A stretch of 59,703 nt of DNA, the filler included. It is 7 parts of 7 records of this genome, joined end to end, with 100 filler letters (N's around TTAATTAATTAA, not from the genome) between each part and the next. Parts side by side here need not be neighbours in the genome. Positions count along the whole stretch, not along the records: positions 10,304 to 26,391 come from SRR2962707_4663; 6 more parts are not named here. The stretch is one strand, 5' to 3'. The notes beneath the pieces are model-generated. The model saw only the letters and a program-made list of their open reading frames with translations. It was not told the origin of the DNA and ran no database searches. Made by a program: the position numbers and the translations under genes. Positions 1 through 59,703 of the stretch are shown here, one piece after another (within the stretch, counting starts at the first letter, position 1; every line of letters starts with the position of its first letter).

Positions 1-904
1 AACCGGTATCCAGGTGGTCTACACCACCTACGACAGCAACGAAGCCATGTATGCCCGGCTGAAACTGCTGGATGAGAGCGCCGCCTACGACCTGGCCGTG
101 CCCTCCACCTACTACGTGAGCAAGATGCGGCAGGAAGACCTGCTAATGCCCATCGATCGCAGCAAGATTGAAGGTTTCGATAACCTGGATCCGGAACTGG
201 TGAACCTGGATATCGACCCGGAAAACCAGTACAGCGTGCCCTACCTGTGGGGTACCACCGGCCTGGCCGTTGATACCGCGGATGTGGAAGGCGAAGTTAC
301 CGCCTGGGCTGATCTGTGGGATGAGCGCTTTGAAGGCCGGGTCATGCTGACCAACGACATGCGTGAAGTCTTTCACGTGGGCCTGCGGGTTCTGGGTTAC
401 TCCGGTAACAGTACTGACCCTCAGGAAATCGAGGAAGCCTATGAGAAGCTGACCGAGCTGATGCCGTCTGTGCGTACCTTTAACTCGGATGCCCCTCGCA
501 TGCCGTACCTGGAAGGTGAAACCGACGTGGGCATGATCTGGAACGGCGAAGCCGTCATGGGCCGCGATACCCTGGATTCCCTGGAATACGTGTATCCGGA
601 AGAAGGCATCATCGCCTGGCTGGACAGCTTCGTGATTCCCAAGAACGCCAAGAACCCGGAAGCCGCTCACCAGTTCATCAGCTTTGTGCTGCAGCCGGAA
701 ATCTCGGCCCTGATCAGCGAAGAGATCGGCTACGCCACGCCTAACCTGGCGGCCCGGGATCTGCTGGATGACACTGTCGCGAACGACCGTGCCAGCTACC
801 CCAACGCCACCGACATGATCAATGCCGAGTTCCAGACCGACATTGGTGACGAGGCGCTGCAGGTGTATGCCAAGTACTGGGAAATGCTGAAGTCCGGTCA
901 GTAA
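1..904 (+). CDS. potD: Spermidine/putrescine ABC transporter substrate-binding protein (PotD/PotF family), 5'-truncated at window edge
   Basis: ORF 14..904 is open to the edge; motifs YDSNEAMYA, YSVPYLWGTTGL, WADLWD, W.DSFVIPKNAKN.EAAH.FI.F are typical of PotD. Confidence 0.85.
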   Translation, partial: TGIQVVYTTYDSNEAMYARLKLLDESAAYDLAVPSTYYVSKMRQEDLLMPIDRSKIEGFDNLDPELVNLDIDPENQYSVPYLWGTTGLAVDTADVEGEVTAWADLWDERFEGRVMLTNDMREVFHVGLRVLGYSGNSTDPQEIEEAYEKLTELMPSVRTFNSDAPRMPYLEGETDVGMIWNGEAVMGRDTLDSLEYVYPEEGIIAWLDSFVIPKNAKNPEAAHQFISFVLQPEISALISEEIGYATPNLAARDLLDDTVANDRASYPNATDMINAEFQTDIGDEALQVYAKYWEMLKSGQ

Positions 905-929
905 GTCTGGTCAGGCTTAACAGCAATAG

Positions 930-957
930 AAAACGGAGGCTTCGGTCTCCGTTTTTT
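930..957 (+). terminator. Rho-independent terminator
   Basis: AAAACGGAGGC-TTCG-GTCTCCGTTTTTT hairpin plus T-tract just after the potD stop. Confidence 0.8.
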
Positions 958-1057
958 ATTGCCCGGGTTTCACAAAACTGAAATACATGGTCTATAACTT
1001 CCTGATAACAAAACGTTAGCGAATCCGCATCACACCGTTTCAGGGGAATGAACGACC

Positions 1058-2131
1058 ATGGCACTGCGCAAGACACGGATATCAGCACTGGCCACCCTGC
1101 TGGCCGCAACCACAGCTTCCGGCAACCTGCTGGCGGAAGAACTTCGCCTGATTACCTGGGGTGGCTACGCCCCGGATGAGGTGGTCGCCCAGTTCGAGGA
1201 AGAAACCGGAATTGATGTAAAGATCACCTTGTCCAACAACGAAGACATGATCTCCAAGCTTCGGGCCACCGGTGGCGCTGGCTTTGATCTGGCCCAGCCG
1301 AGCCAGGATCGCATCGTGGGTGTACAGCGCCAGTTCAACATCTACAAGCCCATTGATTACAGCCGCATCAATACCGGCCAGTTGCAGGCGTCGATGGTGA
1401 AGGCGACTCAGGAGTCGACGGCTCTGGATGGTCAATCCTACGGTGTGCCCTCGGTCTGGGGTACCAGTGGCCTGATTGTGCACAGTTCCGTCGCGGACAC
1501 CGTTACCGATTACACCGATCTGTGTGACCCGGCAGTGGCTGGCAAAGTGAGTTACCGCCTGAAGCGGCCGACGCTGATCGGCTTTGTCTTCGCCATGGGC
1601 ATGGATCCGTTTGCGGCCTATGAAGACCGGGACGAGTACCAGTCCATCATGGCGAAAGTGGAAGACAAACTGATCGACTGCAAAGACAACGTGAAAACCT
1701 ACTGGACCGGTGGCGACCAACTGCTGTCGCTGCTTCGTACCGGAGAAGTGACCGCTGCCATGGCCTGGGATGCCGGCGGCTGGAAGCTGAATGCGGAGAA
1801 CCCGGACATCCGCTTTGTGGCGCCGGAATCCGGAGCCCTGGGCTGGATTGATACCTTTGCCATACCGCGCCGCAGCGAGAACGAAGAGGCCGCCTACAAG
1901 TGGATAAACTTCGTGATGCAGCCGGAAATTGCGGCCAAAATCACCAATGCCTCCGGTAACTTCACCGCATCCAAAGGCGCCGACGAGTTTGTGAACGCCG
2001 AGCTGCGGGATGCCTATCGCCTGAGCTTCGATGAAGAAGCTATCAACAACATCAAATGGTATCCGCCAGTACCACCGGGGCTGGAAGCCATGGAAGGGCA
2101 GGTGCTGGATCGCGTCCAGGCGGCGAACTGA
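1058..2131 (+). CDS. Polyamine-family ABC transporter substrate-binding protein (second PotD/PotF-like)
   Basis: Signal peptide; LITWGGYAP..FEEETGI.V, YGVP.VWGTSGL, WIDTFAIP, AYKWINF. Confidence 0.8.
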   Translation: MALRKTRISALATLLAATTASGNLLAEELRLITWGGYAPDEVVAQFEEETGIDVKITLSNNEDMISKLRATGGAGFDLAQPSQDRIVGVQRQFNIYKPIDYSRINTGQLQASMVKATQESTALDGQSYGVPSVWGTSGLIVHSSVADTVTDYTDLCDPAVAGKVSYRLKRPTLIGFVFAMGMDPFAAYEDRDEYQSIMAKVEDKLIDCKDNVKTYWTGGDQLLSLLRTGEVTAAMAWDAGGWKLNAENPDIRFVAPESGALGWIDTFAIPRRSENEEAAYKWINFVMQPEIAAKITNASGNFTASKGADEFVNAELRDAYRLSFDEEAINNIKWYPPVPPGLEAMEGQVLDRVQAAN

Positions 2132-2136
2132 TCCTT

Positions 2137-3231
2137 ATGGCAACAGAGTCTGACCTGTCCTGCAGCGGACTGGTCCGCCGCTTTGGTAATAACGCGGCGG
2201 TGGACCATGTGTCGCTGGATGTTCCTGCGGGCACCTTTTTTTCCATTCTGGGGCCGTCGGGGTGTGGCAAGACCACCCTGCTGCGGCTGCTGGCAGGCTT
2301 CGACAAGCCGGATGAAGGGGATATCTTCATTCGCGGCCAGCGCATGAATGAGGTGCCGCCTAACAAGCGCCCGGTGAACATGGTGTTCCAGCACCTGGCG
2401 CTGTTCCCCACCATGTCCGTCGGTGACAACATTGGCTATGGCCTGAAACGCAAGAAGGTGCCCGCGGCCGAGCGCCGCAAGCGGATTGCACGGGTGCTGG
2501 AACAGGTGGGGCTGCCGGAACTGGAGAATCGCAATCCCCAGGAATTGTCGGGTGGCCAGCGCCAGCGCGTGGCCCTGGCCCGCTGCCTGGTGCTCGAACC
2601 CACCTTGTTGTTGCTGGATGAGCCTCTCGGTGCCCTGGATCTGAAACTTCGGGAGCAGATGAAGGTCGAGCTCAAACACCTGCAAAAGCAATTTGGCACC
2701 ACCTTTGTGTACATCACCCATGACCAGTCCGAAGCCATGGTGATGTCGGATCAGGTGGCGGTGATGAAAAATGGCCGCTTCGAGCAGGTGGCGCCGCCGG
2801 AGGAGCTTTACCGGCATCCGGCAACGCCGTTTGTCGCGGGGTTTGTCGGCGACAACAATCGCCTGGCGGGGACGGTGGTGTCCGTGGCCGATGATGTGGC
2901 GGCTGTTCGTCTGAGCGATGGTGCGGTGGTACGCGGTCGGGCTGCATCGGCGGGCCTGGCACCTGGTGCCCAGGCAGAATTGTACATTCGGCCGGAATCA
3001 TTGTCGTTTTCGCAAACGGCTGCGGTCGCGGGTTCCTCCTCACTGCAGACCCGAGTCCGGACCACGCTGTTTGATGGCGCCAACAGCCGGGTTGAAGTCG
3101 AAAGCAATGGCCAGGCACTATTTGCACGACTCCCCCAGGACGGCTCGGCGCCGGCGCTGACGCAGGACGGCCACCTTGAGCTGTCGTGGGATCCGGACCT
3201 GGCCCGGGTATTTGGAGCTGCGCACCAGTGA
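2137..3231 (+). CDS. Polyamine ABC transporter ATP-binding protein (PotA-like)
   Basis: Walker A GPSGCGKTT, LSGGQRQR, LLLLDEPL, YITHDQSEA, C-terminal TOBE-like region; start taken at ATG 2137, just after the upstream stop. Confidence 0.85.
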   Translation: MATESDLSCSGLVRRFGNNAAVDHVSLDVPAGTFFSILGPSGCGKTTLLRLLAGFDKPDEGDIFIRGQRMNEVPPNKRPVNMVFQHLALFPTMSVGDNIGYGLKRKKVPAAERRKRIARVLEQVGLPELENRNPQELSGGQRQRVALARCLVLEPTLLLLDEPLGALDLKLREQMKVELKHLQKQFGTTFVYITHDQSEAMVMSDQVAVMKNGRFEQVAPPEELYRHPATPFVAGFVGDNNRLAGTVVSVADDVAAVRLSDGAVVRGRAASAGLAPGAQAELYIRPESLSFSQTAAVAGSSSLQTRVRTTLFDGANSRVEVESNGQALFARLPQDGSAPALTQDGHLELSWDPDLARVFGAAHQ

Positions 3232-4088
3232 ATAGCTCGGTTAGCCGTTTCTCGCTGTGGCTGTTACTGGCGCCTTTCCTGCTCTGGGTAGTGCTATTGG
3301 TGCTGGTGCCCCATCTGCAGATGTTGCGGGTGTCGTTCCAGGTACGGGAAAGCTGGGATACCCTGGCCTGGGGGCTGGAGCAGTACCAGAATTTCTTCAG
3401 TGAATCCTACTACTGGCGTACCTTCGTGCGTACCGGGCTCATGTCCCTGTTCACCACCTTCCTCACCCTGCTGATTGCCTTTCCCATTGCCTGGTACATT
3501 GCCCGCCTGGCTCGGGGGAGGAGCAAGGGTATTCTGTTCCTGGCTTGCCTGATCCCGTTCTGGGCCAGCGAGTTGGTGCGTACCTACGGCTGGATGATCC
3601 TGTTGCGGGAGAGCGGCCTGTTCAGTTCCTGGCTGCAGGCGCTGGGCTGGGTGGATGGCCCGGTGGAGATGCTCTACAACGATGTCGCGGTGATCATCGG
3701 CCTGGTCTACAACGGCCTGCTGTTTATGGTGGTGCCGCTGGTGACCACGCTCGACGGCATGGACGAGAACCTGGTCGAGGCCGGCTACGATCTGGGTGGC
3801 GGCCACGGTACCGTGCTGCGGGAGGTGGTGATTCCCTGGGCCATGCCGGGCATTGTCTCCGGCTGTATTGTGGTGTTCATGCTCACCCTGGGCAGTTACC
3901 TCACGCCGATTCTGATGGGGGGCAAAGACAGTGCCTGGTTTACTCAGCAGATTTTCACCCAGTTCATCACCCGGTTTAACTGGGAGCAGGGGGCTGCTTT
4001 GGGGGTCTTGCTACTGGTATTGTCGTCGCTGCTGGTCTGGCTGGGCCTGAAGCTGACCGGGCAATCCCTGCGCAAGGTTATGGGGTGA
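3228..4088 (+). CDS. Polyamine ABC permease (PotB-like)
   Basis: Multi-TM; PFW.SELVRTYGW and EAA loop LVEAGYDLG; GTG start overlaps the upstream stop (GTGA). Confidence 0.85.
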   Translation: MNSSVSRFSLWLLLAPFLLWVVLLVLVPHLQMLRVSFQVRESWDTLAWGLEQYQNFFSESYYWRTFVRTGLMSLFTTFLTLLIAFPIAWYIARLARGRSKGILFLACLIPFWASELVRTYGWMILLRESGLFSSWLQALGWVDGPVEMLYNDVAVIIGLVYNGLLFMVVPLVTTLDGMDENLVEAGYDLGGGHGTVLREVVIPWAMPGIVSGCIVVFMLTLGSYLTPILMGGKDSAWFTQQIFTQFITRFNWEQGAALGVLLLVLSSLLVWLGLKLTGQSLRKVMG

Positions 4089-4092
4089 TGTC

Positions 4093-4941
4093 ATGATCCG
4101 TTCTGTACCTCGGTCCCGGTTGTTTGATGCCCTTTACCTGAGCTATCTGTTGGCCTTTTTCCTGTATCTTGCGTTGCCTTTGCTGGTGACGGCCGTGTTC
4201 GCATTCAACGACTCTCCGTTCCCGTCATTACCCTGGCAGGGCTTTACCCTGGACTGGTATCTGGCCGACGGCACCGACGGGCGTACCGGGCTTTTTCATG
4301 ACGACGGCTTGCTCAGTGCGCTCTGGGTCAGTACCAAAATCGCGTTCTGGGTGACGTTGGTCAGTGTGGGGCTTGGCTGCGTGAATGCGGTATTGTTCGA
4401 GCGGGTGGAGTTTCGCGGCAAGGAGCTGCTGTATCTGTTGATGCTGCTGCCGCTGGTGATTCCGGGCGTGATTCTCGGGGTATCCATTCTGGTGTTCTAC
4501 AGTGGCATGGCCAACGATGTCTCCCGCTTGTGGGGTATCGAGCTGGACTTGTTCCGGCCGGGGCTGACATTGGTGGTGATGGGGCAGGTCACCTTCATTG
4601 CCACCCTGGCTACTCTGGTGATTGCGGCCAGGCTGCGCAAATTCGACCGACAGCTGGAAGAGGCTGCCCTCAATCTGGGTGCCACGCCGGTTGTGGCGTG
4701 GTTCACGGTTACCCTGCCGTGGCTGCTTCCCTCCATCCTCGGGGCCGCGGCAATGGCGTTTTTGATGTCCTTCGAAAACTTCAATACCACGGTCATGCTC
4801 ACCGGTAGTGATACCCCGCTCACCGTGGCCCTGTTCAATCGTCTGCGGGAAGGCTCAACGCCGGTGTTGAACGCGGTGGCGCTGTTTCTGATGCTGGTGT
4901 CTGCGTTGCTTGCGCTGTTTACCCTCCGACAAAAAAGTTGA
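4093..4941 (+). CDS. Polyamine ABC permease (PotC-like)
   Basis: Multi-TM; GFTLDWY, LEEAALNLGA EAA loop, P.LNAVA. Confidence 0.85.
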   Translation: MIRSVPRSRLFDALYLSYLLAFFLYLALPLLVTAVFAFNDSPFPSLPWQGFTLDWYLADGTDGRTGLFHDDGLLSALWVSTKIAFWVTLVSVGLGCVNAVLFERVEFRGKELLYLLMLLPLVIPGVILGVSILVFYSGMANDVSRLWGIELDLFRPGLTLVVMGQVTFIATLATLVIAARLRKFDRQLEEAALNLGATPVVAWFTVTLPWLLPSILGAAAMAFLMSFENFNTTVMLTGSDTPLTVALFNRLREGSTPVLNAVALFLMLVSALLALFTLRQKS

Positions 4942-7244
4942 GAAAGTTCTGTATCTGGCGTTTACGGTTTATACTGGAACGATCACTCCTGAAAGCGGGT
5001 TCTGCTTTGCACGCGTCCACTTGTCGCATCAGATTTCTGCTGGTGATCATCGCCCTCGGGGTCTGTCTGTCCCAGCCTGGATTTGCCGCTATCCAGCCGG
5101 TGGATGAGGGATGGCAGTATCGCTGGGGTGATTCCCCGTTTTTGCCTGATGGCACGCCATTGTGGATCCTTGAAGACTCTCCACAACACTGGCACGACAT
5201 TGGTTTTCCATCGAACCCTCCTGGCCGCGATGGTCGTGAGCATGCCTGGTTCAGGGTGCAATTGCCGGAAGGTAGCTGGTACCAGCCTGTCCTTTATGTT
5301 TATAGCGTCGACATCATTGTGCAGGCCTGGTTTCGGGGTGAATTGCTCTATCAATATGGCACCTTTGACCAAGAGGGAAGGGGCCGTTTTGAGGGATGGC
5401 CCTGGCATGAAATACGGCTACCCGAGGATTATCAGGGAGAGACGCTCTATTTCCGGATATTCTCGAATTACACCGACATAGGGTTATGGGGGGAGGTCGG
5501 GATTACCGATCATGCCGATCTGACGGTATACCTCCTCGGGGGATCTGCTGAGGAACTGGTAGTCTCGGCATTGTCGGCTCTGATAGCTTTTCTGGCTCTG
5601 GTGTTCGCCGTAATCCAAAGGGGCCAGCGCAGTTTCGCCAGCATTGCTCTGTTTTCATTCCTGACCTCGGTGATGCTGTTGGCTGAGAGCCAGGCGAGCT
5701 TGTTGATTGCTTACAAACCTTTGTTGTGGGACTACCTCGCGGCCGGCTCTTACTACCTGATTCCTATGGCGTTGGCCTTGTTGTTGCGGCAATGGCTAGG
5801 CGCTGCACGTCCGGTGCTGATCAGTTGGCTGGTGTGGATTCATCTTGGATTGGCGGTGAGCGCCCTGGCCCTGGCGTTGGTCGGCGCGGTCGACCTTTCT
5901 TCGACCTTCCCGGTGTTTGATGTGTTGCTTCTGGTCTCGCTGGTGGTGATGGCTGGCGCTGTGTTGCCGCGCTTTCGTGTGCTGTTCGGGGAGCAGCAGG
6001 TGCTGGTGGTGGCTTGTGGTGGGCTGGCGGTGCTGCTGATTGTTGATATGGCCGTTGCTCACGGGTTCTTGCCCTGGGGCCGGGTGCCGGTGAGCTGGGG
6101 AGCGCTGGGTTTCTCGCTGGCGGTGGTCAGTATTTCGGTCTGGCACTACGGCAAGACCCAGAAAGAGCTCCAGCAACTGAACGTCCGGCTGGAACAGAAG
6201 GTTCGGGAGCGCACCGCCCGTGCTGAGTCGCTGGCAGAAAGAGAAGTCGCCAGGGCCCGCTTGTTGGCACTGGAAAGCAAGAAAAGCCAGAAACTGGCGG
6301 ATGTGATTGCGGCTCTGCAGGATTGCGCCGGCATTGAGGAAGCGTTCGAGCCCCTGGTAAGAGCCATGCCGGAGCTCTACCTGCCCATGACCGGTTGTTT
6401 CTATCGAAGAGGCATCGATGGGCAGTACGACCGAGTGGTTCACTGGGGCGGTACCCCGGAGGATGTGTTCCCGGCGTCACTGGGGGCGAACCTGTCCGTC
6501 CTGACCGAAACCGTACTCCCGGTACGCAGTTACTATTTACCGGCTCAGATGTGCTTTTTCCTGCGGATAGAGTCTGCCCGCTCCGGCAATCGGCCTGAAG
6601 GGGTGTTGATGCTGGAGCGCCCGGACCTGCCGCCAGTGGTGAAAGACTATGGCATCGCAAGGGTGATTTCCTGGGTATACCAGTCGGTTGAGAAAATTGG
6701 CATTACCCTGTCTGGGCTGGCCTTGAGGGCTGAATTGCAACGATTCTCCTATGAGGATAGCCTGACCGGACTGAAAAATCGTCGCTACTTTGATGAACTC
6801 TTTCGCCATGAGCGGGAAGTCTCGGCTCGTTCTGATCGGCCGCTATGCCTGCTGATTTTCGATATTGATCACTTCAAACTTTTCAACGACTGTCATGGCC
6901 ACGAGGCCGGTGATCAGGCGCTGAGAATGGTCGGTGACGTGCTCGCTACCTGTTTTCGCGGCAGTGATACCGTTTGCCGTTATGGTGGTGAGGAGTTTTC
7001 GGTGCTGATGCCCGGGGCGTCCCTTGATGAGGCCCGGCAAAGGGCCGAGCAACTGCGGGCGGCCATCTCAGCCGAGCCAGTGGAACATCGGGGTGAAAAC
7101 CTGGGGAGCCTGACCATTTCAGCAGGCATTGCTTGCTGGCGGGAGAATTGTCCGGAGTTCGACGAGCTGTTCCGGGCCGCCGACCAGGCTCTGTACCAGG
7201 CCAAGGAAACGGGCCGCAACCGAGTAGTTGCGGCCACGCTCTGA
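4938..7244 (+). CDS. Membrane-bound diguanylate cyclase (periplasmic beta domain, about 7 TM, coiled coil, GAF-like, GGDEF); start uncertain
   Basis: C-terminal DSLTGLKNRR, DIDHFK.FND.HGH..GD, RYGGEEF, ADQALYQAK..GRNRV; hydrophobic helices in the middle. Confidence 0.85.
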   Translation: MRKFCIWRLRFILERSLLKAGSALHASTCRIRFLLVIIALGVCLSQPGFAAIQPVDEGWQYRWGDSPFLPDGTPLWILEDSPQHWHDIGFPSNPPGRDGREHAWFRVQLPEGSWYQPVLYVYSVDIIVQAWFRGELLYQYGTFDQEGRGRFEGWPWHEIRLPEDYQGETLYFRIFSNYTDIGLWGEVGITDHADLTVYLLGGSAEELVVSALSALIAFLALVFAVIQRGQRSFASIALFSFLTSVMLLAESQASLLIAYKPLLWDYLAAGSYYLIPMALALLLRQWLGAARPVLISWLVWIHLGLAVSALALALVGAVDLSSTFPVFDVLLLVSLVVMAGAVLPRFRVLFGEQQVLVVACGGLAVLLIVDMAVAHGFLPWGRVPVSWGALGFSLAVVSISVWHYGKTQKELQQLNVRLEQKVRERTARAESLAEREVARARLLALESKKSQKLADVIAALQDCAGIEEAFEPLVRAMPELYLPMTGCFYRRGIDGQYDRVVHWGGTPEDVFPASLGANLSVLTETVLPVRSYYLPAQMCFFLRIESARSGNRPEGVLMLERPDLPPVVKDYGIARVISWVYQSVEKIGITLSGLALRAELQRFSYEDSLTGLKNRRYFDELFRHEREVSARSDRPLCLLIFDIDHFKLFNDCHGHEAGDQALRMVGDVLATCFRGSDTVCRYGGEEFSVLMPGASLDEARQRAEQLRAAISAEPVEHRGENLGSLTISAGIACWRENCPEFDELFRAADQALYQAKETGRNRVVAATL

Positions 7245-7246
7245 CA

Positions 7247-8659
7247 TCAATGCCAGATATTGCTGTCGATCTTTTCGTGCAGCTCAGGATAGTCCTTGGA
7301 CTTGAAGTGCGGCACCAGGCCTTCTTTGCGCTGAGCCAGGTAATCTTTGGTCAGCTTCACAACCGTGCCGGACAACAGAACGATAGCAATCAGGTTGATG
7401 GTGGCCATCAGCCCCATGGATGCGTCCGCCGCATTGAATACCGTGACCACCGCTTCGTAGCCACCCCAGATCACCATGCCCAGCGCAGCGAGCCGCAACA
7501 GGGTCAAGCCCAGAGTGTTGCCGCCGCGCAGGTAGATCAAAGCGTTCTCGGCGTAGGTGTAATTGGCGACAATGGAGGTGAAGGCGAAGAACAGAATCGC
7601 GATGGCGATAAAGTAGCCCCCGAACTCACCCAGGTGTACTTCCATGGCCTGTTGGGTCAACTGGGTGCCGGTGACGCCGGAACCCGGCTCCAGAACGCCA
7701 GCCAACAGGATCATCACGGCCGTCGCCGTACAGACAATGATGGTATCGATGAACACACCGAATGCCTGAACCAGACCCTGTGAAGAGGGATGGTGCGGAG
7801 CCGGGGTTGCGGTCGCGGCAATGTTGGGTGCCGAGCCCATACCGGCTTCGTTGGAGAACAGGCCGCGTTTGATACCATTCAGCATGGCAGCAGTAATGGA
7901 GCCTGCCGCGCCGCCGGCGGCCTCTTCCAGGCCAAAGGCACTTTTTACGATCAGCGCCAGAATGCCCGGAACTTCGGTAATGTTCATGGCCATCACGCCC
8001 AGTGCCAGCAGTACGTAGGCGCCGGCCATGAACGGCACGACAAACTCAGCGAAGCGAACGATCTTGCGCAGACCGCCAAAGATGACAATGCCGGCAAGAG
8101 CCGCGATGACGACGCCGACACCGAGCTTGGGCACACCAAAGGCGCCCTGCATGGCATCGGCAATGGAGTTGGCCTGTACGGCGTTGAAAACCAGGCCGAA
8201 GGAGATAATCAGGCAGACCGCGAAAATGGCCGCAGCCCAGGGCGCTTTCAGGCCTTTGGCAATGTACACCGCCGGGCCTCCCCGATACTGGCCCTTGCCG
8301 TCGCGAACCTTGTACAGCTGGGCCAGAGTGCTTTCCGCATAACCGGTGGCCATACCGACAAGGGCTACCATCCACATCCAGAAAATGGCACCGGCACCGC
8401 CCAGGTACAGGGCAACCGCAACCCCGGCAAGGTTACCGGTACCCACCCGGGAGGCCAGGCTGGTGCACAGGGCCTGGAACGGAGAAATCCCGTGTACATC
8501 GCTTTCCCGGGAGCCACGGATGGCGCGGACCATTTCGCCGAAATTGACGAACTGAAGGAAGCCCAGACGGATGGTAAAGAAGACACCTACGGCAAGCAGG
8601 CCATAGACGAGGACATAGCCCCAGAGGATCGAGTTGAGAAAATCAACAATTGCAGTCAT
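7247..8659 (-). CDS. Alanine/glycine:cation symporter (AGCS family)
   Basis: ISPFQAL, RVGTGNLAGVA, GAIFWMW, GGPA.YI, KRGLFSNEAGMGSAP, FIDTIIVCTAT. Confidence 0.9.
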   Translation of the reverse strand: MTAIVDFLNSILWGYVLVYGLLAVGVFFTIRLGFLQFVNFGEMVRAIRGSRESDVHGISPFQALCTSLASRVGTGNLAGVAVALYLGGAGAIFWMWMVALVGMATGYAESTLAQLYKVRDGKGQYRGGPAVYIAKGLKAPWAAAIFAVCLIISFGLVFNAVQANSIADAMQGAFGVPKLGVGVVIAALAGIVIFGGLRKIVRFAEFVVPFMAGAYVLLALGVMAMNITEVPGILALIVKSAFGLEEAAGGAAGSITAAMLNGIKRGLFSNEAGMGSAPNIAATATPAPHHPSSQGLVQAFGVFIDTIIVCTATAVMILLAGVLEPGSGVTGTQLTQQAMEVHLGEFGGYFIAIAILFFAFTSIVANYTYAENALIYLRGGNTLGLTLLRLAALGMVIWGGYEAVVTVFNAADASMGLMATINLIAIVLLSGTVVKLTKDYLAQRKEGLVPHFKSKDYPELHEKIDSNIWH

Positions 8660-8808
8660 GGCTAGACGCCTTGTGATTTGTGAATGAGAAGTAATCCGAG
8701 GCGAGGCAGTCTAGCACGGTGAAAAATCAAGCAGACTGCGGAAATCCGTGATTGCCGGACAGCAAGGAATATGCTGTCCGGCGGTACTGCGGGGAGGGTT
8801 TCGCCGGT

Positions 8809-9252
8809 TCAGACCACCAGCACCGGGCACTTGGCCTGGGAGGCAACCCGGTGCGAGACGCTGCCCAGAAAGGTGCCGTCCTTGTCGCTGTTGGTGCCCT
8901 TGGTGCCCACTACAATCAGGTCGGCCTCCTTGTCCTGGGCAAATTTCACAATCACCTTCGAGGGCCGGCCGGCTTTGACGAAACCGCGTACCTTGGTGGC
9001 GCCATGCTCTTTGGCCAGCTCCTTGGCGTGGTTCACTACGCCTTTGGCATACTCAGACAGCACCTTGTCCGGAATGTCCATGTCGTCGGGCCTTCCGATA
9101 GACAACGACGCCTCAAACAGGCTGTGATGCTTGTACACACAGAGGATGTAGATCTCGGCGTCCGGGATCAGTTTCTGCAGTTCAATGGCTTTATCCAGTG
9201 CCTTGAGTGAGGTTTTGGAACCATCCACAGCGGCCAGAATCCGTTTAAACAT
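8809..9252 (-). CDS. teaD: Universal stress protein, TeaD-like regulator of the ectoine TRAP transporter
   Basis: 147 aa USP (RILAAVDGS...LGSVSHRV....CPVLVV) with the TeaD-like segment KHHSLFEASLS; directly downstream of a TRAP large permease. Confidence 0.8.
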   Translation of the reverse strand: MFKRILAAVDGSKTSLKALDKAIELQKLIPDAEIYILCVYKHHSLFEASLSIGRPDDMDIPDKVLSEYAKGVVNHAKELAKEHGATKVRGFVKAGRPSKVIVKFAQDKEADLIVVGTKGTNSDKDGTFLGSVSHRVASQAKCPVLVV

Positions 9253-9282
9253 GTTGTTCTCCTTTGATCAGTGGCTGTGGAT

Positions 9283-10203
9283 CTAGTCCCTGAACGCGAT
9301 GTCACGCAGGAACAGGGCAATATCCGGGAAGGCGATGATCAGGCCGGCAGCCGCCACCAGCATGAATATGAACGGAGGCGTACCCCGGATAACTTCCATG
9401 TAGGGCCGTTTGAAGATGGCAATGGCGGTGAAAATGTCGCAGCCAAAGGGTGGCGTGGCAGAACCGATGGCCACCTGCAGGGTAATCAGCACACCGACAA
9501 GCACCGGATCCAGCCCGGTGGCCTGAATGGCGGGCGCAAAGATCGGTGTCAGCACCAGGATAACCACGATGGGATCGACGAACATACAGGCGACGAAGAA
9601 GGCCACACAGATGGCAATCAGCACGCCCACAGGCCCGGCCTCGTTGACGCCCACCGCTTCCAGGATGGCCTGGGGAATCTGGGCAAAGGAAATGATCCAG
9701 GAGAAACCATTACCCACGGCCACCAGAATGAACACCACAGCCGTGATCAGCCCGGTGGATTTGGCAATCTTGTAAATGTCGTTCAGTTTCAGCGACCGGA
9801 AGACCACAAATTCCAGCAAGAAGGCGTAGAGCACGCAGACTGCAGCTGCCTCGGTGGGACTGAAAATACCACCGTAGATACCACCGACAATGATCACCGG
9901 GAACATCAGGGGCCAGGAGGCATCCCTGACTGACATCGCCCGTTCTTTCCAGCTGGCCTTGGCTTCAGTTGGAACATCGTTCTTGTAGGCGTAGATCAGG
10001 CAGTAGATCGAGAACATGAACAAAATCAGGAAGCCCGGGCCGATGCCCGCAATGAACAGTTCGGCAATGGAGGTTTCCGAGATGACCCCGTAGATGATCA
10101 TGCCGATGCTGGGAGGGATCAGGAAGGCGATATCACTGGCGTTGATAATCAGAGCCAACGTGAAGGGATCGGAGTAGCCAGCCTTGAGCATTTTCGGGCG
10201 CAG
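9283..10203 (-). CDS. teaC: TRAP transporter large permease (DctM/TeaC-like), 5'-truncated by contig end
   Basis: LIPPSIGMIIYG, GIFSPTEAA, TPPFGCDIF; synteny with teaD. Confidence 0.75.
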   Translation of the reverse strand: MRPKMLKAGYSDPFTLALIINASDIAFLIPPSIGMIIYGVISETSIAELFIAGIGPGFLILFMFSIYCLIYAYKNDVPTEAKASWKERAMSVRDASWPLMFPVIIVGGIYGGIFSPTEAAAVCVLYAFLLEFVVFRSLKLNDIYKIAKSTGLITAVVFILVAVGNGFSWIISFAQIPQAILEAVGVNEAGPVGVLIAICVAFFVACMFVDPIVVILVLTPIFAPAIQATGLDPVLVGVLITLQVAIGSATPPFGCDIFTAIAIFKRPYMEVIRGTPPFIFMLVAAAGLIIAFPDIALFLRDIAFRD

Positions 10204-10303
10204 NNNNNNNNNNNNNNNNNNNNNNNNNNNNNNNNNNNNNNNNNNNNTTAATTAATTAANNNNNNNNNNNNNNNNNNNNNNNNNNNNNNNNNNNNNNNNN
10301 NNN
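10204..10303. other. Artificial contig-joining spacer
   Basis: N44-TTAATTAATTAA-N44; stop codons in all six frames. Confidence 0.98.
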
Positions 10304-10304
10304 G

Positions 10305-10721
10305 GAACACTTCCAGTGGGTTATCGCCCTCACCCGCGTTGTCTCCGCCGTGTTCCGCAAAGGCGGCGACGTAACCTTCCTGGTGGAAGAACTGCGCAGC
10401 GTGTACGACCCCAACGGCGGCTACTTCAAGAAAGGCGGCGTATTCATGCCCTCACTTGTCGCCGAAATCGGCGCCGTGATCGAGAAGCACCTCAAGGCCA
10501 TCGGCCTGATTGAAAGCGAGGAAATGAGCGAAGTCACCAAACGCATCCTCGCCGAAAAACGCGCCGAATTCGAAGCCAGCCACACCACGGCCACGAACGA
10601 CGACAAAGCCGGCGACTACCCACCCAACGCCACCATGTGCGGCAAGTGCAGCACCAAGGCGGTGATTGTGATGGATGGGTGCGCGACTTGCCTGTCTTGT
10701 GGCGATAGTAAGTGCGGTTGA
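10305..10721 (+). CDS. nrdJb: Class II (B12-dependent) ribonucleotide reductase C-terminal part (NrdJb-like), 5'-truncated
   Basis: EHFQWVIALTRVVSAVFRKGGDVTFLVEELRSVYDP.GGYFK and C-terminal C..C...MDGC.TC..CG.SKCG. Confidence 0.8.
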   Translation, partial: EHFQWVIALTRVVSAVFRKGGDVTFLVEELRSVYDPNGGYFKKGGVFMPSLVAEIGAVIEKHLKAIGLIESEEMSEVTKRILAEKRAEFEASHTTATNDDKAGDYPPNATMCGKCSTKAVIVMDGCATCLSCGDSKCG

Positions 10722-10747
10722 GGTGATTGACTGCGATGTGTGATGAG

Positions 10748-10781
10748 AAGGCCTGGAGTGTGAAAGCTTCGGGCCTTTTTT
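10748..10781 (+). terminator. Rho-independent terminator after nrdJb
   Basis: AAGGCCTGGAG-loop-CTTCGGGCCTT followed by TTTT. Confidence 0.7.
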
Positions 10782-10889
10782 GTTTTCGCTCGGATGTAAT
10801 CGCCTGACCGCTTCGTTATTACGTGGCGATATTACGACAGAGCTAGGCATCCGACTCGCAACATCTTGAAATATTGGCGGCTTTTAGGC

Positions 10890-10984
10890 GTGCGTTCTAT
10901 ATTTTTGCGGAATAACGACGCGCAGTAATGCCGAAGTCACGTTTTGGAATATTGAAGCGTTCTATCAAGTACGCAGTTAGGTAT
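10890..10984 (+). other. Putative integron attI site (crossover G/TT at 10976/10977)
   Basis: GTTAGGTAT (10976-10984) is the exact reverse complement of ATACCTAAC (12379-12387) ending the first cassette; no attC hairpin upstream; direct repeat GCGTTCTAT at 10892 and 10957. Confidence 0.65.
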
Positions 10985-11033
10985 AGGCGCTGATCGAAAA
11001 ATATCTTTATTTTTCAATAACAAGGAGAACGAA

Positions 11034-11975
11034 ATGCCAAATGTTGTAAGTATGATTAATTGGAAGGGTGGCGTGGGGAAAACATCACTTACGCTACATC
11101 TCGCGTCAGGTTTAGCTACACGGCATAGTAAGCGCGTTCTCCTGATTGACCTGGATGCTCAGTGCAACCTATCTTTTTTAGCTGTCGGCCTCTCTCCTTA
11201 TGTTGACCACACCTATAAGCGTAACGGGCCAACATTGAAAACGATTTTTGATGCATACTTTGATCGTAGTTCTCTGAATCCAAAAGATGTGATCTTGGAG
11301 AAGCAGGTTCGTGCGCGTGCCGGAAAGATATACACCCAAGTCGGTATCATCTTGTCTCACCAAGAACTCACCTTGCTAGATATGAAGCTTGCTCGTGAAA
11401 AGAGGTCGGGGAAGGACCATAGAGAGGAAACCCGATTTGAGATAGAAAAGCTTTCTGTAATTAAAAATATAATAGACTCAGTTTCGGATGAATACGATTA
11501 TGTACTTCTAGATTGCCCACCAAACGTCAATCTGGTTACCCAAAATGCTTTTTTTGCAAGCGACTACTATGTTGTTCCGGCGATTCCAGATTTTTTATCA
11601 ACCGTTGGTATCTCTTTGATTACAAAATACATGGATCAGTTCAATAAAGATTATAGTTCGATGTGGAGTTATGCAGGGCTTCCTGGAAGTTACAACGATA
11701 CAAAGTTTGGTGGAATTATTTTCAACATGGTTGACGAGTACGGTGGTGGTCCTAAGGACGGTCATCAGCAAATCATTAACTCCACTGCGTCGCAACTTGG
11801 CAAAGGAGCAGTTTTTGATAAATATGTTACGGATGGTGATGGCATGTCAGCGGCAGCACAAGTAAATCTTCCTGTATTTGCTTTTGCTGACCTACCACGA
11901 TCCCAGCAAAACGCCCAAAAGCAAGCTACGTATCTTGAGGGCGTGGTCGATGAGTTTATCACGCGAATTATATAA
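11034..11975 (+). CDS. ParA/Soj-family ATPase (cassette 1, gene A)
   Basis: Deviant Walker A KGGVGKT, LLIDLDAQCNLS, DYVLLDCPPN; RBS AAGGAG upstream. Confidence 0.85.
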   Translation: MPNVVSMINWKGGVGKTSLTLHLASGLATRHSKRVLLIDLDAQCNLSFLAVGLSPYVDHTYKRNGPTLKTIFDAYFDRSSLNPKDVILEKQVRARAGKIYTQVGIILSHQELTLLDMKLAREKRSGKDHREETRFEIEKLSVIKNIIDSVSDEYDYVLLDCPPNVNLVTQNAFFASDYYVVPAIPDFLSTVGISLITKYMDQFNKDYSSMWSYAGLPGSYNDTKFGGIIFNMVDEYGGGPKDGHQQIINSTASQLGKGAVFDKYVTDGDGMSAAAQVNLPVFAFADLPRSQQNAQKQATYLEGVVDEFITRII

Positions 11976-11987
11976 GGTGGCTAATCT

Positions 11988-12386
11988 ATGAAGACACATG
12001 AGCTAGCCAACCAACTTGAATTGTTGGCAAAATTACTCAGAAGTATGCCAGACACTGAGTTTAGTGAAGCAAGTGGAGAGCAAGTGCAGCACTCTCTACA
12101 ACTATTTGAGAGCAAAACTACTAAGCCTTCTTCTCGTGCCAACAAATCATTGCCAAAAGGAATAGAAGAAAGCCTCTCAGGGAAATCTCCGGCTGAAATT
12201 GAAAAATTCCTTAGTTCCGAGGATGAGAACTTTTCCCTTAATAATCTCTTAGAGTTTGCGGAGCGTTTAGGTATTTCTACTTCAAAGCGGCAAAGCAAAA
12301 GTGCAGTAATAAACCTCATTACTAGGCATTTTGAGGCAAAGCAAATGCATTCGATAATTCGCAACACTAAGCCCGATGATACCTAA
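11988..12386 (+). CDS. Hypothetical 132-aa protein (cassette 1, gene B)
   Basis: Starts 12 nt after the parA stop with AAGGTGG RBS; its TAA stop lies in the attC R'' core ACCTAAC. Confidence 0.75.
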   Translation: MKTHELANQLELLAKLLRSMPDTEFSEASGEQVQHSLQLFESKTTKPSSRANKSLPKGIEESLSGKSPAEIEKFLSSEDENFSLNNLLEFAERLGISTSKRQSKSAVINLITRHFEAKQMHSIIRNTKPDDT

Positions 12387-12464
12387 CCAAAACAGGCACG
12401 GCGACGGCTACTCCACTGCGGCTGCGCCTCCATTCCGTAGCCGCGCGTGCTGTTGGCGTTAACG
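12381..12464 (+). repeat. attC site 1 (84 nt)
   Basis: R'' ACCTAAC, L'' CAGGCAC, central arms GCGACGGCTAC/GTAGCCGCGC, L' GTGCTG, R' GTTAACG. Confidence 0.9.
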
Positions 12465-12486
12465 TTTTATCTATCAGAAGGAGTTC

Positions 12487-13134
12487 GTGTTGTCTCTGAA
12501 AGGTTTGATTGAAGAAGGTGCTGTAGCGAAACGTCTACTGAAGCCCGTTTTTTCGTGGGGTAGAGGCTCCTGGTTCAAAAGGCTTTTGGTTTTAAGTCTG
12601 TTTGGTCTGATTTTTATCACTGGTTACTACCTATTACTTCAGTCACTGCTTTCAGAGGTCAGAAAGCATGATGATCAGGTGTCAAAAGAAAGGAATCGGA
12701 TTGTAGACGCAAGTCTCTACCAAGCAACGATTGGTTTTGCGGAGCTGTGTCTTAAACCGGCAACGATAGATAAAGAGAACGCCTCTTGGTATTGCGAAAA
12801 GGCTTTGCAGTTGTATAAGAACAACAACAAAGGAACGCCACCTGAATTAAGGAATGAGATTGTCGAACGTAAGGCGTACGGGGCTATGGTTGCCGACATG
12901 GAATCTCAACTTAGAGGTATCAAGCTAGATCGACTTGATCAGACGTCCCCTGCTCTTGATTGGCTTGATCAGATATTGAGCAAAACTGGTATGTTTTTAA
13001 CATTGTCCTTGGCTCTCTTCGGTATTTTGGCTTTGGTGTACGGCCTATATTTACACCGTGACAATTCGGAATCTGATGAGCCAGAAGGGGGTTCCAGTAA
13101 TTCTCAAAACACGTTAACAAGTGGGTCAAGCTGA
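12487..13134 (+). CDS. Hypothetical 2-TM membrane protein (cassette 2)
   Basis: GGAG RBS, GTG start; two hydrophobic helices (LLVLSLFGLIFITGYYLLL; MFLTLSLALFGILALVYGLYL) flank a soluble domain; ORF reads into attC2. Confidence 0.7.
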   Translation: MLSLKGLIEEGAVAKRLLKPVFSWGRGSWFKRLLVLSLFGLIFITGYYLLLQSLLSEVRKHDDQVSKERNRIVDASLYQATIGFAELCLKPATIDKENASWYCEKALQLYKNNNKGTPPELRNEIVERKAYGAMVADMESQLRGIKLDRLDQTSPALDWLDQILSKTGMFLTLSLALFGILALVYGLYLHRDNSESDEPEGGSSNSQNTLTSGSS

Positions 13135-13189
13135 CCGGGGTAAGTCCAACAATGTGCTTCGCACGTTGCCCCTTCGCAAAGCGTTAGGC
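13112..13189 (+). repeat. attC site 2, hybrid/degenerate
   Basis: R'' ACGTTAAC complements GTTAACGT at 12458; R' GTTAGGC; the left arm (GGGTCAAG) and right arm (CCCCTTCGCA) do not pair. Confidence 0.7.
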
Positions 13190-13200
13190 ATGAGGGAGTT

Positions 13201-13692
13201 ATGGATAATTCTGACTACATAGCACTTGGATCGGCTGTAATTGCTTTGGCGGCTTTTGGAGTCGCCATATGGCAGGGACATATAAGCCGACGGCACAATA
13301 TTTTGTCAGTTAAGCCACGCTTTCATATTGATAAGAGCTATATCGAAGGCCTTCACTATCGGCTGGAGAGTCAGGGGCTAGGTCCTGGAGTAGTGAGAGA
13401 ATTTTCCATTCTTGTGAATGAGCAAGAAATTACCGACCCTACAGAAGATCCATGGCCCGACATATTCAAAGCTCTAGGGGTAACCGGGATCAATTATGAT
13501 TTTCACATCCCGGCGGTTGGATCAACCCACGCACCCAACACCTCAAGGCAGCTGCTAAGCGTTACCTTTGCCAATATTTCAACTGACCCCAAAGTGATTG
13601 AGACGATTGATCAAGCAATAAACTTTAGGATTAAATTCAAATCACTGTATGAGAATGAGATGTTCTCTTACAAAGGGGGGGAGGATGCCTAA
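13201..13692 (+). CDS. Hypothetical protein with N-terminal TM helix (cassette 3)
   Basis: GAGGGAG RBS; IALGSAVIALAAFGVAIW helix; stop lies within R'' GCCTAAC. Confidence 0.75.
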   Translation: MDNSDYIALGSAVIALAAFGVAIWQGHISRRHNILSVKPRFHIDKSYIEGLHYRLESQGLGPGVVREFSILVNEQEITDPTEDPWPDIFKALGVTGINYDFHIPAVGSTHAPNTSRQLLSVTFANISTDPKVIETIDQAINFRIKFKSLYENEMFSYKGGEDA

Positions 13693-13771
13693 CCATCGCA
13701 GGCACAGCGACGGCTTCTCCATTGCAGCTTCGCCTCCCCTCCATTCCAAAGCCGCGCATGCTGCAGGCGTT
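13687..13771 (+). repeat. attC site 3 (same family as attC1), interrupted at the R' GTT by a MITE; original R' resumes at 13940 (GTTAGGC)
   Basis: ATGCCTAAC complements GTTAGGCAT at 13183; CAGGCACAGCGACGGCT...AGCCGCGCATGCTG arms. Confidence 0.9.
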
Positions 13772-13939
13772 GAGGCTGTAGAAAATGTCCCGAGGTATTC
13801 TGGGGTGGCGCTCATACGTGAAATTTGAAGGATTTTTCGGAGCAAAATATGCCTCAGATTTTATGAAAAGGCGCTATTTTTAGTGCGAAATTTAAACAAC
13901 TCGAGGCTTCGAAATAACTCTGGGGTTTTCTACAGCCTC
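13772..13939. mobile_element. 168-bp non-autonomous inverted-repeat element (MITE), possibly IS1182/IS5-type ends
   Basis: Perfect 14-bp TIR GAGGCTGTAGAAAA / TTTTCTACAGCCTC, flanked by GTT direct repeats (13769-13771, 13940-13942); no transposase. Confidence 0.85.
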
Positions 13940-13955
13940 GTTAGGCGAGAATCGA

Positions 13956-14450
13956 ATGAGCATACTAGCCACACATGCACAGGATTTCCTGAATGCCTAC
14001 GAGATCTTAAGGGAGAGCAACGACTCGTTCGTTAAACAGAACATACCTGATGCAGATGAACGGTGTATCGGAAAAACTTTTGGTACTCGTCCTGCAATGG
14101 GTGTCGATATCGTTTGCTTGGCATTTTCGGTCGAATTGCATTTGAAGGAACTGCATCGGGTGTCTTATGGCAAGATCCCTCGAGGACACAAGATCATTGA
14201 GCTTTTCAAGGCTTTGTCGGGAGCAGAACAGGAAGGAGTCGTTTCTCACCATTCCATAGCACGATACGGTTGGGATTGCGCACAATTGAAATGTGAGCTA
14301 CTTGCCATCAGCGACAGTTTCGAAAAGTGGAGATACGCCTACGAGAGCACAGCCCTCCGGTACAACATTTATTTCGCGAAGGCTCTAATAGAGGCTCTGC
14401 AATTCGTAGCAGCAAGAAAAGGAGGCGTGCATGAGGCAAGGCGCACCTAG
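13956..14450 (+). CDS. HEPN-like domain protein (cassette 4)
   Basis: AFSVELHLKEL...PRGHKIIELF...FEKWRY matches the E..LK / H.l..L / RY pattern of helical HEPN domains. Confidence 0.6.
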   Translation: MSILATHAQDFLNAYEILRESNDSFVKQNIPDADERCIGKTFGTRPAMGVDIVCLAFSVELHLKELHRVSYGKIPRGHKIIELFKALSGAEQEGVVSHHSIARYGWDCAQLKCELLAISDSFEKWRYAYESTALRYNIYFAKALIEALQFVAARKGGVHEARRT

Positions 14451-14528
14451 CAAGCGCAGACATCGCGACGGCTTTTTCATTGCGGCTTCGCCTTCATTTC
14501 AAAGCCGCGCATGCTGCGGTCGTTATAT
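14445..14528 (+). repeat. attC site 4 (attC1 family) with mutated R'' core (ACCTAGC)
   Basis: CAGACATCGCGACGGCTTT...AAAGCCGCGCATGCTG arms; R' GTTATAT; AAC core changed to AGC. Confidence 0.85.
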
Positions 14529-14544
14529 TTTACAGGGAGGTTGA

Positions 14545-15105
14545 ATGGACACCCAGCAGTTACTTGAGGCTGCGCAGACAATCGACATTCTTCGATCAAT
14601 GTTCGCCGATGATAAAAACGAATGGTTGCCGGTCATTGCAGCAATTGGGGGTGCATTCGTAGGCGGTATCTCGACCTTCGTCCCTAGCTATCTTCTGGAA
14701 AAGAGGAAGTTAAAGCAGGAGGCGCGCTCCGTAGAAACCGCCCTTGTTTCCGAAGTATCAGCCTTGCTCGAGGTTATTGAGCATCGAAGGTACGTCTACG
14801 GATTGGAGGAGTCGGTTCACTATCTCAAGCAGAATCCTGGTAAGAAAAAGGTTTTTGCGACAAAAATACCTGAGCACTACTCACGTATTTATCAAGAGCA
14901 CATCTCCAAGATTGGTCTGCTTCACCCCGACCTGTCTGCAAAAATCATCCGGTTTCATCAACTGATAGATTCGGGAGTCCAAGACATCTCTACAGGAGGC
15001 TTTATCGCAGAAACTGGTGGTGGCATTGAAGCTTTCGAAGAGTTACTCGAAATATTCTATTCGGCAGTGAAGATCGGCCGAGAGATTGTCGGAACAGAAA
15101 TATAA
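14545..15105 (+). CDS. Hypothetical protein with one TM helix (cassette 5)
   Basis: GGGAGG RBS; WLPVIAAIGGAFVGGISTFVP helix; stop lies in R'' AAATATAAC, complementary to GTTATATTT at 14522. Confidence 0.75.
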   Translation: MDTQQLLEAAQTIDILRSMFADDKNEWLPVIAAIGGAFVGGISTFVPSYLLEKRKLKQEARSVETALVSEVSALLEVIEHRRYVYGLEESVHYLKQNPGKKKVFATKIPEHYSRIYQEHISKIGLLHPDLSAKIIRFHQLIDSGVQDISTGGFIAETGGGIEAFEELLEIFYSAVKIGREIVGTEI

Positions 15106-15140
15106 CCAGTCGCTGTAGTACGCGGTGCACTTACCCCAGT
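15098..15140 (+). repeat. Truncated attC site 5 (left arm only)
   Basis: ATATAACCAGTCGCTGTAG left arm, then GCACTTACCCCAGT; no matching L'/R'. Confidence 0.6.
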
Positions 15141-15157
15141 GAGAGAGGCTGCCGTTG

Positions 15158-15721
15158 ATGGACGAAGAGGAATCCCTAAACAGAGCAATTCACGAAGATG
15201 TGAAGCTCTACCAATACAACCCCAACTGGCCAGCAATGTTCCAGGATGAGCGGGACCGCCTCCTTCATTTGTTTCCGGGTGAGTTTCTGGCGATCGAACA
15301 TATCGGCAGCACCGCAGTACCCGGCCTATCGGCCAAGCCGATCATCGATATCCTGGCGGGGGTAGATTCGATGTCACGGGCCGATGAGTTAATGGAACCG
15401 TTGTGCCAGTCAAAATACGCTACCTCAATGGATTTCAATGCCTCGTTAGTGGATCGGCGTTGGCTTATGCGATGGGCCGAGGGGCGCAGGACACATCACC
15501 TGCATCTTATGGTGTTCGGTAGTCAGGAGTGGGATCGGCGCCTGGCCTTTCGGAACATACTTCGTGCCAATACGGAACTGGCACAACGGTATGAGCAAAA
15601 TAAGCGGATGTGGGTGGCGGAATTCCGTTCGGATAGAGAGGCCTATACTGCGGCTAAAGCAGATTTTATACGGGAGGCATTGAACCACTGCAACCCAGCT
15701 TCAGGACACAAGATCAGATGA
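15158..15721 (+). CDS. GrpB-family protein (nucleotidyltransferase-like fold)
   Basis: YNPNWP..F..E, IEHIGSTAVPGLSAKPIIDI, RTHHLH, LAFR..LR, Y...K, REAYTAAK..FI. Confidence 0.85.
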   Translation: MDEEESLNRAIHEDVKLYQYNPNWPAMFQDERDRLLHLFPGEFLAIEHIGSTAVPGLSAKPIIDILAGVDSMSRADELMEPLCQSKYATSMDFNASLVDRRWLMRWAEGRRTHHLHLMVFGSQEWDRRLAFRNILRANTELAQRYEQNKRMWVAEFRSDREAYTAAKADFIREALNHCNPASGHKIR

Positions 15722-16071
15722 GCGAATTCGTCGATAACCTCAATGATGTATTTTGCCAGTTCGGCCCGGTTTCCGTTCGGCGTATGTTCGGTGGCTATGG
15801 TGTGTACCACGATGGCGTGATGTTTGGCCTTGTTGCGGATGATGTTCTGTATCTGAAGGTCGATGGGGAATCGATGGGGCGGTTTACAGAGCTGGATTTG
15901 GAGCCGTTCGAATACGAGAAAAATGGCGCTAAGATTAAGATGTCTTACTACATGGCACCGGAGAGCATTTTCGAGGATTCTGAAGAGGCAAAAGAATGGG
16001 CAGAGCTGGCATTCAATGCGGCGCTCCGGGCCAGGAAACCAGCAGCAAGAACCAAGGCAAACAAGAAATGA
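15718..16071 (+). CDS. TfoX/Sxy N-terminal domain protein
   Basis: FGPVSVRRMFGGYGVY..GVMFGLVADDVLYLKVD...MSYY. Confidence 0.85.
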   Translation: MSEFVDNLNDVFCQFGPVSVRRMFGGYGVYHDGVMFGLVADDVLYLKVDGESMGRFTELDLEPFEYEKNGAKIKMSYYMAPESIFEDSEEAKEWAELAFNAALRARKPAARTKANKK

Positions 16072-16151
16072 CCGCCTACGTAATCGTCCATGGACTTACC
16101 CCGGTACAGTAGGCGCTCCTAGCCTTTGATCGGAGCATAAGAGGAATTTTC

Positions 16152-16892
16152 ATGAGAGTAGGCTTGCTGATCATCGTCGCATTCTGGTGCCTTCCAGTTT
16201 CTTCCCAAACGCTCGAAATTATGGGGTCGGACGAGGGTTTTCTGCCGTTTTATTACGGTGACAACCTTAACAAGGGCATTCTGGTTGAGGTGATCAATGA
16301 GTTCAGCCTGGAGGCCGGTATTACAGCCGGTTTTCGCCCGATGCCGCGCAAGCGCCAGGCCTGGGCCCTGGAAAAAGGACAAGCCAACGCGGTTTTTGCC
16401 AACCCGTTGTGGATGCCGCTACCAAGCCGGATGCACGCCGTCGGACCGGTGTTAACCTGGCGAGATCGTCTGTTCGCACAACCTGGCCGACAACCGGCCT
16501 CCTTCGATGATCTTGATGGCAGCATCTGTCTGCGAAAATGGTTTGTCTACAGTGATCAACTTGAGCGGCGGATTGGTACCAACCTGGCCCGCCATGACTC
16601 TTATAATGCCCAACAGATGCTGGGCATGTTTCTGAACAAACGCTGCGATTACGCCGTCATGAACGAAATGGAGTTCCGGTTTCTGGCAAAGTTGGTGGAA
16701 GTCGATCCGAATTTTTACAGCACGGAACTGATCGACGCCGAATGGCCGGTCTATCTTGGTATCCTCAAAACCGAGGCGGCTCTGATTGAAGCGGCGGAAG
16801 CTTTTTTCGCTACCCGCACGGTTGATGCGGAAGCCATGCTACCCAAACTGCCGCCGCCGGACCGGCACATCTCGATTCAGCCGGACAAGTAA
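16152..16892 (+). CDS. Periplasmic substrate-binding protein (family 3-like), orphan
   Basis: Signal peptide; PF....GILVEVI, PRKR....LE.G, MFL.KRCDY. Confidence 0.6.
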   Translation: MRVGLLIIVAFWCLPVSSQTLEIMGSDEGFLPFYYGDNLNKGILVEVINEFSLEAGITAGFRPMPRKRQAWALEKGQANAVFANPLWMPLPSRMHAVGPVLTWRDRLFAQPGRQPASFDDLDGSICLRKWFVYSDQLERRIGTNLARHDSYNAQQMLGMFLNKRCDYAVMNEMEFRFLAKLVEVDPNFYSTELIDAEWPVYLGILKTEAALIEAAEAFFATRTVDAEAMLPKLPPPDRHISIQPDK

Positions 16893-16906
16893 GGCAACTG
16901 ATTACT

Positions 16907-18010
16907 ATGACCGCTACCCTCACCATGGATCATTTGCGCCGCTACGCCATCTCGCGCAGTCTCTTCAAGCCGACCACTTTGGCACGTGCGATCAATAAAC
17001 TGGGTTTTGTCCAGCTCGACCCAATACGAGCGCCGGCACGGGCGCAGGATTTGACGCTCCGCCATCGTGTTATCGACTACCAGGCGGGTGACCTGGAGGC
17101 TCGCTACCCGCGCCTGGCGGTCGAGGAAGATTTCTTTATCAACTACGGGGTTCTGCCCCGCACCACGCAGCGCCTTATGCACCCGCGCACGGCGCGCACC
17201 GAGTGGCCACGCTCACGCTGGGAACAGGCGCAGGCGGTGCAGGAATTTGTGCAAAGCCGTGGTGTCGTTCACCCGCGCGAGGTGGACTCAGCCTTCGAGC
17301 ATGGCACCACCAAGAATTGGTTCGGCGGTAATAGCCGTGCCAGTACGCAGCTCCTGGACGGCATGCATTATCGTGGGCTGCTGCGTGTGGCGAAGCGCGA
17401 AGGCGGGGTACGCCTGTATGCGCCGCCGCTCGCTGATGAGCTCGACGCGGTGAACCCGGATACCACTCTGGACGCATTGGTCGACGTCGCAGTCGCAAAG
17501 TATGCCCCGCTGCCTGCGGCTACGCTCAGCCGCCTGGTAACGAGCGTGAGTTCTTCAGCGGTCCCGCAGTGGCGCGAGCGTCGTCGTGAAGCACTCGCGC
17601 GTGCAAAGGCTCGCCTGCCCCAGGCGACAGTTGATGGCTGTCGCTGGTTTTGGCCCATCGGCGAGAATCCTGGCAGTCGCCGCTTTGCGAGTGACAATGT
17701 GCTGGATGACCGCCTGCGCCTACTGGCGCCCTTCGATCCTTTAGTTTGGGACCGCGATCGCTTTGAGCGTTTCTGGGGCTGGGCCTACCGTTTTGAGGCC
17801 TACACTCCGGCACCAAAGCGGGTGCGTGGTTACTATGCACTACCTATGCTGTGGCGCGGTCATGTCATAGGCTGGGCTAATGCCGCCGTACGTAATGGGC
17901 AACTGGAGCTAGAGCCAGGGTACGTGCGCGGACATGCCCCAGACGACACCGCGTTCAAGCCAGCGTTGCAGGACGAGCGGGTACGCCTCGAGCGCTTTCT
18001 TTCGCTGTGA
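16907..18010 (+). CDS. YcaQ/AlkZ-family (HTH_42) DNA crosslink-repair glycosylase
   Basis: LGFVQLDPI (QxD), LLAPFDPLVWDR.R...WG..YRFEAYTP..KR..GYYALP. Confidence 0.85.
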   Translation: MTATLTMDHLRRYAISRSLFKPTTLARAINKLGFVQLDPIRAPARAQDLTLRHRVIDYQAGDLEARYPRLAVEEDFFINYGVLPRTTQRLMHPRTARTEWPRSRWEQAQAVQEFVQSRGVVHPREVDSAFEHGTTKNWFGGNSRASTQLLDGMHYRGLLRVAKREGGVRLYAPPLADELDAVNPDTTLDALVDVAVAKYAPLPAATLSRLVTSVSSSAVPQWRERRREALARAKARLPQATVDGCRWFWPIGENPGSRRFASDNVLDDRLRLLAPFDPLVWDRDRFERFWGWAYRFEAYTPAPKRVRGYYALPMLWRGHVIGWANAAVRNGQLELEPGYVRGHAPDDTAFKPALQDERVRLERFLSL

Positions 18011-18080
18011 GGCTCGGTGTGCGTGCGTAAAATGAGAGCAGTGTACTTGAAGTGACACCCTCCACCAGGGAGAAGCCCGG

Positions 18081-18623
18081 ATGGGTCTGAAAGAACATTT
18101 CCAATTATTGGCCGCTTACAATCAGTGGATGAACGCAAAGGTCTACGAAGCGGCCGGTCGCCTCTCCGCCTCGGAGTTAGCCAAGGACCGTGGGGCCTTC
18201 TTCGGCTCCATTCTGGGAACGCTCAATCACATCGTTGTGGCGGACACCGTGTGGCTCAAACGGTTTGTGACCCATCCATCCTGCGTGGACACGTTTCAGA
18301 CGGTCGCTGAGCTCGACAATCCTGCCAGCCTGGATCAGATCCTCTTTGACGATCTCGGGCGTTTAAAAGAACACCGGATCTGGCTGGATCGCCAGATTAT
18401 CGACTGGATATCCCATCCCTCCGAAGGCGACCTGGATGTTGTTCTCAGTTATCACAACATGAAAGGTGTTTCCGCCAACAAGCGGTATTCGAGCCTGGTT
18501 CTCCATTTCTTTAACCATCAAACCCACCACCGCGGGCAAGTTTCAACGTTGCTGTCGCAGGCAGGCGTGGATGTTGGCGTTACCGACCTGTTGGAACGGA
18601 TTCCGGATGAAACGCAGGTATAA
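18081..18623 (+). CDS. DinB-family protein
   Basis: YNQWMN, GAFFGSILGTLNHI..AD..WL, HFFNHQTHHRGQ..LLSQAG...G.TDL. Confidence 0.9.
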   Translation: MGLKEHFQLLAAYNQWMNAKVYEAAGRLSASELAKDRGAFFGSILGTLNHIVVADTVWLKRFVTHPSCVDTFQTVAELDNPASLDQILFDDLGRLKEHRIWLDRQIIDWISHPSEGDLDVVLSYHNMKGVSANKRYSSLVLHFFNHQTHHRGQVSTLLSQAGVDVGVTDLLERIPDETQV

Positions 18624-18701
18624 CACGACAAACAACCTCATCCGGTCCTTTTTACCTACGGGTTGGGAGGTAACGATGAACTCTGGTAGCAGGTCTTTTG
18701 A

Positions 18702-19154
18702 ATGAATATGGATATCTCGATCCAGCAAGGAACAGCTGAACACCTCTCGGGCATACACCACCTTGTTCTGGAATGGGGGTATTCCTCCAACGAATCTCAG
18801 ACTGGGGCATGGCTAGAGGCGTTGTTGGAATCCCCGAGCCATCAGATATGGGTGGCTATTTCAGATGCCGCAGTGGTTGGGTGGGCGGTCGCCGAGAGGC
18901 GTATTTCTATCCGTGAGCTGTTTACCTCTGAGATCACTGGGCTGGTCGTGAGCGCCAATGTTCGACGGGCGGGTGTTGGGCGCTTGCTCGTTCAGGCTGT
19001 TGAAGACTGGTCCCGCGCCAAAGGGCTCTCACGGGTTGTGGTACGATCCAATGTGAGTCGTTCGGAGTCCCATGGGTTTTACCCGTCTATCGGTTTCGAG
19101 CATGCAAAGACGACTCATGTTTATGTGAAAGATCTGGATGGGTCCACGCTATGA
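18702..19154 (+). CDS. GNAT-family N-acetyltransferase
   Basis: EITGLVV...RRAGVGRLLV...E.W....G...V.V.SN..R...H.FY..IGF. Confidence 0.85.
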   Translation: MNMDISIQQGTAEHLSGIHHLVLEWGYSSNESQTGAWLEALLESPSHQIWVAISDAAVVGWAVAERRISIRELFTSEITGLVVSANVRRAGVGRLLVQAVEDWSRAKGLSRVVVRSNVSRSESHGFYPSIGFEHAKTTHVYVKDLDGSTL

Positions 19155-19447
19155 AGTGCATTTTCACCATACTTTTGGTCATAGGCCTTATTGGTTGTGC
19201 TTCGCAGCAATCAGCCGTCGACCTGAAGAACTCGGATTCTGCCATCATTGGTGAAAAGCCTGAAGGTTATCCAAAAACCTTTATCAAGCGCCTGCCTGAT
19301 TTGCCCGGCTTTTGTATTGAAGTGACAGAAGACTGGAGAAAACATCCGTATCAGGGTGAGACGATCTGGCTGAAGGAAAAGACGATAAAGAGCCTGAACT
19401 GCCCTGGGGAACCCTTGCCGGGCTCTACCAATGTATTGAAGAGATAA
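19151..19447 (+). CDS. Putative lipoprotein
   Basis: Lipobox LIGC after a hydrophobic N-terminus; ATGA overlap with the GNAT stop. Confidence 0.6.
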   Translation: MKCIFTILLVIGLIGCASQQSAVDLKNSDSAIIGEKPEGYPKTFIKRLPDLPGFCIEVTEDWRKHPYQGETIWLKEKTIKSLNCPGEPLPGSTNVLKR

Positions 19448-19450
19448 AGA

Positions 19451-19681
19451 ATGATTGACCGCAAATATCACAGAATCGTATTTTCGTTTTTCATGTCACT
19501 GTTGATGTCCTGCATCATGTCGCTGGTGATCAGCGTTTTTAACGTGGGGTGGACCAGCAATATCGTTTCAATCTGGCTGAATGCCTGGCTTTTTGCGTTT
19601 GTCGTCGCCTTTCCCACCATCATGCTGGTGTCGCCCGTGGTTCACAAGCTGGTCAGCCTGGCGTTGAAGGACGAGGCTTGA
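19451..19681 (+). CDS. DUF2798-like small membrane protein
   Basis: FSFFMSLLMSCIMS...WL.AW..AF.VAFP. Confidence 0.75.
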   Translation: MIDRKYHRIVFSFFMSLLMSCIMSLVISVFNVGWTSNIVSIWLNAWLFAFVVAFPTIMLVSPVVHKLVSLALKDEA

Positions 19682-19690
19682 TTTCTATTT

Positions 19691-20866
19691 CTATGCCTCT
19701 GCTCGGAGCAACCTCGGCCGCTTGCGCTTCATCTGCCAGCGCCAGAGCCATTCCAGGGGCCCTTGGGTGAACAGCCGCAGCCAGACGGCGCTGAAGATCA
19801 TCTGGGCGATGAAAAATACCGTTGAATACAGCATCAGCGCTGCGAGCGAGAGTGAGGCGAAGCGGTCGCCCCACATGCCATAGAACACGCAGATGCAGAC
19901 GGCGGACTGCAGAATGTAGTTGGTGAGCGCCATACGACCGGTTGGCGCAAGGGCTGAGCGAACCACACCGGTCAAGCGCCCCCTGCCCCGCCACCAGAGC
20001 AGCAGAACGGCACCATAGCCCATGGCAAGCAACGGTGGAGCGCCTACACCGCCCAGCAAACTTACAACCCTGTGGGCCAGGCTCTCTTCACCCAGTTTGA
20101 CCTCGGCCATGGCCAGGGCGGTGCCGACCACCAGGCCAACCAGTGCCACCACAATCAATAGCCGGACATGGCCCGAATTGCGCTCCGCCAGGTGCAGGCG
20201 GGCAGCAGCGGCGCCAAATAGAAACATCGCCATCACCCGTAGGGGGCGCAGGTGTTCAATCCGATCCAGAAACACGCTGACGCTGAGGTAGGCATTGGCT
20301 TCGACCACCTCCAGGTAACTCCCCCCACTCAGGGCTGGCACATTGTCCTGCAGCAGGCGCAGTGAAAGGCCGCTTCCGAGATCCGCCAACCCCAACTGGG
20401 GCTCGAACCAGAGTGCTACACCCGTGACTACCAGCAGGGCAACGCCGCAGGCAGCCAGCGTTGGAGCGCGAACGTTCAGGAAGGCCCCCAGGAAAAGCCC
20501 CATTACCCCGTACAGCATGAGGATGTCCCACGGGGATAGGAACAGAGAATGGGCGGTGCCAATAACCAGCAGCCCCAGCATTCGCCGCAAGTGATAGCGG
20601 ACGGGGCTTTGCTGTACCCGCTGGGCCAGCATCATGAAGCTGTAACCAAACAGCAGGGAGAACAGGCTGTAGAACTTGGCCCGCACCAGGATGTCCAGCC
20701 AGGTGGCAATGGGTTCGTCCCATTCCGACCAGGTTAACGCTTGCCTTGTGTCAGCGGAGACGAACCCCCAGCCCGAGAACACCTGAATATTAATCAGCAG
20801 GATACCGAAGATGGCAAAGCCCCGAAGGGCATCCAGACCGTCAATACGTTCGCCTTTGCTCGCCAT
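19691..20866 (-). CDS. DUF418 (YeiB-like) membrane protein
   Basis: RIDGLDALRGFAIFGILLINI, KFYSLFSLLFG, GRMALTNYILQS, GPLEWLWR; start trimmed to ATG 20866. Confidence 0.85.
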   Translation of the reverse strand: MASKGERIDGLDALRGFAIFGILLINIQVFSGWGFVSADTRQALTWSEWDEPIATWLDILVRAKFYSLFSLLFGYSFMMLAQRVQQSPVRYHLRRMLGLLVIGTAHSLFLSPWDILMLYGVMGLFLGAFLNVRAPTLAACGVALLVVTGVALWFEPQLGLADLGSGLSLRLLQDNVPALSGGSYLEVVEANAYLSVSVFLDRIEHLRPLRVMAMFLFGAAAARLHLAERNSGHVRLLIVVALVGLVVGTALAMAEVKLGEESLAHRVVSLLGGVGAPPLLAMGYGAVLLLWWRGRGRLTGVVRSALAPTGRMALTNYILQSAVCICVFYGMWGDRFASLSLAALMLYSTVFFIAQMIFSAVWLRLFTQGPLEWLWRWQMKRKRPRLLRAEA

Positions 20867-21059
20867 TTCGGATACTCCCTGCGCCGCAGTTGGGTTCTTT
20901 CCGTATAAACGCAACCTTCGCATATCAGGTTTAGCGGTAATAGATGAAGATCGCTTGAAGGCTACCGGATCGTAACTGGCGGTTCGTTGACAGCCGTCGG
21001 ACTGTGCACGCAGCATTGGAACCCTTAGCATTTGTAACCCGGCGCAAACAGGGAGCTCC

Positions 21060-22121
21060 ATGAATCTGCAACCTATCTTCTCGCAGGCCGGTGCGGCACT
21101 GTTGGCCCTCTTCGTTCTCAGCCTGGGTTCTGTGGCCCAGGCCGATGACTGGTCCCCGACTCTGCAGAAAGAAATCGAACGCATTGACCGAACCTTCTCT
21201 GGCGATCTCGGGGTCTACATCCGTCATCTGGGTACGGGCCAGAAGGTTTCTCATAACATCGACCAGGACTGGTATCTGGCCTCTACCGTCAAAATTCCGC
21301 TAGCCATCGTATTGATGCAACGTGCCGAGAACGAAGGCCTGGATCTGGAGCAGAAACTCACTCTCCGGGCTGCAGATTATGTGGATGGCACTGGAGATCT
21401 GCTCTGGGTGGACCCCGGTGCCCGTTACAGCCTGGAAGAGCTCAACAGACGCTCTATTGTCGACAGTGACAGCACAGCAACCGACATGTTGATACGTTTT
21501 CTTGGCGAGAAATCATTCGGAGAGGATGTGGCACGGCTGGTTCCCGAAGGGCTGGGGCCGATTACCACGATCCTCCAGGTGCGCTACGACGCATACAGGG
21601 AAGTTCACCCCAGTGTTTCGGTGCTGACCAATCGTGATTTCATCGATCTGAAAACCGCCCGCACCTACCAGGCGCGGTACGATATGTTGCTGGAAAAACT
21701 CAACATTACTGCAAGAGAGGCGGATGCCAAAGGCGTGCGTGAAGCCTTTGAGCGCTATTACCAGCGGGGAATCAACTCAGGCAGTCTCGAAGCCTTCGGG
21801 GCATTGCTGGAGCAACTGGTCAGGGGCGAACTGTTGAATGACGCCCACACGGACCAATTGCTGGGGTATCTATCCGAAATAACCACGGGTGATCACCGGA
21901 TTGCAGGGGGCTTGCCAGCGGGCACCCATTTCGCCCACAAAACCGGCACCCAGGTGGCCCGCTCCTGCGATATCGGCCTGCTCAACCCCCAGGCACCCGA
22001 TGAAGCGGTTATCGTCGCGGTTTGCGCACGCGATTATGCAGCCCTGTCGGAAGCGGAAAGAGCCTATCAGGCGATTGGCAATGCGCTGCATGAGTCGGGG
22101 CTAACGAGGACCGTAGATTAA
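21060..22121 (+). CDS. Secreted serine hydrolase, class A beta-lactamase-like
   Basis: Signal peptide; ASTVK (SxxK), SDS at the SDN position, AHKTGT. Confidence 0.75.
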   Translation: MNLQPIFSQAGAALLALFVLSLGSVAQADDWSPTLQKEIERIDRTFSGDLGVYIRHLGTGQKVSHNIDQDWYLASTVKIPLAIVLMQRAENEGLDLEQKLTLRAADYVDGTGDLLWVDPGARYSLEELNRRSIVDSDSTATDMLIRFLGEKSFGEDVARLVPEGLGPITTILQVRYDAYREVHPSVSVLTNRDFIDLKTARTYQARYDMLLEKLNITAREADAKGVREAFERYYQRGINSGSLEAFGALLEQLVRGELLNDAHTDQLLGYLSEITTGDHRIAGGLPAGTHFAHKTGTQVARSCDIGLLNPQAPDEAVIVAVCARDYAALSEAERAYQAIGNALHESGLTRTVD

Positions 22122-22199
22122 GGCGCGTCACCCAATTCCAAACTCACCCAATCATGCTAGGCTGATCTCAAACAAATCGAACCAGCCAAGGCATAACCA

Positions 22200-22946
22200 A
22201 TGAGAAAGACCATTCTGATTACCGGTGCCAGCACCGGCCTCGGCGAAGGCATGGCCCGCGAATGGGCCGCCAAGGGCTGCAACCTTGCGCTCTGCGCGCG
22301 GCGGGCGGATAAGCTGGAGGCACTGCAGCGGGAATTGCAGCAAACCTACCCCGATATTCGGGTGTTGGTCCGGGGCCTGAATGTGTGCGACTACGATCAA
22401 GTGTTCGAGGTGTTTCGGGGATTCCGGGATGAGTTGGGCAGTCTTGACCGTGTGGTTGTGAATGCGGGTATTGGCAGTTCCCAGCCGATTGGGCGTGGGC
22501 ACTTTGCCGCCAACCGGCAGACGGCCGAAACCAACTTTATCGCCGCCATCGCCCAAAGCGAGGCAGCCATGGAGATTTTCCGGGAGCAGAACAGCGGGCA
22601 TCTGGTGCTGATGTCGTCGGTCAGCGGTGTTCGCGGCTTCCGTGGGCCTATCAACGTCTACGCCGCCACCAAGGCCGCCGTGGCGTCGCTCGCCGAGGGC
22701 CTGCAACTGGATACGAAGGGCAAGCCCATCAACGTCAGCAACATCATGCCGGGCTACATCCTCACCGACATCAACCGAGAGACAAAGAATGCGCCCTTCC
22801 GGGTGGACCTTGAAACCGGCGTGAAGGCACTGGTGAAAGCAATTGATTCCGAGGTACGCCGCGCCTATGTGCCCTGGTGGCCCTGGACGCCGCTCAGCTA
22901 TGTGTTGAAGGCCCTGCCCTTTGGGTTGTTTGCACGGGCGATGTGA
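22200..22946 (+). CDS. SDR-family oxidoreductase
   Basis: TGASTGLG, VNAG, YAATK. Confidence 0.9.
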   Translation: MRKTILITGASTGLGEGMAREWAAKGCNLALCARRADKLEALQRELQQTYPDIRVLVRGLNVCDYDQVFEVFRGFRDELGSLDRVVVNAGIGSSQPIGRGHFAANRQTAETNFIAAIAQSEAAMEIFREQNSGHLVLMSSVSGVRGFRGPINVYAATKAAVASLAEGLQLDTKGKPINVSNIMPGYILTDINRETKNAPFRVDLETGVKALVKAIDSEVRRAYVPWWPWTPLSYVLKALPFGLFARAM

Positions 22947-22954
22947 CTGGCCAC

Positions 22955-25522
22955 TCACCCGTCCCGCAACAACACCGCCGGATTCAGCCGCATGGCCCTC
23001 AACGTAGGCAGCAGCCCTCCCAGCAATGCCAGTGAACTGACGGCGCCAGCCACCAACGCGCCAATCCACCACAGGTCCCCCGCTGGCAGTTTTAGCGCCA
23101 GGTCCGCAACCGGCAGAGCAATCAGCGCCCCGAGCCCCGTTGCAAACACGGTTGCCAGTAGCGTCAGCAAACCGGTTTCCAGCAACATGGCATTCCGGAT
23201 GGCCTGGTGCCTGGCCCCGAGGCAATGTAGCAAGTTGGCTTCGTAGAGTTGTCGCCGGCGGCTGACGCTGACCACGCTCGACAGCACCAGCAAGCTAGCC
23301 AGAAGACTGACCGAGGCAACCGCCGCAAGGCCAGCGGCGGCCTTATTGAGCAGGCCGCCGGCTGTTTCAAGCCAGTCTGCGGTGCGCAGGGTGATAACGT
23401 TGGGGATGTTGCCGGCCAGCCATTGCTGGGAGTCTTTGGCGGCCGCGTCGCCCTGGTAGACGGCGCCGACGTAAAGGCTGATTAAGCCATCCAGGGCGCC
23501 TTGCTGCAGTACGCCTTCAAACCAGAACCGCGTCTGCAGGCCTTTCTGGCGGTATATCGCCCGAATTTCGGCAACGATCGGCTGGTCCTGCGCCGTGAAC
23601 TCAATCCGGTCGCCCACCGTCAGCCCCAGTTCGTTGGCTTCGCGGTCTTCCATGGCCATGTACACAGGCTCGCCTTCCGGTGCAGGCGAGCTCCACCAGT
23701 TGCCCTGCACCAGCTCCAGACCTTCCGGATTTCCCGCCAGATAGGTGAGCTTGTATTCGTCCCCCATGGCCTCACGCCTGGCTCGCGGGTTATCGGCCAG
23801 TGCCTCCGCGATAGGCTCAGCGTTAATGGCGGCCATTCGGGCGCGAACCAGTGGCAGGAGTTCCGTCCTGCTGGAAGGATCCAGGGATTCCAGGCCGGAC
23901 TTGAGTGGCTCCCTCTGGTCCGGGAACACTTCGTACAGGATCAGCGCGGGGGATTCCGCCGGGATGGTGGTTTCCAGAGCTCGCAGGAGCGTGGTGACCA
24001 TCAGGGTGCAGGCCACTACCAGAGTCAAGGCGGTACCCAGCGACAACAAGGTTGCCCGCAGGGGCGAATCCGGCCGATGAAGGTTGGCCAGTGCCAGGCG
24101 CCGGGCGAATTTGCGGTCGGCGAAGCCACTGTTTTCCAGCGCTTTTGCGCCCCGCCGCAGCCCCTTGATAATGCCTTCCAGCAAGCCCCAGAGCACACAT
24201 ACCGCCAGCAGAAAAAGGAACCCCAATTGTGGCGACGGTAACCAGAACAGCGTCGCGCCGATATAGATGGTCAGCAGAATGTAGCTCGCGATCCGCCAGG
24301 TTCGGGGTTCGTTACGGGCGGCCTGCACCTGCCCACGGAAAAGTCCGGCTGGTGATGCCGCGAGCGCCCTGGCCAGGGCCGGCAGCGCGAAGACGTAGGC
24401 CGTGAGCACCGCAAACAACCAGCTCAGCAACAAAGGGATAAACCACAAAGACAGCCAGCCCCCTACCCCGTCCGGCCCCGACAATGCATAAGCGTCGCCC
24501 GCCATGGATATCGCCACGGCGGAAAGCCCCAATCCGATTCCGCCACCGATCAGGCCCGCCAGACTGCCCAGCAGGCCGACCTGCAGCAGGTAGATGGCCA
24601 CCAATGGTTTGCGGCGCAGGCCCAGCGTCTGCAGGGTGGCGATGGTGCCCAGCTTTTCGTCCAGGTAGGCGTGGATGCTGTTTGCCACCCCAAGGCCGCC
24701 AATGAACAGCGTCGTGAAGGCGATCAGGATAAGCGCTGTGGCAATCTGATCCAGCCGTTCAGCGATGCGTTCGCTACGCTCCGCGAAGGTAGTGGTGTCC
24801 CAGTTCGGCTCCGGGAACGCCTGTTCGAAGTCCGCCAGCCATACATCCAGGTTCTGGTCGGTCTTCACCTTGTACTCGTAGTCCACTCGGCTACCGGGCC
24901 GGATCAGTTCCGTTGCCTCCACCGCCTGCTCGGAAATCATGATGGGCAGGCCGCGCCAGTTTGCGTTCAGGCGTCGGTCCGGCTGTTTCTGGATCAGACC
25001 GCTGATGCGGAACGTGGCCGCGCCGATCTCGATCTGGTCTCCGATGGTCTGGCCCAGGCGTTCAGCCAACAACGGATCGATCACGGCACCCCAAACACCG
25101 TCTTTGCGTGCGGTTAGCTCAGCACGCGACTGGTCCGGCGTGAGCTGCAGCTCGCCGTAAAGCGGATAGGCCGCATCCGGAATCAGTATCTCGGCGCGGA
25201 AGAAGCCGTCACCGCTCTCGCCACTGACAATGGTGTCGAACTCCCGAACCAGCGAGAGCGTCCCGGTGCGCCCCACCCATTCGATTACGTCACTCGGCAA
25301 CGGCTCGCTGGCATCGAGCTCCACATCGCCGCCCAACAACATGCGCGTGTCCGCCAGCAGGCTCTGCTCGATCACCCGGTACAGGCTGGCCGTGGCCGCC
25401 ACCAGGGTCACGCCGAGGATGAGGCACGCCAGAAACACTTTAAGCGCTGAGAGCCGTGATCGCAGATCGGTGATCGCGAATTTGAACATCCAGAGCGGCT
25501 TTGTGGAGGCGTTACGCTTCAT
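22955..25522 (-). CDS. ABC transporter permease, FtsX/YbbP-like
   Basis: Duplicated FtsX-type TM modules; LLGGD, YPLYG; start at ATG 25522 overlaps the ATPase 3' end. Confidence 0.85.
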   Translation of the reverse strand: MKRNASTKPLWMFKFAITDLRSRLSALKVFLACLILGVTLVAATASLYRVIEQSLLADTRMLLGGDVELDASEPLPSDVIEWVGRTGTLSLVREFDTIVSGESGDGFFRAEILIPDAAYPLYGELQLTPDQSRAELTARKDGVWGAVIDPLLAERLGQTIGDQIEIGAATFRISGLIQKQPDRRLNANWRGLPIMISEQAVEATELIRPGSRVDYEYKVKTDQNLDVWLADFEQAFPEPNWDTTTFAERSERIAERLDQIATALILIAFTTLFIGGLGVANSIHAYLDEKLGTIATLQTLGLRRKPLVAIYLLQVGLLGSLAGLIGGGIGLGLSAVAISMAGDAYALSGPDGVGGWLSLWFIPLLLSWLFAVLTAYVFALPALARALAASPAGLFRGQVQAARNEPRTWRIASYILLTIYIGATLFWLPSPQLGFLFLLAVCVLWGLLEGIIKGLRRGAKALENSGFADRKFARRLALANLHRPDSPLRATLLSLGTALTLVVACTLMVTTLLRALETTIPAESPALILYEVFPDQREPLKSGLESLDPSSRTELLPLVRARMAAINAEPIAEALADNPRARREAMGDEYKLTYLAGNPEGLELVQGNWWSSPAPEGEPVYMAMEDREANELGLTVGDRIEFTAQDQPIVAEIRAIYRQKGLQTRFWFEGVLQQGALDGLISLYVGAVYQGDAAAKDSQQWLAGNIPNVITLRTADWLETAGGLLNKAAAGLAAVASVSLLASLLVLSSVVSVSRRRQLYEANLLHCLGARHQAIRNAMLLETGLLTLLATVFATGLGALIALPVADLALKLPAGDLWWIGALVAGAVSSLALLGGLLPTLRAMRLNPAVLLRDG

Positions 25523-26183
25523 ACAGGCGCCCACCATCCATCCGGACCCGATGCTGACAGCGCTCCGCGACACGTTCGTCGTGGGTGACCAGCACCAGGG
25601 TGGATTTGCTTTCCTTGTGGAGGTCGAACAGCAGGGAGAGCACTTTTTCGCCGGTGGCATGGTCCAGGTTGCCGGTGGGCTCATCCCCCAGCAGCAGGCT
25701 GGGCTGGTGCACCAGTGCCCGTGCGATTGCGACACGCTGTTGCTCGCCCCCGGAAAGCTGCCCCGGGTAGTGCTGCAATCGGTGGCTCAGGCCAACCGCG
25801 TCAAGCATGGCCAGGGCCTGCTCACGGGCGTTCCCCTGCCCGGCGATTTCCAACGGCAGGCTGACGTTGCCCAGCGCTGTCAGCCCCGGCAGCAAATGGA
25901 AGGATTGGAAAATGATGCCAAGGTGCTCACTGCGCCAGTCGGCCAGCGAATTGGCATCCATGTCGCCCAGGCGCTGGCTGCCCACCAGGATCTCTCCGCT
26001 GGTCGGGCGCTGGAGGCCGGAAAGCAACAGGAGCAGAGACGTTTTCCCGCTTCCGGAGGGACCGGTAATCGCCAGTGTGTCGCCGGGCGGAATCGTGAGC
26101 GAGGCGTTGTTGAGCACCGCGACCGTGCCGGACTCGGTTGGGTAGCTAAGGTTAATGTCGCTTATCTGAACGCTGGTGGACAC
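25512..26183 (-). CDS. ABC transporter ATP-binding protein (YbbA-like)
   Basis: [36 protein letters not shown]. Confidence 0.9.
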
Positions 26184-26391
26184 GAAAGCACCTTTCTTTT
26201 TTAATAACAGAATGTAGCTTGCACGGCGATTATGACGATAGCTGGCAGCCGCGCAGAAGTTGGAAAGTGATTCAAAGTCATTGAGAGTACGAGCAGTTTT
26301 CCAGACTAGCGCACTCTAAAAAAAGGGCCAGACGAAGTTTTACACGACTTTTGCAAAGATGGGAGAACGCTATGGCAGGTGGTTGGTCCCG

Positions 26392-26491
26392 NNNNNNNNN
26401 NNNNNNNNNNNNNNNNNNNNNNNNNNNNNNNNNNNTTAATTAATTAANNNNNNNNNNNNNNNNNNNNNNNNNNNNNNNNNNNNNNNNNNNN
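26392..26491. other. Artificial contig-joining spacer
   Basis: N44-TTAATTAATTAA-N44. Confidence 0.98.
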
Positions 26492-26523
26492 GATGATGAT
26501 GATGTTGTTGTTGTTGATGATTA
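26492..26523. repeat. Microsatellite (GAT)n(GTT)n at the start of a eukaryotic contig
   Basis: gatgatgatgatgttgttgttgttgatgat. Confidence 0.8.
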
Positions 26524-26986
26524 TGTGCGTGTAGTCAGACGAAGTGATTGCGTTTCTCTGTGTGTCTTGCTGGGGAATCGCTTCGTACGCTTTGAGGCGT
26601 GTGCCAACCCGTTCCTACTCGACAAAAGAAAAGGAGAAAGTCCATGAACAGCCCTGGAGCGGGATCGATTGTGCTTGGCATCCGTGTGGGTGAGCATTCT
26701 TCGCTGGAGAGCGAACTTCAGAGTCTTCGGAGTCCACCTGAAAAAGAGAGAGCGAAACAAGCGGGGGAAGAAAGAAAGAAAGAAAAAAGCGGCACACCGT
26801 GTATTGGATGCAGAGTAATGCAGCACAGCAAACGACTTTGCGTAAAAGAGCAGAGATGTGGTGTAGACTAACGAGCGCGGAAGTGTTTTGGTGGACATCG
26901 TGTGCTGAGTGACTCTTTTCAGTGTGCGTCCGCGTGTGCGTTGAGCGTGTGTGGTGCACGGGCGAACTGGGTTGAGTTGGAACAGG

Positions 26987-29900
26987 ATGTCTGCTCAAGA
27001 CCTGATTGATGAAGACGAAGATCGGATCCGCGTCTTTTGCCGGGTAAAGCCGGCAGAGTTGGATGTCAATGGGTCTACTCGCCAACCGCACGCTTTTTCA
27101 AGATGCGTGCGGACGGCTGGCTCCGGACCTTTTATTTTGCCCTCCACGATTGGCTCCGAAGTGTCCTTTAAAGAGTACCCTGTTCTCGAGTCGAACGTGG
27201 TGGAACTGGCACGGCGCAACGTGACAAACCCTCAAAGATTTTTTTTTGATGGCGTTCTGAATGAAGGTTGCTCGCAGAAAGATGTGTTTGATATGGTTGC
27301 AAGACCGCTGCTGCGCAGCTTGGTGGCTGGTTTCAATGCCGCGATCATAGCATACGGACAGACTGGCTCGGGGAAGACGTATTCTCTTCTCGGTCCACCA
27401 AATCTCCAGCTCAACCCATCAGTTTATGCAGAAGAAACGGGTAGTGGTAATGAGGAAAGCGCTGACCAACAGAGTCCAGGAGCTAGCAAAGGGCACTACG
27501 ATAATTCTCGACTGATCTACGAGGGGCTTCTGCCGAGAGTCATGGGACAAATTATTGATCTTGACCACCGGCGCAGCAACTTTGGCGATGAAGGAGCCCG
27601 CGGTCAAGTATTGCCACCGGAATGGCGCTGCTCCTGCTTTGAGATCTATTGCAATAGTATCTATGACTTGTTGGCTTTTGATCGGCAAGAACTAGTCTCG
27701 CTCCATCAATCACAGCTAGCGCCGCCTGGTTTCAACTTGAGCGCTCCATCAGCCTCCTTTGCTGGAGCAGACGTTGCCAGGAGTTCGCGGCAAATGGGGC
27801 TTCAGATTCGCGAGGACCCAGTATTAGGGCCTTTTGTGGAAGGTCTTCGTGAAGTAGAAATTTCGAATTCAAACGAAGCTTTGGAGCTGGTTCAGTTGAG
27901 CCTTGCAGCTCGGTCTACGGGTGAAACGTACTTAAACCGACACAGCAGCCGCTCCCACCTTGTGTTCCAGCTGCGACGCACCCAACGGCGCATTGAGACA
28001 ATGGCCGTTGCGTCACCAACAAAGACACCACGTAGCCGCCATCGTTCAACGAGTTCCGATGGCTACGGCAATATACTTTTAGATGATGTTGACGAGCCCG
28101 ATGGGTTAGTCAATTCTCGTGCTCACCGTCTAGGCAGACCAGATCACCAGTCTCATTCTGGTGGAAGTTTTCATAGCTCCGACAGTTTGTACCAAGCAAC
28201 GAAAGTTCACAGCAGTAACAGCATCTTTTATTTTGTGGACCTTGCGGGTTCTGAAAGACTGAAGGACAGTGGAAGCACCGGCATCAGAAAGGCAGGTTCA
28301 AACTTGAAAACCCGTCTTGCACCGTCCTGTCTGCCATGTGCTGCCGAGTATCCCAGTGGCTGATGTTTGCAAGTTTGCATTTGTTTTCCTGGACAGAAAG
28401 AGGTTGACGCAATACACCGTTCTCTTTCTGCCCTTGGAAACGTCATTGAGGCGCTCACAGCTCCATCATCCAGAGCTGGAAGCAGCCCCAGCGGCCCTGC
28501 TTTTCACCAGCGAGGATCTGTACGCTTTTGGGCCAGTCCCTCTTCAGCTTCTCCATCACCAACTGGTGGACGGCGACGGCGACGACATATTCCGTACGTA
28601 CAGTTTCCTATTGTTCCCCTTTCCGCCTCATCTTCGTGGTTGTTGTTGGCTTCACTGCCACGAACTTTCGCCCTAGACGCTTGACACCGAGGACATCACT
28701 CTTGCAATGAATAATGGGACGAACAAAGGTACCGAGACTCGAAGTTAACGTTTGTGCTTAGTAACTGCCTGGGAGGAAATGCACGAACTCACATCATTGC
28801 CACAGTTGATCCCCGCGTTGAGGCATTCGAGTGCACATTGGCGACTTTGAAATTTTCCCAACGCGCCAAGCAAGTACGCAATCGTCCAGTGGCCAGTGAG
28901 TCTTCAACTTATTTGAAAGCAACCTCGTCGGAGCTTCAGGGCTTGGTCCAGAAACTGGCGTCGCAGACCCAGCTCGAAGCAGCGCGGCGCGAGTAAGACA
29001 GCTTTTTGCTGTTCCTTCTCACCGTTCATGCCTTCTACGAAGCGTATCGACTGACTGTGAAGCAATAATTTGCGCAGGTATACGAGTCGTTTGGTGTCAA
29101 CTGCCTCACAAACCGGCGATTACGCTTTGCTGGATAATCTCAAGAAAGAAAATGCCTTCCGTGCACATCGGACATCTGAACTTGAGGGTCAAGTGCGGGA
29201 CTTGGAACTTGCTTTAGGCATGGCACGTCAGGAAGCGTTTCACGCAGCAGCTCAGCGCGATGCTGCCGATGCAGAAGTAGAACAGGTCAAATTGATCCGC
29301 GGGGTTGAAGAAGATGCTCAGCAAACAGCTGTAGAGGAACTACAGTCTGCTCTTGCTGCCGCATTGCGAGACAAGGTTGGCATTGTCCTTGTTTTAGCCA
29401 CTGCCGTCGACATTGTCAATATGACATGGTGCAATTCGCACTTTGAAGCATTTGAAGCATGACTATCCGTTGGCCACTTGCTATATTCATCGACTACCAT
29501 TGGCAGAGAAGTGTTAGCCAAGTAAGCTGACGTTTTGTTTTGTCGCTGGCAGGAACGCTACCGAGCTAGACGTGATGCTGACTGCCAACGACTACAAGCG
29601 CAAGTGAAGAATCTAACAGATGCTCTGGCAGTGTTTGAAGCTGACACAGCGCACGCAATCAAGGTACAAGAAGAGAAAATGCAGCAAAATACCACAGCGT
29701 TAATCCAGGAACGGGCAGCTAAAGATGAAGCTGAGCGGCAATGGCGGCGAAGTTTAGAGGAAGCCGAGGCCGGGATGGCAGAGAGATATCTTCAGACTGT
29801 GGCTGTGCGTGATATCCACTACAGCTTGTGCTGCTGCCAAGTCTATTTGGCAAGCGTTGTGATATTGACTGATTTTGTGTGTGCATTCGCAGACAGCGAA

Positions 29901-32900
29901 ACAGGATCAGGAGCATGCGGCAGAGGCCGTGGCACAGGCGGCGCAGCGCCAAGAAGAGCTCCGTGCGGAACTGCGGGCAGAGCGCACTCGAAATTCAAGC
30001 CTCCAACAAAAACTAGCGGCTGCCGAAGAAGTGGCCGCCAGCATGCATGGATCCTTAGGGGAAGCACAAAAAGACGCAGCAGCCGCTCGAAGTGCTCTCA
30101 CTGCAGCTGTTGCTCATGCACGCTCCGAGGCAGTGGAGGCAGCCGCAGCAGCCCAAGATGCCACTGCGCGCGCAGTCCAACTGGCGCGTGAAGATGGGGC
30201 CGTTGCCATGGAAACAGCTGTGCGCTTGGAGCGAACTCAAGCTGCTGGGAAACAGGCGGCGTTGAGTGAGGCAGCTGACAATGCAGCAACACTTGTTGAA
30301 CAGCTTCAAGAGCAACTGAGGCAAGCAAACACCAACAAAGCTGCCGATCAAGATGAACAGCGCAAATTGCGACTCGAGGTAAGAGCAATTGCATTGGTGG
30401 CAAGATTGCGTCTGCCCGTTCATGAGACTTACTACCTTCCTTTATTTCTGTCTTGCAACAGCTAACAAAAGCACAATCTAAGATCGTAGCCCTCGAGCAT
30501 GCACAGGCAACTACAATGGCAGCAACAGCGGTTAGTGACCAAGAGCATGTCGCATTGCTACGTGAACACCGGCAAAAGCAGGCCCACCTCGAAGAGACAG
30601 CAGTTCTTCGTGAGCAAGAATCACGTGCTACTTTAGAACAGCAGGCCCAACGTCACCGCAGATTACTCCAAGCTGCGGAAGCAACCGCCGAATCGGCAGC
30701 TGAATCGGCAGCCATCACTCTCCGCGGAGTTGAGGCACGTTTGCAATACGAAATTGACGCGGAAATAGCTGCGCGTGAAAGTGCTATCGTGGAACATCGA
30801 AAGCTCGTCTCTGCGATCGAGGCGACAGCGGATCGCCGAGAGGCTGAGCTTCAGGAATCAGCCAGGGCGCAACACCGTCATCAACAAGAGATATTGCATG
30901 CCACAGAATTGGCTGCAAGTGCCCGCGCAGCAGCTGAGAAGGAGGTGGCGAGCGCTTCAGATGGCAAATTGCGTCAGGAGATTGAGGATGAAAAGTTGGC
31001 GAGATTGCGAGCCTTGGAGGTGCGTGGTTGGCCCGCAATGCCTTGGATATTTTCACCATTTGCAAGCAGCGCTGGCTCCATGCGTTGTCATGAGTTTCTT
31101 GAGCACTGTTTTCGTTCCATCAGGCTTTGCGCGACGCCAAAGCAGCCCATGCCGACGAAGTCGCGCGAATTCACGCAGATCATGAGGCTGCGATGGGAGC
31201 ACTTCAATCTGCATTGTCTGATGATCACCGGAAAGCAGTCCAAGCGGTTCAATCGGAACTGCAACAGCAGAATGCTGAAGCTCTTTTGTCAGCAAGAGAA
31301 GCTGCAAAAGCAGCATCCCAGGCTGCTGCAGAGGGGGCCGCAAGGTATTTCCAACGGTCATGGTGGTCATTCTAAGACTCCCCCGCGTCAATCAAAGCTA
31401 ACCTTTGGCCCTCCATTTGAACCGCAATGCATGAATGTACCAGGGCTGTCGAGGAAGCAGCTTCGAAACGGCACGCTCATTTGCTGCTTGAGCTGCAAAA
31501 AATGGAAGCTGACCATGCCAGGCAGGAAGCCACCGTCGTTGCGCGTGCAGCTGCTGCCGAAACAGCAGCTGCTAAGGCCCGCCAGGAGTTGTCAGTCGTG
31601 ACTGAGGATCGCCTGCGTTGTGAAGCGGAATTGCAGGCTGCGATTGAAGCAGAAGCTGAAGCTCGCGAGACTCATGAACAGATGCTACAAATTCGTCTTG
31701 TTCGTGAACCTTTTAAATTTGGTGCTTGTTGGGTTGGGTGAGTTGTGGAGTGCTTGTTTTGATGTGCCCTTTGCATTTGTGCAGGCTGAGCAAGTCGCGA
31801 AGACCGAGGCAGAGGCAGCTGGACGCCTTGCAGCACAACGGGAGGCTGAATTGGAGGCTCGTCTTGCTGAAGCAAGACAAACCATGCAGCTTGAAGTAAT
31901 GGAGAAAGAGTGCTCCGCGCAGGCAGCTCGCATTCAAACATTACAATCGTTGTTTGACGACGTGGACGCCCACTTGGTCACCGAGAAAGGACGTTCGGCA
32001 GCGCTGCGAGGTGAAATCGCAGAGCAGGTACGTCTATGAAATGACTTGACCTCTTTTCTCAATTGAGGAGTTCGCAGTTGAGTGTATGAAACGTTGGCTT
32101 GGCTCTGCCTTTTGTGGTGGCGTTGATGACAGCCGCCCCGTAGTATGGGTACAACGCTTTTCATTCCATGCAATTGCTGACGCATTTGTGACGCAGGAGC
32201 AAGCCCAGCGCATCCAACAGGAAGTTGACGAACAATTAAAGCAGCGTGAGCTGCAGCTTAAGGTAGCACGTGAACAGAGCGACAACGAACAGAGCCGCAT
32301 AGCGAAGGAAACCTCACCTGTTTTAGTTCGCCATCACCATCACTTTCACGATCCCATTGGGGCTGGTGCTCTCGACAATGCAGAAAAAGGTCGAGCAACT
32401 GCCGTGTCCACACCACCCCGACGATCAAGCAGCGACTTCTTAAGCTTCGTGGAGTCACCCGCAAATGTTTACGGTGCAAGCACAGCGTTAGAAGACAGCG
32501 CTGCTCGCAGCCGGCATGCCTCTGCAGTAGCGGCTGCACGTGCCTCCATGTCCGCGCTCAAGGCCATGTCACAAGATGATCGTCGCTACGACCGCTTTTC
32601 GACAGTTGGAAGTGCCACTGCCACCCTGTTCCCGGACGACAGCGAACGTGTCGTCGAAGTGGATGATGACACCAACAACAATGCTCTCGTGCGCAGCAGT
32701 AACCATCGAGGGCATGCTGATCCGTATCGCCACCAGCTCTTGCCAACGAATGCTGGTGGTGGAAATCTACTCACGCCGCCCAAGTCCTTGCACTTTGGCC
32801 ATCCACAGCGTGATCTCGCTGTGGCCATGCGCACTGTGGATGACTTGCAGCAAACTTCATTGCGGCTCTCCAACTTGTTGGCGACCGAGCGGAAGGGAGC

Positions 32901-33081
32901 TGACCAGCTGCGACGTGAGAACATGGAACGTGAAGAGCGCGAGGCAAAACTTGTTGAAGAGATCGATGCTCTATCTGCGGATGTATTTTGCTTAAGGGCG
33001 GAGAACAATGCATCGGTTGCAAGACTGCAGGAGGCCCGCACTGAGGCTCGAAGGAGTACAGAGCGCCACAACCGACAATAG
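26987..33081 (+). CDS. Eukaryotic kinesin (N-terminal motor plus long coiled coil), about 11 exons
   Basis: RIRVFCRVKP, P-loop YGQTGSGKT, switch I NRHSSRSH, switch II DLAGSE, SLSALGNVI, spliced HIPYRDSKLT; predicted introns 28292-28396, 28594-28728, 28993-29077, 29376-29552, 29805-29892, 30379-30461, 31020-31123, 31345-31443, 31700-31784, 32028-32196. Confidence 0.85.
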
Positions 33082-33277
33082 TGTTCAACACATACATGAA
33101 AACAATAAACGAAGCGAAAGTATCTTTTGCGAGCACCAGAGTTTTAGTGACAATAAAAATAAATACTATTCGTCAACTGATTTGTTGCGTCCGCCAGCTT
33201 GTGGGCTCCTTTTATCCAGTGGCGAACATCAAGGGAATTAATCAACCTCCTCAATGCTGGGTCCGTCATCCTCAGGC

Positions 33278-33377
33278 NNNNNNNNNNNNNNNNNNNNNNN
33301 NNNNNNNNNNNNNNNNNNNNNTTAATTAATTAANNNNNNNNNNNNNNNNNNNNNNNNNNNNNNNNNNNNNNNNNNNN
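33278..33377. other. Artificial contig-joining spacer
   Basis: N44-TTAATTAATTAA-N44. Confidence 0.98.
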
Positions 33378-33378
33378 T

Positions 33379-33492
33379 CCGTGGTTCATCGGCGTGCAGT
33401 TCCACCCCGAGCTCAAGTCCAAGCCGTTCGATCCGCACCCCTTGTTCAAGGATTTTGTCCGCGCAGCCAAAGAGATTTCGCGGCTCGTCTAA
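33379..33492 (+). CDS. pyrG: CTP synthase C-terminal fragment
   Basis: Hand translation [37 protein letters not shown]. Confidence 0.9.
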
Positions 33493-33513
33493 CCCTATCA
33501 AAGGCGGCCCGTC

Positions 33514-34296
33514 ATGCTGAGCTATCAACATATTTACCATGCGGGCAATCTGGCCGACGTGCATAAGCACAGCCTGCTTGCGTGGATGTTGGACTATATG
33601 ACCCGCAAGGAAAAGCCGCTGACCTATATGGAAACCCATGCGGGTCGCGCGCTGTATGATCTGTCGGATACTGCCGCCCTCAAGACCGGCGAGGCCGTGC
33701 AGGGCATCGGGCGCGCGCGTGGATGGTTCGGCAAAAATCATCCCTATACCCGCGTACTGGATGCTGTTGCGCAGGATCACGGGCCGAATTCCTATCCCGG
33801 CTCGCCGTTGATTGCTGCCAAATTGCTGCGCGACACCGATAATATCCATCTGGCTGATCTTCACCCCGGTGAATTCAGCGCGCTTGATCTGGCGATGTCG
33901 CCCTATAACGTGAAATGCCATCACAGCGACGGGTTTGACATGGCCTTTGCCCTGACACCGCCCACCCCGCGGCGCGGGATCATGCTGATTGACCCCAGCT
34001 TCGAGATCAAAACCGATTACGTTGATATCCCCCGCCACATTGGCAAGCTGGCCAAGGCGTGGAACGTCGGTGTGATCGCCCTTTGGTATCCGATCCTGAC
34101 GTCGAAACTGCACCAGCCGATGCTCAGCGCGCTGATGGGGGCGCATCCTGACGCACTGCGTCACGAGGTTGGATTCGCCCCTGCCCGTCCGGGCCATGGC
34201 ATGGTCGGATCGGGGATGTTCGTGATTAATCCGCCCTTTGGCCTGAAAGAAGAAGCCGCTAAGCTGGCCGGGAAATTCAAATCTTTGCCAAGATAA
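33514..34296 (+). CDS. rlmJ: 23S rRNA m6A2030 methyltransferase
   Basis: MLSYQHIYHAGNLADVHKH, ETHAGRALYDL, YPGSP, LIDPSFE, WYP, GSGMFVINPP. Confidence 0.9.
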   Translation: MLSYQHIYHAGNLADVHKHSLLAWMLDYMTRKEKPLTYMETHAGRALYDLSDTAALKTGEAVQGIGRARGWFGKNHPYTRVLDAVAQDHGPNSYPGSPLIAAKLLRDTDNIHLADLHPGEFSALDLAMSPYNVKCHHSDGFDMAFALTPPTPRRGIMLIDPSFEIKTDYVDIPRHIGKLAKAWNVGVIALWYPILTSKLHQPMLSALMGAHPDALRHEVGFAPARPGHGMVGSGMFVINPPFGLKEEAAKLAGKFKSLPR

Positions 34297-34305
34297 GGAA
34301 AAACG

Positions 34306-34599
34306 ATGCCCAAAGGATACTGGATCGCCAATGTCGAAGTGCGTGACGCCGCCGTTTACGATCAATACCGCGCGGCCAATGCGAAACCATTTGCAGATTT
34401 CGGTGCCCGGTTTCTGGTGCGTGGTGCCCCAGCCGACGTGCGCGAAGGCACCTCGCGGTCCCGCATCGTCGTGATCGAATTTCCCAGCCTTGCAGATGCC
34501 GTCGCCTGTTATGAAAGCGCCGACTATCAAGCCGCCAAAGACATCCGTTCAACCGTGTCAGACGGCACGCTGGTTATCATCGAAGGCTACGACGCTTAG
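34306..34599 (+). CDS. DUF1330 domain protein
   Basis: MPKGYWIA.V.V.D...Y..Y, GARFLVRG, R.VVIEFPS...A..CY.S..YQ. Confidence 0.85.
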   Translation: MPKGYWIANVEVRDAAVYDQYRAANAKPFADFGARFLVRGAPADVREGTSRSRIVVIEFPSLADAVACYESADYQAAKDIRSTVSDGTLVIIEGYDA

Positions 34600-34705
34600 G
34601 CGCTGCGTCCTTTATACATCAGTCACATAGCATCGCTGTTTCTTTCGGAACAGATTGCCATAATCAGTGTTAAATACGCTGTAAGAAATCATCTAGTGAG
34701 AGCCC

Positions 34706-35143
34706 ATGTTTGAACGCCTGTTCCCACGTCGCAAACCTGACCCAAAACCCCTGCCCCAACCCACGCCGCAGTTGGCTTTGGGTGCGCTTTTGGTGCGCGT
34801 GGCCTTTGCCGATAAAAGCTACCAAGTGGCCGAAGTAAGCCAAATCGACCGTATCCTTGCGCGGACATTCAACCTCAAGCCGCTTGAGGCCGCCAAACTG
34901 CGCGCCACCTGCGAAGCATTGGAACGCCACGCCCCCGGCACCCCCGAATTCGCCACCATCCTGCGCGAAGAAGTCCCCTATGCGGACCGCAAGGCGCTCG
35001 GCGATGCGATGTGGTCGGTGGCGCTGGCCGATGGCGGACGCGGCGAAAGCGAAGAAATTCAACTGCTTGCCATTGAAACTGCCCTTGGTCTGACGGATCA
35101 GGACATGGCAGCGGCCCGCGAAACCGCGCTCAAGGCATTGTGA
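34706..35143 (+). CDS. TerB-family (tellurite-resistance-like) protein
   Basis: ALGALLVRVAFAD..Y...E, MWSVALADG....EE. Confidence 0.8.
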   Translation: MFERLFPRRKPDPKPLPQPTPQLALGALLVRVAFADKSYQVAEVSQIDRILARTFNLKPLEAAKLRATCEALERHAPGTPEFATILREEVPYADRKALGDAMWSVALADGGRGESEEIQLLAIETALGLTDQDMAAARETALKAL

Positions 35144-35180
35144 GCTTGGCCTTTGCGCGCAGCGGCTCTATATCACACCC

Positions 35181-35621
35181 ATGTTTGCAGATTTTCTAAA
35201 ACGGCTGACACAGCCTGAACCCGCACAAATGCCCGATGCCGATGCGCGTCTGGCTTTGACCGCCCTTTTGGTGCGCATCGCCAAGTCGGATAACGAATAC
35301 GCCCCGGCCGAAAAGGCCCGTATCGATCAGATCACAGCCAAGCGTTACGGCCTTGATTCTACTGGCGTAAAATCCCTGCGTGCCGACGCAGAACAGCTTG
35401 AAGCCGAAGCCCCCGATACCGTCCGTTTCACCCGCGCCATCAAAGACGCAGTGCCCTATGACGCGCGCCTTGGCGTGATCGAGGCGTTGTGGGAAGTCGT
35501 GCTGGCTGACGGCACGCGCTCTGACGAAGAAAACGCGCTGTTGCGGTTGGTGACCAATCTTTTGGGCGTGACCGACACTGACAGCGCAATGGCCCGTCAG
35601 CGCATTGAAGAGCGCGGCTAA
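35181..35621 (+). CDS. TerB-family protein (tandem paralogue)
   Basis: ALTALLVRIAKSD..Y...E, DTVRFTRAIK, LWEVVLADG....E..LLR. Confidence 0.85.
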   Translation: MFADFLKRLTQPEPAQMPDADARLALTALLVRIAKSDNEYAPAEKARIDQITAKRYGLDSTGVKSLRADAEQLEAEAPDTVRFTRAIKDAVPYDARLGVIEALWEVVLADGTRSDEENALLRLVTNLLGVTDTDSAMARQRIEERG

Positions 35622-35748
35622 TTTAGCCGCATTTCTCCCTTATTACGCCGGGTCAATGCCTTTTATTTAGGCAAAAACCAAGTTCTAGATTGCAAACGCC
35701 CCTTAGAATAACCTTTAATCGCTTGAGCCAGCGCAACAAGGATGCCTC

Positions 35749-36525
35749 GTGACCCAACAGCCCCCTGTGATTGAGATCAGAAACCTGCACAAAGCCTATG
35801 GCGCTTTGGAGGTGCTGAAAGGTGTGTCGATGACGGCACCCAAGGGGCATGTGATTTCGCTGATCGGGTCTTCCGGGTCTGGCAAATCGACGCTGCTGCG
35901 CTGCTGCAATCTGCTTGAGGACAGCCAGCAAGGCGATCTGATCTTTAACGGGGAGCCGGTAACCTGGAAGGGCCACGACCATAACCGCCGCCCCGCCGAT
36001 CCAAAACAGGTGCTGCGCATTCGCACCAATCTGTCGATGGTATTTCAACAGTTCAATCTGTGGGCCCATATGACGATCCTTCAAAACGTGATGGAGGCCC
36101 CACTGACCGTCCTGCGCCGCGATCGCGCCGAGGTCGAAAAATCGGCCCGCGCCTATCTGGACAAGGTCGGCATTGGCGACAAATGCGACGTCTATCCCGC
36201 CCAGCTGTCTGGCGGCCAGCAACAGCGTGCGGCCATCGCCCGCGCCCTGTGCATGGAGCCCGAGGCCCTGTTGTTCGACGAACCCACGTCGGCGCTGGAC
36301 CCCGAGCTGGAGCAAGAAGTTATCAAAGTTATCAAAGATCTGGCAACCGAGGGGCGCACGATGCTGATCGTGACCCATGACATGAAACTGGCCGCTGATG
36401 TGTCCGACCATGTCGTGTTCCTGCACCAAGGGCTGATCGAAGAACAAGGGGCACCGGACCAACTGTTCGGTGCACCAAAATCGGAACGTCTGCGTGGTTT
36501 CCTGTCAGCAGGTCACGTGTCGTAA
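35749..36525 (+). CDS. Polar amino-acid ABC transporter ATP-binding protein (HisP-like)
   Basis: GSSGSGKST, MVFQQFNLW.HMT, LSGGQQQR, FDEPTSALDPE. Confidence 0.9.
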   Translation: MTQQPPVIEIRNLHKAYGALEVLKGVSMTAPKGHVISLIGSSGSGKSTLLRCCNLLEDSQQGDLIFNGEPVTWKGHDHNRRPADPKQVLRIRTNLSMVFQQFNLWAHMTILQNVMEAPLTVLRRDRAEVEKSARAYLDKVGIGDKCDVYPAQLSGGQQQRAAIARALCMEPEALLFDEPTSALDPELEQEVIKVIKDLATEGRTMLIVTHDMKLAADVSDHVVFLHQGLIEEQGAPDQLFGAPKSERLRGFLSAGHVS

Positions 36526-36555
36526 TATCAACAAAAAACGTTGGGAGACTACAAA

Positions 36556-37290
36556 ATGAAGAAACTACTTTTGGCGACAGCCGCCGTCGCGCTGAGCACC
36601 GGTTTCGCACTGGCAGACAGCCACGGCAAAACAATCCGCATGGGGACCGAGGGTGCATACCCTCCCTATAACTTCCTCAATGATGCGGGCGAAGTTGACG
36701 GTTTCGAGCGCGAAGTCGGCGACGAGCTGTGCGCGCGCGCGGAACTGACCTGTGAATGGGTCACAAACGAATGGGACAGCATCATCCCGAACCTGACATC
36801 CGGCAACTATGACACGATCATTGCTGGCATGAGCATCACTGATGAGCGTGAAGAAGTCATCGATTTCACACAGAACTACTTCCCGCCAGCGGCCTCGGCC
36901 TATGTGGCAAAATCTGAAGGCGCAGACATCGCAGGCGGTGTTGTTGCAGCACAGACCAGCACGATCCAAGCGGGTCATGTTGCCGAATCCGGTGCAACTT
37001 TGCTGGAATTCGCGACCTATGACGAAACCGTTGCAGCCGTGAACAATGGCGAAGCTGACGCAGTATTTGCTGACAAAGACGCGCTGGCCCCTACCGTTGA
37101 AGAATCCGGCGGCGAGCTGGTGTTTGTTGGTGACGACGTGCCATTGGGCGGCGGCATTGGCCTTGGCCTGCGCGAAAGCGACACCGAGCTGAAAGAGAAA
37201 TTCAACGCCGCGATCCAGTCCATGAAGGACGATGGCAGCCTGAACAAGCTGATCATCAAATGGTTCGGCGAAGGTTCGAAAACCTTCTGA
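36556..37290 (+). CDS. Polar amino-acid ABC substrate-binding protein
   Basis: Signal peptide; GTEGAYPPYN, WDSIIP.L..G.YD.IIAGMSITDER. Confidence 0.9.
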   Translation: MKKLLLATAAVALSTGFALADSHGKTIRMGTEGAYPPYNFLNDAGEVDGFEREVGDELCARAELTCEWVTNEWDSIIPNLTSGNYDTIIAGMSITDEREEVIDFTQNYFPPAASAYVAKSEGADIAGGVVAAQTSTIQAGHVAESGATLLEFATYDETVAAVNNGEADAVFADKDALAPTVEESGGELVFVGDDVPLGGGIGLGLRESDTELKEKFNAAIQSMKDDGSLNKLIIKWFGEGSKTF

Positions 37291-37387
37291 TCCTGAATAT
37301 CTGATCTTAGGGGGGCGGCGTCACACCCGCCCCTTTTCCCATATTCAAGACGCCCATTAAGGGCGCTGCCACCGGGGACATCTCGTT

Positions 37388-38269
37388 ATTTTTGCCTGTA
37401 CCGATCCTGAAACGCTATCTGGCCTGTCTTGGCTGTTGTGCTACCTGACCACGGGCAAGCATCTGGCGTTCTACGGGGCCTTTGGCACCGTGCTGTTGTT
37501 GCTGGCCGTGACGGCCCCTGCGGCGATGATCTTTGGCTTTGGCGGCGCGATGGCCGCGCGGTCGCGGGTGTTGCCGCTGTCATGGCTGGGCCGTGGCTAT
37601 ATCGCCATCGTGCGCGGCGTGCCTGATATTGCATTCTTTCTGTTCTTTGTGATCGCCCTGGATCAGGGCATCGAATACCTGCGTCACAAAATAAAATGCC
37701 CCGATTGGGACGAACCTATCCGGCAGGGCAGTGATTTTATCGTATGTCAGGCGGCTAAAATGCCGCTTGGGAATTCGCCACAATGGATCCACGAAGCCTA
37801 TGGTTTTTCGCTGGCCGTTCTGACCTTTGCCATCGTGTTCGGGGCCTTTGCGGCCAACGTGCTTTATGGTGCCATGCGCGCCGTCCCCCGTGCCCAGCTT
37901 GAAACAGCCGAAGCCTACGGCATGTCGCCCCGCCAGACCTTTTGGCGCGTGTTGGTGCCGCAGATGTGGGTGTATGCCCTGCCCGGTCTGGGCAACCTGT
38001 GGATGGTGCTGATCAAGGCCACGCCGCTGTTGTTCCTGCTGGGCGTCGAAGACATCGTCTATTGGGCGCGTGATCTGGGCGGGGCCAAAACGCCGCGCTT
38101 TACCGATTATCCGCACCCCGATTGGCGGATGTGGTATTTTCTGGCGCTGCTGGTGTTCTACCTTTGCTTTACGCGCCTGTCTGAAATTGCGCTGGACCGC
38201 ATCATGCGGCGGCTGACACACGGGCAGGCCACAGCGGGCGGCGAAGCCCAGCGAAAGGCGCTGACATGA
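37388..38269 (+). CDS. Amino-acid ABC permease; start may be a non-canonical ATT at 37388 (first canonical start is TTG 37436)
   Basis: YIAIVRGVPD, EAA-like QLETAEAYGM, NLWMVLIKAT; GGGGA RBS precedes the ATT. Confidence 0.8.
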   Translation: MFACTDPETLSGLSWLLCYLTTGKHLAFYGAFGTVLLLLAVTAPAAMIFGFGGAMAARSRVLPLSWLGRGYIAIVRGVPDIAFFLFFVIALDQGIEYLRHKIKCPDWDEPIRQGSDFIVCQAAKMPLGNSPQWIHEAYGFSLAVLTFAIVFGAFAANVLYGAMRAVPRAQLETAEAYGMSPRQTFWRVLVPQMWVYALPGLGNLWMVLIKATPLLFLLGVEDIVYWARDLGGAKTPRFTDYPHPDWRMWYFLALLVFYLCFTRLSEIALDRIMRRLTHGQATAGGEAQRKALT

Positions 38270-39072
38270 CCTGCTGGGAAACTGTCCAAGCCTACGGATT
38301 GCGGTCGCTTGGCATTGGCGAACGGTTGTTGCCGCGCAGTGATTTCACGCTGTGTGATCAATTCACCCTGATCGGGTCGGGCATGATCTGGAATGTCTAT
38401 TTCGGGTTCTTCGCGCTGGTCTCGGGCTTTTTGCTGGCGACTGCCCTTGCGGTGGCCAAGGCCAACCCAAACCCGTGGCTGCGCAAACCTGCGGAATGGT
38501 TCATCTTCCTTTTCCGTGGCTCGCCGCTGTTTATCCAGTTCTTCTTTGGCTATTTTTTGTTCCTTAGCTTAAAATCTGTGCATCCGTTTTTTGATGCATT
38601 TACCTCTGCTTGGCTGGGGGCACTGGTGGTTTTGTTCTTTAACACCTCTGCCTATTCCGCCGAAATCTTCTATGGCGCGCTGCAATCCATCCCCAAGGGC
38701 GACACCGAAGCGGCGGACGCCTACGGCCTGTCTGGATGGCACCGGTTCAAGCGCGTGATCTGGCCCACCATGCTGCGTCTGGCGTGGCCCGCCTATACAA
38801 ACGAGGCTATTTTCCTATTTCACGCCACAACTTTGGTGTTCTTCACAGGGTTTCCGGCGCTGCAACAACGCGGTGATGCGCTGTACTATGCCAGCTATTT
38901 CGCGGACAAAACATTCAACCCGTTTATCCCCTATCCGATATTGGCGATGTATTTCGTCATGCTGACACTGGTCATTATTGGCGTGTTCGGTCTGATAAAT
39001 CGCCGCCTGAACAAGCACCTGCCGCAAACGCAAATTCGGAAAATTCGCTTGCGTCCTAATCTGATACGGTAG
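38266..39072 (+). CDS. Amino-acid ABC permease
   Basis: FRGSPLFIQ, NTSAYSAEI, EAADAYG, PAYTNEAI. Confidence 0.9.
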   Translation: MTCWETVQAYGLRSLGIGERLLPRSDFTLCDQFTLIGSGMIWNVYFGFFALVSGFLLATALAVAKANPNPWLRKPAEWFIFLFRGSPLFIQFFFGYFLFLSLKSVHPFFDAFTSAWLGALVVLFFNTSAYSAEIFYGALQSIPKGDTEAADAYGLSGWHRFKRVIWPTMLRLAWPAYTNEAIFLFHATTLVFFTGFPALQQRGDALYYASYFADKTFNPFIPYPILAMYFVMLTLVIIGVFGLINRRLNKHLPQTQIRKIRLRPNLIR

Positions 39073-39170
39073 TATCCATCTTTTGATCAAATTATTTGGC
39101 GCGTGGGCGCCGACCCCGGGTTTCGCTACTTGAAGACCCCGTTTCATGCCCGCCGCTTACAAGGTGCGTT

Positions 39171-40505
39171 ATGAAAAATTGGCTCCGTAAACATCCTCAG
39201 GTCCGCACAATCCGTGTGGCCGCCGCTGACCTGAACGGTCAGGCCCGCGGTAAACGCATCCCCACGCGTTTCGCGGATAAAATCGTCGAAGATGGTACAC
39301 GTTTCCCCGTGTCTGTCCTGAACCTTGATATCTGGGGCGAAGACATCGACGACAGCCCGCTGGTGTTCGAATCCGGCGATGCCGACGGGGTGTTATTCCC
39401 CACCGAACGGGGCTTTCTGCCGATGCCATGGCTTGATTCCCCCTCGGCCCTTTTGCCGATCTGGATGTTCCGCGAGGATGGCACGCCCTACCCCGGTGAT
39501 CCGCGCCATGCGCTGCGCGCCGTCTTGGACCGTTTCAAGGATCGTGGCCTGACACCCGTTTGCGCGGTCGAGCTTGAGTTTTTTCTGATCGACGATTCGG
39601 GCCGCAAGCTGCAGGTCCCTGTCTCGCCACGATCGGGCAAACGGCGGAAAGCGGCGGAAACCCTGTCGATCCGTGCGCTGGACCAGTTCGATGAATTCTT
39701 TACCGACCTCTATGACGCCTGCGAAGAAATGGACATTCCCGCAGATACCGCCATCTCGGAGGCCGGATTGGGCCAGTTCGAGATCAACCTGATGCATTGC
39801 GACGACGCCCTGCGCGCCGCTGATGACGCATGGTTCTTCAAGATGCTGGTCAAGGGCCTTGCCCGCCGCCACGGTTTTGCCGCCAGCTTTATGGCGAAAC
39901 CCTATGAGGATTACCCCGGTTCCGGCCTGCACACGCATTTTTCGGTGCTGGATAAAAACGGCAACAACGTCTTTGACGATGGTGGCCCTGACGGGACAGC
40001 GATCATGCGCCACGCCATTGCAGGCTGCATGAATGCGATGGCCGGCTCTGCGTTGATTTTCGCGCCCCACGCCAACAGCTTTGACCGGATGGTGCCGGGT
40101 GCCCACGCCCCGACGGGTATTTCCTGGGCCTATGAAAACCGCACCTCGTCGATCCGCGTACCATCCGGCAGCCACAAGGCGCGGCGGATTGAACACCGTG
40201 TATCGGGCGGCGATGTGAACCCCTATCTGATGCTGGCAGCAGTCTTGGGTGCGGCGATGAACGGCATCGAAGACGCAATTGACCCGCCCCCCCCGATTAC
40301 CGGCAACGCCTATGCCGCCGATCTGCCGCAAATCCCCGACGACTGGAAAACCGCGATTGATGCGTTCGAAGCCTCCCCCGAGGTAGCGCGCATTTTCGCC
40401 CCCGAACTGATCCGCAATTTTGTTCTGACGAAACGCCAAGAGCTGCATTACATGCAAGAGCTTACCCCACAAGAACAGGTCGAGATCTATCTCGAGACCG
40501 TATAA
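39171..40505 (+). CDS. Glutamine synthetase-family protein (gamma-glutamyl-amine ligase-like)
   Basis: DLNGQARGKRI, ELEFFL, EAGLGQFEINL, FMAKP, GSGLHTHFS, RIEHRVSGGDVNPYL. Confidence 0.85.
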   Translation: MKNWLRKHPQVRTIRVAAADLNGQARGKRIPTRFADKIVEDGTRFPVSVLNLDIWGEDIDDSPLVFESGDADGVLFPTERGFLPMPWLDSPSALLPIWMFREDGTPYPGDPRHALRAVLDRFKDRGLTPVCAVELEFFLIDDSGRKLQVPVSPRSGKRRKAAETLSIRALDQFDEFFTDLYDACEEMDIPADTAISEAGLGQFEINLMHCDDALRAADDAWFFKMLVKGLARRHGFAASFMAKPYEDYPGSGLHTHFSVLDKNGNNVFDDGGPDGTAIMRHAIAGCMNAMAGSALIFAPHANSFDRMVPGAHAPTGISWAYENRTSSIRVPSGSHKARRIEHRVSGGDVNPYLMLAAVLGAAMNGIEDAIDPPPPITGNAYAADLPQIPDDWKTAIDAFEASPEVARIFAPELIRNFVLTKRQELHYMQELTPQEQVEIYLETV

Positions 40506-40515
40506 GGGCACCGTG

Positions 40516-41196
40516 ATGAAAATAGGCATACTTCAAACCGGCCATTCCCCCGACAACATGAAAGACCAGTTGGGCGATTACGGCGAAATGTTCACCAAAC
40601 TGCTGGGCGGGCATGATTTCGACTTTCAGATTTGGTCGGTTGTGGATGGCGAATTCCCCGCCTCGGCGGTGGATGCCGACGCATGGCTGATCACCGGATC
40701 CAAGTTCGGTGCCTACGAAGATCACGACTGGATCCCGCAACTGGAACAGTTGATTCTGGCCATTCGCGAAACGGGCCGCCCCTTGGTTGGCATTTGCTTT
40801 GGCCACCAGATCATCGCCCAAGCGCTTGGCGGTAAGGTCGAAAAATTCGGCGGCGGCTGGTCGGTCGGGCGCACGGAATATACCGTTAACGGCCAACCGA
40901 TGGCGTTGAACGCATGGCATCAGGATCAGGTCACTGCCCTGCCCAAAGGGGCCAAAGTCGTCGGGTCATCGGATTTTTGTGCCAATGCCGCGCTGCTGTA
41001 TGATGATCAGATCTGGACGATCCAACCCCATCCCGAATTCAGCGCCAATTTCATCGACGGGCTGATCCGCACCCGCGGCAAAGGCGTCGTGCCTGACGAT
41101 CAACTTGCCGCGGCCACCACGCGGCTGGATGCCCCTACAAACAATGCTGATATTGCGGCTTATATTGCCGATTTCTTCAAGAAAGAGAGACCCTAA
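40516..41196 (+). CDS. Type 1 glutamine amidotransferase
   Basis: ITGS, GICFGHQ nucleophile, QPHPEF. Confidence 0.9.
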   Translation: MKIGILQTGHSPDNMKDQLGDYGEMFTKLLGGHDFDFQIWSVVDGEFPASAVDADAWLITGSKFGAYEDHDWIPQLEQLILAIRETGRPLVGICFGHQIIAQALGGKVEKFGGGWSVGRTEYTVNGQPMALNAWHQDQVTALPKGAKVVGSSDFCANAALLYDDQIWTIQPHPEFSANFIDGLIRTRGKGVVPDDQLAAATTRLDAPTNNADIAAYIADFFKKERP

Positions 41197-41366
41197 TGTC
41201 CGACTGGATTGACGACCTGCCCGAAGCCGCCCGAGATTACCTGTCAGGTAAACGACTGGATGAAGTCGAATGCATCATCCCCGACCTGCCCGGCATCGCC
41301 CGAGGCAAAGCGGTGCCCGCCAAGAAGTTCGAGCGTCAGGAATATTTCCACCTGCCCGACAGCATC
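41196..41366 (+). CDS. Second glutamine synthetase-family protein, 3'-truncated
   Basis: DEVECIIPDLPGIARGKAVP. Confidence 0.8.
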
Positions 41367-41466
41367 NNNNNNNNNNNNNNNNNNNNNNNNNNNNNNNNNN
41401 NNNNNNNNNNTTAATTAATTAANNNNNNNNNNNNNNNNNNNNNNNNNNNNNNNNNNNNNNNNNNNN
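41367..41466. other. Artificial contig-joining spacer
   Basis: N44-TTAATTAATTAA-N44. Confidence 0.98.
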
Positions 41467-41496
41467 GGATGGATGGATGGATTGATTGATTGATTG
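41467..41496. repeat. Microsatellite (GGAT)n(TGAT)n
   Basis: ggatggatggatggattgattgattgattg. Confidence 0.8.
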
Positions 41497-41612
41497 TGTG
41501 CGCAATGCAGCAGCACAGGTGTTCTTAAAGCAGTCCGCTGCGTTCCACTCCCCTGTTGTCAGAGTGCTGCTTTGTCAACCACCACCTCCACGACTCCTCA
41601 CCGCTTTCGAAG

Positions 41613-44600
41613 ATGCCAGCAACAAGCAGGTTTCGTTCCTGGGGAGGCAAGTTGGACCCTTCATCGAAGCAGGGGCAGCGCATGGAGAAGCGCGCTGCTG
41701 AGCTCGAAAGGTCTGCGCAGAGCGTGGGGCGGCACCCGAGATCGTATCCGCGGCAGAATCTTGTCTGGGAGAAGGACAAGCAGATGGCTTGGCGATTGAG
41801 CCGCCTTCAAAACGCCAAGAACGACTTGGTGAGCGTGTTGGAGGCGGAAGGGTCCGCAGACATTCTCCAGCAACAGCAGCGGCAGCAGGAAGAACAAGGG
41901 CGGAGCAGTTTGAGAGATGGAGACTCTGAGTCGCTGCATTCACGGACAGATAGCACGCAGACGGCTTTGTCGTCGGCGAGCGAGGCTTTGCGCCCGGGCT
42001 CAGCTGCTGTGAAGCGGGAGAAGAAAGCGGAGCGGCTGCGCAACACGAAAAAGCGGCTGAAGGGTGCGATTGGGGCCATTGGAGTGGTCAAGTATTTGGA
42101 GCAGAGCGACGATATTAGTGTTATCAGTGACCAAGACAAAGTGGATCGCCAGAAGGCGTTACTGCATGTTCGAATGTTTGGAGTCAAGACGCCTGGATCA
42201 GCAGGGCTCGAGCGCCGCAAGCGGGACGCCATCATGAAAAACGCGCTCAACCGGCAATTTAAGCGCTCTGACTTCAATCCAATGCCAGGTCAGAGCCTGG
42301 TTGCGAATCATCAAGCCGTTTGGCTATTTGCTTGACTGCCAGGGATCAATGGATTTGTCCGCTGCAACACAACGTTTCTCACGCAGCTTGTGTGGGTGGA
42401 CTATGTCTGGTGTTGGCTTGTTGTAGGAGTTGCACTTTTTTATGGCTGCATGGTGGCTTTTGAGGCACCAGATGGATCGTGGCTGTCAGTCAATGAAAAG
42501 ACTGGATCCATGCATACCGCTCCCCGCAATCGCGGGGGACAGTATGTGTTCAAGATTGTTGACCTCCGCAACCCGAATGCAGCAGGGCCAATAAAGTTTG
42601 GAGACGAATGTTGGGTTCGTTTGGCATGAATAAGTACTTCGCTTACTTTCGTTTATGTGAGCCTACGTGTGGTTCATTCTGCCAACCTGTCGAGCACTTT
42701 GCATGTGGCGGGTATGTGGGCGTGAAATGAGCCGTCGGCTGAATTGGTCGCGTGGTTGATTGACAGGTTTGTGCCCGGGAAGGAACTCTTCGACAGAAAT
42801 ATACCAATGGGCAAGTGGTCGGTACAGTGACACGCAAAGCTTTTAATATTGCTCAGCACATGGGTGCCCTGCCGAATGGTGCAGGACGCTCAAGTAAACG
42901 CAGTGGGTCTCCCACTAATAGTACCGCCGTCACTCATGCGGCCACTAGGGCCGCTGCATCCAGGCCAGGCTCTCGTGGTAGCGGAGGTTTGGGTGCAAGG
43001 TCGAAACAGAGTGCGCTGAGCCCTTCTTCAGCAACTGACGGTTCGCAGACATCTCTTTCAGAGGAGACTCGCGTTGCGCCGGCAAACTTTGGGGCTGCAG
43101 GCTCTCAGCATTTGGCAGACGGCCACCAAAGCGGCCAGTACAATGATGCAAAGTACGGAGTTGCACGTATCATCAAGGCGTTTGTTCCTTCAGAGCGAGA
43201 CAGTGTTCAGCTAAGCAAGGAACTGCTTGTGCAGGCCAAGTCTGGAAATAAGCAGGCGATGGTGTGTTTTGCATCAGAAGGCAATCCCATTTTGCGCAAA
43301 GAAACGCAAGCGTTGACAGACAAATGCACTGAGCTCTGTATCCTGCCTGGTTTTCGATGTACCTAGGCCACGGGGCGTTGGCGACTGCGTTTGGCTCGAA
43401 GACCGAAAGGGGCTGATGTAAGCTCGAACATTGTGGACGTCGATGTTTTGCAAACTTACTCCAATGTGTCGGCTGGGTAGTGTCCTCCTTTTGCAATATT
43501 TTCGTCATTTTTACTTGCTTGCAACAATTACAATGCAGGGAACAAGTGGTCAAACGGACAACTGCGTATTTAATCTCGCTCAAATATTTCTGGAGCAGGT
43601 TTGTTGTATGGTTGAGATATTCAAACGCACACGCGACAACCGCCGAATTCCCGTGCTGCCTGCCCTCGGGGTGTGTTTGCACAATAGAATATCTTGTCGC
43701 TTCGTCATGGATGCTTGACTGTTGGTGTTTTTGCGTGTGATGTGCTTGGCGGTCAATTGTTGAAGGACTGGTTCTACCTGATGTGTCCGGTGAATGGAGA
43801 GGCCAGCATCAAAGCACTGCCCAAGCGGGCGCTTGGGGCTGCATTTGATCAGGACGAGGATGCGGTTTGTTGCACGCTTGAGTGTTGCTCCAAGAACCAT
43901 TGTCTGCAATGTGTTCTTGGCGTTCGTCATCGTCGTCAATGCCTCGTCCAAATGGTTATTTACGATAGAACTCACCTTCATTTTGCTATCTCGCTTGCCT
44001 AATCTGTTACCCGTGTAGTCACAAGGTCTGGTAGATCCACTGGGCACTTGGACGGTGCATCTCGTCCAGGCGTCTGCTGGAGTGAAGCGAATAGGTCTTG
44101 CCGATATGGAACAACTTCTGTACAAGGTGCGGCACCTGTGCCAGCTGTGTTATTCGTTTTGGCTCAGGTATTGGTTCTGATTGGCTATTTGCACGTCTGC
44201 ACTTGAATACTTTTGCAACATTGGCAGGCACGGACACAAATGCAGGACTCTTCGAAGCGACGGGACGGCGGAAAAGTGTACGAGCACCAACTGGTGAGTG
44301 GGGCAAGCTTCAGCAAACAAATTCGAAGAAAAAATCGTGGAATAGAGTTGAAATCGGAAGTGAGCTATGCACGAGAAGAGGAAAAAGTTGAGCGCCAATT
44401 TGGAGCAGCGGTGCGTTTTTGTTGTTGGATTTTTGTTTGTTTTTCTTTCGTGACTGCAGCACAATGACACAAAGGGCTGGATCATGTTATTTGCATCATG
44501 TAAATCAGTGTATTTGTTCTGTCGGTTTTGTGGCGCAAGGTTGCTGATCCTGAGAACCATAGCCTAGGCCGGACTCGTGCCTTTTTAAATAACCTGGAAC

Positions 44601-46049
44601 GCAAGCACAACCCACAATTGGCTGCTGCATTGGACGCCAAGGATCGAGGAGCACGACCGCAGACATCGTCAAGACTCTCCGCCAGTGGGTTCAATTCTCC
44701 AGCGGCGACATCGGTCCTTGGCGCTTCCAGCTCGCAAGCTGCTAATGTGAAAACGCTTCGCCTTCCTCGCGCAAGCTCGGCTTCAGGCGCTCGGTTGATA
44801 TCGCGCGGTCAGACATCGCCCGTGGCCCAGAAAATTTCAAACGGACCAACCGACCAGCAGGCAGCGGGTACGTTTTTTTTCAATCACTCGCACGCAGCGG
44901 TGCGCAGCTTTCACAGTATGGTGCCAGATATGTACTGGACGCTTTTCCGTAACGTGCCACCCGTGTTTGCACAGCTCATCGGCGTGCGGCTTCAACGACA
45001 CCCCATGTGGAAGCCAGTGTGATGCCGAAAATTAGAAATAATAAGCGGAGGCTCCAAGGGAAGCGTTCAAAAAATCGTGGCCGAAAGGGAAAGAACAAGA
45101 ATATTTGGATTGAAAAGCCAGACCTGCACGACATGACCAGCACCGAGCGGGACCACTTTTTGCTGCGTGCGCTTGAGTCAGAGGCCAAATCACAACTGAA
45201 AAGGGATCAAGCTGCGGAGGTGGCGGCCATGGGCAGTTCGATATCCACCTCTGATCGGTAAGTTGGGTGACTTCTTTTGTGTGGCTTCAAATGTCACATT
45301 CCGATGCTTGCAGAATTGTCTGGCTTGCGTCTACATTGTCGATGTACATGGGTTGAGCTCATGCTCGATGCCGAATGAGCTCGCTGCTTGGGGTTTTCTG
45401 TTTTGTAACTGCTGCTGCTCTCGCCACACTGTCCACCTTCAGTGAACTTGACCAAGTTCTGGCCGCCCAAGCCAAGAAAATGGCTGCTTTGGGCGATCAA
45501 AGTTCGGCAATTGCCGGCCACATTAGCAGACAAACCAGTGGTGGCCAGAATCCTCAGAGTACGACGGCCGCCAGCGGGGTCGACGGCCAGGCTAGTCAAG
45601 GAGGCGCTTGGACACCGAAAGAGGAGCTTCCGTATGCGCTGCAGCGCATTGTGGACCAAGACACCCGCTTGCGAGATTACATTGAGCTGGACCACGCAAT
45701 AATGGTTGATGCAGCTCAGGAGGCTCAGGAGAAACAGGAACTTGCTCATCGTAACGCGGAGAAAATCAATCGTGGAGTAAGTCGTATGGTCTTGCCTTCG
45801 CTGCGTGTGTCTCATGCTGCACCCCAAATCCCACCGTTTGCTTCATTCGGGCATGAAGCGTTTGCATACTTAACAACATGGAGTAGATAAAAATTGACGA
45901 TGGTGTTGTTTGTTCTGTGCCCGGTGCAGCTGGCAAGGCAACGGCTTTTGGACGAGCAACAACGCCTGCTGGCTGAGCACCAAGCCGTCATGAATCGACT
46001 AAGCAACGCTGCGCCGAGCGATCAGCGCCCGAAATTGGTGCTTCCCTAA
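41613..46049 (+). CDS. Eukaryotic multi-exon gene of unknown function (approximate model)
   Basis: Coding-like segments linked by GT-AG introns, e.g. 42289-42426 and 42615-42766 keep frame; last exon ends ...RPKLVLP* at 46049; middle exons not fully resolved. Confidence 0.55.
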
Positions 46050-46205
46050 CGGCGCAGTCGTACACCATTTCGGGTGCTTGGCGCGAAGCAAGGATTCAGC
46101 AGGAGCCATTCACTAGGCTGTTGGACCGATTGAATATTTAGGAAGCACCTCATTAATAAGTTACTTCGTTCAAAAGAGGGAGGCACTTGACACAATGCAT
46201 CAATT

Positions 46206-48098
46206 TCAGCGACTCTTCTTGTCTTCAACGCCACCAGGAGTAAGGCGGCGCGGCCACTGGCTTTGCGCCATGCGCTTGTCGAAGAAACGATCCGGAAGGA
46301 CGCTCCACGACGGCAAACCTACAGATGAGAGGGGGATGAGAAAATCAGCGACTCTGGTGCAGGTGCTAAATCATTGCGCAAGGAGCAGAAGTCCACGTCG
46401 ACACAACGGCTCCCGGAGCCAATTCGAAGCAGCTACGCACCAAGCAGCATCGATGGGTAGAGGTGACCATTGAGCATGGGCTTGGATGCCACGGTGTATC
46501 GCGTTTTCGGGAGGGAGGATGTAAGTGCGTGCTCAATCGCCTTGCTGGTTTGCGCAACAGTGCCCACAAATTTGGGTTTGGTGGGCTTGAAGTTGTCGTA
46601 GTACACGCCGTAGTAGTCCACAGCTTCTTTGGCAATCTTTTCCAGGTTGGCCTTCGCAACCTGAGCCTCCTTTTCGTAAGACTTAAGCAACGGCGTCTCA
46701 ATCTCGCCTGCGTTAATCACAGACACGCTAAGTTTCCACGGGTACAGCTCGCGGCGAAGGGAGTCAGCAATTGCCTGCGTAACAATGTGGCAGCAAAACC
46801 AAAGGAGTATTCGAGTGAGCTGCATCCCGAACCGAATAAAGGGAACAAGCAGGGGCAGAACGATGATGGAAAAAATGGTGTGATGGTGCATGGAACATGG
46901 CGTGTATGTCGGGCGGGCCCACACCACCAACAGCCAGTTCAAAATGACCCAATCAATGCCCCCAGCCATGTACATGGCAGGAACACATAAAAGCCAAGAA
47001 GACCTCTCCTTCAATCGGTTGGTCAACTGCGCCACACGCTCGCGCATGCAGTTTAGATGAAGCACAACAGACAAGACGAGGCGCTGAAAGCGGTGCACAG
47101 CGTGCACGGATGCGAGACACTACATCTCAACTTTGTCTGCGTGCAGAATGGAGGTGCCACTTTATAGGTCGCTCTGGAGAGCCTTCAAAACGAAGACGAC
47201 TCAAGCAAGGTGGCATCAACTTGAAACACGGTATTTTTGGAGGATGGAGGAGCAGCAGGCACATTGCAGCGAGAAGTCGGCAGCACAGCATGGATGACAG
47301 CGAGTGCAGACAGCGATGACGGAGGAACGGCCCTCGAGCCAACACAGGGTGCCCGCTCTAGAGAATGGCGGAGTGGTTGCGACTCAGCGGCAGCGTGAAA
47401 ACAGTCACTGGCCTTTCAATAGGCTGTGATGCAGACAGGCAGGCAGGCAGGCAGGCCGGCCGGCAGGCAGCAAGTGAACGCACCTCAATGGCAAACTTGG
47501 ACGCAGCGTAGGGTCCCTGGAAGTTTCCGGCAATTTTCCCAGCCACAGACGACATGAAGATGATGCGACCCTGGGCCTGGCGGAGCAGCGGCATGAATGC
47601 CTGCACGACGCGCACCTGGCCGGTCACGTTGACGTCCAGCTGGTGTGCCAGCACCGTCGTGTCGACGAACTCCACCGGGTAAGGCCCAATGTTCGAACCT
47701 GCACTGTTGACGAGCCCCACGATACCGCGCCCGCCCACAGCTTCCGCCACGGCAGCAGCAGCAGCGCTCACGGTCTCCTGCTTGGTCACGTCGATCGCCA
47801 CGGGCACGATCTTCTTGGCAGCCTCTCCACTGCCAGCGGCTTCACGGAGCTTTTCAATGCGAGGGTCGTCCACGTCTCGGCAGCCTGCAAAGACGGTGAA
47901 GCCCTTGCGAGCGAGGTGGGCAGCAGCGGCAAAGCCGATGCCGCTGGTAGCTCCAGTGACGACCACGGCTCCGTCAGCAGCAGGCTTCGCGAACTTGCGC
48001 TGCACGTTGAAGAAACGCTTGGCGACGAAGATCAGGAGAAGGACTAAAGCCACATTCGCTGCGACGATCTCCAAAGCGCAGGTCCACCCGCAGCTCAT
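46206..48098 (-). CDS. Eukaryotic membrane-anchored SDR oxidoreductase (retinol/hydroxysteroid dehydrogenase-like), 3 exons
   Basis: Exons 48098-47484, 46774-46441, 46318-46206 join in frame over GT-AG introns; TGATSGIG, YAASKFAIE|AIADSLRREL, N-terminal hydrophobic anchor, C-terminus DKKSR*. Confidence 0.85.
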
Positions 48099-48130
48099 GG
48101 TTTAAAGAGAGTAAGAGGGAGGGGGGGGGG

Positions 48131-48230
48131 NNNNNNNNNNNNNNNNNNNNNNNNNNNNNNNNNNNNNNNNNNNNTTAATTAATTAANNNNNNNNNNNNNN
48201 NNNNNNNNNNNNNNNNNNNNNNNNNNNNNN
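48131..48230. other. Artificial contig-joining spacer
   Basis: N44-TTAATTAATTAA-N44. Confidence 0.98.
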
Positions 48231-48351
48231 ACCAGCCCTTGAGCATCAGATAGGCCGACAAAAAAGCGCAGACGCCGCCGACAAGGGCGGACACCCACAT
48301 GGCATTGACCATGTAATTATAGGCAAACGGCTCAAGCAGCGTGGCGATCAT
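48231..48351 (-). CDS. sitC: Mn/Fe ABC permease N-terminal fragment
   Basis: Hand translation [40 protein letters not shown]; overlaps the sitB stop. Confidence 0.8.
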
Positions 48352-49223
48352 TTCTCGCGGCTCGACTGCTGGTGTTCTTCCTTGCCCTTTTCGCCATAAA
48401 AGACCAGCGGGCGTTCATCATCGGTCAGCACCGAGAGATGGCGCGGGTCGTCATCGGCATGTAGGCCCTGGCCGGACAGCACGAAATGACGCAACACGCC
48501 GCCAAAGGCCTCTTCGAGCTTGTCGCGGGTGAATACTTCCGATGTCGGTCCAAAGGCCAGCACCGTGCCCTTGACCATCACGGTGCGGTCGCAGAACTCG
48601 GGCACCGAGCCCAGATTATGGGTGGAGACCAGGATCACCTTGCCCTCGTCGCGCAGATCGCGCAGCAGGCCGATGATGGCGTCCTCGGTCTTGACGTCGA
48701 CCCCGGTGAAAGGTTCGTCGAGCAGGATGACATCGCCCTCCTGCGCCAGCGCACGGGCGAGGAACACGCGCTTTTTCTGCCCGCCGGACAATTCGCCGAT
48801 CTGGCGCTTGGCATATTGGGTCATGTTGACCCGGCCAAGGGCCGCAGCGACCTTTTCCCGGTCGATGGCGCGGGGAATGCGCAGCATGTTCATGTGGCCA
48901 AACCGCCCCATCATCACCACGTCTTCCACCAGCACCGGAAAATTCCAGTCCACATCCTCGGACTGGGGCACATAGGCCACCCTGTTCTGGCGCTGGGCCT
49001 GCCGGCCCGCCTGCCCGAGAATGGAGATCGTGCCGCTGACCACCGGCACAAAACCCATAATGGCTTTGAAAATGGTCGACTTGCCCGCGCCATTGACGCC
49101 AACCAGCGCGGTGATCGAACCGCGCGGGCTGGTGAAGCTGGCATGCCTCAGGGCCGTGGTGCCATTGCGATAGGCAACGGTGATGTCGTTGATCGCAATG
49201 CCAGGGCCTGCATTGTCTTTCAC
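48348..49223 (-). CDS. sitB: Mn/Fe ABC transporter ATP-binding protein
   Basis: [50 protein letters not shown]. Confidence 0.9.
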
Positions 49224-50131
49224 TGGGTCAATCCTGCAGCAATGGTTTGCGTGGTCACTTTGAGCAGATCAAGATAGGTGGGAACCGGCCCGTCCGCCTC
49301 GGAAAGGGAGTCCACATAGAGCACGCCGCCATATTTGACGCCAGTCTCGCGCGCCACCTGCTCGGCCGGCTTGGATGAAATGGTGCTTTCCGAAAACACC
49401 ACCGGAATATTGTTTTCGCGCACCGCGTCGATGACATTGCGCACCTGGCGCGGTGTGCCCTGCTGGTCGGCATTGATCGGCCAGAGATAAAGCTCTTTCA
49501 GACCAAAATCGCGTGCCAGATAGGAAAAGGCGCCTTCCGAGGTGACCAGCCAGCGCTGCTCCTCGGGAATGGCCGCCAGGGCCTGACGGATCGGCTCGAC
49601 CGTGGCGGAGATCTCGGCCGCATAGGCCGCCGCATTGGCATTGTAGCTCTCGGCATTGGCCGGATCGGCCTCGGCGAAGGCGGCGCGGATATTGTCGACA
49701 TAGACCAGGGCGTCGGTCGGCGACATCCAGGCGTGCGGATTGGGCTTGCCCTCATAGGGCCCCTCGCCAATGCCGATCGGCTCAATGCCTTCGGTCAGCA
49801 CGACGCTGGGCACATCGGGCAGATTGTCGAGGAACTGGGTGAACCATTGCTCGAGGTTAAGCCCGTTCCAGAGCACCAGATCGGCATCCTGCGCCCCCAC
49901 CAGGTCACCCGGCGTGGGCTGGTAATTATGGATCTCGGCGCCCGGCTTGGTGATCGAGACCACATCGGCCGCATCCCCGGCAACATTCTGGGCCATGTCG
50001 GCCAGAATGGTGAAGGTCGTGACGGCCTTGAGCCGCTCCTGCGCCATTGCGGGCAGGGTCATGGCAGGCAAGGTCATGGCCAGTGGGGCGGCGAGCAAAA
50101 GGGCAGACAGCAGGCGGCGGCGCATGGGCAA
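49220..50131 (-). CDS. sitA: Mn/Fe ABC transporter substrate-binding protein
   Basis: [55 protein letters not shown]. Confidence 0.9.
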
Positions 50132-50162
50132 CTCCAGATACGAACGGCCTTATAGATAATGC

Positions 50163-50183
50163 AATTGCAAATCATTCGCAAGT
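50163..50183. promoter_or_regulatory. Mur/Fur-type operator upstream of sitABC
   Basis: Imperfect palindrome TTGCAAAT-C-ATTCGCAA about 35 nt upstream of sitA; resembles alphaproteobacterial Mur boxes. Confidence 0.7.
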
Positions 50184-50324
50184 AGTGCATTGCGAATTGA
50201 TCTCGACGCGCTTACGGCCAGCTTGCGGCTGCCGATCACTTGCCGGTTGACGAGGCGTCACGGAAATGGAAAAGCGAGCCGATCCGGCCCCGGGGGGCAT
50301 GACTGAGCGGAGCGGGACCGACCA

Positions 50325-51197
50325 ATGAGCATGCATATCGCCCTGACCTTTGACGACAATTTCTGGGCGCCGGCCTTTGCCACCATGCGCTCGGTATGCC
50401 TGTTCACCCCGCAGCGCGAAGAGCTGGTGTTTCACCTCTGCCACCGCACGCTGACCCCGGAGCACAAGGCCGACCTCGAGGCAATCCGGGATGAGTTTCC
50501 GGTCACGCTCAAATGGTATGATCTCGACCAGTCCGAGATGTTCCGGGATATCGCCGCGCGCATGCCCGAGAACCGGCGGCTTTCCAATATTGTCTATGCG
50601 CGGCTGATGATCGACCGGCTGGTGGACGAGGATGTTGAGCGCATTCTCTATCTCGACTGCGACATGCTGGTGCGCGACGATGTGGCCTGGCTGTTCGATC
50701 TCCACCTTGAAGGCAACGCCATCGCGGCGGTGCGTGATACAATCGGCGCCCAGATTACCAATGGCCGGGACGTCAGCCGCAATCGCGACATTTTCGATCC
50801 GGGCGATTATTATTTCAATGCGGGCATGATCCTGATCGATGTCGCCAAATGGCGGGCTGCAGATGTGCTGGGCCAGATGGAAAAGGCCTATGCAGATGGC
50901 GTCATGCAGCGCATCTACTACGATCAGGACCTGCTCAATCTGATTTTCAGGCGGAATTGGTTGAAACTGCCCTGGCGCTGGAACCTGATTGATCCCAAGC
51001 CGCCACATGAAAGCCTGGACCCTGCGATCATCCACTATACCGGGGACAACAAGCCCTGGGGCATTTTGTCGACCAAGGTGCCAACCGTGGCGTTTCCGCG
51101 GCTCTATCGCCACACGATGAAAAACGAACTTTTCCATCGCTTCGCCCGGCACCGCTGGAAGCGCTGGTGGCTGAAAAAGCTGCGGCTGGCGCGTTAG
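50325..51197 (+). CDS. Glycosyltransferase family 8
   Basis: YARL, RILYLDCDMLV, YFNAGMILID, DQDLLN, IIHYTG..KPW. Confidence 0.9.
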   Translation: MSMHIALTFDDNFWAPAFATMRSVCLFTPQREELVFHLCHRTLTPEHKADLEAIRDEFPVTLKWYDLDQSEMFRDIAARMPENRRLSNIVYARLMIDRLVDEDVERILYLDCDMLVRDDVAWLFDLHLEGNAIAAVRDTIGAQITNGRDVSRNRDIFDPGDYYFNAGMILIDVAKWRAADVLGQMEKAYADGVMQRIYYDQDLLNLIFRRNWLKLPWRWNLIDPKPPHESLDPAIIHYTGDNKPWGILSTKVPTVAFPRLYRHTMKNELFHRFARHRWKRWWLKKLRLAR

Positions 51198-52003
51198 GCC
51201 ACCGCGGCCGGATCGAGCCCTTCTTCGGCGCAGAGCGCGGCAAGGGCGCTGCCCTTGGCCGGCAGGGGCAGGCCGGCGCGGCCGCGATCGGTCAACTGGC
51301 TGCGCCAGAGGTGAATACCTAGTGTTTCGGGGGTGATGGCTGTGTCCAGGCTGGAGCCGACCTGCATCAGGGCTGGAATGCCCTCATAGGGCACGGGATA
51401 GAAGGTCGCCGCTGACCGCACCGTGTCGGTCAGGCCGTGCCGGGCGACATAATGGGTCAGCGCCATCGGGCCGGTAGCGCCATATTGCATGTGCTCGGGC
51501 GAAACCCGGTCCCCGACCAGGCGGCGGAACGCCACTTCGAGGCGCCGCATCGGCGGCAGATGCGGCTCGAAAAGCGGCCGATTCTCATTCTCGAAAATGG
51601 TCAGGAGATCGGCCAGCAGCGGCGCATCCGCGGGTATATGCAACACCGCGCCATTGACCGAGCCGGGCCGCTCCCAGGCGAAAAGGTAATCTGGCGGCCC
51701 TTCAATAGGCCGGACGCAATAGATGTCGAGATCGGCATAGACGCCGAGCCCGGCGCGCATCACCGCATAGCGGAAATGGTCCGAGAACACGCCAGGCGTG
51801 CCCTTGCCCTTGTAGAACACCAGCTTCTCGCGTGGCAGCACATCGGCCGCATTGCGCCATTCGGCCCCGGCCGGCAGGTTCTCTATGGTCTCATAGGAAT
51901 GCACCAGCACTTGATGGCCGCGCCGGACAAAGGAGGTGATGCACAACACCTCCAGCCAGCTCAGCGGGCCATGCCAGAAGCTGATGATCGGGGGCAGGGT
52001 CAT
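51194..52003 (-). CDS. DXD-motif glycosyltransferase (GT32/alpha-1,4-GT-like)
   Basis: FWHGPLSWLE.LCI.SF, FSDHFRY, GVYADLD, TGP.ALT, IHLW. Confidence 0.7.
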   Translation of the reverse strand: MTLPPIISFWHGPLSWLEVLCITSFVRRGHQVLVHSYETIENLPAGAEWRNAADVLPREKLVFYKGKGTPGVFSDHFRYAVMRAGLGVYADLDIYCVRPIEGPPDYLFAWERPGSVNGAVLHIPADAPLLADLLTIFENENRPLFEPHLPPMRRLEVAFRRLVGDRVSPEHMQYGATGPMALTHYVARHGLTDTVRSAATFYPVPYEGIPALMQVGSSLDTAITPETLGIHLWRSQLTDRGRAGLPLPAKGSALAALCAEEGLDPAAVA

Positions 52004-52126
52004 GCGGGGCTCAACTCATTCGGGTCGCGCGCATCTAGCATGGCGCCGCACAAGAGAAAACCGCCGCCTCCTTTGCGGAGCGCGGCGGCCAAGGTTTTTT
52101 GCATGGGATCGTCTTCTTGACGGACT

Positions 52127-53017
52127 TTAATTGGCGGCCGCCCGGCGGCGGTATTCGGAGGCGATATAGAGCGCGACTACGGCAAACACGACGCCGATAC
52201 CGACCTGTAGCCAGTCGAATTTCTGCAGGAAGTCCGTCACGAACAGCGTGGCATCGAACGGCTCCTGCCCCTCGAAAACCCGGTCGAGATGGTCGGTGGA
52301 CACAGGCAATTGCGAGCGGTAGTCGAGATAGGCCCAGGTGCGGGTGGCAAAGGGATGCAGGCCGCCCAGGGTCACCCATTCCAGCGCCGAAACCACGGTG
52401 GGCAGCAGCAATGAGAGGGGAATGGCCCAGCGGCCCACGACACTGCCCATGGCGCCGACCAGCGCCATATAGGGCAGATACCACAAGAGACCGCAGACCA
52501 GCAGCACGAGGAACACCAGCGCCATCTGGCCGTAAATCCCCACAATGGCGCCGAACAGCCCGGCATTGCCCAGGCCTGCGATCATGGTGGTGACATAGGC
52601 CACGCCAAACATCAGCATGATGCTGACCAGCGCCACCACAAACACGGCCCCGGGCAGGATGGTCAGCGCGGCGGTGATCTTGCTGAGCAGGATCTTGAAG
52701 TCGGTGACTGGCATCGACTTCCAGAACAGCATGGCATTGTTGCGCTTGTCGGCGGCAAAGCCATCAGCGCAATAAAAGAACAGCACGAACCCCAGATAGG
52801 CCAGCCAGGCGCCCGAGAGACCGGCAAAGCCGGCCTCGAACACCCAGGTGGGCACCACGGTCAGCAATTGACCGGAAAAGCGCGTGTCGAGCCGGTCGAC
52901 ACTGAACGCCAGCAGGGTCAGGGCAAAGACCACCCCCACCAGCACCAGCGGCGCGATGAAAAAGGCTCCGCGATGCTCGATGAATTCGCGGTGGACGAGA
53001 GCGAAGAAGGCCTTCAT
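52127..53017 (-). CDS. ABC-2 type permease
   Basis: REF.EHR, D.RN...LFWKSMPVTD..ILLSK; multi-TM. Confidence 0.75.
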   Translation of the reverse strand: MKAFFALVHREFIEHRGAFFIAPLVLVGVVFALTLLAFSVDRLDTRFSGQLLTVVPTWVFEAGFAGLSGAWLAYLGFVLFFYCADGFAADKRNNAMLFWKSMPVTDFKILLSKITAALTILPGAVFVVALVSIMLMFGVAYVTTMIAGLGNAGLFGAIVGIYGQMALVFLVLLVCGLLWYLPYMALVGAMGSVVGRWAIPLSLLLPTVVSALEWVTLGGLHPFATRTWAYLDYRSQLPVSTDHLDRVFEGQEPFDATLFVTDFLQKFDWLQVGIGVVFAVVALYIASEYRRRAAAN

Positions 53018-53422
53018 CGGGCGGTCTCCGGATTGGCTGTGGGCCGCTGCATCAGCGCCACGAAGAGGTCGGAAATGGTGGGCGTCGAGATGCGGCCCAA
53101 AGGTTCGAGTTTTTCGCGTTCGACGCCATCGTAGATGAAGACGGTCTGGCCGAAGCGCGTTTCCTCATAGACCGGGCCATGTGCGCGGGCCTGGGCCTGC
53201 GCTTCAGCGCTGTCGACCACCAGCTGGGTGAATTTCTCGCTCACCGTTTCCATCTGCATGTGGAGGATCATTTCCCCATCACGGATGAACATGATGTCGG
53301 AGAGCATGAACTCGATCTCGTCCACCTGGTGGGTGGTGATGATCAGCGTGCGCTCCTCGGTCATGTAGTCTTCCAGCAGCCGCCGGTAGAAGCGCTTGCG
53401 ATAGGTGATGTCGAGCCCGAGC
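53014..53422 (-). CDS. ABC transporter ATP-binding protein, 5'-truncated
   Basis: LGLDI.YRK.FY..LLEDY, IITTHQVDEIE. Confidence 0.8.
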
Positions 53423-53522
53423 NNNNNNNNNNNNNNNNNNNNNNNNNNNNNNNNNNNNNNNNNNNNTTAATTAATTAANNNNNNNNNNNNNNNNNNNNNN
53501 NNNNNNNNNNNNNNNNNNNNNN
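53423..53522. other. Artificial contig-joining spacer
   Basis: N44-TTAATTAATTAA-N44. Confidence 0.98.
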
Positions 53523-53540
53523 CGCGTTCATGGAGGCTAT

Positions 53541-54302
53541 ATGACACGTTTGACGGCAATGCTCAAAAGCGCTGTGTGTCTGGGCGGGGCGGTGATGAAA
53601 GATCATCTCTGGCCGCCGGTCTGTGCGGTCTGTGAAAGCCCGATACAGGGCGAGGGTGGTCTGTGTCCCGCATGCTGGGATGCCGTGACGTTTCTGGGAG
53701 CGCCGCAGTGTTACGCCTGCGGTGTACCGTTCCCCTATGACCCGGGGGCGGGGACGCTTTGCGCGGATTGTACGCGCGCCCGGCCGCCCTATGAGCGGGC
53801 CCGCGCGGCATTTGTTTATGATGATGCCAGCCGGGCCATGATTCTGGGATTCAAGCACGCCGACCGCACGGATCTGGCGCCGGTGCTGACGCGCTGGCTC
53901 AGACGGCCGGCACAGCCGTTGCTCGAAGATGCGGATATCGTCGCGCCGGTGCCGCTGCACTGGAGCCGGCTGCTGTCGCGCCGCTATAATCAGTCGGCGC
54001 TTTTATCGAATGCGCTGGCGCAAGGCAGGGACATCAAGGCGGTGCCCGATCTATTACGCCGAACCCGCCGCACCGGGACGCAAGGGGGCAAGTCCCGGGC
54101 GGCAAGGCTTCGCAACGTCCGGGGTGTGTTCCGTGTCCATCCGCGCTACGTGCATATGCTTCGTGACCGGCGCGTCCTGCTGGTTGACGACGTCATGACC
54201 ACGGGGGCAACGGTCGAAGCCTGTACGCGGGCGTTGCTCAGAAGCGGCGCCGGGGCGGTTGATGTGATTACGATTGCGCGGGTCGTGACATCCGGGTTTT
54301 GA
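53541..54302 (+). CDS. comF: ComF-family protein (Zn ribbon plus phosphoribosyltransferase)
   Basis: Four CxxC pairs, PVPLH..R...R.YNQS, LLVDDVMTTGAT. Confidence 0.85.
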   Translation: MTRLTAMLKSAVCLGGAVMKDHLWPPVCAVCESPIQGEGGLCPACWDAVTFLGAPQCYACGVPFPYDPGAGTLCADCTRARPPYERARAAFVYDDASRAMILGFKHADRTDLAPVLTRWLRRPAQPLLEDADIVAPVPLHWSRLLSRRYNQSALLSNALAQGRDIKAVPDLLRRTRRTGTQGGKSRAARLRNVRGVFRVHPRYVHMLRDRRVLLVDDVMTTGATVEACTRALLRSGAGAVDVITIARVVTSGF

Positions 54303-54378
54303 TTAGGGCGCTGAACACCTATATCTCATAGATGTGATCAATGCCCTGAATAAACCGCCGTCTTGCCGTGGAGGATAC

Positions 54379-54642
54379 ATGTCGAAGATTGAAATTTATA
54401 CGACCCCGTTCTGTCCCTTCTGTGCGCGGGCCAAGAATCTGCTGAAATCGAAGGGCGTGGATTATATCGAGCACGACGTCATGATGAACGGTTCGCTCAG
54501 GAAGAAAATGACGGAAATGGCCGGCGGCTCCCGCACGGTGCCACAGATATTTGTCGATGGCGCGCACATCGGCGACTGCGACGGCATTCATCGCCTTGAT
54601 GATGACGGCAAGCTCGATGCGTTGCTGGGAATCGGTGCTTGA
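54379..54642 (+). CDS. grxC: Glutaredoxin 3
   Basis: CPFC active site, RTVPQIF, HIG.CD; GGAGG RBS before ATG 54379. Confidence 0.9.
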   Translation: MSKIEIYTTPFCPFCARAKNLLKSKGVDYIEHDVMMNGSLRKKMTEMAGGSRTVPQIFVDGAHIGDCDGIHRLDDDGKLDALLGIGA

Positions 54643-55466
54643 GCAATACCTTCAAGGCGGCTCTGGTTCAGATCACGGCCGGTCCTGACCCGGCGCTGAA
54701 CGCTGAAGCCAATGCGGGTCTTCTGGATCAAGCAGCGGCAAACGGCGCCGATTTCGTGATGTTCCCCGAAGTCTGCAACATGATCGAACCGGACCGCGCC
54801 CAGTGCCGCGCCAAGGCCAGGCCGGCCGCCGATGATGAAACGCTGCAGCGGCTGCGCGAGGGCGCCAAAGCGCATGGAGTCTGGGTTTTGGTCGGCTCCA
54901 TCGTGGCGCAGGCAGAAGACACGCCCGGTAAGCTCGCCAATCGTTCGTTTCTGATCGATGACACCGGCGAAATCGCCGGATCGTACGACAAGATGCATCT
55001 GTTCGATGTCGATGTCGGCACCGGGGATGTTTACCGGGAAAGCGATACCTACCGGGCGGGGGCGTCCGTAACGCTGGTCGACACGCCGTGGGGCAGCTTC
55101 GGGATGACGGTCTGCTATGACATGCGGTTTCCGCATCTCTATCGGGATCTGGCGCGAGCCGGTGCCGTGATGCTGAGCGCCCCGTCGGCCTTTACCCGGC
55201 CGACCGGCGAAGCCCACTGGCATGTTCTGCTCCGTGCGCGGGCTATTGAATGCGGGGCATTCGTTTTTGCCCCGGCGCAGACAGGCGATCATGCCGGCGG
55301 GCGGAAGACCTATGGGCATTCGCTCGCCGTCGGGCCGTGGGGGGAGATATTGGCCGATGGCGGAACGGATCCAGGTATAACCTATGTGGATATCGATACT
55401 GCTGCGGCGCTGGACGCACGCCGGAAAATTCCATCGTTACAGCACGACAGGGCTTATTCTCTCTAG
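54639..55466 (+). CDS. Carbon-nitrogen hydrolase (Nit1/deaminated glutathione amidase-like)
   Basis: FPE, YDKMHLFDV, CYDMRFP, TGEAHWHVLLRARAIE, TYGHS...PWG. Confidence 0.9.
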   Translation: MSNTFKAALVQITAGPDPALNAEANAGLLDQAAANGADFVMFPEVCNMIEPDRAQCRAKARPAADDETLQRLREGAKAHGVWVLVGSIVAQAEDTPGKLANRSFLIDDTGEIAGSYDKMHLFDVDVGTGDVYRESDTYRAGASVTLVDTPWGSFGMTVCYDMRFPHLYRDLARAGAVMLSAPSAFTRPTGEAHWHVLLRARAIECGAFVFAPAQTGDHAGGRKTYGHSLAVGPWGEILADGGTDPGITYVDIDTAAALDARRKIPSLQHDRAYSL

Positions 55467-55467
55467 C

Positions 55468-56031
55468 TCAGGGAAGTTTCATCGGGGACGGCTCGCCGTC
55501 GTCGCGGGCAGACTGTCCGAGATTGTGAACAGCGCAGACCATCTGTTTGACCCCCGGACACTCACCGGTTTCGACAATGCCGTGCTGATACGCCACGATC
55601 TGCAGACGGCCCTGTAGCAGTTCAATCAGTTCGCCGCTTTTCAGAAGATGATCGGGATTTCGGGGCCGGTTGTAGATTTCATTCCCAAGAGCGAAAGTCT
55701 CGTATAGCAGCACGCCGCCCGGGTTCAGCGCCCCGATAAGGTCGTCAAATAATGGCCGATACAGATAATTGCAGACAATCACCGCATCAAACCGGCGGCC
55801 CGCTAAAGGCCATGGGCTGCCATCCTCCAGGTCCGCTTCAATGACTTCGGCTTCGTGTGATCCGGAAAGCGCCTGAAGCGGGTCGGCATTGCGGTCCAGG
55901 GCGGTGACGCTGTATCCGGTTTCGGCAAAGAATCTCACATGCCGGCCACCCCCGGCAGCAACGTCAAGAACGGTGCCGCCCGGCTTAATCAGCGGCTGAT
56001 ATGCGCGGAACCAGTCGGAGGGTTCGCTCAT
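55468..56031 (-). CDS. Class I SAM-dependent methyltransferase
   Basis: VLDVAAGGGRH, ADLE, NYLYRPL, L.PGGVLLYETF. Confidence 0.8.
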   Translation of the reverse strand: MSEPSDWFRAYQPLIKPGGTVLDVAAGGGRHVRFFAETGYSVTALDRNADPLQALSGSHEAEVIEADLEDGSPWPLAGRRFDAVIVCNYLYRPLFDDLIGALNPGGVLLYETFALGNEIYNRPRNPDHLLKSGELIELLQGRLQIVAYQHGIVETGECPGVKQMVCAVHNLGQSARDDGEPSPMKLP

Positions 56032-56185
56032 GCCAAGGTGGCGGGACGTGTGCGGCGGGGGGGCGGTGTTTGTCGGCATGCGTGCAGTATGCCGTCAGCA
56101 AGTTGATTTTGTTAACGCTTTTTTTCTATGAATTCGACACTATATAAGGTCTATATCGCGTTCTTTACGGAGTTCGGCGAAGAAG

Positions 56186-56611
56186 ATGATCAAGTATTCC
56201 GTCAGGTGTGCAAACAGTCACGAGTTTGAAGGCTGGTTCAAGGACAGCGCGACTTTCGATGCGCAGGCCAAAACCGGTGACGTGTCATGCCCGCATTGTG
56301 GCAACACCAAGGTCGTCAAGGCGCCGATGTCGCCGCGTATTGGAAAATCCTCGGTTACAGGATCGACGCCGGAAGCCCGGGCGCGTGAAGTCGCTGAACG
56401 GATCCTCGAAGCTGCGCAGGAAATGCGTCGTGAGGTTGAAGCGAATTGTGAATATGTCGGCGACCAGTTCGCCGATGAGGCACGCCGCATTCATTACGGT
56501 GAATCCGATGAGCGTGGAATTTATGGCGAAGCCAGTGACGAAGAAACCCGCGAACTGGATGAAGAAGGGATCGAGGTTTATCGCCTGCCGACGATCCGCC
56601 GCAATAGCTGA
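56186..56611 (+). CDS. DUF1178 family protein
   Basis: MIKY...C...HEFEGWF, CP.CG...V.KAPM.P, YVG..FA.EAR.IHYGE...R.IYGEA. Confidence 0.9.
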   Translation: MIKYSVRCANSHEFEGWFKDSATFDAQAKTGDVSCPHCGNTKVVKAPMSPRIGKSSVTGSTPEARAREVAERILEAAQEMRREVEANCEYVGDQFADEARRIHYGESDERGIYGEASDEETRELDEEGIEVYRLPTIRRNS

Positions 56612-56630
56612 GCAGGCTCAGATTTCAGGA

Positions 56631-57404
56631 TCAGTCTTTCTTTGCAAAAGCCAGATAGTTGATGTCGAGGCTGCCGCCTGCCGTCCAGGTGTCTGAAACC
56701 GGGTTGTAGTGCATCCCTTCCAGCGCGGTGATTTCCATGCCCGCCCCCCTGAGACCGGCCGCGAGCTCAGACGGTTTCACGAACTTCCGCCACTCATGCG
56801 TGCCAACCGGCAACCACCTGAGCACGTATTCCGCCATGATTTTGGCGAGCGCCAGGGATTTCAGCGTGCGGTTGATGGTCGACAGCACCATGCCGCCACC
56901 CGGGCGCACCATCGATGCGGCGGCTTGCATGAAGGCATCGAGATCGGCGACATGTTCCACGACTTCAAGATTGACGACGATATCGAATGTGACGCCGGTT
57001 TCGGCCAGGTCTTCAGGTTGTTGGACACGGTAATCGATCTCGAGACCGCTTTGCTGGGCGTGGAGTTTGGCAACCTGAATGTTGCGTTCAGCCGCATCGA
57101 TCGCCGTGACCGTTGCGCCAAGGCGGGCCAGGGGTTCCGTGACCAGTCCACCCCCGCAGCCGACGTCGAGCATTCTGAGGCCGGTAAAGGGCTTGTCGGC
57201 ATCCGGGTCTAGCCCGAGCCTTTGGGTTACCTGATCGCGGATAAACCCGAGCCGGACCGGGGCCAGTTGATGCAGGGGCCGGAACTTGCCGTTCGGGTCC
57301 CACCATTGTTCGGCAATCGCTGAAAACCTTGCCACTTCATCGGCGTCGGCTGTGCCACCGTATGCGGGTTTGGCGGTCTCGGCGGTGGCATTGTCGATGG
57401 TCAT
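56631..57404 (-). CDS. ubiG: Ubiquinone biosynthesis O-methyltransferase
   Basis: EVARFS..A..WWDP.GKF.PLH, LDVGCGGG, LEVVEHV, AEYVLRWLP.GTH.W.KF.KPSEL. Confidence 0.9.
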   Translation of the reverse strand: MTIDNATAETAKPAYGGTADADEVARFSAIAEQWWDPNGKFRPLHQLAPVRLGFIRDQVTQRLGLDPDADKPFTGLRMLDVGCGGGLVTEPLARLGATVTAIDAAERNIQVAKLHAQQSGLEIDYRVQQPEDLAETGVTFDIVVNLEVVEHVADLDAFMQAAASMVRPGGGMVLSTINRTLKSLALAKIMAEYVLRWLPVGTHEWRKFVKPSELAAGLRGAGMEITALEGMHYNPVSDTWTAGGSLDINYLAFAKKD

Positions 57405-57603
57405 ACGGATCGGGCCTTTTCGTTGGACTTCCGGGGGCCGGAAGTGCGTATCAGGGTTGCTTGCGCGCAACCCACAGAGTATGTATGCGCCGCCCGTGCT
57501 TCAACCCAAACCATGCGGATGACGCGGACAGGTGTATTCCGGCAATTTGTCCGGAATATGTCCTTATTTATTCCCCGGGGCTGTCCTGGAAAGTTAGTGG
57601 AAA

Positions 57604-58824
57604 ATGGCGCGGATCGTACAAAAATTCGGTGGCACTTCGGTTGCCAATGTGGAGAGGATCAAGGCTGTGGCGCAGCGCGTCAAGGCCGAGGTCGATGCGG
57701 GCAATGAGGTTGCCGTGATCCTTTCGGCGATGTCCGGCGAGACGAACAAGCTCGTCGACTTCGTCACGTCCGTCAGCAAACTGTATGACGCACGCGAATA
57801 TGACACCATCGTTGCCACCGGTGAGCAGGTTACGGTCGGACTTCTGTCGCTGGCGCTTCAGGATATCGGCATTCCCGCCCGCTCATGGCTGGGCTGGCAG
57901 ATTCCGATCCATACGGACGGCGTGCACGGCAAGGCCCGTATCCAGCGTATCGAAACCGAGGAAATGGAAAAGCGCCTTGGGCGAGGCGAGGTCTGCGTTG
58001 TCGCTGGGTTCCAGGGGATCGGACCGGACAACCGGATCACCACACTCGGCCGTGGCGGCTCGGACACCAGCGCGGTTGCCATCGCGGCGGCGCTCAAGGC
58101 CGATCGGTGCGATATATATACGGACGTGGACGGGGTCTATACGACGGACCCCCGGATCACGCCGAAAGCCCGAAAGCTGGACAAGATCACTTACGAAGAA
58201 ATGCTGGAAATGGCGTCGGTCGGCGCGAAAGTCCTGCAGACGCGCTCCGTTGAAATGGCCATGAAGCATGGTGTGCGCGTGCAGGTACTGTCCAGCTATT
58301 CAGACGAACCCGGAACCCTTGTTGTTGATGAGGATGAGATCGTGGAACAGGAATTGGTAAGCGGCATTGCCTATAGCCGCGACGAAGCAAAAATCACACT
58401 GGTGGCGGTTCCGGATCAGCCGGGTATCGCGGCATCGATTTTCGGGCCGCTGGCGGATAACGGCATTAACGTGGATATGATTGTGCAGAATATCTCGCAT
58501 GAAGATCGCTCCACGGACTTGACGTTCACGCTACCGATCGCGGACCTTGAACGCGCTGTTGCGACGCTCGAAAGCAAGCGTGAAGATTTGCAGTTTACGG
58601 ATATCCGCGCCGACAAGAACGTGACCAAGCTCTCCGTGATCGGTGTCGGTATGCGTTCACATGCCGGTGTCGCGCAAAAGATGTTCACGACGCTCGCCGA
58701 AAAAGGCATCAACATCCAGGTTATTTCGACTTCGGAAATCAAGGTCAGTGTCCTGATTGCCGAGGAATACACGGAACTCGCGGTTCGCGCGCTGCATACG
58801 GCTTACGGCCTGGACGCAGACTGA
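57604..58824 (+). CDS. lysC: Aspartate kinase
   Basis: VQKFGGTSV, TTLGRGGSDTSAVA, YTDVDGVYTTDP, two ACT domains, ISTSEIK. Confidence 0.95.
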   Translation: MARIVQKFGGTSVANVERIKAVAQRVKAEVDAGNEVAVILSAMSGETNKLVDFVTSVSKLYDAREYDTIVATGEQVTVGLLSLALQDIGIPARSWLGWQIPIHTDGVHGKARIQRIETEEMEKRLGRGEVCVVAGFQGIGPDNRITTLGRGGSDTSAVAIAAALKADRCDIYTDVDGVYTTDPRITPKARKLDKITYEEMLEMASVGAKVLQTRSVEMAMKHGVRVQVLSSYSDEPGTLVVDEDEIVEQELVSGIAYSRDEAKITLVAVPDQPGIAASIFGPLADNGINVDMIVQNISHEDRSTDLTFTLPIADLERAVATLESKREDLQFTDIRADKNVTKLSVIGVGMRSHAGVAQKMFTTLAEKGINIQVISTSEIKVSVLIAEEYTELAVRALHTAYGLDAD

Positions 58825-58875
58825 CGCAGCTCCCGGTTTGGCCGGGGCGTATCGCCACCGAAGGAAGCTCGAGGC

Positions 58876-59703
58876 ATGCCCGAGAAAACGCCACGCGCCA
58901 AATTGACACCGGCACCGCGTCGGCTGTTGGCGCGTGTCCGCGACCTGATGGCGGAAACCGGTACGGCAGAACAGCGTCTCGATCAGATCGCAGAAATCGT
59001 TGCCGCCGACCTCGTCGCCGAAGTTTGCTCGATCTATGTGCGGCGTGCCGGTGATATTCTTGAGCTTTTCGCCACGCGCGGCCTGAAACCGTCCGCCGTT
59101 CACAATACACGGCTCAGGATCGGCGAAGGTATCATCGGTGAAATCGGGGCACTGGCCCGTCCATTTGCGCTGGCTGATGCGCAGCAGCATCCGAGCTTTG
59201 CTTACCGCCCGGAAACGGGCGAAGAAGCCTTCCACTCAATGATGGGTGTGCCGATCCTGCGTAGCGGGCGCGTGATTGGGGTCATGGCGGTGCAGAACCG
59301 CACCCGCCGGAACTATACGGAAGAAGAAGTCGAAAGCCTGCAGACCGTCGCCATGGTGCTGGCGGAACTGGTGGCCGGCGGTGAACTGATCAATCCGAAC
59401 GAACTGCTGCCGGCCGACGGGCTGGCAACGGCACCGCTTCGTCTCGAAGGGTTGAGACTCAACGGGGGCATCGGCATCGGCCAGGCCGTCGTGCACCGCC
59501 CGCATTTCCGGATCGAACGGCTGGTTGCCGAAGATCCCGACATCGAACTGGAACGGTTGCAGACGGCATTCGTTGATATGCATGGCGCCATCGACGACAT
59601 GATGACGTCGGAACAGATGAAAGTCAGCGGCGAGCATCGCGATATCATGGAAACCTATTCCATGATCGCCCGGGATCAGGGCTGGCTGAAGCGCATGGAA
59701 GAA
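58876..59703 (+). CDS. ptsP: PEP-protein phosphotransferase EI-Ntr, 3'-truncated (absent from the ORF track)
   Basis: Hand translation MPEK...RRLLARVRDLMA...QRLDQI..IVAADLVAEVCSIY...LELFAT.GL...VH.TRL.IGEG (GAF domain); lysC-ptsP synteny. Confidence 0.9.
   Translation, partial: MPEKTPRAKLTPAPRRLLARVRDLMAETGTAEQRLDQIAEIVAADLVAEVCSIYVRRAGDILELFATRGLKPSAVHNTRLRIGEGIIGEIGALARPFALADAQQHPSFAYRPETGEEAFHSMMGVPILRSGRVIGVMAVQNRTRRNYTEEEVESLQTVAMVLAELVAGGELINPNELLPADGLATAPLRLEGLRLNGGIGIGQAVVHRPHFRIERLVAEDPDIELERLQTAFVDMHGAIDDMMTSEQMKVSGEHRDIMETYSMIARDQGWLKRMEE

Follow-up and report, generated by a model that had tools for sequence, protein, structure and literature searches.

A stand-alone attI site behind nrdJb heads an integrase-less gene cassette array in Marinobacter

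Integrase-less arrays described so far

Clusters of attC sites lacking an integron integrase (CALINs; Cury et al. 2016, PMC4889954) are common and mostly regarded as remnants or as inert cassette reserves, one reason being that the attI of most integrons is, according to the available text of that article, unknown and not searchable. The same text sees CALINs as cassette reservoirs whose members are possibly excised and then reinserted at the attI of an integron. We analyzed a window of 59,703 nucleotides (the whole stretch of DNA, in which unrelated contigs are joined), namely, its contig at positions 10304 to 26391, which carries a genuine integron gene cassette array behind a stand-alone attI. 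Like the CALINs of that text, the Marinobacter array has two or more attC sites and no nearby intI, with intI usually elsewhere in the genome; unlike CALINs, defined there without attI, it has an attI of its own and appears to gain cassettes. With sedentary chromosomal integrons (intI, attI, and attC array), it shares a homologous attI, the same attC families, and the polarity of cassette age, but the platform in the window lacks intI and a LexA box, its left arm is inverted, and several such platforms, associated with different IntI clades, occur per chromosome.

The CALINs of Xanthomonas (bioRxiv 10.1101/2025.06.18.660453) also occupy few recurrent chromosomal positions across species; unlike in Marinobacter, the portion of the preprint at hand gives no attI at these loci and describes them as losing activity. 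Delta-attI-type cassettes of mobile integrons (PMC12901181) offer a parallel, since recombination is also possible there at additional attI copies that lie apart from intI; as described in the text at hand, these copies are truncated and stand in place of attC in class 1 and class 2 arrays, whereas in Marinobacter whole attI sites head separate chromosomal arrays. Insertion at attG sites and SALINs (Loot et al., bioRxiv 10.1101/2022.09.11.507474) likewise involve IntI action away from its own gene, but attG is, in the part of the preprint consulted, a 3-base consensus unlike attI, whereas the Marinobacter leader is a 200-nt attI homologue. We found no description of satellite attI platforms in Marinobacter in a literature search of mostly open-access main texts.

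The cassette array downstream of nrdJb

The host of the five-cassette array is a Marinobacter close to M. salarius, and its NrdJb shares 100% amino acid identity with that of M. salarius R9SW1. The initial annotation had recognized an integrase-less array with an attI-like site right after nrdJb, and our analysis confirmed this: the leader as well as attC1, attC3, and attC4 are recognized by models derived from sites adjacent to intI (Table 1). Its estimate of ~195 nt between the nrdJb terminator and the first GTT is equally accurate, the distance between 10782 and the G at 10976 being 194 nt. Three attC sites scoring 63 to 81 bits are present with no intI nearby, either on the contig or, in relatives, within up to 10 kb on each side, which makes the cluster a CALIN. 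No IntI-like piece was detected in the contig (10304 to 26391), and the locus lacks the intI adjoining attI that defines a complete integron. PADLOC returned nothing for the region beyond two short P-loop matches, and the 64 homologues of the 132-aa protein of cassette 1 are all unnamed or hypothetical. The chromosomal backbone resumes at ~15158, from where identity to genome G171 is 95.5%.

Table 1. Features of the nrdJb-proximal region (positions in the window)
Feature	Positions	Strand	Description
nrdJb, 3' part	10304-10721	+	B12-dependent ribonucleotide reductase, small part; TSCPD E 2e-4; NF006417 C-terminus; truncated by contig start
nrdJb intrinsic terminator	10745-10780	+	Terminator-like hairpin; leader types change directly 3' of it (leader comparison)
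Stand-alone attI (leader)	10782-10979	+	Type A, inverted-left-arm form, subtype A2; G/TT crossover at 10976/10977
Inverted copy of pre-core repeat motif	10805-10823	-	16/16 motif match; columns invariant
attI direct repeats and left box	10907-10975	+	Homologous to intI-adjacent clade-A attI
Cassette 1	10977-12458	+	ParA-family ATPase 11034-11975 (AAA_31 E 3e-35) and 132-aa protein 11988-12386; attC1 at end
attC1	12381-12464	+	Intact, 84-nt family; 80.6 bits; fold computed
Cassette 2	12459-13183	+	215-aa ORF 12487-13134, no Pfam match
attC2	13112-13189	+	Damaged: 72-nt-family left arm, IS3-type end stub 13137-13148, right arm non-matching; 16.5 bits, E 0.83
Cassette 3	13184-13769	+	163-aa ORF 13201-13692; homologues in other Marinobacter arrays
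attC3	13687-13771	+	84-nt family; 72.7 bits; near-identical attC adjoins intI in L171
MITE, 168 bp	13772-13939	.	14-bp terminal inverted repeats; at attC3 crossover between attC3 and cassette 4, GTT duplicated
Cassette 4	13940-14522	+	164-aa ORF 13956-14450; core pair absent from initial annotation
attC4	14445-14528	+	84-nt family; inverse core mutated AAC to AGC; 63.1 bits
Cassette 5	14523-15125	+	186-aa ORF 14545-15105; attC5 left arm only (15098-15125)
IS3-type end stub	15126-15137	+	Interrupts attC5

All eight core words listed in the initial annotation were found where it had placed them; of these, GTTAACGT alone recurs in the window, at 28744 on a different contig. The opening core had been described as the reverse complement of the closing core in each cassette. 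This holds for the four listed pairs but is too strong as a general statement, since cassette 4 opens with GTTAGGCG (13940) and closes with ACCTAGC (14445), AAC having changed to AGC. Among random pairs of attC ends from intI-adjacent arrays, opening and closing cores match in the 4 nt past GTT with a probability of 0.033; four matches by chance would therefore have a probability of ~1e-6, and the proposed IntI-mediated integration of the cassettes is supported. A covariance model trained on 31 attC sites, taken from intI-adjacent arrays only, matched attC1, attC3, and attC4, bearing out the common ~84-nt family proposed for them, within which covariation was detected. The bottom-strand hairpin pairing (R''/R' and L''/L') is present in these three sites, with R'' mutated in attC4, and is absent from attC2 and attC5, the latter giving no match to the covariance model.

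IS3-type end stubs interrupt both attC2 and attC5; complete elements that end in the same way code for rve transposases. The MITE has its ends in common with 1.83- to 1.85-kb IS1182-type elements; its terminal inverted repeats are shared with an autonomous element encoding a DUF772/DDE_Tnp_1_6 transposase, a domain pair that we take to denote the IS1182 family, so that it qualifies as an IS1182-derived MITE. Neither this insertion at the attC3 GTT nor the IS3 scars in attC2 and attC5 had been reported in the initial annotation.

The leader and its conservation at nrdJ loci

By sequence, the leader is genuinely homologous to attI and has a GTT crossover. HMMs built from intI-adjacent regions only gave a clade-A attI match at 10818-10974 (E 4e-4), the sole match in the window, and across nrdJ loci they matched leaders of types A, B, C, and D, each corresponding to one IntI clade (best E values of 1e-51 for type C and 5e-83 for type D). 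In alignments, leader conservation ends at GTT(A), the motifs are conserved while the spacers drift, and the final bases ahead of the core are nearly identical across types A, C, D, and E. The inverted left arm was observed in 24 of the 27 type-A nrdJ leaders versus none of the 29 intI-adjacent clade-A sites. We consider the inverted repeat supported because of this conservation and not because of the comparison with shuffled sequences, which was marginal (p 0.03). The inverted motif copy is likely an IntI binding site; the leader repeats would bind IntI and the middle part IHF. A LexA box, searched with the motif given in the accessible part of PMC8946536, was absent from all 27 type-A nrdJ leaders, and a scan for the Pc promoter yielded one 9/12 match in the leader, with 6 matches found in the region versus 6.2 expected by chance. 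Searches with the leader gave no match in Rfam or among plasmids, and metagenome scans gave 0 and then 13 matches, 12 of them unrelated; order-wide, 4 of 151 genomes matched, every one from the genus set.

An attI-type leader was present at 47 of the 80 Marinobacter nrdJ loci, representing three IntI clades, with a fourth in one locus. Same-strand downstream attC sites accompany 39 of the 47 leader loci versus 1 of the 33 leaderless loci (37 of 39 versus 1 of 31 when at least 1.5 kb of downstream sequence is available), and none of the 80 loci has attC upstream. On comparative grounds, the nrdJ site is old, genus-wide, and occupied by several attI types. The alignment of this locus across relatives, suggested in the initial annotation, revealed variation in cassette content, but intI at none of the 80 loci. 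The suggestion that intI was cleanly deleted here is without direct support, as there is neither intI nor a remnant of it between the terminator and the core at these loci, no LexA box, and no inverted arm beside intI. Since intI decays beside attI at other loci (L291, L293, L302, L326, and L344), its loss is a plausible distant origin, and the sites may descend from integrons that lost intI long ago. Subtype A2 is retained in a clade of 12 species, and the nrdJ tree requires at least 21 changes of leader label. The window has a leader of subtype A2 while its nearest relatives carry A1, with the switch at the terminator; homologous recombination can import whole arrays. Stubs were observed in G171, L016, L033, and L036.

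Cassettes turn over at the crossover. Among 43 sites, all 25 pairs with leaders at least 80% identical have unrelated first cassettes, and at L056 and L057 different first cassettes follow leaders that are 100% identical. L360 matches the window at 89% up to 10979 and continues with another cassette. In the public run X8, the match of one contig to nrdJb and the leader (~94%) extends to 10980 and different sequence follows, and another contig of equal depth, unjoined to the first, matches 13784-16120 at ~97%; at contig level, X8 thus shares the distal but not the proximal cassettes of the window. Runs X9 and X11 provided low-depth scattered pieces, and an X6 contig that ends at 10974, just ahead of the core, is not interpretable because its ends are adapter-like. 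Cassette copying within a genome was rejected, as the 99.9% stretch common to the G171 arrays is IS5; no cassette, and only IS5, forms a long near-identical stretch between arrays of one genome. Cassettes in satellite arrays have relatives in the intI arrays of other genomes.

Source of the integrase and competing explanations

An intI above the TIGR02249 cut-off was found in 122 of 191 genomes. Four genomes (G001, G002, G084, and G171) have one intact intI each along with 4 to 6 intI-less attI-like sites, whereas for 12 genomes, many of them drafts, a leader but no intact intI was found. The integrases form six clades that are 41 to 67% identical to each other. Different clades have 3' neighbours in common and each clade-E intI lies at a separate locus, and intI genes therefore come and go. 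Frequently, intI is located 70 to 150 kb downstream of nrdJ with the arrays converging. This spacing reflects synteny, because G045 has it without a leader and the G002 interval (L212-L215) contains no attC; an inversion parting intI from attI was rejected on the same evidence.

We favor, with a probability of roughly 0.7, the explanation that the site behind nrdJb is a satellite attI platform served in trans by an IntI from elsewhere in the chromosome. Service in trans had been raised in the initial annotation and now has comparative evidence in the cassette turnover, X8, and L360; the trans action itself we infer. A complete attI with no intI or LexA box and no promoter above chance would be passed on by descent and transferred among Marinobacter species as a stand-alone unit, and IntI would come from a distant intI whose promoter region contains a LexA box. 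This enzyme would place circular cassettes at the leader G/TT, shifting older ones outward, and the outer attC sites would be eroded by IS3 and IS1182 elements and point mutations. The resident IntI would perform the reaction even if it belongs to another clade. Only non-cognate IntI is present in 18 of 32 genomes, which fits badly with the IntI-attI specificity reported in PMC8946536, the accessible part of which describes non-cognate pairs as generally inefficient. M. salarius R9SW1, for one, combines a clade-C intI with a type-A site at nrdJ. A broader proposal, which we advance tentatively and consider rather more doubtful than probable, is a distributed integron, in which one SOS-controlled IntI would serve four to six integrase-less attI platforms dispersed along the chromosome, including sites of other clades, and the inverted-arm leader would be a dedicated attI, selected and spreading alone.

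It is unlikely that the platform is a fossil, its leader active only with its own intI beside it or in a donor, with arrays that are now frozen and differ through recombined leader-plus-array blocks. The numerous label changes on the nrdJ tree and the subtype swaps at the terminator between close relatives agree with block exchange, yet different first cassettes lie behind identical leaders, and X8 differs from the window in the proximal cassettes only. The many stubs and the three damaged attC sites in the window favor a fossil, but motifs remain conserved despite spacer drift. The intI decay series at other loci and the published specificity (PMC8946536, as far as accessible) also favor a fossil; however, no donor with intI at nrdJ was found and the inverted form is never beside intI, and therefore cassettes were loaded somewhere at an intI-less site.

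Slightly less probable is an action in trans confined to the cognate IntI; sites in other genomes would then wait, inactive, for a cognate intI, which could be acquired by replacement at the main integron locus or be brought in by a mobile platform. Cognate pairs are indeed enriched (14 of 32 versus 8.9 expected, p 0.0085, kinship ignored), intI genes are gained and lost, and a preference for cognate pairs is reported in the part of PMC8946536 at hand. Against this, sites in genomes restricted to IntI of clades B, C, D, or E (for example, G002, G004, and G059) have intact cores and fresh attC, and, as a weak argument, the type D and type B sites of G002 start with the same 36 nt. Finally, insertion at secondary attG sites next to a leader that is an unrelated regulatory element is very improbable: this route to CALINs has been demonstrated (bioRxiv 10.1101/2022.09.11.507474, in the part available) and the HMM match in the window is modest, but each of the leader types A to D matches attI from one particular IntI clade, Rfam contains no match, and leaderless loci have no array (1 of 33 with downstream attC).

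Many Marinobacter species have intI-less attI sites at nrdJ and other fixed places, at which cassettes are apparently still changing. In this genus, a separate attI model could be built for each IntI clade, and many of the integrase-less arrays that were checked start with an attI. Culturable marine bacteria thereby offer a ready test set, comprising six IntI clades, the attI types belonging to them, and non-cognate pairs that occur naturally. It opens two questions to testing: do CALINs capture new cassettes, and what determines IntI-attI specificity? If the distributed integron were true, many CALINs would be active sites of capture and not relics, and the specificity between IntI and attI within a genus would be loose.

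The nrdJ leader as a predicted attI site

Genes for integron integrases (intI) scoring above the TIGR02249 cut-off were present in 122 of the 191 genomes of the genus. The 113 intI loci analyzed, the best-scoring part of the list from these 122 genomes, fell into six clades (A to F), each monophyletic on a FastTree phylogeny (with weak support for clade D) and each with its own attI region. HMMs trained exclusively on intI-adjacent attI regions matched many nrdJ leaders of relatives and gave a single match in the whole window, located in the leader behind nrdJb (see the table). About 60 nt ahead of the core could be aligned with clade-A attI, and the similarity stops at GTT(A). Judged from these sequence comparisons, the window leader is a predicted attI.

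Of 380 relatives recovered, the 80 with the best nrdJ loci were surveyed. A leader was found at 47 of them and belonged to type A (30 loci), B (12 loci) or C (5 loci), the classes being BLAST clusters plus six loci placed by eye, with four stubs counted in. At one locus (L059), a type-A stub was fused to a type-D attI. Where the sequence extended at least 1.5 kb downstream, attC sites followed nrdJ at 37 of the 39 loci with a leader and at 1 of the 31 without one; none was detected upstream at any of the 80 loci. The comparison of nrdJb downstream loci called for in the initial annotation revealed variable first cassettes and, with an IntI HMM, no intI remnant at the 80 loci. In 14 more nrdJ regions (one a duplicate), this HMM matched in L228 only; these matches were rejected as IntI, being recombinases without the IntI-specific segment, inserted downstream of the core. 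L228 and L177 share the same element start right behind the attI core, and in L228 this element encodes a tyrosine recombinase lacking that segment.

On a tree of 78 nrdJ loci, the leader label changed 21 times, compared with 41.6 times in shuffles, and subtype A2 was held by a clade of 12 species, which argues for an old, inherited site that has sometimes been swapped. The window leader is of subtype A2, whereas A1, intact or as a stub, is found in the closest relatives. At L209 (genome G171), the left stub alone of the leader is found 3' of nrdJ, followed by an apparently unrelated multi-gene island.

In sites of clade A adjacent to intI, the core repeats come after a LexA box plus a direct motif. 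A LexA box was found in none of 27 nrdJ type-A leaders. The core repeat recurred in inverted orientation (at least 12/16 positions) in 24 of these 27 leaders versus 0 of 29 intI-adjacent sites. When no more than one mismatch was allowed, an IHF consensus fitted the middle of 13/27 leaders, against about 7% of shuffles, which we treat as a lead.

Cassette turnover was compared at 43 intact sites, after five stub or unclear loci were set aside. In all 25 pairs with leaders at least 80% identical, the first cassettes were unrelated, at 42-57% identity against a background of 51%; in one of these pairs the leaders are identical. By the established mechanism of integrons, exchange of cassette 1 exactly at G|TT requires an integrase acting on attI. 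Locus L360 diverges from the window at 10979. In one public sequencing run (X8), a contig tracks nrdJb plus leader as far as 10980, where it diverges; a second contig of the same depth has the MITE in common with the window, as well as cassettes 4 and 5 and the backbone. Read across two unjoined contigs, the pattern has the polarity that a working attI would be expected to give. Within-genome comparison gave no direct case of cassette copying between arrays.

Cassette array, inserted elements, and origin of the contigs

The array consists of five cassettes. The four pairs of complementary core ends described in the initial annotation were recovered, far above chance (0.033 per pair). A covariance model was built on 31 of 134 attC candidates from arrays adjoining intact intI, and covariation is present in this family. 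Over the window, the model matched attC1 (80.6 bits), attC3 (72.7 bits) and attC4 (63.1 bits), in agreement with the annotated sites; attC2 scored 16.5 bits, and attC5 was unmatched. The inverse core of cassette 4 is mutated. Both attC2 and attC5 contain end stubs, presumably IS3, whose parent elements encode rve-type transposases, and the attC3 crossover is occupied by a MITE.

The ends of this MITE are common to 1833-1850-bp elements encoding DUF772/DDE_Tnp_1_6 transposases, which we take to be IS1182-type. In a set of loci enriched for arrays, 52 of 53 distinct element ends adjoin GTT or its complement, and the MITE was matched in 20/191 genomes. IS1182-type elements and 165-168-bp MITEs enter at the attC crossover with duplication of GTT (in the window and at L015:12058, L051:15622 and L075:12016). 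The small genes downstream of the array are possibly domesticated old cassettes.

The window is made up of seven contigs with N spacers. On the array contig, the NrdJb C-terminus is the same as that of Marinobacter salarius R9SW1, and nrdJb is 97% identical at the DNA level to G171 and 96-97% to loci L001 and L002. All genome-level statements refer to relatives' genomes. The contigs at 26492-59703 seem to be non-Marinobacter, two appearing eukaryote-like by ORF pattern; the window is therefore a mixed set.

Positions of features in the window
Feature	Position	Remark
Array contig	10304-26391	second contig
Leader	10782-10979	after nrdJb terminator
attI HMM match	10818-10974	type A, E 4e-4
Predicted crossover G|TT	10976/10977
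Core pairs	10976/12379; 12458/13111; 13183/13685; 14522/15098
MITE	13772-13939	168 bp
Backbone resumes	near 15158
Small cassette-like genes without attC	15155-19681	GrpB, TfoX_N, AlkZ-like, DinB, GNAT, DUF2798
Further IS3-type stub	16091
Beta-lactamase2-family gene (PF13354)	21060-22121	backbone rather than cassette
Contigs after the array contig	26492-59703

Satellite attI sites and their possible integrases

A type-A leader model, with 15 candidates scored per genome, matched in 108 of 151 genomes, intI-adjacent sites among them. We took 40 regions around matches away from listed nrdJ and intI positions, one of which (L327) turned out to be an nrdJ locus. In most, attC sites lay downstream; the 5' neighbors included an acyl-CoA synthetase gene (13 regions, inverted form), OsmC-YcaO, pckA, a Usp gene and others. 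Some sites (L291, L293, L302 and L326) have kept a LexA box and intI fragments, which shows that intI loss leaving attI does occur. A single intI above the cut-off, along with several attC clusters, is present in each of the genomes G001, G002, G084 and G171. In 20 further regions from these genomes, five of them chosen because the type-A model had matched there, an attI match was found in 14 and none in 6. With these matches counted, there are 4-6 attI-like sites without intI on each of the four chromosomes. Some of the sites are partial, and they belong to types A, B and D, although the IntI encoded by G001, G002 and G171 is of clade C only.

Second leader copies were seen in L324 (G191), where the copy lies 20 kb downstream of nrdJ and is accompanied by half of an nrdJ-like terminator, and in L323 (G103), within a 10-kb tandem duplication. 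In G002, L337:4830 (type D) and L340:4760 (type B) share their first 36 nt, after which L340 has an IS3-type end. The clade-E intI genes (L189-L207) are each at a different locus; behind most of them comes a conserved 19-nt end motif, and past it the flanks diverge. This motif also stands at the head of some type-A sites without intI (L298, L334, L336, L343 and L345) and may be where a mobile integron platform ends.

Loci were assigned to genomes via coordinates, and in 32 genomes both the nrdJ leader and an intact IntI could be typed. Twelve genomes lacking an intact intI were excluded, as were two genomes with stubs and one with an intI outside the analyzed set. The pair was cognate in 14 genomes (8.9 expected; p 0.0085, kinship uncorrected) and non-cognate in 18. 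Non-cognate attI/IntI pairs are generally inefficient according to PMC8946536 and PMC4792948. The core ends are near-identical among types A, C, D and E. In the non-cognate genomes, either the IntIs cross-react, aided by these core ends, or the sites await a cognate enzyme.

Relation to known integron systems

Under the definitions in PMC4889954, the window array is a CALIN (an attC cluster lacking an integron integrase) and not a complete integron. Unlike the CALINs described so far, it has a predicted attI of its own and shows signs of cassette gain. CALINs are known at conserved positions in Xanthomonas and are common in Shewanella, and PMC9668308 assumes IntI action in trans on CALIN cassettes. 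Our literature search turned up no account of satellites headed by attI in Marinobacter. What is new is that a single locus can hold several attI types, that the site has a stand-alone form, and that non-cognate pairs occur.

Follow-up and report, generated by a model that had tools for sequence, protein, structure and literature searches.

A ParA/Soj-fold ATPase and its co-inherited helical partner in an integron cassette: a candidate module of conflict between mobile elements

A two-gene integron cassette

The window analyzed here is a stretch of 59,703 nucleotides that consists of at least six contigs joined by N44-TTAATTAATTAA-N44 spacers; the locus under study belongs to the contig at positions 10304-26391. 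On this contig, positions 10977-12458 form a discrete integron cassette of 1482 bp that carries two genes, A and B (Table 1).

Table 1. Sequence features of the two-gene cassette, in coordinates of the window
Feature	Position	Strand	Basis and remarks
Left recombination core GTTAGGT	10976..10982	+	Read from sequence; cassette starts at 10977
Ribosome-binding site of gene A, AAGGAG	11022..11027	+	Read from sequence; 6 nt 5' of ATG
Gene A, 313-aa deviant Walker A ATPase	11034..11975	+	ORF, motifs, profiles, AF2 model
RBS-like AAGGTGG of gene B	11974..11980	+	Read from sequence; overlaps the stop codon of A
Gene B, 132-aa helical partner	11988..12386	+	ORF; starts 12 nt past the stop codon of A
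attC of the cassette	12381..12464	+	Sequence and bottom-strand fold; cassette ends at 12458

The unit has the characteristic features of integron cassettes: (i) it is bounded at G/TT crossover points, as determined from the ends of homology to two other contigs, and (ii) it carries an attC site with R'' and R' cores and an imperfect, bulged hairpin. The R'' core ACCTAAC (12381-12387) overlaps the stop codon of gene B, the R' core is GTTAACG (12458-12464), and the bottom strand of the site is predicted to fold into a hairpin with bulged bases (-19 kcal/mol). Each of the two following cassettes also ends in a related attC copy, at about 13693-13770 and about 14451-14525, respectively. When compared by blastn with the metagenome contig L020, the window was aligned only at positions 10976-12461 (1486 nt, 94.8%); the heptamer GTTAGGT closes a 59-nt attC in L020, and the flanks of L020 are unrelated to those of the window. 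Homology to a contig of run X7, an assembly of another organism, is confined to positions 10976-12458, the sequences on both sides being unlike. One cassette with identical ends is present in all three contexts.

Upstream of the cassette, its contig contains an ORF cut at the 5' end and a terminator-like hairpin. A scan of ORFs in the contig 10304-26391, which is itself cut at 10304, revealed no integrase, and the DNA to the left of 10976 has no attC-like fold. PADLOC matched none of the ten ORFs that follow the pair in this contig. Since the gap between A and B is only 12 nt, no attC is possible between them; the cassette is a self-contained, promoter-poor, two-gene operon. The contexts of relatives were classified by eye: among 27 distinct loci of the close clade, six are clear cassettes (the window, L020, L023, L024, L025, and L034) and four are probable cassettes (L003, repeated as L026; L004, repeated as L027; L021; and L029).

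Most of what an earlier sequence-only reading of this DNA had stated about the locus holds. The cassette ends that it assigned are correct to the base, as judged from the homology ends in L020 and X7, and the operon was described accurately as a 313-aa ATPase with intact KGGVGKT and LLDCPP motifs followed 12 nt downstream by a 132-aa protein. The unit is indeed AT-rich, with a GC content of 42-44% at 11001-13000 compared with 56-60% at 1-10000, and a rep gene, a ParB domain or motif, and a repeat array are all lacking near the pair in its own contig. Its placement of the unit as the first-position cassette is no more than possible.

Gene A encodes a ParA/Soj-fold ATPase

The product of gene A is a genuine ParA/Soj-fold ATPase with every nucleotide-binding motif intact. 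Its deviant Walker A motif, NWKGGVGKT at residues 9-17, is invariant in 37 relatives, and so are the aspartates of the Walker A' motif IDLD (D39, D41) and the Walker B motif LLDCPP (D160). In profile searches, A matched AAA_31 (E = 2.8e-35; 122 bits, cutoff 27) and CbiA (53 bits, cutoff 25.4) in Pfam and phrog_164 in PHROG (9e-43). The AF2 model of A (pLDDT 86.8, pTM 0.89) has as its best Foldseek match the ParA-ATP structure 8ray (E 1e-15, TMt 0.86), followed by Soj 2bek, H. pylori Soj, McdA, and ParA2. All the features that define the ParA/MinD (SIMIBI) group, namely the signature lysine, the aspartates, the profile, and the ParA/Soj fold, are found in A.

A distinctive feature of the protein is an extra segment of ~60 residues (about 48-149). 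The mean column identity in the alignment of the 37 relatives is 74%, and homologs in Paenibacillus and Oscillibacter reach 60-62% identity. Matches in two other collections remained at the level of the P-loop: in PADLOC 2.0.0 (2023), A matched PDC-M28B at E 2e-4 over 34 residues (8-41), and in NCBIfam it matched VirC1 at E 0.11.

Gene B encodes a partner protein of a new family

In its AF2 model (pLDDT 78.9), B is all-helical: a conserved MKTHE helix spans residues 2-19 at the N-terminus, another helix follows at 27-42, residues 43-58 form a linker modeled with low confidence, and the conserved C-terminal domain (59-126) is again helical. Relatives of B fall into 64 clusters of 130-135 aa, every one of them unnamed, and have 41 representatives among 1.84 billion proteins. 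No relative was found in Pfam, NCBIfam, PADLOC, PHROG, or the PDB; the best PADLOC 2.0.0 (2023) match, PDC-M64C at E 0.024, is not credible. Fused or longer forms of B were not found either, a search result that counts as weak evidence.

ParB, RHH, and HTH signatures were absent from B at E<=0.01 in Pfam and at E<=1 in NCBIfam. A profile search of the PDB gave nothing below E 0.2, and a Foldseek search of the same database had no match at E<=1e-3. The fold searches returned weak helical matches only, and absence from such a list excludes no family. In a wide VIA search, B reached Z scores of 4-5.8 to the C-terminus of T4 endonuclease VII, the N-terminal domain of Rho, and SAP and LEM domains, and in the Atlas it reached a Rho_N score of 0.80. 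The fold searches thus agree on a likeness to SAP, Rho_N, HeH, and LEM, but at values in the noise range for helical proteins, and we treat these matches as leads only. Because B is not basic (pI 6.4) and the matches are within noise, DNA binding by B is also no more than a lead.

An assignment of B to the HEPN proteins was considered and rejected: the HEPN_RiboL-PSP profile scored 19.1 bits, below its cutoff of 28.4, and the conserved Rx4-6H motif is absent, R113 and H114 being adjacent and H121 being replaced by D in many relatives.

Pairing, selection, and decay of the two genes

Gene A is located directly 5' of gene B in 33 of 33 testable related loci (9 from genomes, 7 from plasmids or IMG/VR, and 17 from metagenomes); this count leaves out L034, which begins within B, and L026 and L027, which repeat L003 and L004. 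The two genes are separated by 6-15 nt or overlap by 1 nt, and no third conserved gene accompanies them across the related loci. Pairwise identities of A and of B are strongly correlated (Spearman 0.92 over 253 pairs). We conclude that B is an obligate, co-inherited partner of A and represents a new family. Contact between the two proteins is suggested by one line of evidence, the linkage of their genes; a predicted complex of an A dimer with ATP and B scored 0.00 and was counted neither for nor against contact. A metatranscriptome contig of 267 nt, identical to positions 11846-12112, crosses the A-B junction and hints weakly at co-transcription, DNA carry-over in the library being possible.

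These results agree with several further claims of the sequence-only reading: that A and B move as one unit, with no attC between them, and that B is a small, helical-looking protein, as the model also predicts. By the sequence and profile tests run, B is not recognizable as a ParB or ParG. The co-occurrence of homologous pairs elsewhere, which was proposed there as a check, was seen in all of the testable loci.

Within the close clade, the mean identity of A is 79%, and the identity at synonymous codons is 0.38 and flat along the gene (0.29-0.48). Purifying selection on A is very strong, and its synonymous sites are saturated. The genes are old and constrained and are not decaying. Decayed copies nevertheless occur: B is intact in L009, where A has a stop at codon 291, and in L002, where the 5' part of A is gone, whereas both genes are broken in L011. 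Earlier breakage of A was considered as a sign of toxicity and rejected, as it fits two of the three decayed copies and is not significant; damage to A before B is expected by chance, since A is 2.4 times longer.

Search for a centromere

The linked cis-acting centromere, a repeat array, that characterizes type I partition loci was not found. The cassette leaves 57 nt 5' of gene A, and the attC begins at the stop codon of B. No repeat families were found in the cassette, and no repeat arrays at 11 flanks of 6 related loci. A site embedded in the coding sequence would be visible as a valley of synonymous variation; no such valley was observed in A, and a site within the variable gene B is possible. 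As far as the cassette, the flanks, and gene A show, the pair appears to travel without its own centromere.

Distribution among replicons

The B protein of the window had no match in 72,556 plasmid records or in 50,697 phage records. Searches with A at E<=1e-40 and with the enterobacterial B matched three plasmid records, of which two are Pantoea plasmids of equal length and one is a 5.37-Mb Klebsiella record filed as a plasmid. Among the 72,556 plasmid records, the pair is thus present only on one type of Pantoea megaplasmid. Searches with A gave no match in phage records at 1e-30 and none, at 1e-60, in a sample of 400 further genomes from the phylum; at the DNA level, the enterobacterial pair was not matched by any of 5,426 complete E. 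coli genomes. Carriage by low-copy replicons, another characteristic of type I partition systems, was not seen, the exceptions being the Pantoea plasmid and the plasmid-like contig L015. Horizontal transfer has spread the pair as an accessory module; it occurs in integron cassettes, in the cargo hotspots of P4-like satellites and of one P2-like phage, and on a few plasmid-like elements.

Genomic neighborhoods

The int-psu locus of P4 is a reservoir of antiviral systems (Rousset 2022, PMC9122126), and six of eight random unknown loci from the P4 hotspot protect against phages, according to a 2026 study (PMC13586616). In four P4-like satellites, the pair occupies this position in the order int-A-B-(cargo)-psu. 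In one of them (L018), A and B are the sole ORFs of at least 60 aa between int and psu, while in two others the pair is accompanied by an AIPR/Abi-alpha gene (L017) or by a RexA-like gene (L019). In L016, the pair adjoins portal and terminase genes of a P2-like phage, which places it on the side of the gpA-gpQ hotspot as this is described in PMC9122126. According to the same text, about one in four P2-like hotspots of E. coli carries a 'putative plasmid partitioning system' (Rousset 2022, PMC9122126).

Defense-type genes were also found near copies elsewhere. The genes that follow the pair in L020 encode Lamassu LmuA and LmuB, IetA and IetS lie immediately upstream of it in L029, and the end of a PD-T4-6-like kinase gene lies 1.3 kb upstream of it in L025. 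Defense genes adjoin the pair in a minority of loci, and the Pfam matches of the 120 neighboring ORFs scanned belong mostly to housekeeping families; no conjugation genes were found among neighboring ORFs scanned. Replication genes occur in two settings. In L015, a Rep3 initiator gene is followed after 130 nt by the pair and then by a resolvase gene, and the same contig also encodes a small, conventional ParA of 222 aa together with a partner of 96 aa; on the Pantoea megaplasmid, repA is located 3.6 kb from the pair. Proximity to plasmid rep genes had been named in the sequence-only reading, together with a ParG/ParB-type B, as grounds for abandoning a role in defense: the first holds at these two loci, but B does not resemble ParG or ParB in the sequence and profile tests run.

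Proposed mechanism and alternative explanations

ParA-type ATPases act as positioning motors, and for this they rely on a partner bound to the cargo. The reading that we tentatively prefer, and consider a realistic one, is that the pair is a ParA switch with its activator, acting in trans in conflicts between mobile elements. A would be an ATP-driven dimerizing switch, probably nucleoid-bound like ParA and Soj, and B would serve as both adaptor and activator. Partner peptides of ParB, MinE, McdB, and PomX trigger ATP hydrolysis of their ATPases; the N-terminal MKTHE helix of B may contact the A dimer and trigger hydrolysis, while binding of the target, be it nucleic acid or a protein, would fall to the conserved C-terminal helical domain. 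The genes bring no cis site with them, so the pair would be directed in trans at the DNA or the proteins of another element (phage, helper phage, or plasmid), which would be mis-positioned or blocked in its replication or segregation. The pair would then be an inter-element interference or anti-phage module and not a partition system for its own carrier.

Interference in trans is suggested by the mobile unit, the obligate pairing, the selection on the genes, the lack of a centromere, the rarity on plasmids, the defense-type neighbors, and the precedent of ParI. A nuclease, toxin, pore, or other effector domain was not found in A or B in Pfam, NCBIfam, PADLOC, or PHROG. The earlier proposal of a repurposed ParA engaged in interference therefore stands in part: the lack of a centromere, the near-absence from plasmids, and the defense-cargo sites speak for it, while the lack of an effector or toxin domain and of a model in PADLOC 2.0.0 does not. 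The clustering with defense genes that it anticipated is seen at the P4-like int-psu and P2-like loci and next to Lamassu, IetAS, AIPR, and RexA-like genes, but only in a minority of loci. The PADLOC check that it advised gave no support, since release 2.0.0 (2023) has no model for A or B.

A different explanation, which we regard as unlikely but still substantial, is atypical partition or maintenance, with A as the motor and B as a new centromere-binding adaptor that stabilizes episomal carriers (plasmids, the plasmid state of P4-like elements, P2-like prophages), the integron copies being passengers or incompatibility determinants. It accounts for the fold and motifs of A, for the order of an ATPase and a small partner as in type Ib loci, and for the conserved N-terminus and helical C-terminal domain of B with its weak SAP/Rho_N-like matches. 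P4-like elements can also exist as plasmids, and together with the Rep3 gene at 130 nt in L015 and the Pantoea repA at 3.6 kb this makes a maintenance role fit those contexts; the 'putative plasmid partitioning system' named for E. coli P2-like hotspots in the text of PMC9122126 points the same way. Yet the unit brings no centromere (57 nt 5', none 3', no repeats, no conserved synonymous sites in A), B has no ParB, RHH, or HTH signature, and L015 already possesses a conventional ParA with a partner. The pair was found on a single plasmid type among the 72,556 plasmid records and in none of the 50,697 phage records. Moreover, cassettes do not replicate, yet at least six loci are clear cassettes and the genes are strongly selected. 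If the pair were a partition system nonetheless, B would define a new family of centromere binders, and its retention in integrons under selection would need explaining.

Two further explanations dispense with both partition and interference. The pair might position a protein cargo of the host or of the element, as McdAB, ParC/ParP, and PomXYZ do, or regulate replication or division of the host in the manner of Soj or MipZ, to the advantage of its carrier, with no role in conflict. We consider this improbable: many ParA/MinD ATPases serve non-DNA cargo via non-ParB partners, as reviewed in PMC9178275, McdA is among the close structural matches of A, and B is not basic, but a conserved third gene or cargo operon is lacking near the pair at every locus, the pair is mobile and patchily distributed, and a cargo common to all bacteria from Pseudomonadota to Paenibacillus and Oscillibacter would be required. 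The idea of toxin-antitoxin-like addiction, raised in the sequence-only reading, in which one protein inhibits growth, the other neutralizes it, and the cassette array or carrier is stabilized, found no specific support and is very improbable. Toxin-antitoxin pairs are common among the two-gene cassettes of chromosomal integrons, and a damaged A beside an intact B in L009 and L002 would fit, but L011 has both genes broken, and first damage to the longer A is expected by chance. Neither protein matches a toxin or antitoxin family in Pfam, NCBIfam, PADLOC, or PHROG, and the gene sizes and the more conserved upstream ATPase are unlike those of known type II pairs.

The reading as a trans-acting interference module has a bolder form, which at present is rather doubtful: the pair could be the first anti-phage or anti-plasmid immunity built on a ParA/MinD-type positioning ATPase, a centromere-less motor with an adaptor, spread by integrons and satellites, that mis-places or immobilizes invading DNA without cutting it or killing the cell. 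The pair is very conserved, widely transferred, without a cargo site, and located where mobile elements keep their weapons. If it does block phages or plasmids, it would represent a mechanistically new class of immunity, based on spatial interference as opposed to degradation or suicide, and would assign a role to a gene pair that recurs as an integron cassette and as P4-hotspot cargo and that current defense finders overlook. With its small size of 1.4 kb, the module lends itself to direct tests.

Comparison with known systems

The pair most resembles type Ib partition loci in layout. ParF-ParG of TP228, ParA-ParB of pB171, and delta-omega of pSM19035 likewise consist of a small ParA ATPase without an N-terminal HTH and a small partner next in the operon, and the model of A superposes on ParA, Soj, and delta. 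In contrast to these loci, the pair has no centromere repeats, B has no RHH or ParB signature, and A is both extended by ~60 residues and conserved to a far greater degree than plasmid ParAs are; the pair is also nearly absent from plasmids and is found instead in integron cassettes and satellite hotspots. VirC1-VirC2 of Ti plasmids is another ParA-like ATPase with a small partner, which recruits the relaxosome rather than performing partition. The similarity of A to VirC1 is limited to the P-loop, and conjugation genes are missing near the pair.

McdA-McdB, MinD-MinE, PomZ-PomXY, and ParC-ParP also combine an ATPase with a small, fast-evolving, non-ParB partner; as in B, these partners have a conserved N-terminal segment, and McdA matches A structurally. 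Such systems are vertically inherited and located in cargo operons (carboxysome, division, chemotaxis), whereas the A/B pair is a free-standing mobile cassette without a cargo gene. The review PMC9178275 describes many ParA/MinD ATPases that pair with non-ParB partners for non-DNA cargo.

With the cargo of the P4 int-psu and P2 gpA-gpQ hotspots, the pair shares its position, which is identical in four P4-like satellites and one P2-like contig, and its compactness suits such size-limited sites. None of the cargo systems named in the main texts of PMC9122126 and PMC13586616 (PARIS, Crouga, Bandua, Aernus, Toga, Reve, Hailong) has a ParA-type ATPase, and the text of PMC9122126 gives no description of the 'putative plasmid partitioning system' that it mentions for P2-like elements of E. 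coli. Main texts on integron cassettes, BRiC, the Xanthomonas integron, and P4/P2 hotspots contain no ParA-type cassette, although their supplementary tables may list the pair.

Our literature search for a ParA-like ATPase acting as an anti-phage defense system yielded nothing but a lead to ParI. This ParA-family protein, encoded on a genomic island of Pseudomonas putida KT2440, destabilizes IncP-7 plasmids, and its activity requires the Walker A motif, as described in PMC9178275 and PMC8544851 (Miyakoshi 2012 cited there); the motif is given as KGGVGKS in the review table. ParI is an orphan without a dedicated partner, whereas A has B, and the two are compared here by description only. As described in these papers, ParI is, like A, a ParA-family ATPase on an acquired chromosomal element, and it acts in trans against a foreign replicon.

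Cassette structure and mobility

The stretch is composed of separate contigs with six artificial spacers between them, so that gene order across the spacers is meaningless; the A-B pair is located on the contig spanning 10304-26391 (see the table). From position 10976 onward, GC content is down to 42-49% from 56-60%, and a series of plus-strand ORFs with attC-like elements in between begins. Both A and B are preceded by a Shine-Dalgarno-like sequence. On folding, the bottom strand of the cassette attC forms a hairpin with bulged bases, and two sister copies of this attC follow the next cassettes (~13693-13770 and ~14451-14525). No attC-like fold was found in the DNA left of 10976, and no integrase was observed among the ORFs scanned in the contig.

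Coordinates of features in the window and in related loci
Sequence	Feature	Position	Strand	Details
Window	Artificial spacers	10204-10303, 26392-26491, 33278-33377, 41367-41466, 48131-48230, 53423-53522		N44-TTAATTAATTAA-N44
Window	ORF 3' end at contig start	10350-10721		Sequence
Window	Terminator-like hairpin	10745-10780		Sequence
Window	Left core GTTAGGT	10976-10982		Sequence
Window	ORF A	11034-11975	+	313 aa; NWKGGVGKT, IDLD, LLDCPP
Window	ORF B	11988-12386	+	132 aa; starts 12 nt past the stop of A
Window	attC of the A-B cassette	R'' 12381-12387, R' 12458-12464		R'' ACCTAAC, R' GTTAACG; starts within the last codons of B
L009	Decayed copy	5042-5983		In-frame stop at codon 291 of A
L002	Decayed copy	5040-5990		5' part of A gone; frameshifts
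L011 (Klebsiella P4-like element)	Decayed copy	6001-7371		A in three pieces; B with stop and frameshift
L020 (metagenome contig)	Defence neighbours	1762-4619		LmuA (DUF4297 at 8e-139) and LmuB (1e-203), directly after a near-identical A-B cassette
L010 (Pantoea plasmid)	Flanks of the pair	3302-5590 and 8192-9339		Divergent 762-aa 'AAA family ATPase'; RNase A-like toxin with CDI immunity gene; record annotation only

Comparison of 10304-14000 with the metagenome contig L020 by blastn revealed one match, 10976-12461 (94.8% over 1486 nt), the flanks of the cassette remaining without match. A 59-nt attC ending in an identical GTTAGGT precedes the cassette in L020, and an attC of the same type and then Lamassu genes follow it. 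Contigs from sequencing run X7, which has another organism label, match 10976-12458 at ~96% and are unlike the window on both flanks; runs X1 and X2 contain the arrangement of the window. The cassette is real and mobile, and the L020 and X7 matches demonstrate that 10977-12458, the limits proposed in the sequence-only reading, are those of the true unit. The same reading had A and B moving together, which agrees with the short gap between them, the attC present only from the end of B, and the occurrence of the whole cassette in L020 and X7.

A 267-nt metatranscriptome contig from a marine library (run X11) is identical to 11846-12112, across the A-B junction; other contigs of this run match just the attC and the upstream ORF. 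This contig is a weak hint that A and B are transcribed together, and DNA in the library may account for it.

The array continuing at 12459-16150 includes ORFs of 215, 163, 164, and 186 aa without a Pfam or PADLOC family, followed by GrpB and TfoX_N genes, and a different short attC at ~13135-13190. This array may be a cluster of attC sites that lacks an integrase, none having been observed in the contig. An apparently ORF-less cassette at 13764-13945 contains a perfect 14-nt inverted repeat (13772-13785 / 13926-13939) with TTTTCTACAGCCTC-GTTAGGC as its end, an attC 3' end motif also found upstream of the pair in loci L003 and L023 of other organisms. After the array, ORFs for an AlkZ-like DNA glycosylase, a DinB-family protein, and a GNAT acetyltransferase are located at 16907-19154, perhaps as further cassettes. 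In the stretch 19691-25735 of the same contig, the minus strand encodes a DUF418/acyltransferase membrane protein and, at 22955-25735, a MacB/FtsX-type ABC permease; an ORF of the class A beta-lactamase family is located at 21060-22121 (PF13354 at 1e-44).

Proteins A and B

Protein A is a member of a known superfamily, the ParA-type ATPases, as its motifs had suggested from the start. It matches AAA_31 (2.8e-35) and CbiA (3.7e-14) in Pfam and 'ParA-like partition protein' in PHROGs (9e-43); in NCBIfam, every partition, MinD, and BcsQ model scores far under its cutoff. The AF2 model (pLDDT 86.8, pTM 0.89) is closest in Foldseek to ParA-ATP 8ray (E 1e-15, TMt 0.86), followed by Soj, H. pylori Soj, ParA2, and McdA. 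Protein A is ~60 residues longer than all of these, the extra segment lying between Walker A' and Walker B, and in an alignment of A (n=37, mean column identity 74%) this segment is conserved as well as the remainder. Conservation in the family is striking: none of the best 120 database clusters falls below 60% identity to A, and nearly all are 311-313 aa long; they include entries named Pseudomonas, Burkholderia, Xanthomonas, Yersinia, Aeromonas, Azospirillum, Paenibacillus, and Oscillibacter. Among 20 A genes, identical amino acids are encoded by the same codon just 38% of the time. The conservation is therefore not a product of recent spread; the A genes are old, and purifying selection on them is very strong. 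Codon identity is even along the gene (0.29-0.48 per 15-codon window), which indicates that A conceals no nucleotide-level element.

Protein B represents a new family. No credible match was found in Pfam, NCBIfam, PADLOC, or PHROGs, or by a PDB profile search. The family is small, with 64 clusters at 90% identity, almost all of 130-135 aa and all named solely 'hypothetical protein', and 41 representatives at 50% identity in 1.84 billion proteins; no fused or longer forms were found. Conservation is confined to the extreme N-terminus, where M-K-T-H-E leads into an amphipathic helix with LLR-x-P at its end, and the C-terminal third, with a variable middle. AF2 predicts an entirely helical protein (pLDDT 78.9), with low confidence for the linker at 43-58. 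Foldseek returned nothing at E<=1e-3, the similarities reported by VIA were weak (Z 4-5.8) and involved the C-terminus of T4 endonuclease VII, the N-terminal domain of Rho, and SAP and LEM domains, and the nearest named cluster in Atlas was Rho_N at 0.80. These leads are mutually consistent, yet in the noise range, and B is not basic (pI 6.4); thus, that B might bind nucleic acid is put forward as a hypothesis only.

Pairing and distribution

Searches seeded with B identified 9 genome and 18 metagenome loci, and searches seeded with A identified 5 IMG/VR loci and 3 plasmid-collection records, 2 of them fetched as loci. A is directly upstream of B in 33/33 loci with upstream DNA present, a count to which the following applies: (i) L034 starts inside B, (ii) L026 and L027 are repeats of L003 and L004, (iii) a contig end truncates A in L001, L021, L028, L032, and L036, and (iv) L037 is a distant pair. 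The A-B pair is obligate, and its co-occurrence elsewhere, a check named in the sequence-only reading, is confirmed. The two genes are 6-15 nt apart or overlap by 1 nt, and no third gene common to the loci was found. The enterobacterial clade keeps the pairing with A only 52% identical; its B, which retains the start MKTHELI, was found by profile only (E 1e-15 to 4e-23). Across 253 pairs, the pairwise identity of A follows that of B (Spearman 0.92; 0.81 inside the close clade). As these pairs are interdependent, the values are descriptive of co-inheritance and do not constitute a test.

The pair is rare. A was absent at E<=1e-60 from all 400 other sampled genomes of the phylum and at 1e-30 from 50,697 phage records, in which B and enterobacterial B also had no matches; 5,426 complete E. 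coli genomes contained no DNA match. Of 72,556 plasmid records, only three carry the pair: two of a single Pantoea plasmid type, and one of 5.37 Mb from Klebsiella that is filed as a plasmid.

Genomic settings

Inspection by eye of 27 distinct close-clade loci revealed 6 clear and 4 more probable cassettes, with differing attC types. In the Gallionella MAG locus L007, copies of a 23-nt element with a GGGTTGAGG start and a CCCAACG end bracket the pair at 4900-5000 and 6560-6600; these copies may represent a short attC or a REP-like element.

In P4-like satellites, the pair begins within the end of int. The Klebsiella element is annotated in the order int, ParA fragments, psu, ogr/delta, and a sid-like gene, and the IMG/VR loci L017-L019 have in common int, psu, a psu/sid-like gene, alpA, and a repressor gene. 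The pair is the sole ORF of at least 60 aa from int to psu in L018, and is accompanied by an AIPR/Abi-alpha gene in L017 and by a RexA-like gene and a 150-aa ORF in L019. The psu-int locus is described by Rousset et al. as a reservoir of antiviral systems (PMC9122126), and a 2026 study of the P4 hotspot reports that 6/8 randomly picked unannotated loci protect against phages (PMC13586616). In the P2-like contig L016, the pair adjoins the portal and large terminase genes, on the portal side of the gpA-gpQ hotspot (PMC9122126).

The Lamassu genes of L020 are probably a cassette of the same array as A-B. Other neighbours known from defence include IetA and IetS (L029), a PD-T4-6-like kinase (L025), and a DpdB-like gene (L033); the remaining loci have varied, mostly housekeeping neighbours (120 ORFs). 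Clustering in defence islands, another check named in the sequence-only reading, is borne out in part: LmuA/LmuB, IetA/IetS, the AIPR and RexA-like genes, and the P4/P2 hotspots speak for it, and the housekeeping neighbours against.

Replication genes accompany the pair in two settings. The 38-kb IMG/VR contig L015 has a plasmid-like stretch (3571-8104) with the order Rep3 initiator, A, B, and serine resolvase, and it also encodes a second ParA, of conventional type (222 aa), next to a 96-aa partner ORF, so that a single element has two loci of ParA type. RepB and RepA genes are found 3.6 kb upstream of the A-B pair in the 204-kb Pantoea plasmid, whose downstream flank encodes an RNase A-like toxin and its immunity partner. 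The possibility of B being a ParB/ParG-type protein beside rep therefore receives a divided answer, with rep genes near the pair in these elements and no Pfam, NCBIfam, or PDB match for B.

Possible function

PADLOC 2.0.0 did not recognise the pair, and the literature searched (for the hotspot papers, the main texts) contains no description of the A-B combination, its centromere-less mobile lifestyle, or its hotspot location. The pair is a ParA with a new partner in a new niche, and the chance of its being a new kind of defence system is substantial.

Partition loci of the classical kind depend on a centromere that moves with their genes and are expected to be common on plasmids. Both expectations fail for the pair, since no centromere travels with the genes and the pair is near-absent from plasmids. 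A maintenance role for episomal carriers would fit L015, the Pantoea plasmid, and possibly the plasmid state of P4; set against these two failures, it seems rather unlikely. Positioning or regulation of some other cargo is doubtful to a greater degree, and an addiction pair, also suggested in the sequence-only reading, is very improbable.

Integron cassettes do not replicate, and the A and B genes are strongly conserved in them. Because the unit is centromere-less, rare on plasmids, and conserved in cassettes, the switch and its partner would have to act in trans, A as a ParA-type switch and B as a dedicated partner. By analogy with the ParB, MinE, McdB, and PomX peptides, the N-terminal helix of B would activate A, and the C-terminal domain of B would select the target. 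The pair accumulates where mobile elements store anti-phage and anti-element genes. This accumulation, the action in trans, and the case of ParI lead us to rank an interference or defence role first, as a tentative reading of appreciable probability. ParI is an island-borne ParA-family protein that destabilises foreign plasmids in a Walker-A-dependent manner (PMC9178275, PMC8544851).
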